Shown: positions 1-36,903 of the stretch, one piece after another
Numbering within the stretch: position 1 is the stretch's first letter
Layout: each line of letters opens with the position of its first letter
IMG/VR virus record: IMGVR_UViG_3300047552_000234
Coordinates: 1 to 36,903 of that record
DNA length: 36,903 nt
Origin: a virus
Taxonomy: Duplodnaviria > Caudoviricetes
Reading direction: 5' to 3' (one strand)
Program-made: the position numbers and the translations under genes
The notes under the pieces: model-generated
Databases searched by the model: none
What the model saw: the letters and a program-made list of their open reading frames with translations, nothing else
Told to the model about the DNA's origin: nothing

Positions 1-161
1 GATACGTCGATGACAGGGATTTCTCCGTGTCTACGAATTTGACTCTCTCGAATACGTTGCATCTTTTCATCTACAAGAACTGTCGGAAGAGGACCAGCGT
101 CGATAGACGTTCTCTCACGGCGGAGAGCTTCCAGTTGAACAGAATACTCATTTGGGGTCAT
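1..161 (-). CDS. Hypothetical protein, 5' part only (divergent gene truncated by window edge; not in ORF track)
   Basis: ATG at 161 (minus strand) with AGGAG Shine-Dalgarno 6 nt upstream (forward ctcct 168-172). Frame is open to the window edge: MTPNEYSVQLEALRRERTSIDAGPLPTVLVDEKMQRIRESQIRRHGEIPVIDV... A CTGTAAAT motif lies 25 nt upstream. Confidence 0.65.
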   Translation of the reverse strand, partial: MTPNEYSVQLEALRRERTSIDAGPLPTVLVDEKMQRIRESQIRRHGEIPVIDV

Positions 162-186
162 GCTATGCTCCTATGTTGGTACTGCT

Positions 187-194
187 ATTTACAG
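187..194 (-). promoter_or_regulatory. Putative phage promoter motif CTGTAAAT (class B)
   Basis: Same octamer lies 28-33 nt upstream of the DNA polymerase (17120-17127) and SSB (35589-35596) start codons. Confidence 0.5.
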
Positions 195-212
195 GCTTTG
201 CCGCACATACCC

Positions 213-221
213 CAATTTTAT
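213..221 (+). promoter_or_regulatory. Putative phage (late-type) promoter motif CAATTTTAT (class A)
   Basis: Identical nonamer in the intergenic gaps at 11046-11054 and 33437-33445. Here it heads the capsid operon. Confidence 0.55.
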
Positions 222-226
222 TTGGC

Positions 227-256
227 GGAAACGGGGCCAAACCCGGCTCCGTTTTC
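227..256 (+). promoter_or_regulatory. 12-bp RNA hairpin in the 5' leader of the capsid operon
   Basis: GGAAACGGGGCC-aaaccc-GGCTCCGTTTTC pairs fully with two G-U wobbles. It begins 5 nt after CAATTTTAT and ends before the GGAG RBS (271-274). Confidence 0.55.
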
Positions 257-278
257 TAAACCTTAACTGTGGAGATTT

Positions 279-1973
279 TTGACGATGCCAAAATCCACTA
301 TCGCGGCTTCAGTAATGAAAGCCTCTGGTGGGAAGCCTGTTCTTATCTTTTCTTCGCTGAGTGATAAGCCTGCTAGTGAAAACACGTATGATGCCATTCG
401 TTCGGCAAAATACGCCGCTTTCTCTTGCACGGCCTGTGATACGAAGATGCTTGCTCGACATAACTCTCACCCGTTCTGCGTTACTTGCAGCGCTGGGGAA
501 GAATCTGTTAAGCGAGTTGACTCGAAGATCCTCACAGCTTCAATTAAGAACGAGGCTAACCTCGACGCTCTAACCTGTTCTTCTTGCAATAGCACTACTG
601 TGCTGCCTTCTTATGTCCGAACCGCTATTCAAGCGGCTGGGGCTAAAGGCGAGAAGCTCCCCATCCACTGCTCCTGCTGCGGTACTGCTATGCACCCAAT
701 CAACGCTTCTGATGAAGCTGCCGTTGAAGAGGTTGTAGACGAACCCGTGGAAGAAGGTGCAGAAGACGCTGATATTCAACTAGCTGAACTAGACGAAATT
801 GAAGCCTCTGAAGACGGCGAGTTGGAAATCTCCGAAGGTGACCTTGAAGGTCTTGACGAAATGGAAGTCGAAGCTGCTGGCGACGACTGGCCTTTCGTGG
901 ATCGTGGTGAAGAAACCACTGCTGCTAAGGGCGACGACGATCTCCCGATGGAAGACGATGTCAAACCTGCTGATGCAGCTCCTGTCGCTGAAACTGCCCC
1001 CGCTGAAACCATTGCCCCCGCCGGTGATTCGGATATTTCTAGTGACGACGATATCGCGCTAGAACCGTTTACTCTGGAAGAAGACGTTATGGACCCTGTC
1101 GACAACGAAGACCTGACCGCCCCGGTCGAAGCTTCTGACGACTTTGACGAAGACGATGTTGCTGTCGCCGCTTTCGAAGATCCAACGGAAGGTGACGCCC
1201 TGGCTGACGCTATGGACATGGATGATTCCGACGACTGCCTGTCGTTTGTTCAAGCCAATGGTCGTGTCGTTGCCATGAAAGCTCACGTTGCTGTTGCTTC
1301 TCTTACCAAGGAAGGTGCTGGAAAGAACGCTGACCTGATGTTCAAGCCTGCGATGACCGCTGCTGCTCTCAATGCAGTAAAAGCTTACGGTATGCGCAAA
1401 GGCCTGACTTCTGTTGGCTTCAAGATGCATCTGGTTCCTGTCACCACGAAAGCTGCGGTTTCTCGTGAACTGCAGAAAATGCAGGCTTCGGCTGCCAAGA
1501 AGGAAGAAGAACAGCGTAAGGACTTTGCTGCTGCTTTCGCCCTAGCTTCCGCCGGCCTTTCTAGAGGTTCTTGGAAGGGCTACGACAATCCGATGTTAAA
1601 GGCTGTCGAGACCGAACTGAATCGCCTTGGTGTCTCCAACTCCAAGCGTCTGGCTGCTAGCATTGTTAGCGCCGCTTCTGTTCCCTACTCGAAGAACCTG
1701 CTTGAAGTAACTAGCAAGCTGCTAAAGGTTAGCGCCGCGACGCGCGCCGAATATGCAGAAATGTTTGATCTGACTTCTTCAACTTCTATAGAAGCTTCTG
1801 CTGAAGAGGAAGACGGAGAGGAAGATCTGGAAGTTACTTCTAATCAAGTTGAGGCCCGCTTCCAACGCGCTGCACTTCTTCGTCCTAGAGTAACTTCTTC
1901 TGTTCAATCCGTAACCTCTGCTGCCGATATCCTTGCTGGTAAAGCAAATCTGCAGTTCTCTTCCCTAATGTAG
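279..1973 (+). CDS. Putative capsid scaffold / prohead core protein with N-terminal Zn-ribbons
   Basis: 564 aa. Four CxxC pairs (CTAC, CVTC, CSSC, CSCC), long D/E-rich centre, Ala-rich helical C-terminus. Sits directly upstream of decoration and major capsid genes. GGAG RBS; ATG at 285 is an alternative start. Confidence 0.55.
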   Translation: MTMPKSTIAASVMKASGGKPVLIFSSLSDKPASENTYDAIRSAKYAAFSCTACDTKMLARHNSHPFCVTCSAGEESVKRVDSKILTASIKNEANLDALTCSSCNSTTVLPSYVRTAIQAAGAKGEKLPIHCSCCGTAMHPINASDEAAVEEVVDEPVEEGAEDADIQLAELDEIEASEDGELEISEGDLEGLDEMEVEAAGDDWPFVDRGEETTAAKGDDDLPMEDDVKPADAAPVAETAPAETIAPAGDSDISSDDDIALEPFTLEEDVMDPVDNEDLTAPVEASDDFDEDDVAVAAFEDPTEGDALADAMDMDDSDDCLSFVQANGRVVAMKAHVAVASLTKEGAGKNADLMFKPAMTAAALNAVKAYGMRKGLTSVGFKMHLVPVTTKAAVSRELQKMQASAAKKEEEQRKDFAAAFALASAGLSRGSWKGYDNPMLKAVETELNRLGVSNSKRLAASIVSAASVPYSKNLLEVTSKLLKVSAATRAEYAEMFDLTSSTSIEASAEEEDGEEDLEVTSNQVEARFQRAALLRPRVTSSVQSVTSAADILAGKANLQFSSLM

Positions 1974-1984
1974 GACTTCATGAA

Positions 1985-2668
1985 ATGATTCACTACCCTC
2001 TCTCTAATCCCCTGCGCACCCGCGAATTCCCGGTTCTGTCTGGTGCTACCATTTCTCAACCTGGTCAAGCCCTGGCGGGTCTGTGGTCTGGTGGCGCTTT
2101 CGGCGTTCGCCCTTCGACTGCTGACACTGGTCAAAACTTTGTTGGCTTTGTCTGGCCGCAAACTTCGGCGATTCCTTTCCTGCAGACCACTGCCGTTAAG
2201 GTTGAAACCTTTGTTGTTCCCGCTGGCAAGACGCTCACCCTGGCGAAGACTCCTGTTGCTAGCACGACTCTGGTCTATAGCGTGACGGGTGCTGCTGCTG
2301 TGACTCCTGACTCTGTGACTGGTGCCGTGGTCGACCTGACCACCAACGGTACTGTCGGTCACACTGTCAACGTAACTTATCGTTACACTCTGACAGTTCC
2401 GGAAGCTCGCGCCATGAACGGTGACGTGATCCCTGGCAACTACGCCGGTCTAACAACTGGATCGGTTGGCGTGATTCAAGCTGGCACGATCTATACCGAC
2501 CAGTTTGATAGCGCTGTCAACTGGCAAGCCGCTACCGCAGTCGAACTCGGCGCGTCTGGTATCCTCACCAATCAAGGTGGTGCCAGCAACGTCGTAGTCC
2601 CGTGTACTATCATCGCGATTCCGACTGTCGACTACCCGTTCCTTGGTCTTGAGTTCGACGCATATTGA
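1985..2668 (+). CDS. Putative capsid decoration / cement protein
   Basis: 227 aa, G/T/V/A-rich beta-type composition, codon usage typical of high expression, located between scaffold and major capsid genes. Confidence 0.55.
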   Translation: MIHYPLSNPLRTREFPVLSGATISQPGQALAGLWSGGAFGVRPSTADTGQNFVGFVWPQTSAIPFLQTTAVKVETFVVPAGKTLTLAKTPVASTTLVYSVTGAAAVTPDSVTGAVVDLTTNGTVGHTVNVTYRYTLTVPEARAMNGDVIPGNYAGLTTGSVGVIQAGTIYTDQFDSAVNWQAATAVELGASGILTNQGGASNVVVPCTIIAIPTVDYPFLGLEFDAY

Positions 2669-2704
2669 ACTGCGACCACCTAACTATACAGAAGGAATCA
2701 ACAC

Positions 2705-3781
2705 ATGTCTAACATTCGAGCCAAAACCCCTGCGGTAGTCGCCCAAGATTTCCGCTTCGCGGGTGAATCCAGCCGCGCCATTGGTGCTAACGGCGAAATC
2801 AACGCTTCTAGCAAGAAAGACGTTCTGAATCGCAGCCTGCAACTAATGCAAGCCCAAGCTCGCGGTGAAGTGGTGACCGCTTCCGCTATGGAAGAACGTC
2901 AGCGCATCGTCGCTCAGAACAAAGAGCTGCTGCAAGCTGCCTTCGACAATCCGGGCGCTCACCGCGTTCTGGGTGAAAAGATGGCTGACCAACTGTACGT
3001 CACTGCTAACCGCAAGGGTTATGCTCGTCGTCTGATGGTTCGTCATGAACTCAAGCAGGGTGATATCCCGCGTTTCGCCGTTCGCAAGAAGAACGTTCAG
3101 GCTGTGATGCTGACTGGCCCCACTGCTATCAACACCCAGATCGCTCTCGACAAGTGGCTCACTCCTCCGGAACTTACGGTTGGTGCTCGTGTCTTCGTTC
3201 CGCAGACCGAGATCAACCAGTCCAACACCGATGTGCTGGAAGAGAAGTTCATTGAAGGTCTGGAAGCCATCATGGTGACCGAGGACCGTCTGCACTACAA
3301 CCTGACCAAGGCCACCATCGGCATCGACAACAACCTGACGATCATCACCGGCAACCTGTCGCCGCTGACCTTCATGTCTGTTCGTCAAAACGTGCAGAAG
3401 TGGGGTCTGAAGCCCATGTACTGCCTGATGGCCTCTGACCTGTTTGTCGACATCGTTGGTGAGTCTGGCTTCCAGCAAGCCATCGAACCCGTTGCTCGTC
3501 ACGAACTGGTTATGACCGGCGAACTGGCTATCCTGTACGGAATGACCCTAATCTCTGAAGACTATCGTCATCCGGAGCACAAGGTTCTGTCGCAGGGTGA
3601 GTTCATGATCTCGTCCGATCCGATGTTCCACGGTGCCTACTCGGATCGTGGCGGCGTTGATTCTCAACCGATCGACACCATCAACGAGCGTATCGTTGGA
3701 CGCGGCTGGCTGTTCCAAGAATCTCTGGCTATGGCTGTGGCTAACACCCGCTCCGTTGCCTGGGGTCAGCGTAACGCCTAA
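2705..3781 (+). CDS. Major capsid protein (HK97 fold)
   Basis: 358 aa, AAGGAA RBS, strongly biased codons, followed by a hairpin. HK97-like pattern: strand PPELTVGARVFVP, spine helix DVLEEKFIEGLEAIMVTEDRL, and MTGELAILYGMTLI. Confidence 0.8.
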   Translation: MSNIRAKTPAVVAQDFRFAGESSRAIGANGEINASSKKDVLNRSLQLMQAQARGEVVTASAMEERQRIVAQNKELLQAAFDNPGAHRVLGEKMADQLYVTANRKGYARRLMVRHELKQGDIPRFAVRKKNVQAVMLTGPTAINTQIALDKWLTPPELTVGARVFVPQTEINQSNTDVLEEKFIEGLEAIMVTEDRLHYNLTKATIGIDNNLTIITGNLSPLTFMSVRQNVQKWGLKPMYCLMASDLFVDIVGESGFQQAIEPVARHELVMTGELAILYGMTLISEDYRHPEHKVLSQGEFMISSDPMFHGAYSDRGGVDSQPIDTINERIVGRGWLFQESLAMAVANTRSVAWGQRNA

Positions 3782-3786
3782 TCAAT

Positions 3787-3810
3787 TGGGGGCTAAGAAA
3801 TTAGCCCCTA
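3787..3810 (+). terminator. GNRA-capped hairpin after major capsid gene (weak terminator or mRNA-stabilising stem)
   Basis: GGGGCTAA-GAAA-TTAGCCCC with no U-tract downstream. Confidence 0.55.
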
Positions 3811-3834
3811 GTTCAAACCCAAGGAACATCAGCT

Positions 3835-4260
3835 ATGAAATACAATATGTCTCTGGACCTCCTGGCTCATGCCGTCGAGTGCTTTGCTAACGGCAAGACG
3901 AATGAGGCCTCGGTTGCTTTCGCTCGTGCTGCCAAGCATCCTTCCATTCAGGCCGCTCTGGCTGCTATCGAAGCTACCAACAGCAAGGCTTTTGCTGTTC
4001 AAAGCAAAATGAAGGTCAAGGCTGCAAAGCCTTCCAAAGTATCTGCTCGTCTGTCGCGTCTTACCGCTTCGGAAGCTGATATGGACGCTCAAAACGTCGG
4101 TGAAGATCTTCGTATCGAAGTCGAAGAAAACAGCAAACTGCGCGAAGTGCAGGAAGCTGCCCTTGACGATTTCGAAGAAGATGACGCTGACGACATGGAA
4201 GCTACTGTGAATGCTCGCTTCTCTCAATCGTTGAAGAACATCCACGCGGCTTCTAAGTAA
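3835..4260 (+). CDS. Hypothetical virion/head-associated protein
   Basis: 141 aa, AAGGAA RBS, Ala-rich helical with an acidic patch, last gene before a strong terminator of the capsid operon. Confidence 0.6.
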   Translation: MKYNMSLDLLAHAVECFANGKTNEASVAFARAAKHPSIQAALAAIEATNSKAFAVQSKMKVKAAKPSKVSARLSRLTASEADMDAQNVGEDLRIEVEENSKLREVQEAALDDFEEDDADDMEATVNARFSQSLKNIHAASK

Positions 4261-4267
4261 GTACAAG

Positions 4268-4297
4268 AGGGGGCCTCAAAGGCCCCCTTTTTGTTTT
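4268..4297 (+). terminator. Rho-independent terminator
   Basis: AGGGGGCCT-caa-AGGCCCCCT followed by TTTTGTTTT. Confidence 0.9.
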
Positions 4298-4309
4298 GAA
4301 GGATGGAAG

Positions 4310-5002
4310 ATGGCTACGTATAACAATAAGCAGAAAGATCCTATCAAAAACCTAACCCTGATAGACGATCTTGTTATGGAAGGCGTTCAGCAGCAGTTCA
4401 AGAAAGCCTTTTCTGCCTTGACTCTTTGGACTACCGGCGATGACGGTATGAAAATGGTCCAGAGGTTATACGAAGACAAAAGCGTCAAAGAAAAATATCC
4501 GATCTGCCTTCTGTCGTTAGAAAGCTGGAATATCTTAGAAGAGAAGCGTAATACACGGGACTCTTCGATGCGTGGCATTAAGGTTGCAGCTTCAACAGAC
4601 TCAAGATCACTGCTGCGGTCTAAGATTCTGCCTATCGAATACGCTGTTACAGTAGAGTTCAGGACAAACTCTTGGGACGATATAAAGAGCTTTGCTAGGC
4701 ACTGGCTGTTCCACAGTGTTACTCGTCAACTGAACTTCCAGGTGGACTATGGTCTTACACCTGTTGACGTTAGAGTAGAGTTAGCAAAAACCTTTACATT
4801 TCCTAAGCGTGAAACTTCCCCTGAACAAGTTCAAGAATATGTAGCTACCAACTCCCTTACTATTGGTAACTACATCAACCTCCCCGATCTGTATTCCCAA
4901 GACATCATCGATGCTGTCGAGGTTTCTTTGGAAGCTCCAAGTACAGACGGGACTTCCCCAAATACTCAGTTGTGGACTTTCACTAGTCCCCGGAGAGTTT
5001 AA
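4310..5002 (+). CDS. Putative tail terminator / neck completion protein
   Basis: 230 aa alpha/beta pattern (KYPICLLSL, LPIEYAVTVEFRT, helix WDDIKSFARHWLF) typical of tail-completion proteins. Lies between capsid and baseplate genes. Confidence 0.4.
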   Translation: MATYNNKQKDPIKNLTLIDDLVMEGVQQQFKKAFSALTLWTTGDDGMKMVQRLYEDKSVKEKYPICLLSLESWNILEEKRNTRDSSMRGIKVAASTDSRSLLRSKILPIEYAVTVEFRTNSWDDIKSFARHWLFHSVTRQLNFQVDYGLTPVDVRVELAKTFTFPKRETSPEQVQEYVATNSLTIGNYINLPDLYSQDIIDAVEVSLEAPSTDGTSPNTQLWTFTSPRRV

Positions 5003-6219
5003 TGGACGACATACCAGTTCTAAAGCGAAAAAGCCTTTCCCTCTACTCTGACATCAACCGCAACTTTGGTGAGGTTGGGCAGCCGGACCTACTGTTTGAT
5101 TCAAAAGCTATCTCTCAAGCTTTGATCAATATTTTCAGAACGTCTATCGGGGAAGCTGGTCGGATTCATGACCCGGAGTTTGGATCTGGTTTACCTGAGT
5201 TGCTTCAAGAGCCTATGGATGAGCAAACAGCCTTCAAGGTGAAGGCGGCTACTATACAGGCGGCTCAGCGCTTTGAACCTCGTATCGACGTTCTGGTAGG
5301 CAACAGTGCTATTCTAATCGACGAAACACTTCCTGGTTACAAGGTATATTTGGTGTACGTCATTAGACAGACAGGGGAAGTATCCAACACTGCTTTTAAC
5401 CTGACGTCCAGAATGTCTGTAACCTCGTCAGTACCTCCAACTCCCGCCCCTCAACCATGGTCTCCGTTGTCTGAGTCTTCCCTTGCCTTGTGGATAGACC
5501 CTTCTGACGCAGCTCATATACGTCACGGTATCTCTGCTCTGCGAGTCGCGCTTGACAAGAGCCCCAATGGATACGAATTTCCTTGTGAAGCTCTGGAGTA
5601 TAACACTACTCCAATTGTGTACTCTCACGGGGTTATCAATGGCCTGAGTGCGTTAAAAGTCCCCACCTATGGTACTGTTAGCTATCGCTCGGACCTAGTC
5701 ATACCTGAAGCTGTTAATCTAGAGTGGGAACGTCTACATGCATTTATCGTTTTACGCAACGCTGTTCCACAAATAGACCAGACAAACGGGGATAGCTATG
5801 GTTTTGATTTGTTTCCTGTTTACAACGGGGACTTTTCAACTGTGCAACAGTCACTCCTGAGTGTCCGTTATGGGAACGACTTGTTGACGGCCTATCCGAA
5901 AGTAAGTCATGTTTCCCCAGCCGGAAGTCTTATTAGTGCGCGTAAAGATTTCCTGTTGGGAAATGATCCTTTTCTAATTGACGTTAAACTAGACGCGGGT
6001 GAAGTGACTATCAGTTACAACACTAACGAGATTCTGAGCGGTGCTTCTACGTTTAACGAAACTCTAGCTTATAGCATACTTCGAGGTATCAAGGGTGGTG
6101 TCCCCTTAGAGACCTCCACGCTGTATGTGGGTGACATCATCATCTATAATGCCTCTCTCAGCGATGCTACTATAGCTATCACTAGGTCTTATCTACAAAG
6201 TAAGTGGTCCATACCATGA
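5002..6219 (+). CDS. Baseplate wedge protein (T4 gp25 / GpW-like) fused to a C-terminal LamG/ConA-like domain
   Basis: N-terminal YSDIN...AISQALINIFRTSIGE...DPEFGSGLPELLQEPMD...FEPRIDV is gp25-like. After a Pro-rich linker (VPPTPAPQP) comes a domain from WSPLSESSLALWIDPSD to GDIIIYNASLSD...SYLQSKW, typical of phage LamG-like domains. Confidence 0.75.
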   Translation: MDDIPVLKRKSLSLYSDINRNFGEVGQPDLLFDSKAISQALINIFRTSIGEAGRIHDPEFGSGLPELLQEPMDEQTAFKVKAATIQAAQRFEPRIDVLVGNSAILIDETLPGYKVYLVYVIRQTGEVSNTAFNLTSRMSVTSSVPPTPAPQPWSPLSESSLALWIDPSDAAHIRHGISALRVALDKSPNGYEFPCEALEYNTTPIVYSHGVINGLSALKVPTYGTVSYRSDLVIPEAVNLEWERLHAFIVLRNAVPQIDQTNGDSYGFDLFPVYNGDFSTVQQSLLSVRYGNDLLTAYPKVSHVSPAGSLISARKDFLLGNDPFLIDVKLDAGEVTISYNTNEILSGASTFNETLAYSILRGIKGGVPLETSTLYVGDIIIYNASLSDATIAITRSYLQSKWSIP

Positions 6220-7712
6220 CAAGCGTTTTTCTAAAGACCCCTACGCAAGACTTCAGTGGCTCTATCGATCTTACTGACATTCTGCCAACAGGTGAAACTG
6301 CTAGTTCGGTGGCTGTTCAAAGCGTATTCCCCACAACTTCACCTGTACTAAGCGTCTCTTCTACTGTCAGCTCACCTACTAGCCTTGGTATCCTTTTCGA
6401 AGATGGCAAGGACTTCTCCACGTATGGGGTCACGCTCGTAGTCACCTCAAATACTACGGACACCTATAACGTAAACGTAGTGTTGAATGTTTCGTCCAGC
6501 TCTACGCCTGCTGTACCTAGCACTGATCCACTTTCTTTTGCTGATCTAGTCGATGAACTTCGTGCGGGTGACTCAGCTATCGGTAAAGGTAGCTTCTCTT
6601 TGCCGGCTAACTTTGATAGCACTGGGGCGTCGGTTAGCTGGACTCTACTCGATAGAGCTGGAGTTGTTCACTCTTCCAGCAACGCTTATGAACTGAATGT
6701 GTCTTCTGACACCTTCTCTACCCTGATAGAAGCCTACGGTTTAATCGTTGCACCTTCTTCACTAGCTCCTTCCTCAGCGGGCCACGCATATCAGATTCGC
6801 TGGGAGCTCACTACTGATAACACTACGAATCCGATTTACTCCTTCGAGAGCATTCGGATTGTAGGGTTAACTCCAACTCCAGTAGGCACTGAATCCTCTA
6901 TCGAGTTAGAGGCCGACCCTATCAACATCAGCCTAGTGTTGTCTTCGTTGTACACCAACGTCGTCGGTGAAATGTTCTCTTCTGACAACACTCGGTTGAT
7001 AACAACAGCCGAAGTCAGTGTTTCAGGTCCTACACAAGTGGCTGGCGGGTGGTACTACGGAGTCGTCATCGACCCTGTCACTTATCCAAATACTTTCGTA
7101 GCCACTCTGGACCCCTACTTGTTTTCCTGGAAGTACTGGAATAGCAACACTGCTACTAGCGTATCCAGACAGACTTGCCAAATCTACATCGTTAATCCTT
7201 CAATCCTTTCCGCGACAGAGGACATCCGTCGCATGGTTATGAAGGCGCGCACTACGATGTTTGGTATGCCTGACATGATCTTTGATATGCCGACAATGAT
7301 GACTTGGCTGCGTCGAGCTCGTGATCTGTTCAATGGAGCTACCGGCCACCTGACAGAATTCAGCATGGTAAACGCTACTGGCGGTATCCGAGAGTATTGG
7401 CTTCGCTACGCTGAAGTCGCTATGCTTCAGGCGCATGCCCTTGCTGAAGGCGAAAAGGCGTTCAACTTCTCAGGTCAGGCTATCTCTCTAGACGTTGACA
7501 AGTCTCAATATTATCAGACGTTAGCGGACAATCTGCTGCAACAAATCAACGAAGACATCCGACCTTTCAAGCAAAACCTGCTGAAGAAGGGTGCAGTCGC
7601 TGGTGACGGTAATATGGCAGGCGTTGCCAACGGCGGACTTGGTGCTTCATCTAGGCTAGGGTTGTCAATTCACCCTGCTAGTCAATGGTCAACTCGTAGA
7701 CTTCGTTTCTAA
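6216..7712 (+). CDS. Putative neck / head-tail adaptor protein with N-terminal beta-sandwich (fibre-adaptor-like) domains
   Basis: ATGA overlap with the upstream stop supports a start at 6216. S/T-rich beta N-terminus (KTPTQDFSGSIDLTDILPTGETASS). Helical C-terminus with FNFSGQAISLDVDKSQYYQTLAD resembles connector proteins. Confidence 0.5.
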   Translation: MTSVFLKTPTQDFSGSIDLTDILPTGETASSVAVQSVFPTTSPVLSVSSTVSSPTSLGILFEDGKDFSTYGVTLVVTSNTTDTYNVNVVLNVSSSSTPAVPSTDPLSFADLVDELRAGDSAIGKGSFSLPANFDSTGASVSWTLLDRAGVVHSSSNAYELNVSSDTFSTLIEAYGLIVAPSSLAPSSAGHAYQIRWELTTDNTTNPIYSFESIRIVGLTPTPVGTESSIELEADPINISLVLSSLYTNVVGEMFSSDNTRLITTAEVSVSGPTQVAGGWYYGVVIDPVTYPNTFVATLDPYLFSWKYWNSNTATSVSRQTCQIYIVNPSILSATEDIRRMVMKARTTMFGMPDMIFDMPTMMTWLRRARDLFNGATGHLTEFSMVNATGGIREYWLRYAEVAMLQAHALAEGEKAFNFSGQAISLDVDKSQYYQTLADNLLQQINEDIRPFKQNLLKKGAVAGDGNMAGVANGGLGASSRLGLSIHPASQWSTRRLRF

Positions 7713-7713
7713 T

Positions 7714-8376
7714 ATGCGCAATAACGTCAAAGCTTGGACGACGGCCTCCCCAAAAGTGAAGGTTAGAGTGACGCCTGAGTATAACCGCGTATTGAAAAAC
7801 GCAACTGATAAAGACCTACTAGATATACAGACGAGTTTGTCTACCCTACAGGGTTGGTATTCACATTCAGCGGGTTTTAGAAATGAGTTATACAAGGCGG
7901 CAGAAATCCTAGTACGCTATTTTAGGTACGATCCGTACAGAGGCCCCGTATACAGAGCTATAGAAGTAAGAAAATCGTTTTCAAAACTGAGCATCGAGGG
8001 TAAATTTCTTAAAGCTAATGTAGCTCACCCTGTCGCTTCTTCGTGGACTACAAGTATTTCTAACGCTATAAATTTTGGTAAAGCACATCACAACACTTTC
8101 GTTGTAGTGAAACTGTCGTCACCAGGGCTACAACTTTTCAACTCCAACTGGTTTTTATCAGTTCTTCCTGCATTACATAAACTTCTTAAGGCGGTTAAAA
8201 AGCAGCGGAATAAATCACTAGACAAGGACCTTCTATACGATTGCTTAAACTATGTGATTGACCTAAACAATAACGAATACCTTGAAGGAGAAGACGAAAT
8301 TGTCATGCGACTACCAAATAAAGTTAAGATACAAGTAGCGGCCTTAATAAACGATCGTATTGTAAGAAGCGCTTGA
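7714..8376 (+). CDS. Putative ADP-ribosyltransferase-fold protein
   Basis: Ordered R-S-E-like motifs: GPVYRAI, ASSWTTSISNAINFG, EGEDEIVM. Visibly more A/T-rich than flanking genes. Confidence 0.45.
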   Translation: MRNNVKAWTTASPKVKVRVTPEYNRVLKNATDKDLLDIQTSLSTLQGWYSHSAGFRNELYKAAEILVRYFRYDPYRGPVYRAIEVRKSFSKLSIEGKFLKANVAHPVASSWTTSISNAINFGKAHHNTFVVVKLSSPGLQLFNSNWFLSVLPALHKLLKAVKKQRNKSLDKDLLYDCLNYVIDLNNNEYLEGEDEIVMRLPNKVKIQVAALINDRIVRSA

Positions 8377-8726
8377 CGATGCCAAACTACGGAGTCCCAG
8401 CCAAAGTATCTGTAGCAAAAGCAAAGACTCCAACGTATAAGCGTTCTAACTTCGGAGTCACTCGTCTACAGCACGATAGCTACCGTGGCCTTGATTGGTA
8501 TGCTATCTGCAAAGCTATCCGCATCCGAGATAACGGATGCTGTAAATACTGTGGTCTGAAAGAAAATCCCAAAGAGCGTATCTGGCACGATGTTCATCAC
8601 ATCCAACCTCTCAGTCGTGGTGGCACTACTACTGGAATAAATCTTTGTCTAGTCTGCAAAGACTGTCATCAGCTTCGGCACCCTCATCACAAGCTAGGTA
8701 GTCGAACAAAAGTTAATCGCCCTTGA
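8373..8726 (+). CDS. HNH endonuclease (Zn-binding, gp74/McrA-like)
   Basis: RDNGCCKYCG...DVHHIQPLSRGG...NLCLVCKDCHQLRH. ATG at 8379 is an alternative start. Confidence 0.9.
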   Translation: MTMPNYGVPAKVSVAKAKTPTYKRSNFGVTRLQHDSYRGLDWYAICKAIRIRDNGCCKYCGLKENPKERIWHDVHHIQPLSRGGTTTGINLCLVCKDCHQLRHPHHKLGSRTKVNRP

Positions 8727-8758
8727 GGCACGTTTCTTAACTCTCATACGAGGCCTAT

Positions 8759-9274
8759 ATGCCCATAAACATTCTTGCAACTACGAGTTCACCTCCTCCG
8801 CGTAAGGTGCTCGCTTCTGTGGAGGACGAAGATTCTCGTGCTCTTCTCTACCAGCTTCTAGAAGCTTTCTTGCGTCTTAACGATTCCCCTTCCGACGAGC
8901 AAATGCATTCGCTTGCTTCTGCTCTAGGGATGGATTCGGAAGCATTGGAAAGCACAATCTACTCGCTGTTTGCTGATGTCCTAGACCATAGCTCCGACGA
9001 CACCAAAGATTCAATCACTTTTGATGATTCGGATTTCGACGATAACGATGTTCTAGAAGACCCAGACGTAACCGAGGTAGACGACGGTACTGAGCTAATT
9101 CATTTCCAAGTAGAAGGCTCCGACCCGGATGGTAAGGCTGCTGAAAACGACGGTACGCCTGACCTAGAACAACTTGGTCAACCCGATGCTTATAAAGAGG
9201 CTTCCGAACTAAACGGTGCCCCTGATGAAGAACTTCTTGATGAACTCCTAGACGACGAGGTAACAAATGTCTGA
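8759..9274 (+). CDS. Hypothetical acidic protein (probable virion/head component)
   Basis: 171 aa, GAGG RBS, small helical domain (PSDEQMHSLASALG) followed by a D/E-rich tail. Confidence 0.55.
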   Translation: MPINILATTSSPPPRKVLASVEDEDSRALLYQLLEAFLRLNDSPSDEQMHSLASALGMDSEALESTIYSLFADVLDHSSDDTKDSITFDDSDFDDNDVLEDPDVTEVDDGTELIHFQVEGSDPDGKAAENDGTPDLEQLGQPDAYKEASELNGAPDEELLDELLDDEVTNV

Positions 9275-10034
9275 TCGCTTCCTTTCAAATCTCCGCTCTA
9301 TTCGTGGTGCCACCATCACTGAATATACTCAACTGACCCCAACGACCGCCAAGGTTATCGCTTCCATTATCGGAGATTTGTCTCCTGAAGAGTTCTGCGA
9401 TCGCATGACCGCTGCTCTGAAGAACGAAGCCGCTCCCATCCGTGCGTCCTTCCGCTGGCTGGACAAGGGCCGATCTATGATTGGTTTCGTTACGGCTGTT
9501 CCCCCGGTACGGGCTTATGATGCCAACACTGTGGAAGCCAAGTATCGTAAGATCACTGCGAACACCTTCATGGACAAATCTGACGAAAGCATTTGGGAAG
9601 TCAAGCCTGGTTCCGGTGGCTCTTACCTAACCCGCAAAGCCAACGATAATCTGGCCGAGCTCATCGAAGCTGCTCGCGTTAGCCCTCGTGGTTCCACCGC
9701 CCGTATGTATCAAGTGGTTCAAGCCTCTGTCAACAAGGGTGAGCTACTTGCCTACGTGGATGGTAACTCCAATCAGGTCCACTATGGTTTCTGCATGGAA
9801 GCTTCCGCTGACGAGTCCTACAAGGTTCTATCGCACACCACGAACGAAGTGGAGACAGTGCCCACTGCTCACATCGTAGCCGCTTACGAGATTGATATCC
9901 CCAAGAATATAACAGCGGCTATCACTCCTGCTGACAAGAAGAATTCCATCGACTACTATAAGAAGCTGTACTTCTACGACCCGGCTTATCTGGAAAAGGT
10001 AATCCGCGAGATCGAAGAGACGGCTGCCGCGTAA
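9267..10034 (+). CDS. Hypothetical protein (probable virion structural protein)
   Basis: 255 aa, GAGG RBS, biased codon usage like the capsid genes, followed by a terminator. Confidence 0.6.
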   Translation: MSDRFLSNLRSIRGATITEYTQLTPTTAKVIASIIGDLSPEEFCDRMTAALKNEAAPIRASFRWLDKGRSMIGFVTAVPPVRAYDANTVEAKYRKITANTFMDKSDESIWEVKPGSGGSYLTRKANDNLAELIEAARVSPRGSTARMYQVVQASVNKGELLAYVDGNSNQVHYGFCMEASADESYKVLSHTTNEVETVPTAHIVAAYEIDIPKNITAAITPADKKNSIDYYKKLYFYDPAYLEKVIREIEETAAA

Positions 10035-10043
10035 CCCACACCT

Positions 10044-10071
10044 GAGGCCCCTAGTGGGCCTCTTTTTGTTT
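10044..10071 (+). terminator. Rho-independent terminator
   Basis: GAGGCCC-ctagt-GGGCCTC followed by TTTTTGTTT. Confidence 0.88.
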
Positions 10072-10086
10072 CTGGAGTACATAATA

Positions 10087-11034
10087 ATGGGAAGCAGAGG
10101 AATAGACCTTGACGAAATTGACGACTTGTTTGATGCACCACCTAGAAAAAGACATCGAGCTTATTCGATAGGTGACGACGATGACACACCTGTTCGCCCG
10201 GATAAATTACCCATTGGTAAGAAAAAGAAAAGCGAAAAGGTCTTAACTCCAGCGGAACTGCGACGTAAAAAGTACCTAGAGAGTCTAAATCAGAATCTAA
10301 AGGAGAAGCTGAAACCTGTCCCTCTCCCAGGTGCTGACTCTGCTCTCCCGGCTAAGCACGCAAAAATTTGGTCTACTCTAGACATACCAGATTTTGAAAT
10401 TGACGGCAAACGCTTCGATGAGGATATCCCTCAAGAAGAGATGCACGAGGAAGATGAGTTAGCCGGGGAGGATAGCACTGCGGCTAACAAGAACGATGTG
10501 TTGATAGCCAAGCCGGCGAACCTTCGAGGTAACGTCTCCTCAAAGAAAGTTCGTGGCCTAGTTACTCTGTTTGGGCAGCGAGCCGATGCTGTCCTGCAGA
10601 TGTTAGAAGACGATCAGAATACCAACGGCGCTCTTACGCTTTTGCAGCGCAGTTTGCTGCAGACAATGGTAGACATTCTACCTGTTATAGAGCGTCAGGT
10701 CCGCCGATCTAAAGGTAAGAAGGGTGTGTATCAGCTAAACCAGATAGTCGCGCAGGTGAGAGAGCAGATTCAGGATATGCAAGCTCTGCGCGAAAAAGGT
10801 AATGCTGGTGCCACTGTAGTCGATCGCATAATTCGACCAGCTTACCTAGATTTAGCTGCTCAAGTACAGAATGCTTACATGGAAATAGAAGCACAAGCCC
10901 GTACTAGAATGAGCGAGGAGGAATTCAAAAGCTTCCGAGAAACTGCCCTGCTTTCCACGAAAAAGGGTCTTGCTGAGTATATAAATGGTCAGTATAACGC
11001 AATTCGGGAGGGCGTTATAACTAGTCTATCCTGA
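10087..11034 (+). CDS. Hypothetical protein (charged disordered N-terminus, helical C-terminus)
   Basis: Start moved to ATG 10087 because GGAG lies at 10074-10077 and the track start at 10054 falls inside the terminator. Confidence 0.65.
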   Translation: MGSRGIDLDEIDDLFDAPPRKRHRAYSIGDDDDTPVRPDKLPIGKKKKSEKVLTPAELRRKKYLESLNQNLKEKLKPVPLPGADSALPAKHAKIWSTLDIPDFEIDGKRFDEDIPQEEMHEEDELAGEDSTAANKNDVLIAKPANLRGNVSSKKVRGLVTLFGQRADAVLQMLEDDQNTNGALTLLQRSLLQTMVDILPVIERQVRRSKGKKGVYQLNQIVAQVREQIQDMQALREKGNAGATVVDRIIRPAYLDLAAQVQNAYMEIEAQARTRMSEEEFKSFRETALLSTKKGLAEYINGQYNAIREGVITSLS

Positions 11035-11045
11035 CCACATGACTG

Positions 11046-11054
11046 CAATTTTAT
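11046..11054 (+). promoter_or_regulatory. Putative phage promoter motif CAATTTTAT (class A)
   Basis: Intergenic, 24 nt upstream of ATG 11079; same spacing as the copy at 33437. Confidence 0.55.
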
Positions 11055-11078
11055 GGGCAGTAACTAGCCATTTTACCA

Positions 11079-11831
11079 ATGAACTATCCCTATGATCCTC
11101 GATCTAAAACTGAGGAATCTTCGTTACTGTCCCTTATTGGGGTAGACCAAACGAAGGCTCTACCAAGTGTAGACCAGTTCCCAGCTTCTTTCAACAAAGA
11201 AGACGGATTAGCCGTCTGGAGGAAAGTCTTAAGTTCTACCGAATACAAATCCGTAACTCGGGATCATTGGGATACAGCTCTACGTTTGTACTTACACGCT
11301 TGTGACGTCGCTGGGATTTTTCCGTTCGCTAGATCCACGCAGCAGTCTAACAACGACACTACGATACGGTTCCTAACGAACGCTAGAAGAAAATTACAGT
11401 GGTACTTCAAACTGGTGGGGATGTTCGACAAGATCTCTCCATTGTTTATAAATCGCTCGTACACTTTTTCTTCGAATCACTTTGAAGTTACTACTGAGGC
11501 TCAGCTCTTACCAATCAACGATCCAACGTTTGGTAAGTGGCTGAGGATGACACCCTATCCTGGATTTAGACCCGGGATACGAAGCACTGTTCTAACCAAG
11601 CTAGTTCAGAATACCGTAGAGTCAGAGATACGTTTAGACTTTGACCTACAACGAAAACTGCGACCAGTCTTTTGGATAAACATTCATTGCCATACACCAA
11701 TAACGTACTCTTCAGTTGGACCCCCGGCGTCTAAAGAAGAACTTACGGAGTACGCTGAAAAGACAATCTGGTTGCCTCTTGTAAGAAGTCATAGATATCC
11801 TGGTAATATGAAAGGCTGGAGATTACTCTGA
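11079..11831 (+). CDS. Hypothetical protein
   Basis: 250-aa ORF fitting the gene tiling; no family recognised. Confidence 0.65.
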   Translation: MNYPYDPRSKTEESSLLSLIGVDQTKALPSVDQFPASFNKEDGLAVWRKVLSSTEYKSVTRDHWDTALRLYLHACDVAGIFPFARSTQQSNNDTTIRFLTNARRKLQWYFKLVGMFDKISPLFINRSYTFSSNHFEVTTEAQLLPINDPTFGKWLRMTPYPGFRPGIRSTVLTKLVQNTVESEIRLDFDLQRKLRPVFWINIHCHTPITYSSVGPPASKEELTEYAEKTIWLPLVRSHRYPGNMKGWRLL

Positions 11832-11839
11832 GAACCAAC

Positions 11840-14800
11840 ATGCAAGTCACTATTTCAAAATCCACTCCAATCAAGGCTGGTCCGGCACGCCCTCTGCGCT
11901 CGGTCTCAACTCTGGCCCCTGATCCCACCTACATGCTGCGCAGAGACGACCTCAAGCGCGGTGCTCTGTACTTCTACAATAACTTGCTGAGTGCAAGAAA
12001 AGCTCAATGGGGATGGGCTTCTCTTGTTATGCAGGCTCTGTACCCAGAGCAGCCTCAAACAGAGCTTTCCCCTAAGGATGCGGTCAAGCGGTTCGCCCCC
12101 TTTCTGAAAACCCTCAGCGAAGCGTTCACTAAGTCTGGGGCTAAGGCTGTCACCGCTATCCGCAGAGACGTAGAGAACGGTTATTTCGTAGCTCGCGTAC
12201 CTATCCTGGCGATGAATGCGTCTGGTGGTGTTCCTAATGACTGGGCAAAGTTGTCTCCTCTGTTTTCGGACAAGGACGCTACTGTACCAACTCCAACTAC
12301 TAACTATCAGAATCTTCAGAGGGTCGACTTAACTACCCTGAAACCTATCGGCAACTTGAACGCCAAAGACGTTCAAGCCTTGCGCGAGTGTAACGCAGGT
12401 CTGTATTTTGTAAATGTAGGTCAGTATCAACTGGTGGTGTTGGAAATCGTTTTCACCAAGCCTCAAGTCGAACATCTGACAAACGGCGCGTTCGCTCAGG
12501 CTCGCTCGTTAGATTTCTACGGTATCATCCGCTCTTGGGTAGACGGCTACTACGGTACTATCCGTAAGAGCAGCCAATTCTCTATTCCTCTACCGCGTAT
12601 TGCAGCTTCACTACCAGAAACACAATCGTCACGTCTGTCGGAAGACGGTCTGTGCATCGATGAACACGGCTATCTATACTGGCTGGCTAACCCTCAGGGC
12701 CATAATCAAGTCAGTCGCTATCAGTCACTAGCTTCTGACGCTTACGAACAGGAAGATGGATCCTTTTCAGCTATCAATTGGTCAACGGGTAAGCTGAAGA
12801 CCCCTCCAAAGGCTATGCCGGTGCTAGTAGATTGGACGAACCTAAAGTTCGCCTATACCTCTACCGACGGTAGCTTGCTGATTAAGAACCTGGATAGAGT
12901 CAATCCAGTAACGATTCCTATTGCGGTGCGCTACCTACGAGGGCCCATCTCGCGTCAGCAGCAAACTGCCTTTATCAGCTCCACTTTCAATCTAGCTTCG
13001 TTTCTAAACTTAGATGCTAAAGGCTACGACAACGAAAAGTTTACCCTTGAACTGCTAAAGTTTGCTAAAGTAAGAGACGCAGCGCAGACACCCGAAGAAA
13101 TCAAACTTGTAGATATCTTTGAGTACGCTCGTCAGGCTAACGAAGATTTCACCCCAGAGTTCAATGCACCGTCCCCTGGTTGCCTTGTGTTTATCCGTTT
13201 GGTTGCTGAAATCCGTAAGGTAATCGAGGCCGATCCGTCTAACGCCTTTGCCTTCTACTCAGTGCTTACTATCTGCGGATACATGGCTGACGCTATTGTG
13301 TTCGGTAAGTACGGAGCAGAATTTGGTAAGTATTCTGAACAGGATAAAGACCTGCGGAAGGCTTATCTTAACCAGAATGTGGATCCTAGCTGGAAGCTTG
13401 AGTCTGTGCCTTTCATCAACGAAAAGCTTGGTCTCCTGCCTCACCAGTATAAGGTGCAGAACTCTCTACGCCATAGCCCCAACCTAGCCATTCTCCCTGT
13501 AGACGCCGGTGGTGGCAAGACCCCTCTTGCCATCTACGAAATCCTAAAGGAAATGAAGACTAAGGGTGAAGATGGTCTCAGTCTGGTATTCTGCCCCTCA
13601 CACCTTGTGGCGCAATATGTTAAGGAGTTCAGCTACTTCTGCGGCTCTCGCGTTAACATCATTCCAGTGACTTCCTACACTATCCGTAGAACTGGCTACG
13701 ATGCACTGGAAGCAATGATTCGTCACGCGCCGCCGAACTCAGTTGTGATCTCTGATTATAACGCCATTGTTTTCCGCAAGTTCTCTATTGCGTATGGCAC
13801 TACACCTATCGTAGTCTACCCGGCGGTAGAGTTCCTGCGAAAGTTTGGTTTCCGTTACGTGATCGCTGACGAAAGCCACTGGCTTAAGAACGCGGGGCAT
13901 AGAAACGCCTCGGTTGCTCGTCTATTTGCAGAGATCCCCTACAAGCGGCTAGCCTCGGGTACTTTCGTTGCTAACGTTCTTACCGATCTAGTAAAGCAGC
14001 TTTCCTTGCTGGACGCCTCGTTATTTGGCTCAACTGACGACTTCGTTCAAGAATATGCTCTTGAAACGCGTGGTGGCAAGGTCCTCTCTTGGAAGCCTGG
14101 CGCAGAAGCCCGCATCAAGTCGTTGCTACGTGAATACGTGGTAGTCGCGGAAGCAAAGAGAAAAGAATGGGCCGCTATCCTTCCCTCTGCCCGCGAGAAG
14201 TTCCATCGAGTATCACTATCGGATAAGCAGTTTGAAGTCTATAATGCTATCCTAACTCAGATCATCGAAGAGATCCAGGAGAAGATCAAAGAGAACGAAA
14301 CTCTTGCCGCCCTATTCTCTGATGACCTTAACCCTGACGACCTTGAAGTAAGTCTCGATGAGCTACTGAAGCCTTACTTAGCTAGGCTAGAGATGTTCTT
14401 AAACGCCCCTGGTCTAGATCCGTTAGGTAAGGAACTGCTTACTGGTGACGATCTAGTTTCGCCAAAGGCTCGCGACATAGTTGAAATCTGCCAGGAACAT
14501 CTGTCCAGCGGGTTTCCTGGAAAGATTCTCATCTTTACCAATTACGCTAACTCTCGTGACGCCATTTTAGATGCGTTCCCACCCGAACTGCGCGCTCAGA
14601 CCATCCGGTATCTGGCCTCAGAGAAAGACGAATGCGGTGCGCAGTTTGATAAGGACGATAGCAAGCGGATCATGATCGGTATCGAAAACTCGATGAACAC
14701 TGGTCTAAATCTGCAGCAAGCTTCTCGTCTTATCCGTTGCGAAACAGTGTGGACCCCAGGTGCGTTGGAGCAGGGTAACTCCCGGCTTAACCGCCCCAAC

Positions 14801-16264
14801 ATCAAGAACCCGGAAAACCGTGAGGAGATTGTTTTTGACTGGCTGATTGTTGATCGAACCATCGATGTCACCAAGATATCTTACCTAATGGCTAAGACTA
14901 TCTCGAAGGCAAAATTCGACGAGGCGGGTTCCCCAAGGTTTGATGCTCTGATGGTTCCACCGTTATTCAACATCAATCTTGAAACCATCCAGGAGTCTAA
15001 CGACTTCGACACTACGCTAGTAGATTACTTCGAAAGCTATCGCAACTACAAGAAAGCTATTGAAGGCGAGTACGCGGAGTATAGGGAAAAGAACAAAGAC
15101 GTCTTGTTTACGCCTGATGGTAAAATCAAGTTCGCTCTTCTAGAGCGTGCTGAGAATACTCCTGGCGCTGCTATGATGAGGCGTGTTCCGTACGTGCCAG
15201 GCACCGAACTGTATAAGTCTTCGGAGCTTGGTCTAATACGATACGATGACTTCATGAATCTCGACTTGTCTGTGGACGATGACGAGGAAGTTGAAGAAGT
15301 TGAAGGCAACGACGATTCTGCGCAGCTCGCTGAAGAGCGGTCGAAGCTAGTTGGCATGTGGGCACACACTCAATGGGGTGACGGTGAAATTGTACGCGTG
15401 AATAACGCCACCATCGTAGTTCAACTACCTTCTGGTGAAAAGGTTAAGCTGCGAAAGCTAGCTGCCTTTGTTATCACACGTAAGCTGACTTCTAACAAGG
15501 ACATTCGTACACAACTGTTGAAGCTAACTGGCGACGTCCCTCTAGATACTCCGGTAGAAGTGCTGGAGCCTAAACAAGCACTTCCAACTGGAAAGGGGAA
15601 GGCCCCTGCCATCGAGAAACAAGAGGACGAAAAAGCAGGACCAGTGTCACTGGATCTTGAAATCACAATCGTCAACGACTTCCTTGGTATCCGTCTAGCT
15701 AACAACGATGATGAAGCGGCAGTAAACATTGCCACCGCGAACGGCTTCCGCTATTCGCCGGCATACTATGCTGTCCAGATCAAGCGTCCGCGTATGATGG
15801 TCGAGATCTTTAAGAAGTGGGGTGAATCCGGGTTTGTCTGGGACAAGTCCAACAACGAAGCTTGTCATGCCGCCTGGGCACACTGGAAAGCTAATGTGCA
15901 GACAGGAACAAACTTTTATGGTGTAGCCTTTGAGCAGGACTTCAAGAACTTCTATCGTATGGAGTTCAAGCCTAACGCAGACAAGACCCACATCAACCCT
16001 TATCCGTTGATTCAGGATGAACTTCTGTATCTGGCTTTGCCCGCTGTAGGTCAGCCCGGAAGCAAGCTAGCCATCCGTAAGTCCATGACGCTGCCAGCAG
16101 TTAAGTGGATGGAGTATGAAGCTAACACTGAGCTAATTGCTTTCGTTGCTAGAAAGGAAAAGGCCTTAGCTCTGATCGAATCTCTGCAAAAGCAAGGGTT
16201 CGAAATTCCTAACCTTAAAGAGCTGATTCGGGATATCCGTAGGCTCAGAATCGCGAGAGACTGA
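11840..16264 (+). CDS. Large SNF2-family (SF2) helicase/ATPase
   Basis: Q motif LLPHQ, Walker A DAGGGKT, Ia FCPSHLVAQY, Walker B DESH, III ASGT, V TGLNLQQA, VI EQGNSRLNR. About 500-aa N-terminal and about 400-aa C-terminal extensions. Confidence 0.88.
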   Translation: MQVTISKSTPIKAGPARPLRSVSTLAPDPTYMLRRDDLKRGALYFYNNLLSARKAQWGWASLVMQALYPEQPQTELSPKDAVKRFAPFLKTLSEAFTKSGAKAVTAIRRDVENGYFVARVPILAMNASGGVPNDWAKLSPLFSDKDATVPTPTTNYQNLQRVDLTTLKPIGNLNAKDVQALRECNAGLYFVNVGQYQLVVLEIVFTKPQVEHLTNGAFAQARSLDFYGIIRSWVDGYYGTIRKSSQFSIPLPRIAASLPETQSSRLSEDGLCIDEHGYLYWLANPQGHNQVSRYQSLASDAYEQEDGSFSAINWSTGKLKTPPKAMPVLVDWTNLKFAYTSTDGSLLIKNLDRVNPVTIPIAVRYLRGPISRQQQTAFISSTFNLASFLNLDAKGYDNEKFTLELLKFAKVRDAAQTPEEIKLVDIFEYARQANEDFTPEFNAPSPGCLVFIRLVAEIRKVIEADPSNAFAFYSVLTICGYMADAIVFGKYGAEFGKYSEQDKDLRKAYLNQNVDPSWKLESVPFINEKLGLLPHQYKVQNSLRHSPNLAILPVDAGGGKTPLAIYEILKEMKTKGEDGLSLVFCPSHLVAQYVKEFSYFCGSRVNIIPVTSYTIRRTGYDALEAMIRHAPPNSVVISDYNAIVFRKFSIAYGTTPIVVYPAVEFLRKFGFRYVIADESHWLKNAGHRNASVARLFAEIPYKRLASGTFVANVLTDLVKQLSLLDASLFGSTDDFVQEYALETRGGKVLSWKPGAEARIKSLLREYVVVAEAKRKEWAAILPSAREKFHRVSLSDKQFEVYNAILTQIIEEIQEKIKENETLAALFSDDLNPDDLEVSLDELLKPYLARLEMFLNAPGLDPLGKELLTGDDLVSPKARDIVEICQEHLSSGFPGKILIFTNYANSRDAILDAFPPELRAQTIRYLASEKDECGAQFDKDDSKRIMIGIENSMNTGLNLQQASRLIRCETVWTPGALEQGNSRLNRPNIKNPENREEIVFDWLIVDRTIDVTKISYLMAKTISKAKFDEAGSPRFDALMVPPLFNINLETIQESNDFDTTLVDYFESYRNYKKAIEGEYAEYREKNKDVLFTPDGKIKFALLERAENTPGAAMMRRVPYVPGTELYKSSELGLIRYDDFMNLDLSVDDDEEVEEVEGNDDSAQLAEERSKLVGMWAHTQWGDGEIVRVNNATIVVQLPSGEKVKLRKLAAFVITRKLTSNKDIRTQLLKLTGDVPLDTPVEVLEPKQALPTGKGKAPAIEKQEDEKAGPVSLDLEITIVNDFLGIRLANNDDEAAVNIATANGFRYSPAYYAVQIKRPRMMVEIFKKWGESGFVWDKSNNEACHAAWAHWKANVQTGTNFYGVAFEQDFKNFYRMEFKPNADKTHINPYPLIQDELLYLALPAVGQPGSKLAIRKSMTLPAVKWMEYEANTELIAFVARKEKALALIESLQKQGFEIPNLKELIRDIRRLRIARD

Positions 16265-16752
16265 TGAACAAGACCTACATCGAAAAATTCCGTAGTCTTC
16301 TACGGAATCGTGGTGTAGCTGTCCAATCCGAGGGGGTTTTGACCCCTTCGGAGTTGGCTTCTATACGTGGTATTCTCCTGATGCATTTTACCTCTGACGA
16401 GGTCGACACGGCATTAACCTATCCACAGATCCTACCTGAAGCTTTCTTTCCACCACAGGATGTGCTAAAAGAAGTACCTTCCTCTACCTCAGAAGTTGAA
16501 ACTGCTGCGGAAAAGGCTGGAGAACCTCTTTCTACAGAAGAGAGCTCTACGATTTTAGTAGAGGAGTCAACTGAAAAGATTGAAGAGCCACCGCCTGAAA
16601 AGGTAGTAACCTCAGCTGATGAAACTGCCGAGGAAACCTCTGTTGAAACCACTAAGGTTAATCCTCCTGCGGCGAAGAAAACCTCTAAGCCATCTAAGCC
16701 AGCTAAGCCGGCTAAACCAACTGTAGCTGTACGCGTTAAGAGGGCAGAATGA
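16264..16752 (+). CDS. Hypothetical protein with low-complexity E/T/K/P tail
   Basis: TGATG overlap with the helicase stop; KPSKPAKPAKP repeat. Confidence 0.6.
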   Translation: MNKTYIEKFRSLLRNRGVAVQSEGVLTPSELASIRGILLMHFTSDEVDTALTYPQILPEAFFPPQDVLKEVPSSTSEVETAAEKAGEPLSTEESSTILVEESTEKIEEPPPEKVVTSADETAEETSVETTKVNPPAAKKTSKPSKPAKPAKPTVAVRVKRAE

Positions 16753-17117
16753 CAACATTCGTTAGAAACAATCCGTGGAGCACGCGCACCAGTCTTAACC
16801 TGATGCACGTGAGTTACGATGGTATTGCCGCAGCCGACGGTGATGTGGCTTACGTTGATTTGAACTCGCTGTTTCAGAAAGGTCAAGTTAACCTTGGCAT
16901 TCAGATACAGGCGATTAACACTTCTGTGGCAATAGACATAACGCTATACGAACCGCGTATAGCTACAGACCCTGAGCACGCTGAAAACACTAACGCTATC
17001 TGGCACGAGATTGATGCTTCAGTGACCAACGAAGTTATTGGTTATTTCTCGGCAGCTACAGCTTTACGCTTGCGCTTTCTAACTACTGCCGGGCAGGTTA
17101 TTATCGGCACTTGCTGA
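16749..17117 (+). CDS. Hypothetical small beta-rich protein (possible virion component)
   Basis: 122 aa, ATGA overlap with upstream stop. Confidence 0.6.
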   Translation: MTTFVRNNPWSTRTSLNLMHVSYDGIAAADGDVAYVDLNSLFQKGQVNLGIQIQAINTSVAIDITLYEPRIATDPEHAENTNAIWHEIDASVTNEVIGYFSAATALRLRFLTTAGQVIIGTC

Positions 17118-17119
17118 TA

Positions 17120-17127
17120 CTGTAAAT
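17120..17127 (+). promoter_or_regulatory. Putative phage promoter motif CTGTAAAT (class B)
   Basis: Intergenic, 33 nt upstream of the DNA polymerase ATG; recurs before the SSB and the divergent gene. Confidence 0.5.
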
Positions 17128-17160
17128 GAAGTCATCGGCCTTTACTGCAATGGTAAGCTA

Positions 17161-20100
17161 ATGACTTCCTTTAACTCACAGGTTGGATCGCTGCGCGAAC
17201 GATCCGACCTATCTTCACTGAACTTCCCAGACGGTTATCCGGTCGTGCCCTTGGTTAGCCGCTCTTGGGGAGGTTCAAAGTTCAAGCTCCTCATTCTTGT
17301 TGAGTCCATCGACTCTCGAGACATCTACTCTGGAAAGCTCCTCTCTGGGGAAGACGAAGACCAGCCACGCTCACGGGACGCCCGTAGCGAGCATAACCCA
17401 ATGAAGTCAATCTTCATGACGGTCTTCGACAAGGCAGTTGCCATGCTCAAGCAGTATGACATCACCTTTGACGAGGACTCCTTTCCATCCTTAGCTGTTG
17501 CAAACTTTAACGCTAAGAAGATCAAGAGCCTGGATCCACAAGTGCAGCGCACGCACTTCTCCGGATTCGCCACGCGGGCTCTTTCAATAATCGAAAAACT
17601 CAAACCTACCCATATACTGATTTGTGGGGACACGGCTGCACACGTTTTACTTTCGAGATTTGAAGCCCCTGAAGGTGAGCTTTCGGCAGACGAAGTCAGC
17701 AAGAACTCTCTGTTCAAACGAGGCTGGGTGTTCAAACGTGCCTGGAGAGGTCGGGAGTTCCTAGTAACTCCAACCCTAGACCTTGAAAGCCTGTACTCTG
17801 TTGGTAAAGTCGAAGGCGATGATGAAGACGAGGGTGACAAGTACGCTGCTGGCGACCTCTTGTACTTTGTTGCTCGTAACTTCATGAACCTTCTTGCAGG
17901 TAGAAACCTGCATGACCTTTCGCATATCAAACCGAATCCTGTTTACGTTGACACGATTGCTAAGTTTGATACCTTAATGGAGAAGCTGTGGTCGGCTGAC
18001 ACGTTTGCGTTGGACACGGAAACCAAAAATCTGTCCAACTCTAAGAACGCCTTCTACATGATGCAAGTAGCTATTTCTACGAAGAAGGGCTATTGCATCC
18101 CCGTTTCACACCCAAAGGGGCCATTCACACCTGAAGAGCAGGCTTACATCCTGGGCAAATTCCGCAAGCTTCTTGCTAGTAAAAAGAAAAAGACCATCAT
18201 CACCCTGAATGGCGTATTTGATACGCGGGTGAGTCGAACGATCTTGGATCTAGCGTTTATCCCTCACCATAACATTCACGAGATTACTGCTGGTGAACAG
18301 TTGCTGGATGAAAACCTGGGCCTATTTGCCCGTATGAAGTTCTACTTCTTAGGTGATTACGTAAAGAGTTCGTACCAGAACCTACGAAACCTGTTTTGCT
18401 ACTATGGCAATGACCTGTATTATCGTCTCCCCTTCTCGAAGGAAGAACGCAATCTTACAGGTAGTTTTCCACCGGATGACGAAAACCTACTAAAATACTG
18501 TTCGCTCGATGTGCAGAGCATCTTTGGAATGGCCGAGCAACAGTTTGAACGTGCTGAGCGAATCATTGTTCGTCAGAACTACAAATCTAAGCCCGTCACC
18601 TATTCCAAATACTTCCGCACTCACCTGCTGAACCAAATGAGCAATACCGTTATTGGTATTTCTCACATGGAGCAAAACGGCTCCCCAATCGACACTGATT
18701 ACTTGCTGCACTTGATGGGGAAGAACAGTCCTCTGCACAAGGTCATTAACGAGACAACGCAGGAACTCTTAGCACTACCCAACGTAAAGAAGACCAACCT
18801 TCAACTGCTCAACAACGTAGGCAAGTCCAAGACTTCTCTATTTGGAGGCACCCCGAACATCTTCAATCTGGGAACGAAGGAGCATGTTCTAAAGCTATTC
18901 TTAGAAGTCATGGCTCTTAAGTCAGTGGCTACTACTCCTACAGGTGCGCCGTCTATAGGTAAAGCTTTTGTCGCGGCGTATGAAAAGCAACACAAAGAAG
19001 TTGAACTGTTTGCAGTAATCGGTAAGGCTAAAAAGCTACTGAGCACCTACGTGAAGTCCTGGTATGATATAATCCAGGAAGACCTGGATTCCGTCGTAGA
19101 CAAATGCCTGCGTCCATCTTTTGGGTTCTTTACAATTGTTACTGGTCGCTTGAACTCTTTCAAGCCGTCACTGCAACAGGTGCCTTCAAGAGGTAAGCTC
19201 GCTTATTACATCAAGAGAGCATTCCGTGCCCCTCAGGGTTTCTTGAACATCAAGTACGACTATAGTGCTCACGAGGTTAGAGGGTGGTCTTACCTTAGTG
19301 GCGACAAAGCCATTGCTGCTTCCTTCCAAGCGGGTCTTGACTTACGTCGGGAGCTAATCAAGGTCTCTTTCCCTAAAGAGTTCAAGTTCAGCTTAAAGCT
19401 AGACGCAAAATCCAAGGAGCGCAAAGGGTTAGACGCCGAGAAAGACAAAGCCAAGATAGCAGAAATTGATGCTTGGCTAAAGAAGCACGAGAATCACGTC
19501 TTGGTCAGGCTGTTCAAAAAGCTAGCCAAGGATGGTGACTTCCACCTTCAAAACGTATATCGAGTCTTCAAGAAATGGGTCGATAAGTCTCATCCGTTAC
19601 GGGACGCTGTTAAAGCAATCGTCTTTGGTCTAATCTACGGCAAGGGTATTCGATCGCTTGCAAAGCAACTAGGCATTGAGGAGGAGGAAGCTGCATCCAT
19701 TGCAGACGGCCTTTTCGCAGAATTCCCGGTAGGTGCCAAATGGTTGGAAGCAGCCATTCTGCAAGTGAAGAAATACGGATACGTCATGTCACCGATTGGT
19801 AGATGCCGCCGACTCTGGCGTGTCTTCACTGGTCGCCGGGCTGTTATCTCTGCAGCAGGTCGTAGAGCACAGAACGCTCCTATCCAAGGACTTGCCTCCG
19901 AGATGGGTAGTTCCGCTGCTGTTCTGGTGCTGCGCCGCAGCTATCTGTTCATCAAGAAGTGGAAAACCTGGTTTACCTGGAAGCACTTTCCGTTGTATAA
20001 CCGTGCCGTTCATGATGCTAACTACTTTACTGTGCCTTACGAGATGGTTATCCCCTTCATCCATATTATGCAATACATGGCAACGAATGGTCTGGTTGAT

Positions 20101-20436
20101 TGGTATGACGAGTACTTCGGTTTCCGCTGCACTATAGAACCCGAGATTGAACTAGAATTCTCCGCTTCTGAGGATAAGTCTTACAAATGGTCGTGGCAGA
20201 TCCCCGAAGTACCATACCTGATCCATAAGTGCCTACAGGACCAAATAGCTTTGGGTACTCTGGACCCAAGAGATTTAGATCGAGTGTTCAAAACCATAAT
20301 GAAGCCTTGGAAAGATAAGGAGATGCGGGAATATCTGCAGTCTACCTATCCTTTGCTTAACGTACCTGATTTGTTGCCACAGATAGAAGCTACCGTGGCT
20401 GAAATGAAATTCAATGACAAGGGTTTAATCGTATGA
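17161..20436 (+). CDS. polA: Family A DNA polymerase with N-terminal UDG-like domain and 3'-5' exonuclease
   Basis: ExoI ALDTET, ExoII NGVFD, ExoIII YCSLD; TGRLNSFKPSLQQVP; motif A YDYSAHEVR; motif B RDAVKAIVFGLIYG; NAPIQG; motif C VHDA. N-terminal IIEKLKPTHILICGDTAA is UDG-family-4-like. Confidence 0.92.
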   Translation: MTSFNSQVGSLRERSDLSSLNFPDGYPVVPLVSRSWGGSKFKLLILVESIDSRDIYSGKLLSGEDEDQPRSRDARSEHNPMKSIFMTVFDKAVAMLKQYDITFDEDSFPSLAVANFNAKKIKSLDPQVQRTHFSGFATRALSIIEKLKPTHILICGDTAAHVLLSRFEAPEGELSADEVSKNSLFKRGWVFKRAWRGREFLVTPTLDLESLYSVGKVEGDDEDEGDKYAAGDLLYFVARNFMNLLAGRNLHDLSHIKPNPVYVDTIAKFDTLMEKLWSADTFALDTETKNLSNSKNAFYMMQVAISTKKGYCIPVSHPKGPFTPEEQAYILGKFRKLLASKKKKTIITLNGVFDTRVSRTILDLAFIPHHNIHEITAGEQLLDENLGLFARMKFYFLGDYVKSSYQNLRNLFCYYGNDLYYRLPFSKEERNLTGSFPPDDENLLKYCSLDVQSIFGMAEQQFERAERIIVRQNYKSKPVTYSKYFRTHLLNQMSNTVIGISHMEQNGSPIDTDYLLHLMGKNSPLHKVINETTQELLALPNVKKTNLQLLNNVGKSKTSLFGGTPNIFNLGTKEHVLKLFLEVMALKSVATTPTGAPSIGKAFVAAYEKQHKEVELFAVIGKAKKLLSTYVKSWYDIIQEDLDSVVDKCLRPSFGFFTIVTGRLNSFKPSLQQVPSRGKLAYYIKRAFRAPQGFLNIKYDYSAHEVRGWSYLSGDKAIAASFQAGLDLRRELIKVSFPKEFKFSLKLDAKSKERKGLDAEKDKAKIAEIDAWLKKHENHVLVRLFKKLAKDGDFHLQNVYRVFKKWVDKSHPLRDAVKAIVFGLIYGKGIRSLAKQLGIEEEEAASIADGLFAEFPVGAKWLEAAILQVKKYGYVMSPIGRCRRLWRVFTGRRAVISAAGRRAQNAPIQGLASEMGSSAAVLVLRRSYLFIKKWKTWFTWKHFPLYNRAVHDANYFTVPYEMVIPFIHIMQYMATNGLVDWYDEYFGFRCTIEPEIELEFSASEDKSYKWSWQIPEVPYLIHKCLQDQIALGTLDPRDLDRVFKTIMKPWKDKEMREYLQSTYPLLNVPDLLPQIEATVAEMKFNDKGLIV

Positions 20437-21101
20437 CACCTTCATCTCTGAAGGGGGTGCTATACGGGGGTTTGGTTCTCAGCACCAATAAACCTCCGTC
20501 AGTACCTTTCTTCTCTGCGCAGTTTGTTCCAACTCAGCATATCCATGGTGCCCCCTACGGTTCTGTGTACAGCACTTCGGAGTATTCTTCCGCTTACTAC
20601 CTTCCTCAGCAGGGTAGTAGACGCTACTCTGTATATTCAGTAGCTCCACTATCCGATGGATACGGCGAATTGATGATTAAGAATCTGGTTGCTGCTCAGA
20701 ATTCTAGTGAGTCCATGGGTTTGAAAAAGAACCTGCGAACTGAGTTTTACGATTCTTGCCCCGATGCCAGCCTGTTTGTTTTGGAGCAGAGTGTTCCGTA
20801 TGGTGCTTTGATCTTTCAATCCAAGGGTATAGAACTTAGCATGTATGGCCTATATAACGCAGACGAAGCCATCCTGTTCTGGACAAACTCTGACCTTATC
20901 GAACGACATCTTCTATCTACCTACGGGGAACGGTACTTGCTGTATCGCTTCTTGCCTCGTACGAATTTTGCTACCGTAGTGATGACTGCGCGTGTCTGCT
21001 CTCGATGGTATCGTTGGGGTAAGACCAAAGAATTCAAATCACAGGGGTCCCGGTTCCCTATTTTAGAGCGCTCGCTATTCTATGAGCAACCCACTAGCTG
21101 A
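20433..21101 (+). CDS. Hypothetical protein
   Basis: 222 aa, ATGA overlap with the polymerase stop, between polymerase and primase. Confidence 0.6.
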   Translation: MTPSSLKGVLYGGLVLSTNKPPSVPFFSAQFVPTQHIHGAPYGSVYSTSEYSSAYYLPQQGSRRYSVYSVAPLSDGYGELMIKNLVAAQNSSESMGLKKNLRTEFYDSCPDASLFVLEQSVPYGALIFQSKGIELSMYGLYNADEAILFWTNSDLIERHLLSTYGERYLLYRFLPRTNFATVVMTARVCSRWYRWGKTKEFKSQGSRFPILERSLFYEQPTS

Positions 21102-22113
21102 TCTTGTTAGAAATGAGCTTCGCAAAGTACAGGGTACTAAGAAGCTTGGTAAAGACTATAGCTTTATCTTATGCCCGTTTCACAACGAGCGCACACCTTC
21201 AGGTCGAGTATTCCACAAGGATAGCTCTATCTCCGGCGTAGGTTGGTTCAAGTGCTACGGGTGTGGCAAGTCCGCCCCCTGGAACGATCTAGCCGAGGTT
21301 TTGCACCTTGAACAAATTACCAAAGCTAGCGAGCGTAAAGCCTCTCTTAAAGTACCCCCTGCTAACTATCTTACGTCTGACGACGATTTCCTTTCTGTTC
21401 AGAAGTCAGCACATGCTGAAGATCTAAAGCACTTCGATCTCAGAGTGCCTACCTACCAGAAGTACGCTGGCCTCGTCGCTAACAAGTGGCGAGGATTTAA
21501 GCTGGATTTCTTGCATGACGTAATAGGTGCGTCCTTAGTTAGAAAACACTTTGCGGAAGCTGACTACCAGAAGTTCTATATATTCTTGCCAGTGGATGTC
21601 AAAGGTAAACGCCGTGGATACATCAAAGCCCAGATAAAGAAAGCCAAAGACAAGAGCGTACCCTCATACATAAATTCTAGTGGCACCTGGTCCAGAAAGC
21701 ATGGACTGTTCCCATACGATCCTGCTGTAGACCTTATGGATAGACTGGGCCTACGTACTCTAGTCCTTGTTGAAGGTCCACGTGATGCTCTGCGCTTGAT
21801 ACGTATGAATATTCCTGCAATCTGCATCCTAGGTACACAGTCCTGGTCTAAGGCTAAACTAAAGCTACTAGCGATGTCAGGTGCCGAGCGCATTATACTC
21901 ATGATGGACGGTGACGCGGCGGGCAAGAAAGCAACGAAGCTTTTGAAGACCGGGCTTAATGTAAATGGTGAGCAAGTGGCCCCTCCGCTTAACGAATTCT
22001 TCGAAGTCAAGGTAATGAAGCTCTGGAAATTTTCCCCAAGTAAGGAAGAAGCCTACGACCCAGGCAACTGCCCTACTGAACTTCTTTTAACTGTCAAGGA
22101 CTACCTAGTGTAG
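21082..22113 (+). CDS. dnaG: DnaG-type DNA primase (CHC2 Zn finger + TOPRIM)
   Basis: CPFH...FKCYGCG Zn finger; TOPRIM motifs LVEGPRDAL and MMDGDAAG. Confidence 0.88.
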   Translation: MSNPLADLVRNELRKVQGTKKLGKDYSFILCPFHNERTPSGRVFHKDSSISGVGWFKCYGCGKSAPWNDLAEVLHLEQITKASERKASLKVPPANYLTSDDDFLSVQKSAHAEDLKHFDLRVPTYQKYAGLVANKWRGFKLDFLHDVIGASLVRKHFAEADYQKFYIFLPVDVKGKRRGYIKAQIKKAKDKSVPSYINSSGTWSRKHGLFPYDPAVDLMDRLGLRTLVLVEGPRDALRLIRMNIPAICILGTQSWSKAKLKLLAMSGAERIILMMDGDAAGKKATKLLKTGLNVNGEQVAPPLNEFFEVKVMKLWKFSPSKEEAYDPGNCPTELLLTVKDYLV

Positions 22114-22120
22114 AAACGAA

Positions 22121-22507
22121 ATGCTCTTATATCTAGCTCTCGCAGTCGGTATTGCAATCTCTTCGGCGGCCGCTGTTTGGCCTCTAGCAAAACAATCGGG
22201 AATAGCGTCACAACAAGAACTCATTAAGCAAGCTAACGAGGAGAAAGACAAGGCTCGAACGGAGGCTACAAAAGCCATCGAGCAGTTCAACACTTATAAA
22301 GAACAACAGGCAAAAATGCTGGTGGCTGCCGAAGCAGAGGCTATGCGGGCTAGAGACGCGGCTAGAAAATCTGAAGCCACTCACCTCACCTCTGTGAACG
22401 ATTTGATGTCGAAATATTCTGAAGCCGTCAAGACTATCCGTACTTGCACGCTATCACCTGTAGGTACGTCAACAATCCGTAGCCTGATCCAAGAGGCAAA
22501 CAAATGA
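22121..22507 (+). CDS. Putative i-spanin (Rz-like)
   Basis: N-terminal hydrophobic helix, long Ala/Glu/Lys coiled coil, C-terminal Cys; overlaps a downstream lipoprotein gene by 4 nt. Confidence 0.65.
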   Translation: MLLYLALAVGIAISSAAAVWPLAKQSGIASQQELIKQANEEKDKARTEATKAIEQFNTYKEQQAKMLVAAEAEAMRARDAARKSEATHLTSVNDLMSKYSEAVKTIRTCTLSPVGTSTIRSLIQEANK

Positions 22508-22845
22508 AATTCTACCTGATGATCGCCCTCTGCGCTTTTGTGAGTGGGTGTGCTACCAAACCTGTAGATGATTGGAAACCCCCAGCAGCAGTCGATCCTA
22601 AAACAGAAGTCAATTTGAGCTCTGACTACTTTGTTCAATGCGACCCTCTGCCTGATCTTAAGAGCACTACTGATCAGGGTACTCCTCTATGCCAGCAAGC
22701 TTCTGCTATCTGTGAGGAAGCAGTCGTTTCCTGGGTTAAACAAGTTACAGTGGTACACAAGAATTGTAAGAATCGTGTGGACTCGCATATCAAGTTGCTA
22801 AACAATCTCGTTTCCACACAGAAGGGGTTTAAGAAAAATGACTGA
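22504..22845 (+). CDS. Putative o-spanin (Rz1-like lipoprotein)
   Basis: Signal peptide MKFYLMIALCAFVSG|C with lipobox, Pro-rich linker, CDPLP, further Cys residues and a C-terminal helix. Confidence 0.7.
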   Translation: MKFYLMIALCAFVSGCATKPVDDWKPPAAVDPKTEVNLSSDYFVQCDPLPDLKSTTDQGTPLCQQASAICEEAVVSWVKQVTVVHKNCKNRVDSHIKLLNNLVSTQKGFKKND

Positions 22846-23299
22846 AGCGAAGGCACCTGAGTACGTAGACTACTTTAAGGTACGGGCAAACCCCTCCGGG
22901 TTTTCTATTTCTCTGCTAACTGAGGACCCCCTGCCTGAGAAGTTCAAGTCCTCTAATGTCCTATACAGAGACCTGCGTCGGGTACTGACCAATTACCTTA
23001 AGCTCGATAATGGGGTCATCAAAGTAAAGCGGTGCACTGAATCTTCCCCTCCGCATACGATCTTTGCTCTAGCCTTCAACGGCAATATTGTGTTTGATCC
23101 TTTGGCCGTATTTCGTAACCCCTACTTAGCTCTCACAAAAGATGGCGTGCTTAATCTGGCGTCTATTCCTTTTCGAGAGGATTACTTACGCGCCGACCAC
23201 GATCATATCAAAAATAGGAAAGCCCCATGGAAAAAGAAGAAGCCCTTAGAGAAGCCTTTAGAACCTACCAGTCCTACCTCGGAAACCGTAACCTCATAG
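22838..23299 (+). CDS. Hypothetical protein
   Basis: 153-aa ORF in the gene tiling; no family recognised. Confidence 0.55.
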   Translation: MTEAKAPEYVDYFKVRANPSGFSISLLTEDPLPEKFKSSNVLYRDLRRVLTNYLKLDNGVIKVKRCTESSPPHTIFALAFNGNIVFDPLAVFRNPYLALTKDGVLNLASIPFREDYLRADHDHIKNRKAPWKKKKPLEKPLEPTSPTSETVTS

Positions 23300-23862
23300 A
23301 AGCGATTTATACGCGAGCACGTTTGATTGAAGAGTTGAACCCTTTGTTCGTCAAGCTTGAAGACCTTCTTGCTAGACAGCGTGCTATGTTCGTTTCCAAG
23401 GCGGATAAGCTAGTGCCAATTGACATTGGAAACGAAGATCTACGAATCACTTCCGCCTTGGACGATATCTATACGGCGGAAGACCAGACGCGTAGAGCTC
23501 AAGCAGCAAAGCTGGCAAAACGCCTCTACTCTATCTATCATCCGGATAAGTCTACAGGGGATGCTATAACCTTTAGCCTAGTACGGAGATGCGCTAAAGA
23601 AGGTGATCTAGAGGCCCTCTACTTGTTTAGAAAGAAAGAGGGTGTTGATGACTTCACTGTAGAGGAAGTGCAGCTACTCAATCAAAAGCTAAAGATTCGA
23701 GCTTCTAAATTTCAAGGCTCCGCTTCTTACCAGGTAGCTCAGAGCTACATTAGCAACCGACAAAAGTTTATAACTGACTTATCTGACCTGCTGAACAAAC
23801 GTATTCAAATACTAGAACTTCAGCTTCTCGGCATGAATCCTAAATCCAGTTTGGAGATTTGA
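23227..23862 (+). CDS. J-domain-like (HPD motif) protein
   Basis: Helix-HPD-helix AKLAKRLYSIYHPDKSTGDAITFSLVRRC within an all-helical protein. Confidence 0.55.
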   Translation: MEKEEALREAFRTYQSYLGNRNLIEAIYTRARLIEELNPLFVKLEDLLARQRAMFVSKADKLVPIDIGNEDLRITSALDDIYTAEDQTRRAQAAKLAKRLYSIYHPDKSTGDAITFSLVRRCAKEGDLEALYLFRKKEGVDDFTVEEVQLLNQKLKIRASKFQGSASYQVAQSYISNRQKFITDLSDLLNKRIQILELQLLGMNPKSSLEI

Positions 23863-24956
23863 TGTCTATCAATAAAGACGACTTCTTAGTTGTAAGCCAC
23901 AAGAAAACGGACGATAAGACCGTACTCTTGCTTGTCAAAGCAAAGGCCAATGCATCCGACTCCAAGACCGTTAAGGCTGAGCTACAAGAAATGCCACATA
24001 TCAGGTCTAAGATTGATCACTACGAGGTAAAGAACGTGGTCCTAAACCTGGGCCCTAGACCTGAGCCCGGAAAAGTCTACGGATTTGACCTATCACGTGT
24101 TTATCTGGGAAGCCGGGAGCACGAGTATTTTGGTGACTTCCATTTCTTTACGCGCTTGAATAAAGAAGCGGGTAGCAAGCTATTCAAGGGTGCTGACTAC
24201 GTAGCTAAGAAGTTGCGGAAGCAAGGCTTGGACTTTCTGTTTGACTGTAACTGCGTATACGAGATCGTACCTAAACACGGTAAATACGCTGGCATGTATT
24301 ACCCTGAGCGTAAGAAGCAGGACATCCCACCCCGTATACAGCTGTCTGTAGACAAGTCTTTCGTAGAAAGCTCACCGATTACTGATGCCTACTCCTACGT
24401 ACTTATGCACGAGATCGGGCACCTAGTCCATCTTAAATTCTTACGAAATAAGACTGCCTTAAACGCCAAGTGGATCAACAAGTACTCCACGACTATCAAA
24501 CCCAGAGTAGTAACCAAAGAACAATCCCACGCGCTGTTGGATGAACTCCCTTCCCATCAAGAAGATGGCCTGCGTGGACTAGTAGCTTCTCTTGAGGATG
24601 ACGAAGCTAAAGCCGACCTCAAGCTAGTAATCAAGTGGATCAGAGAAACCAAGAGTATTGACTTGCGCGACTTAGACACTCTGATTCGTAACGGCGACAA
24701 TTCCAAAGAGGTACTGCGTGGGTTGTGGCCTACTATCCCGGTGCAATCAAAGAAGCTGTCGCCGCTGGTAACTGAGTATGCTTGTAAAAACGTACGCGAG
24801 CTGTTCGCTGAGTCTTTTGCTTTCTACATGCTTGGTTCAAAATTGCCAAACTCTATTAGCTCTCTGATGGAACGCAGTCTTCAAGAGGCTATCAATAACA
24901 AGGGACTACTGGATGAAGATGATGAAGACCCCGACCCCGAACGAGACTCCGACTGA
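23862..24956 (+). CDS. Zincin-like metallopeptidase (HExxH; anthrax-lethal-factor-like)
   Basis: VLMHEIGHLVH plus downstream TEYACKNVRELFAESFAFY supplying the third-ligand Glu. GGAG RBS and TGATG overlap support a start at 23862. Confidence 0.65.
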   Translation: MSINKDDFLVVSHKKTDDKTVLLLVKAKANASDSKTVKAELQEMPHIRSKIDHYEVKNVVLNLGPRPEPGKVYGFDLSRVYLGSREHEYFGDFHFFTRLNKEAGSKLFKGADYVAKKLRKQGLDFLFDCNCVYEIVPKHGKYAGMYYPERKKQDIPPRIQLSVDKSFVESSPITDAYSYVLMHEIGHLVHLKFLRNKTALNAKWINKYSTTIKPRVVTKEQSHALLDELPSHQEDGLRGLVASLEDDEAKADLKLVIKWIRETKSIDLRDLDTLIRNGDNSKEVLRGLWPTIPVQSKKLSPLVTEYACKNVRELFAESFAFYMLGSKLPNSISSLMERSLQEAINNKGLLDEDDEDPDPERDSD

Positions 24957-25037
24957 AGACGAGCGTAAACAGTCACCTTCTAGATATGCAGACGACGGCC
25001 CTAACTACGAGGCTGACGAAGAACCCGAAAGCACTTC

Positions 25038-26213
25038 ATGATTAGCTCTAATGAAAATGTAGGTTCGTATACTGGAGACCCCGACTACACAGTAGTAGGA
25101 GCAGGTCTATCTGGTGTAACATTTGCGAGACGGAAAGCCGAATTAGGTGCTAAAGTCCTGGTAGTCGAAGAACGAAGCCACCTAGCGGGCAACGCTTATG
25201 ATTATATCAGTGAACACAGCAACCTGCTTGTTCACAAATATGGACCACACCTGTTTCATACCAACAGCCAGTTGGTATACGACTTTCTTTCTAGATTCAC
25301 AAAATGGCGTTTCTACGAACACCGTGTAAGAGCTAGGGTTTCTAACTCTTATACTGTCCCTGTCCCTGTCAATTTTGAATCGATACGCATCTTTGGGGAG
25401 CTAGACGCTATCCACGGTCGCGAAAACCTAGCTGAAAAACAGATCCTTGCTCTGCAGGCTCAATTTCCTCAGGACACTAGATATACTCTACGACAGCTTA
25501 AAAATCTCGGTGAGCAGTTCCCAGTCTTGAACGCCTTGTGGGAAACCGTCTACAACGCTATCTTTAAGAACTACACTCTAAAGATGTGGGGCTGCCCGCT
25601 CCAAGATTTGAACCCTTCTATTGCAGATCGAGTGCCACTAATAGCTGGTTACGATGACCGCTACTTCAAGGATACTTACCAATGTATGCCTGTTCATGGC
25701 TATGCACCCATGGTGAGAAGCATGTTGGAACATCCAAACATAAAGTTTGTTCCCAATCAATATTTTCGTAGATCAAAGACTAAATGCAAGATATACTACA
25801 CGGGGTCTATCGACGAGTACTTTGATTTCTGTTATGGGACACTACCTTATCGAGGTATAACCTTCAAGCACGAAGTCCTCCGAGAGTCCACTGCTAGTGA
25901 ATGGTTTAATTGGGGTAACGCCAGCACACTGAATGATCCGGGCCACCCTACAATAACGCGCACTTCCAGCATGTCAAGAATTGCTGGGTACGTATCACCG
26001 AGTAGAACCGATTGTCGTATTACAGAGACACCTAACAGCACTGGTAGATATTACCCTATGCCTACTACAGAAGCGCAGGCTCTGTATGATAAGTACGCGC
26101 TGGAGGCTGAAAAGCATCCTAATATCAAATTCGCTGGTAGACTCGGTTCCTATCAATACCTGAACATGGATCAAGCCGTTGCTCAGGCCCTGAAATACGC
26201 GGAGAATTTTTAG
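25038..26213 (+). CDS. glf: UDP-galactopyranose mutase
   Basis: FAD motif VVGAGLSG, ERSHLAGNAYD, HKYGPHLFHT, YTLKMWG, DDRYFKDTYQCMP, YTGSIDEYF, LPYRG, YYP, GRLGSYQYLNMDQAV. Confidence 0.93.
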   Translation: MISSNENVGSYTGDPDYTVVGAGLSGVTFARRKAELGAKVLVVEERSHLAGNAYDYISEHSNLLVHKYGPHLFHTNSQLVYDFLSRFTKWRFYEHRVRARVSNSYTVPVPVNFESIRIFGELDAIHGRENLAEKQILALQAQFPQDTRYTLRQLKNLGEQFPVLNALWETVYNAIFKNYTLKMWGCPLQDLNPSIADRVPLIAGYDDRYFKDTYQCMPVHGYAPMVRSMLEHPNIKFVPNQYFRRSKTKCKIYYTGSIDEYFDFCYGTLPYRGITFKHEVLRESTASEWFNWGNASTLNDPGHPTITRTSSMSRIAGYVSPSRTDCRITETPNSTGRYYPMPTTEAQALYDKYALEAEKHPNIKFAGRLGSYQYLNMDQAVAQALKYAENF

Positions 26214-26998
26214 TGATCATAAGCCACGAGCACAAATTTGTCTTTGTTCATAACCCCAAGGTAGCAGGTACAGCGATTCATCAGGCTTTGGAGCAGTTTC
26301 ACGACGACCCTATTCAGTTCTGGCACCAACGGTTCTTTCGAGAGCTGGATCGCGTAGTAGATGCTGCACACCTAACTCTACATGACCTAAAGCTGGTGAG
26401 GCCCCAGGTCTTCGATGGAAGCTACCGCTTTCTTACTGTGGTACGCGATCCGTATACTCGATTTGTTAGCGCCATTGCCGAACACTGTCGTCAGCATCAA
26501 ACAAAAGTACACTCGGAATTTTACCCTGAGGTATTCAAGTCGTGGCTAGATAACTTGGATGAAACCAATCTTCGATTCAACTGGAAGTACATTCATCTTT
26601 GCCCTCAGCACTACTTTACGCCTCAAGTGGAAAACGACTACCATTGGGTATGTGCCAAAAATGAACTGAAACAAAACTGGCGACACATCGTAGCCTTTTT
26701 GTTTAGGGAAGAACGATCAGATATCCAGCTCCCTACTGCTAGAGTTAGAGCTGATGATAGCCCTCTGAATTTGGACTACGTCTTGAAGTACAATGAAGGT
26801 CTTATCGAGCGTATCTACCACCAAGATTTTGTTCAATTTGATTTTGACCCTAAGACCTGTAGCCGAGAACCTCGTGGGCATTATGAGCGTGTAAATGGTA
26901 TTCATAGTCCCTACCTAGAATACCCTAGCTCAAACATCTGTACTCTGGGTGAACGCATCGCATTAGATCAACAACTTCGATTGCTAGAATCAAAATGA
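26213..26998 (+). CDS. PAPS-dependent sulfotransferase (sulfotransferase family 2)
   Basis: 5'-PSB motif FVHNPKVAGTAI, 3'-PB motif VVRDPYTRFVSA, HLCPQ, and C-terminal IYHQDFVQFDF. Confidence 0.82.
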   Translation: MIISHEHKFVFVHNPKVAGTAIHQALEQFHDDPIQFWHQRFFRELDRVVDAAHLTLHDLKLVRPQVFDGSYRFLTVVRDPYTRFVSAIAEHCRQHQTKVHSEFYPEVFKSWLDNLDETNLRFNWKYIHLCPQHYFTPQVENDYHWVCAKNELKQNWRHIVAFLFREERSDIQLPTARVRADDSPLNLDYVLKYNEGLIERIYHQDFVQFDFDPKTCSREPRGHYERVNGIHSPYLEYPSSNICTLGERIALDQQLRLLESK

Positions 26999-28281
26999 AA
27001 ATCCTGTTAACTGTTTTCCCTTCGATGGACATCGGGGGTATTGGTGCTGACATCCTCTGGAAGATGGCTGGCTTGCGTGAAGCTGGGCACAAGGTTCAGA
27101 TCGTCATGCTAGAAAACTCCACCATTGAAACCACGAAACGTGGGCAGACTAGTAGAGAAGGTTCCACATTCGGGGAAGACGGTTTGCAGATTCATCCGGT
27201 CGCGGGTTTTTATAACATCACCCGTATGGGTTATGGTTCTAAATCCCACATGGCTGCGGTCAAGAAGTTCTTTTCCAAATTTGACTTCATCATTCACGAG
27301 ATTCCTGGGCCCGACCCGGCTAAAACGGGGGATATCAAAGGACGTTGGCTTACTCTATACGAGCACGACATACCTCAGATCATTAGTGCCCACGATGCAA
27401 ACTTTAGCCGGTTGTATCCATATCTGTACAAAGTAGCCCCTTTCATCAAGGGTATCAGTTGTACTAATCAAGCTGGATACGCTGATCTGGCGAAGTTTCC
27501 TGCTCCACGTGCCTTCATTGGTGCACCGCATCCGGTACTGAGCTGGGAAAAGCAAAAGTCCTGGGACGATCGCAAGGCCCAAGCAGTTAGCGCTCACGTA
27601 TGGAAGGCCTGGAAGCATCATGACATGCAAGTTCGAGCCATTCCTACGCTGAAGAAAACCGGCTTTGTGATGTGCGGTTCAGGCATTGAATACCACTATA
27701 TGTCAGGTGCTAAACGGAAAGAGAAATATGGCGATATTTGGGAAAAAGCTGTCGCAGCAGGAATGGACTACCGTGGGATGCTTAGTAGTGATGACTTGCA
27801 CAAGCTATATCGCAAGTCACGTGTTATTGTGGATACCGCTTGGTCTAAGCGGTTTATGAATCTTGGCTGCCACTTTAACCGTTCTATCATCGAGGGTTAT
27901 AACAATGGCTGTATTCCAGTCGTCGTACACGAAAATATGTACGAAGATGGTTTTCAGTTGCGCATGTTCAAAGCAGGTAAGACCCACTTTGAAATCAAAG
28001 CTGATCACAAACCTAAAGAGCTTGCCGAACTAATCGATCACGCAGCAAACCTCTCTGCTGATGAAGCAGATGCAATGCTGCAACGGGGGCGAAAGGTACT
28101 GCTCAAATTTTTCGACTATCGTGTCACTAGCCTTGAGTATATCAAGCTTGGGCAAGGTAAACCCGCAGGTGTGTATCCAAAGTTAGAAACTGGAAAAGCC
28201 ACCAAAAAGCTCAAAGACGACGCAGAAAAGTACAATGTAAAAGTACAGAAGATGCGGGACAAGCTAGATAGAAAGAAATGA
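26995..28281 (+). CDS. Glycosyltransferase, GT-B fold (GT4-like)
   Basis: MKILL...DIGGIG...GHKVQIV N-terminus; WKAWKHHD; C-terminal LYRKSRVIVD...FNRSIIEGYNNGCIPV nucleotide-binding signature. Confidence 0.8.
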   Translation: MKILLTVFPSMDIGGIGADILWKMAGLREAGHKVQIVMLENSTIETTKRGQTSREGSTFGEDGLQIHPVAGFYNITRMGYGSKSHMAAVKKFFSKFDFIIHEIPGPDPAKTGDIKGRWLTLYEHDIPQIISAHDANFSRLYPYLYKVAPFIKGISCTNQAGYADLAKFPAPRAFIGAPHPVLSWEKQKSWDDRKAQAVSAHVWKAWKHHDMQVRAIPTLKKTGFVMCGSGIEYHYMSGAKRKEKYGDIWEKAVAAGMDYRGMLSSDDLHKLYRKSRVIVDTAWSKRFMNLGCHFNRSIIEGYNNGCIPVVVHENMYEDGFQLRMFKAGKTHFEIKADHKPKELAELIDHAANLSADEADAMLQRGRKVLLKFFDYRVTSLEYIKLGQGKPAGVYPKLETGKATKKLKDDAEKYNVKVQKMRDKLDRKK

Positions 28282-29210
28282 AATACGCAGTCCTTTCCTA
28301 CGGTCGACCAGAAGTACAGCTAACTCTACAGAATATTCCTGCCTCTCTACTTCACACCGTTGAACTCTGGGTGACTCCAAAGGAATACACCGCTTATAAA
28401 GCTGGCTGGTATGCGAGCAAGGTGAAGTCCATCAACTGCTGGCCTACGTATATAGACTGTGCCCCAAAGAAAAGGAAATGGGCTGCTTTAAATTTCAACG
28501 AAGACTACATGCTCATTGACGACGACCTTAGTCTTTACGTGTGGTCCAAAAAGCATGACAAGTTTGTTAAGCCAGAGTTATCCCCTAAACGCTTTGAGAG
28601 AGAATGGCTAGAAGAAATCCCTAGCCTGTTCTCTACCTTTCCGGGAGTTAGCCTTGGGAACAAGTTCATGGCTGATCCTTACGTTAGAGAAAATGGAGTC
28701 ATGAAGCCTAACAATGTGGGGTTCTGTTTTTCAGGCTTCGCGAAAGACTCTCCGAAGGACAAGCTACTCTATAATAGAGTCTTTGCTTTTACTGATATCA
28801 GTCTGCCGTTGCAGATGTTCCAGCGCACGGGCAAGAGCCTTATATACTATGGTCTATGCTATAACCATGCAAGTCATCCCACTCTAGCGACCTCAGGTAT
28901 GAGTTCGTATCGTGACGACTTTGTCATTATTGACAGCGCTATCAAGATGGGGCAACTTTTTCCAGGTATCGTCACTGGACTAAAGAACACAGGTAATAAA
29001 GGCGGTGGAGCAACGCTAACCAAATTCTTCAGCAGAGTCAAGAAAAAGGTGAGTGATAACAATCTCAAAGCAACCGAGAAATGGCTAGAAGAAATGAAAG
29101 CCTACTACGGTCTTTCAAGGCTACCAAAGTTGTTTGAGTATGACGATCATATGCCTAGAGCAGACATCATCGAGCTATTCCAGTGGCACTGGAAAAGAGC
29201 AAAACAGTAA
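28278..29210 (+). CDS. Glycosyltransferase, GT-A fold (TET/JBP-associated DNA glycosyltransferase-like, TAGT)
   Basis: YAVLSYGRP...TL, MLIDDDL (DxD), FTDISLPLQ and SGMSSYR follow the pattern of phage DNA-base GT-A enzymes. Confidence 0.7.
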   Translation: MKYAVLSYGRPEVQLTLQNIPASLLHTVELWVTPKEYTAYKAGWYASKVKSINCWPTYIDCAPKKRKWAALNFNEDYMLIDDDLSLYVWSKKHDKFVKPELSPKRFEREWLEEIPSLFSTFPGVSLGNKFMADPYVRENGVMKPNNVGFCFSGFAKDSPKDKLLYNRVFAFTDISLPLQMFQRTGKSLIYYGLCYNHASHPTLATSGMSSYRDDFVIIDSAIKMGQLFPGIVTGLKNTGNKGGGATLTKFFSRVKKKVSDNNLKATEKWLEEMKAYYGLSRLPKLFEYDDHMPRADIIELFQWHWKRAKQ

Positions 29211-29254
29211 TGAACGGCCCCACTAAATTTTCAAATAGAAAGAGATAGCTAACC

Positions 29255-29785
29255 ATGGAATACGGAAGTCGAACTGTCGTTGTGTGCGTTGGTCTCCCAG
29301 GGTCGGGTAAGACTACGCTGGCAGACATGATTCATAAGAAAACTGGTGGGGCGCGTATCAATGCCGACGCTGTACGCGCGAGTATCAGTACGGATCTAAA
29401 ATTTGAAGAAGACGACCGTCTAATCCAGGCGACTCGTGTTGGTAGTCTAGTAGGCCTGGCATTACACCCCTATACTTTTACTCGACCCATTAAGCAATCT
29501 ACTATTGACCGCTTGAACAAGGTTGCAGTAGTAGACTTCATTTGCCCGCGTGAAGAATATTGGGAGGAATTCTGTTCTGCAGTTCTTTTTAGAGGTTTAC
29601 CCCCTATCCACATCCTGAGAGTGTGGATGAACACTATCACAAAAGATCAGTGCCGTTTCAAGGACACCGCGGAGTTTTACCGCCCACCCTCAGCCCCTAA
29701 TTTTTCTATCAACGAATTCTTGTCCCTTGAGAGCTTGGACGAAGTAGCTAAGCAAATTGCGAACGCTGCGCTAGGAAAGAAGTAA
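29255..29785 (+). CDS. cysC: Adenylyl-sulfate (APS) kinase-like P-loop kinase
   Basis: GLPGSGKTTLA; NADAVRASISTDLKFEEDDRLIQATRVG matches the CysC pattern DGDNVRxxLxxDLGFSxxDRxENxRRVG; VDFICP and YRPPSAP match the SFISP and YExPxxP motifs. Confidence 0.72.
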   Translation: MEYGSRTVVVCVGLPGSGKTTLADMIHKKTGGARINADAVRASISTDLKFEEDDRLIQATRVGSLVGLALHPYTFTRPIKQSTIDRLNKVAVVDFICPREEYWEEFCSAVLFRGLPPIHILRVWMNTITKDQCRFKDTAEFYRPPSAPNFSINEFLSLESLDEVAKQIANAALGKK

Positions 29786-29786
29786 G

Positions 29787-30026
29787 ATGTCAATACCTAT
29801 GCCTTTGCCTATTACGATGGAGAACCTCTCATCGGACTCCTCACCTACTCCCCCTGAAAATATTTCCAAACTGCAAGAGGAGTTACGTCGCCTTTTGAAT
29901 TCTCTATCTATCGAAAACGGTTCGGATACCCCAGACTACGTGCTGGCCGAATACCTAATCTCATGCCTTCAGGCCTATGAAAAGGCGATAGCCGCACGTG
30001 AAGCTTGGTTCTCTGGGGACGAGTGA
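29787..30026 (+). CDS. Small hypothetical phage protein
   Basis: 79 aa with a compact helical core LLNSLSIENGSDTPDYVLAEYLISCL; stop overlaps the next start. Confidence 0.6.
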   Translation: MSIPMPLPITMENLSSDSSPTPPENISKLQEELRRLLNSLSIENGSDTPDYVLAEYLISCLQAYEKAIAAREAWFSGDE

Positions 30027-30991
30027 TGAAGCAGCTATCTATGTTCGAAGAAGAGGGCAGAAGCCTATTTCTACCTAAGCATCAGAATAAAGTAGAATCT
30101 ATTGTCAAATTTTGGGTAGAGCGGCATAACATCTATCTAAGACGCGCCAGTGGTAAACACCCAAAGCCTTGGACTGCTGATCCTGCGCTGCGGAACTACC
30201 GCTTCTGTAATATCTATCGAGAGCTGGATACTGTCAGTGATTGGATAATCCGTAAGGTCATTACCAAGTACGAGGACAATCCGAACCTGTGGTTCATGTT
30301 AGGAGTTTCTCGCCTGATTAACTGGCCTGACACCCTTCAGCACCTGATGGATGACAAGGTGTGGCCTGTGTCAAAGTTTAACCCTGACAATGTGTATGCG
30401 TCTTTGAAAGATCGTAAGGCTAAGGGGGAGAAAATTATCACAGGGGCTTACATTGTAAATAGCGTATTCCCGCTAGGCGCAAACCCCAAAGATAAGAGTA
30501 AGATCTACTATATCCCATACTACGGTCTACAAGGAATGTGGGATGCACGCAAAGATCTGTCGGAAGCGGCGAAGTCTTCTATGGGTGATTTCGTTAGCAC
30601 TCTGACTAAATGCCATGGATGGGGCGCATTTATGGCTTATCAAGTAGCGGTGGATCTTAGCTACTCTAACAAATGGTTAGGCAAAGCCCCAGATATCAAT
30701 ACCTTCACTAGCCCTGGTCCTGGAACAACTCGTGGTATGAATCGCCTGCTCAACGGTGCGCGGAAGCCCATTGTCACAGGGGCTGCTCTAAATCCCCACA
30801 TGATTCAACTGCGTTCTGACATGAACTCTTTAGTGAAAGAGCACATCTCCTACCCTTGGACTAAAAACCCAAAGACTGGATTTGCTGATCTAAGCATGAG
30901 TAACGTCAGCAACTGCCTTTGTGAATACGACAAATACTGTCGCATCATTAGTGACGAGGGTGAACCTCGGTCGCGTTACGCTGGTCATTAA
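30026..30991 (+). CDS. aGPT-Pplase1 family protein (HhH-glycosylase fold; 5-hmdU DNA kinase helical-domain family)
   Basis: ERHNIYLRR...PWTADPALRNYRFCNIYRELD, TGAYIV, HhH-like HGWGAFMAYQVAVDL, GPGTTRG, NCLCEYDKY. TGATG overlap supports a start at 30026. Confidence 0.82.
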   Translation: MKQLSMFEEEGRSLFLPKHQNKVESIVKFWVERHNIYLRRASGKHPKPWTADPALRNYRFCNIYRELDTVSDWIIRKVITKYEDNPNLWFMLGVSRLINWPDTLQHLMDDKVWPVSKFNPDNVYASLKDRKAKGEKIITGAYIVNSVFPLGANPKDKSKIYYIPYYGLQGMWDARKDLSEAAKSSMGDFVSTLTKCHGWGAFMAYQVAVDLSYSNKWLGKAPDINTFTSPGPGTTRGMNRLLNGARKPIVTGAALNPHMIQLRSDMNSLVKEHISYPWTKNPKTGFADLSMSNVSNCLCEYDKYCRIISDEGEPRSRYAGH

Positions 30992-31003
30992 CATGGAGAA
31001 ATA

Positions 31004-33064
31004 ATGCAAGTCTTTTATCCTAACGACGTAGATGAAGCGCTCTACGCTGCGCTTTCCAACCTAATCAAGGTTGGGATCGAAACTCCATCAAGAAATGGCC
31101 CGCAGCTTCGATTCGCAACACCTGTCACCACTGTCTGGCAACCAGAGGTAAACCGTACTTCAACTGATAAGACGCGTGCCAATAATCCATTCTTCTCTAT
31201 CATGGAGAGTCTGTGGATGTTAGCCGGTCGTAGTGAGGTAGCTTTCCCAGCGTTCTACGCAAAGCAAATTTTGGAGTATTCTGACGACGGTCTCACAATG
31301 AATGGGGCTTATGGTCATCGTTGGCGCAATTACTTTGGTTATGACCAAATCCAAACAATCGCGAAAGAGCTGCAAAAGAACCCCACTAGCCGTAGGTGTG
31401 TGATGTCTATGTGGGATGGGCGTCTTGACCTTGTCAACCAAACCTCCAAAGATCTCCCTTGCTTGTCAGGAGACACTGTTCTTCAATCCCCTGAAGGTAA
31501 GAAGACGCTTAGGCAGCTTGCTAACGCCTTTTCTTCTGGAGATATTACTAAGTATCCCGTTTACTCTGTAGACTTCTCGGCAGAAAATTGGCCTATTAGT
31601 CTTCAGTACTGCACCAAAGTATGGTCTTCGGGTAAAAAGCAAACCTCCAAAATCCTATTGGATAACGGGAAAACTATTCGAGCCACAGATAATCATCGCT
31701 TCTTTGTGAAGAAGCGTTTGATGGAGGGTAAAAGAACCCTTGATACTTATCAAATAGAAACCGAGTTAAAAGACTTGAAAGTAGGGGATATTCTGTGCTC
31801 GGGGTATTTCAGACCTGACCCAAAGGGTTATATTCAGCGCAAAAAGTTTGTAAAGGGCAATACTGTTTTCAAGAATTTGGTAAAAGAACATAGAGATTAC
31901 TACGAGTTCAAAACTGGTGAATCCTTAGCTTTAGACGAGATTATTCACCATAAAAACGGAAAGCCTGATGACAACAGATTCAAGAATTTAGAGAAAGAGT
32001 CGGCCGCTGATCACAACCGACATCATCAGATTATAAACAATCGACATCTAGCCATGTCTAAAGAAGAAGTCAAGGCTAGAGGGCTGAAACATGCCAAGTC
32101 TATGGCTGAAAGAAAAACCAGGATTATATCTGTATATGGGTTAACTACTTGGATTGCTCTCTGCGCGAAAAAACCTACTACTCAACAAGAGAAGCTAAAA
32201 CAGAGCTTCTATTCTAGAGAGCAAAAGCGTCTTTCTAAAGAAAAGGCAGAGAGTAATTTACTTGGTAAAGAGATTCAGTCCTTGCAACTTAGTGAAATCT
32301 CTAGTCGGCAGAAAAAGTCACCCACATTTGGTAAGATCGTAGCTATTCAAAAGCATCGTGTTGAAGAAGTTTTTGACTTTACGGTCCCTAAATTTCATAA
32401 CGCTATACTGGATAACGGGGTTGTAACTCATAACTGCAACCTACAGGTACTATTTGACGCCGGGCTAGGTCGTCTCAATATGACGGTCACCAATCGCAGC
32501 AACGATTTGATCTGGGGTGCTTATGGTGCGAATGTAGTTCACTTCTCGTTTCTGCACGAATACATGGCAGCATTGACAGGACTGCCGGTTGGTTGCTATT
32601 ATCAGGTAAGTAACAATCTTCATATCTATCCTGAGTTCGAAATTACCAGCAGATTCATTACTAAGGCGAATGGCTCCTGGAAGCTAAAATACAAACACGA
32701 ACCTGAGATGAGTATTCGACCTGTCACCAGAGGTACTGAATTCCTTGTGTACGGGTTTGATTCAACTTCAAATGGTATTGCTGATTTTGATTCTGACCTG
32801 CAAACGGCTTTATACGACCCCAGCCATACTGAGCTTGTATCTTTCATTCTGCCTGGATTCAACTACGTAATCGCCCCCGCCAGACTTTCTTACGCTCTAT
32901 ACAAGAAGGGTGACACGCTCTCTGCAGTGAACGTTCTAAAGGAAGCTTTAGAAGCGGTCAAAGACAAAGTGGTTAGCAGTCCGATAAGGGAGCTAGTCTA
33001 TCTAGACTCTGCTCTTAATGCCCTAAACGCTTGTCAGCTCTGGATGCAAAGGAAAATCAAGTGA
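31004..33064 (+). CDS. Thymidylate-synthase-family dUMP hydroxymethylase, intein-containing
   Basis: SRNG, NPFFSIMESLWMLAGR, GAYGHRWR, SRRCVMSMWD, KDLP|C, NRSNDLIWGAYGANVVHFSFL (Asn at the specificity position indicates dUMP), NNLHIY. 361 aa after intein removal. Confidence 0.88.
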   Translation: MQVFYPNDVDEALYAALSNLIKVGIETPSRNGPQLRFATPVTTVWQPEVNRTSTDKTRANNPFFSIMESLWMLAGRSEVAFPAFYAKQILEYSDDGLTMNGAYGHRWRNYFGYDQIQTIAKELQKNPTSRRCVMSMWDGRLDLVNQTSKDLPCLSGDTVLQSPEGKKTLRQLANAFSSGDITKYPVYSVDFSAENWPISLQYCTKVWSSGKKQTSKILLDNGKTIRATDNHRFFVKKRLMEGKRTLDTYQIETELKDLKVGDILCSGYFRPDPKGYIQRKKFVKGNTVFKNLVKEHRDYYEFKTGESLALDEIIHHKNGKPDDNRFKNLEKESAADHNRHHQIINNRHLAMSKEEVKARGLKHAKSMAERKTRIISVYGLTTWIALCAKKPTTQQEKLKQSFYSREQKRLSKEKAESNLLGKEIQSLQLSEISSRQKKSPTFGKIVAIQKHRVEEVFDFTVPKFHNAILDNGVVTHNCNLQVLFDAGLGRLNMTVTNRSNDLIWGAYGANVVHFSFLHEYMAALTGLPVGCYYQVSNNLHIYPEFEITSRFITKANGSWKLKYKHEPEMSIRPVTRGTEFLVYGFDSTSNGIADFDSDLQTALYDPSHTELVSFILPGFNYVIAPARLSYALYKKGDTLSAVNVLKEALEAVKDKVVSSPIRELVYLDSALNALNACQLWMQRKIK
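31460..32434 (+). mobile_element. Intein (325 aa) with HNH homing endonuclease
   Basis: Block A CLSGDT, block B IRATDNHRFF, block F EVFDFTV, block G GVVTHN followed by Cys+1. Internal IIHHKNGKPDDNRFKNLE...HNRHH HNH motif. DNA is more A/T-rich than the exteins. Confidence 0.93.
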
Positions 33065-33426
33065 ACATTCTTACCAAAGAACAGATTCGTGAACATCGCA
33101 CCGACTTTACTAGATTGCGGGAAATAGCCAACGCGGCTATTGATATGTGCGAGCTGAAAGATCGGTCATACGGCGCCTCTTGGAAACGTCGGGGTGGCCC
33201 TGGAGCTTTCATGGTTATGGCTCGTAAATGGGATCGCCTAGAAGCTCAGATGGAAATTGCTGACTATAACATCTTTGACATTCGTAAAGACGCGGTAGAA
33301 GATCTAGACGATACGATTTTGGATCTTGTCAACTACCTGCTCCTCATCATGGAAACCCGGAAATGGATCCAGAACCATCGCAAGACTGCAGATACACAAC
33401 CTATACCGACTGATACTAGTGGTTAA
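33061..33426 (+). CDS. Nucleotide-modification-associated domain 1 (Nmad1/DUF1599-like, all-alpha NTP pyrophosphatase fold)
   Basis: KDRSYGASWKRRG...ARKWDRL...EDLDDTILDLVNYLLL. GTGA overlap with the hydroxymethylase stop supports a start at 33061. Confidence 0.72.
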   Translation: MNILTKEQIREHRTDFTRLREIANAAIDMCELKDRSYGASWKRRGGPGAFMVMARKWDRLEAQMEIADYNIFDIRKDAVEDLDDTILDLVNYLLLIMETRKWIQNHRKTADTQPIPTDTSG

Positions 33427-33436
33427 ACCGCGCTAG

Positions 33437-33445
33437 CAATTTTAT
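33437..33445 (+). promoter_or_regulatory. Putative phage promoter motif CAATTTTAT (class A)
   Basis: Intergenic, 24 nt upstream of ATG 33470, followed by a GGAG RBS. Confidence 0.55.
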
Positions 33446-33469
33446 TGCGTTATAACAGCGGAGATTACC

Positions 33470-33874
33470 ATGGCAATGCAAATGAAAGATGTCCTTTCTC
33501 GAGTTGATGAGAAAAGGTTGGAATTGGCTACTCGGGTAAAAATCAAGTCTCTCAAGACTAAGAGCCCAAAACAAACCAACGGAGTTTTTGGTCTGGCTGA
33601 AGCTAAGACCAAGTCTTTGGAGAAAGACAAGTGGTCAGTATACGATACGACTATTGAATTCTACCCTAAGAACAAAGTAATCCTGTCGTGTAGCTGCCCA
33701 GATTTTATGTACCGTTGGGAGTACGCTCTTTCCAAGAGGGGTGCCGCTCGCATTGTCTACGGTAACGGTGATCCCCCCGATGAAGCTAACCCTAAGTTGC
33801 GACCTGGGTGTTGCAAGCATCTCGTCGCCCTGCATGACCACCTGATTGAGAAGGGTAAGATCAGCGCATCATGA
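33470..33874 (+). CDS. SWIM-type zinc-finger protein
   Basis: SCSCPDFMYRWEY...NP...PGCCKHL (CxC...CxH); GGAG RBS. Confidence 0.72.
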   Translation: MAMQMKDVLSRVDEKRLELATRVKIKSLKTKSPKQTNGVFGLAEAKTKSLEKDKWSVYDTTIEFYPKNKVILSCSCPDFMYRWEYALSKRGAARIVYGNGDPPDEANPKLRPGCCKHLVALHDHLIEKGKISAS

Positions 33875-34839
33875 GCTCAAACGCAGTATACCAACACTCC
33901 AAGGTGTTTGCTTCCCTAAAGGTAGTCAAAGAGCGAATACAAGGGAATTTGACTACTAGTCAATATCTACAAGCCTACGATGAGTATCTGGAAAAAGCTA
34001 TAACCCCAATTATCGTACATACCAAATTCTTCGACAGCTTCTTAGCTAGATTAGTTGGCTGGCAGGAAAAGAACTTTCGAAGGAAGGTTTCTTTTCTTAA
34101 CCGGCATGATTTCCCTTCGCTTGCTATCACTTTCCTTCTGCAGAATACACCCGAGGGGAGATTGAAGGCCTATCGTAACCTGTCTTTGGACAGGGGTATA
34201 TGTATCGAGTTCATAAAACTCTTCCACTCTAATTTAGACTCCTACATAAAGGCCTGTAATTGTGAGCTACTAAATCCCGGCACTGGCAAGTTTGATATTT
34301 CCTATGCGTTACAGGTGAAGTTGTTAATGGAGGAATCACTTAAGGCAGACACTCCATTGCTTAACGTGTACTCCGAATCACATTTCTGGTTAGCCAAGGC
34401 TTTAGACTTCAAAGAGATTATCGTAGAGAAGTACACTCGATTGTGTTTGAACACTGCGAAGTTTGACTACGAAGACTACTTCAAATGCCAACTCCAACTA
34501 GACGATATCATTTCGGTTTATCTAACCGCAGTAAGCAGGGCCATAGACAAGTGCGATTCTAAACAAGGGGTGTTGACAACATACATCAAGAACTGGCTAA
34601 AAACTGGTAGAACACAGGCTGCGAAGCTGCTCGACAAGAAATCGATCTCTGTCACGACCGAGTCCTTGAATCAGTTGGCGGACGTACAGTCTATAAACGC
34701 CGAAGATGACAGGACTACGGAAGAGCGTATAAAACAGATTCGGCTCCTAGCAAAACTTGCTGACCCATTAGGGGCTGCCCGCGTAACCCTTGGGATAGAA
34801 GAAATTCTATCCGAAAAAGAGTTTAACCTTAACCTATGA
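33871..34839 (+). CDS. Putative phage sigma-70-family factor (region 2 present, no clear region 4.2)
   Basis: IVEKYTRLCLNTAK...LDDIISVYLTAVSRAIDKCDSKQGVLTTYIKNWLK aligns by eye with sigma70 region 2 (LxxxNLRLVxxIAK...LDLIQEGxxGLxKAVDKFDxxxGxxFSTYAxWWI). Confidence 0.6.
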   Translation: MSSNAVYQHSKVFASLKVVKERIQGNLTTSQYLQAYDEYLEKAITPIIVHTKFFDSFLARLVGWQEKNFRRKVSFLNRHDFPSLAITFLLQNTPEGRLKAYRNLSLDRGICIEFIKLFHSNLDSYIKACNCELLNPGTGKFDISYALQVKLLMEESLKADTPLLNVYSESHFWLAKALDFKEIIVEKYTRLCLNTAKFDYEDYFKCQLQLDDIISVYLTAVSRAIDKCDSKQGVLTTYIKNWLKTGRTQAAKLLDKKSISVTTESLNQLADVQSINAEDDRTTEERIKQIRLLAKLADPLGAARVTLGIEEILSEKEFNLNL

Positions 34840-35594
34840 AAAACCACACCCTCAATCAAATTACGCCTATCGTACAGGAACTCCTGGAGATTCAGAACAC
34901 TCTAAACACTAAGTACCTTGGTGCGGAGTGGACCAAGAAAGCTGTTGAGCGTAATGTTGTAGACTATCGCGCTGCTATTGTAGATGAAGCTGCGGAACTA
35001 CTGCGTAGTGACATGTCTTGGAAGTTCTGGACCAAAGAAGTAGCAGCGCCTAATCTAAAGAACGAGCGTATTGAATTTGTAGACATCCTACACTTTCTGA
35101 TGTCCGACTCAATTGCTTTTCGAGGTATCCAGCATTCGGCTTCCCAGATTAGTGAAGCGTATATGTACGCTCATAGCTCCATCTTTGGTGCTGATTCTGA
35201 CCTTGGTGATACACCATTTCGTTTTAATGACTCAGTACCTCGGGACATCACGAAAGCGCGTAACGAACTATACTACTTTCTAGCCGCTTCTAACAGGGAC
35301 TACTTCATTGATGCCTGGTTCCACTTTGCCCGCTTAGGGTTTTATCTGGGTATCAGCTTTGGTGCCACGGTCGCTTTCTATCGTGGAAAGGCTGTTCTTA
35401 ACTCTTTCCGGATTGATAATGGGTACAAGAACAACACCTACATCAAGGAGTGGGCACCTGGAATGGAAGATAATGATATGCTAACGAAATTCATTGAAGA
35501 CTATCAAAAGACTACGGATGGTCCGCCGCCTAGCCGCGAGCACATTCTACAATATCTGACCGATACCTACTCCCGGGTAAAGGCAACCCTGTAA
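34836..35594 (+). CDS. dut: Dimeric (all-alpha) dUTPase / dNTP pyrophosphatase
   Basis: LEIQNTLN, DEAAELL..SWKFW, IEFVDILHFLMS, KAVLNSFRIDNGY, YIKEW..EDN: Campylobacter/trypanosome-type dUTPase motifs. Confidence 0.85.
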   Translation: MKNHTLNQITPIVQELLEIQNTLNTKYLGAEWTKKAVERNVVDYRAAIVDEAAELLRSDMSWKFWTKEVAAPNLKNERIEFVDILHFLMSDSIAFRGIQHSASQISEAYMYAHSSIFGADSDLGDTPFRFNDSVPRDITKARNELYYFLAASNRDYFIDAWFHFARLGFYLGISFGATVAFYRGKAVLNSFRIDNGYKNNTYIKEWAPGMEDNDMLTKFIEDYQKTTDGPPPSREHILQYLTDTYSRVKATL

Positions 35595-35596
35595 AT
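35589..35596 (+). promoter_or_regulatory. Putative phage promoter motif CTGTAAAT (class B)
   Basis: Overlaps the dUTPase stop, 28 nt upstream of the SSB ATG, followed by an AAGGAG RBS. Confidence 0.5.
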
Positions 35597-35624
35597 AAAC
35601 AACCCAACTAAGGAGTAGCGATTA

Positions 35625-36903
<1,279 letters not shown>

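What the first reader, a model, noticed from the sequence alone, without database searches (positions are those of the whole stretch)
25038..33426. Candidate sulfated galactofuranosyl-5hmU DNA hypermodification pathway
Seen in sequence: one contiguous same-strand run of glf, family-2 sulfotransferase, GT-B, GT-A (TAGT-like), APS kinase, small ORF, aGPT-Pplase1, dUMP hydroxymethylase and Nmad1. The first four genes overlap stop/start codons (TAGTG, ATGA, ATGA), which indicates translational coupling. Established: dUMP hydroxymethylase plus aGPT-Pplase and Nmad1 genes mark thymidine-hypermodifying phages (ViI, M6, phiW-14 type); Glf makes UDP-Galf; APS kinase makes PAPS, the donor for sulfotransferases. 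Inference: the phage replaces T with 5hmU, adds a mono- or disaccharide containing galactofuranose, then sulfates it, supplying both donors itself. I know of no characterised phage base carrying Galf or a sulfate ester. Such a bulky anionic group could block restriction, CRISPR and sugar-specific type IV nucleases.
Basis: partly seen in the sequence, partly recalled or inferred. Interest (0 to 1): 0.95.

Follow-up and report, generated by a model that had tools for sequence, protein, structure and literature searches.

The report
Phage sulfated-sugar DNA modification cassette
An RSL1-like giant phage carries a nine-gene cassette that likely replaces thymine in its DNA with hydroxymethyluracil, likely hangs a galactofuranose-containing sugar on it and would then carry a sulfate on that sugar, a DNA decoration predicted from gene content but not yet shown chemically.

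Summary
The window belongs to an RSL1-like jumbo phage. The seven-enzyme set recurs in four other contigs in three other orders. Among 19 related genomes, the hydroxymethylase excludes ThyX/ThyA (7 vs 12), and the sulfotransferase and APS-kinase-like genes each follow it (6 of 7 vs 1 of 12). The GT-B family sits beside a dUMP hydroxymethylase or TET/JBP in 46 of 47 clusters. Best reading: sulfated Galf-containing glycan on hmU (0.55). Against: one near-complete ThyX relative keeps intact glf plus sulfotransferase without hmU or these transferases, and the closest bacterial sulfotransferases lie beside glf in O-antigen-type clusters. No amino-acid:DNA transferase was found in relatives, so this is not the ViI/M6 pathway. 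Galf on phage DNA is already proposed (RL38JI). My ten searches found no sulfated base, but this scan noted the same idea on other DNA, one note is marked 'in print', and Iyer 2013 could not be read. Cultured RSL1 carries a glf-free version.

The parts
25038..26213 (+). UDP-galactopyranose mutase (Glf), predicted to make UDP-Galf
   Evidence: Pfam GLF 4.3e-47; phmmer to solved UGMs E 2e-77 to 6e-45, with the GPH-x-FHT, Y..K.WG, RVP, YF, ITR, YYP and GRLGSY motifs aligned; kept in 5 relatives
26213..26998 (+). Family-2 (carbohydrate-type) sulfotransferase
   Evidence: Pfam Sulfotransfer_2 2.5e-11; HNPKVAGT and VRDPYTRF motifs conserved in 11 phage homologues; neutral pI 6.4; next to glf in all 6 glf-bearing phage loci
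26995..28281 (+). GT-B glycosyltransferase, predicted to add a sugar to hydroxymethyl-pyrimidine in DNA
   Evidence: Model pLDDT 93.8; GT4-like fold, Z 27.7 (6eji), 26.1 PimA, 26.0 T4 alpha-glucosyltransferase; family beside dUMP hydroxymethylase or TET/JBP in 46 of 47 clusters; pI 9.5
28278..29210 (+). TAGT-like GT-A glycosyltransferase, candidate Galf transferase
   Evidence: Pfam TAGT 9.8e-5, under cut-off; 24% to RSL1 ORF234, a full TAGT member; R10 and DDD81-83 invariant; own clade 100/99 holding the GT-A of all 5 glf cassettes plus one glf-free locus
29255..29785 (+). Short APS-kinase-like P-loop kinase, predicted PAPS supply
   Evidence: Pfam APS_kinase 5.2e-7; 29 of the 32 Foldseek rows listed, and the first 12, are APS kinase or related sulfate-activation entries, TM 0.5-0.6, E about 2e-4; follows sulfotransferases across genomes
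29787..30026 (+). 79-aa ORF of unknown function, probably not part of the pathway
   Evidence: PHROG 31227, unknown function; no homologue in any related locus listed
30026..30991 (+). aGPT-Pplase1 (PF18723), helical DNA-acting fold, function not shown
   Evidence: Pfam 1.9e-48; 51% to RSL1 ORF231; no solved relative
31004..33064 (+). dUMP hydroxymethylase (thymidylate synthase family) interrupted by an intein
   Evidence: KDLP|C and RSNDLIWGAYGANVVHFS motifs; 17 of 18 residues identical to YuA gp17 in the second motif; Asn at the dUMP-specifying position where the CMP enzyme MilA has Asp
31460..32434 (+). Intein with HNH homing endonuclease, inserted before catalytic Cys478
   Evidence: Pfam Intein_splicing 1.2e-15, HNH_3 5.6e-4; TIGR01445 residues 153-235 and TIGR01443 455-478; starts CLSG, ends HN|C
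33061..33426 (+). Small helical nucleotide-modification-associated ORF ('Nmad1' label unconfirmed)
   Evidence: No Pfam or NCBIfam hit; PHROG 1485 6.7e-6; GTGA overlap with the hydroxymethylase stop; 44% to RSL1 ORF229
34836..35594 (+). Dimeric dUTPase-family pyrophosphatase outside the stated range, plausible dUMP supplier or dTTPase
   Evidence: Pfam dUTPase_2 1e-17; its role is inferred

Best explanation
This is the DNA-modification cassette of an RSL1-like jumbo phage, which likely makes hydroxymethyl-dUMP in place of dTMP, likely glycosylates the resulting hydroxymethyluracil in DNA with two transferases, likely uses Glf-made UDP-galactofuranose as one sugar donor, and would carry a sulfate on that sugar, placed by the sulfotransferase with PAPS predicted to come from the APS-kinase-like protein. 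Step by step: (1) the intein-spliced hydroxymethylase converts dUMP to hm-dUMP and the phage polymerase incorporates it (about 0.9); (2) GT-B most likely adds the first sugar, since it is found alone beside hmU or TET genes, and the TAGT-like GT-A adds Galf, since its clade accompanies glf (glycosylation about 0.85, Galf about 0.65); (3) the sulfotransferase sulfates the Gal/Galf unit, either on the DNA glycan or, as its neutral charge and constant adjacency to glf hint, on the nucleotide-sugar before transfer. The host must supply APS and UDP-Gal. The purpose is inferred: shielding DNA from restriction and sugar-specific nucleases.
For: Hydroxymethylase motifs match YuA gp17 and RSL1 ORF230. 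In 19 RSL1-like genomes, 7 have this enzyme and none of those has ThyX; the other 12 all have ThyX or canonical ThyA. Sulfotransferase in 6 of 7 vs 1 of 12 and kinase in 6 of 7 vs 1 of 12 (Fisher p=0.0017, not corrected for kinship). The seven-enzyme set recurs in L038/L052, L045, L046/L131 and L048/L133 in three other gene orders. RSL1, L002, L003, L004 and L043 keep kinase + sulfotransferase + 2-3 TAGT + Pplase1 + hydroxymethylase with different sugar-activation genes. The same genomic slot holds ThyX in BcepSauron and deazaguanine clusters in Motura and BCSR5, so it is a nucleotide-modification slot. The GT-B family is beside a dUMP hydroxymethylase (26) or TET/JBP (20) in 46 of 47 clusters. 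Both transferases are strongly basic in the jumbo clade. In G007 and G011 the kinase and a Stf0-like sulfotransferase sit between queD and queC, a second coupling of sulfation genes to DNA-base genes. Precedent: TAGT and GT-B phage enzymes glycosylate DNA, including with an anionic sugar (bioRxiv 2023.12.21.572611, passages); UDP-Galf is proposed as donor for RL38JI DNA (PMC13326640).
Against: G006 (230 kb, 97% complete) keeps glf and sulfotransferase with all invariant motifs and short branches, yet has ThyX and no hydroxymethylase, kinase, TAGT or GT-B. G007 (a fragment, left out of the 19) has this sulfotransferase plus kinase with ThyX and deazaguanine genes. Of the 9 best cellular sulfotransferase loci, 5 have glf within 6 kb, and L208 is a surface-polysaccharide cluster ending in gnd. 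The sulfotransferase is not basic, unlike the two transferases. The kinase matches APS-kinase models only in its first 66 residues, far under the NCBIfam cut-off (26 vs 139 bits). The GT-B fold matches lipid and small-molecule transferases as well as T4 AGT. No chemistry has been done.
Confidence: 0.55

Rival explanations
1. Two functions share one slot: the hydroxymethylase and transferases glycosylate DNA, while glf, the sulfotransferase and the kinase decorate a non-DNA glycan such as the host O-antigen or capsule (receptor masking) or a virion protein.
For: G006 keeps intact glf + sulfotransferase without hmU genes; it and RSL1 carry a GT-D-like gene elsewhere. The closest cellular sulfotransferases lie with glf in surface-glycan clusters. 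The sulfotransferase is neutral. Unchecked earlier scan notes describe phage sulfation genes beside tail-fibre genes.
Against: Sulfotransferase and kinase follow the hydroxymethylase in 6 of 7 vs 1 of 12 genomes. They are interleaved with basic TAGT genes in several orders, including glf-free RSL1. G006 looks like a deletion of the GT-B-to-hydroxymethylase block with both flanks left, and its weakly supported sister is a full Galf cassette. No flippase, polymerase or tail genes lie in the cassette.
Confidence: 0.25
2. The P-loop protein is a nucleotide or 5-hmdU DNA kinase rather than an APS kinase, so the anionic group would be phosphate and the sulfotransferase a passenger or dependent on host PAPS.
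For: Weak, N-terminal-only match to APS-kinase models; the LDGD motif reads INAD and the lid region differs; hmU phages need an hm-dUMP kinase and shown 5-HMUDKs are P-loop proteins (PMC8989533).
Against: The first 12 fold matches listed are all APS-kinase entries. The gene is absent from G010, which has hmU genes but no sulfotransferase, and present in G011 and G007, which have no hmU but a Stf0-like sulfotransferase next door. No match to PF18748 in 4 genomes (no positive control rang) or to YuA gp13 in 4 genomes.
Confidence: 0.08
3. The sulfotransferase sulfates the hydroxymethyl group of hmU directly, making a leaving group that aGPT-Pplase1 resolves (to thymine or another adduct), in place of the phosphate used by ViI and M6.
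For: Pplase1 is present but no amino-acid:DNA transferase or known kinase was found in relatives; Pplase1's function is unshown.
Against: Pplase1 + hydroxymethylase occur without any sulfotransferase in G010 and in many small phages; the sulfotransferase is always next to glf or a TAGT gene and is of a carbohydrate-type family.
Confidence: 0.06

Closest known systems
Ralstonia phage phiRSL1 ORF229-ORF238 (AB366653.2)
   Same: Same slot; APS-kinase-like gene, family-2 sulfotransferase, TAGT genes, Pplase1 (51%), dUMP hydroxymethylase, ORF229 homologue. The only cultured phage with a match to the sulfotransferase among 50,697 records.
   Different: No glf and no GT-B; has three TAGT genes and nucleotidyltransferase/APH-kinase sugar-activation genes instead. 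I found no report of its DNA chemistry.
Rhizobium phage RL38JI (Pootjesviridae) galactosyl-5-hydroxycytosine
   Same: Phage glf with DNA glycosyltransferases; UDP-Galf proposed as donor for the first sugar (PMC13326640 sections 25 and 28 and supplement passage).
   Different: Base is 5-hydroxycytosine (D169N synthase), not hmU; no sulfation genes mentioned; Galf is proposed, galactose shown.
TET-associated phage DNA glycosyltransferases (Pyle et al., bioRxiv 2023.12.21.572611) and trypanosome base J
   Same: GT-A (R...DDD...ED motif) and GT-B enzymes add mono- and disaccharides, including anionic Kdo, to hydroxymethyl-pyrimidines in DNA; base J is glucosyl-hmU.
   Different: Those act on TET-made hmC or JBP-made hmU; the text has no occurrence of 'sulf', 'furanos' or 'mutase'. 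The window's GT-A has TD in place of ED.
ViI / M6 / PaMx11 / phiW-14 thymidine hypermodification (5-HMUDK + AADT)
   Same: dUMP hydroxymethylase and aGPT-Pplase1 (PMC5889632 Table 3).
   Different: Needs a P-loop 5-HMUDK and a clade-2 amino-acid:DNA transferase (PMC8989533); the latter is absent from the window and from 7 relatives searched.
Bacterial glf-bearing O-antigen-type clusters (L208, L210 Pantoea leporis)
   Same: Closest cellular sulfotransferases (27-42%), next to glf and glycosyltransferases; a likely source of the glf-sulfotransferase pair.
   Different: They build surface glycans with GT2, GT1 and DUF4422/GT8 enzymes; the phage cassette has none of these. The likeness to the Klebsiella D-galactan cluster is recalled.

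Membership tests
dUMP hydroxymethylase | Thymidylate synthase fold with catalytic Cys | tested here: met
   Cys478 right after the intein; relatives without the intein read KDLPC or DVPC
dUMP hydroxymethylase | Asn at the E. coli 177 position (dUMP, not dCMP) and Asp169 kept (not a 5hodCMP synthase) | tested here: met
   RSND...GAN aligned to MilA RAND...SD and to ThyA; roles as stated in PMC13326640 section 28
dUMP hydroxymethylase | Polar residue at the Leu143 position (hydroxymethyl rather than methyl product) | tested here: met
   Asp three residues before the Cys, as in MilA and YuA gp17; the paper says only that this position correlates with product
dUMP hydroxymethylase | Makes hm-dUMP; hmU in DNA | not testable with these tools
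   Indirect: excludes ThyX/ThyA across 19 genomes
ViI/M6-type amino-acid thymidine hypermodification | Clade-2 amino-acid:DNA transferase (PF18724) | tested here: not met
   None in the window's cassette or in RSL1, G001-G006 (YuA control positive). The window's own genome is only 37 kb.
ViI/M6-type amino-acid thymidine hypermodification | 5-hmdU DNA kinase | tested here: inconclusive
   No match with PF18748 (no control rang) or with the single sequence YuA gp13
UDP-galactopyranose mutase | FAD-binding and substrate-binding motifs | tested here: met
   297 bits vs NCBIfam cut-off 304
UDP-galactopyranose mutase | Substrate is UDP-Gal rather than another pyranose | not testable with these tools
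   Family members acting on GalNAc, Fuc or Ara donors are recalled, not tested
Sulfotransfer_2 carbohydrate sulfotransferases | 5'- and 3'-phosphate-binding motifs for PAPS | tested here: met
   HNPKVAGT and VRDP..RF.S conserved in 11 homologues; they align with heparan sulfate 6-O-sulfotransferase at E 0.55; Pfam over cut-off
Sulfotransfer_2 carbohydrate sulfotransferases | Acceptor identity | not testable with these tools
   Context points to Gal/Galf
APS kinase (CysC) | P-loop and APS-binding D.R...DL.F....R segment | tested here: met
   D38, R41, F50, R55 invariant and aligned to 6b8v; residue roles recalled
APS kinase (CysC) | Full-length match including the lid region | tested here: not met
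   26 bits vs cut-off 139, residues 8-65 only; fold TM 0.5-0.6. It works like an APS kinase at best; it is not a canonical member.
TAGT / JGT-type GT-A DNA glycosyltransferases | R...DDD...ED motif and Pfam membership | tested here: inconclusive
   R10 and DDD81-83 present, TD for ED; 22.8 bits vs cut-off 27.5; E 6e-16 to RSL1 ORF234
GT-B DNA glycosyltransferases (T4 AGT/BGT-like) | GT-B fold and linkage to a hydroxymethyl-pyrimidine source | tested here: met
   Fold: (not specific to DNA enzymes). Linkage: 46 of 47 clusters

The most novel reading that the evidence does not exclude
RSL1-like phages carry a swappable sulfation arm (short APS kinase plus a sulfotransferase of either of two unrelated families) that puts sulfate esters on DNA bases of different kinds: a sulfo-galactofuranosyl glycan on hmU here, other sulfated sugars in RSL1, and a sulfated 7-deazaguanine derivative in G007 and G011, with the sulfate possibly added to the nucleotide-sugar before transfer.
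Probability: 0.3. Interest if true: 0.85.

Novelty: new variant of a known kind. Interest (0 to 1): 0.62.

Why it matters
Phage DNA carrying sugars is well known, and so are phosphate, amino-acid and Kdo additions. A sulfate ester on a DNA base or its glycan was not found in the papers I could search. If shown, it adds a new chemistry to the DNA-modification arms race, new enzymes (a Galf transferase and a sulfotransferase acting on DNA or on a nucleotide-sugar), and a use for the short APS-kinase-like genes of phages. It is directly testable by reconstitution on hmU DNA. The score is held down because each module has precedent, the scan has noted the same idea on other DNA, and one such note is marked as already in print.

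Tried and rejected
Single-sequence searches with the GT-B found nothing in cultured phages or viral contigs; a six-sequence alignment then found 164 hits, of which the best 80 were kept. I tested whether RSL1 ORF236 is a clear homologue of the RB69 arabinose-activation enzyme: tblastn found only Enterococcus and Stenotrophomonas phages, so only the nucleotidyltransferase/APH architecture is shared and RSL1's sugar is unknown. The Pfam label 'HMUDK_hel' was not taken as proof of kinase activity. Gene overlaps were rejected as specific evidence. The Pplase1 profile found no solved relative, and the sulfotransferase profile only one weak one. Trees of the sulfotransferase and glf are poorly resolved with long branches; the core tree gives only weak support (0.59) for G006 as sister of a Galf-cassette phage (Motura dropped for lack of an SSB hit). 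Literature: ten searches returned no paper on sulfated phage DNA. Iyer et al. 2013 (NAR 41:7635), the likeliest place for such a prediction, is not held; the supplement of PMC7824862 could not be read and bioRxiv supplements are closed. I could not trace the 'in print' mark on e1-5409261. Protein-database homologue searches and complex prediction were not used.
Full report
What is there. The window is a 36.9-kb virus record with a major head protein, family-A DNA polymerase, primase, sigma factor and SSB. Its closest cultured relatives are the RSL1, BcepSauron and Motura group of jumbo phages. Overlaps are common in this genome (14 of 27 junctions outside the cassette), so they say little. The hydroxymethylase contains an intein with an HNH domain, residues 153-477, placed just before the catalytic Cys. 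The label 'Nmad1' could not be confirmed.

The base. The thymidylate-synthase-family protein has Asp three residues before the catalytic Cys, keeps Asp169 and has Asn at the 177 position, where the CMP enzyme MilA has Asp. Its RSND motif differs from YuA gp17 at 1 of 18 residues. PMC13326640 (section 28) gives these positions as the markers of substrate and product. I searched 19 RSL1-like genomes or large fragments; 17 had been reached through core genes and 2 (G001, G004) through cassette genes; smaller fragments such as G003, G007, G008 and G018 were left out. Seven have this divergent enzyme and no ThyX; the other 12 all have ThyX or canonical ThyA. That is the pattern expected if hmU replaces T. 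In cultured relatives the same slot between the peptidase and the SWIM/sigma genes holds ThyX (BcepSauron) or deazaguanine genes (Motura, BCSR5).

It is not the ViI/M6 pathway. That pathway needs a P-loop 5-hmdU kinase and a clade-2 amino-acid:DNA transferase (PMC8989533, passages). PF18724 was absent from RSL1 and G001-G006 while the YuA control scored 5e-50. Kinase searches were negative but weaker. The clade-1 protein in the window has no shown function; M6 gp55 was dispensable in the lysate assay.

The transferases. The GT-B model is confident (pLDDT 93.8) and GT4-like; T4 alpha-glucosyltransferase is third by Z (26.0, rmsd 4.0, 349 aligned), close to lipid-acting enzymes, so the fold is not diagnostic. 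The neighbourhood is: the best 80 of 164 viral hits fall into 47 clusters at 90% identity, 26 beside a dUMP-hydroxymethylase-like gene, 20 beside TET/JBP, 1 beside neither. The GT-A is a divergent TAGT relative whose clade (100/99) holds the GT-A of all five glf cassettes and one glf-free locus. Both transferases have pI 9.2-9.8 in the jumbo clade, but TET-linked GT-Bs are acidic, so charge is weak evidence. I infer that GT-B adds the first sugar and GT-A adds Galf.

The sulfation arm. The sulfotransferase keeps both PAPS-binding motifs in 11 phage homologues. The kinase is short and not a canonical CysC, but its model's first 12 listed matches are APS-kinase entries (TM 0.5-0.6) and its distribution follows sulfotransferases. 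Sulfotransferase and kinase are each in 6 of 7 hmU genomes and 1 of 12 others (p=0.0017 uncorrected). The one hmU genome without a sulfotransferase also lacks the kinase, and the one non-hmU genome with the kinase has a Stf0-like sulfotransferase beside it, between queD and queC. Cassette types are scattered on the core tree, with a glf-type and an RSL1-type cassette in close sisters, which fits repeated swapping. The whole seven-enzyme set recurs in four other contigs in three other orders. A CysD-like gene was found in 1 of 12 genomes, so the host must supply APS.

What speaks against. G006 (97% complete) has ThyX and keeps glf and the sulfotransferase intact on short branches, with no hydroxymethylase, kinase, TAGT or GT-B by profile search. 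A Pfam scan of 150 of its 264 ORFs of 100 aa or more found only a GT-D-like domain that RSL1 also has. Its gene order looks like a deletion of the middle block, but the age of the loss is unknown. G007 has this sulfotransferase and the kinase with deazaguanine genes and ThyX. In bacteria, 5 of the 9 best of 21 sulfotransferase loci have glf within 6 kb, and L208 is a surface-polysaccharide cluster. This ties the enzyme to Gal/Galf acceptors, which helps the main reading, and equally allows a surface-glycan role. The sulfotransferase is neutral like Glf, so it may act on the nucleotide-sugar rather than on DNA.

Comparison with what is known. Sugars on hydroxymethyl-pyrimidines, disaccharides and anionic Kdo are shown (bioRxiv 2023.12.21.572611, passages). 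UDP-Galf from a phage glf is proposed for RL38JI (PMC13326640: abstract, sections 25, 27, 28, 29 and one supplement passage). I found no sulfated base in ten searches or in term searches of PMC8989533, PMC13458397 (with supplement), PMC7824862, PMC13229309, PMC12619734, PMC8256090 and PMC8670742 (passages only); PMC5889632 was read in passages for the Pplase1 table. Iyer et al. 2013 was not available, and unread supplements may bear on novelty. The scan noted the same idea on other DNA (e1-5973967, e1-5813480, e1-6305862, e1-8117324), and e1-5409261, an RSL1-like kinase-glf-sulfotransferase trio, is marked 'in print' without a source that I could trace. These notes are not independent support; the mark lowered my novelty score.

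Verdict. hmU about 0.9, DNA glycosylation about 0.85, Galf in the glycan about 0.65, sulfate on the DNA glycan 0.55; a non-DNA target for glf and the sulfotransferase 0.25. New variant of a known kind; interest 0.62.

Noticed in passing
L160:3181-13331 (G007) and L173:11219-18417 (G011): 7-deazaguanine clusters (queD, queC, TGT-like, queE, folE) in the same genomic slot, with the APS-kinase-like gene and a Stf0-like sulfotransferase inserted between queD and queC; a candidate sulfated deazaguanine base.
   Followed up: partly
L050:8045-11266 and L051:8035-11266: A UDP-sulfoquinovose-synthase-like gene (NCBIfam 320-325 bits, cut-off 575) directly before a GT-B homologue (39-42%) in phages with Pplase1 and dUMP hydroxymethylase; a candidate sulfonated sugar on hmU.
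   Followed up: partly
L036/L039:8698-12487 (G006): Near-complete ThyX phage that keeps intact glf and sulfotransferase but lacks the transferases, kinase and hydroxymethylase; either a deletion remnant or a separate function.
   Followed up: yes
window 31460-32434: Intein with HNH endonuclease placed directly before the catalytic cysteine of the hydroxymethylase; absent from the nine homologues checked by motif or length.
   Followed up: partly
L014:4132-4794, L023:7635-8306, L059, L114: FkbM-type methyltransferase next to GT-B homologues in small hmU phages; a candidate methylated sugar on DNA.
   Followed up: no
L043:3564-15773 (G009): Larger cassette with two sulfotransferases, four GT-A genes and a GalE-like epimerase; the only one of 12 genomes with a CysD-like gene.
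   Followed up: partly
L208:1-8527 and L210: Bacterial glf-bearing surface-polysaccharide clusters that end in a family-2 sulfotransferase before gnd; a candidate sulfated galactan O-antigen.
   Followed up: partly
window 35625-36903: SSB-like protein (PHROG 15004) with a very long Asp/Glu/Lys-rich tail running off the window end.
   Followed up: no
window 23859-24956: Conserved HExxH zinc peptidase (PHROG 17197) that marks the upstream edge of the modification slot in RSL1-like phages.
   Followed up: partly
window 3781-3835, 4260-4310, 10034-10087: Short GC-rich inverted repeats, two followed by T runs, after the capsid-region genes; terminator-like, seen in the sequence only.
   Followed up: no
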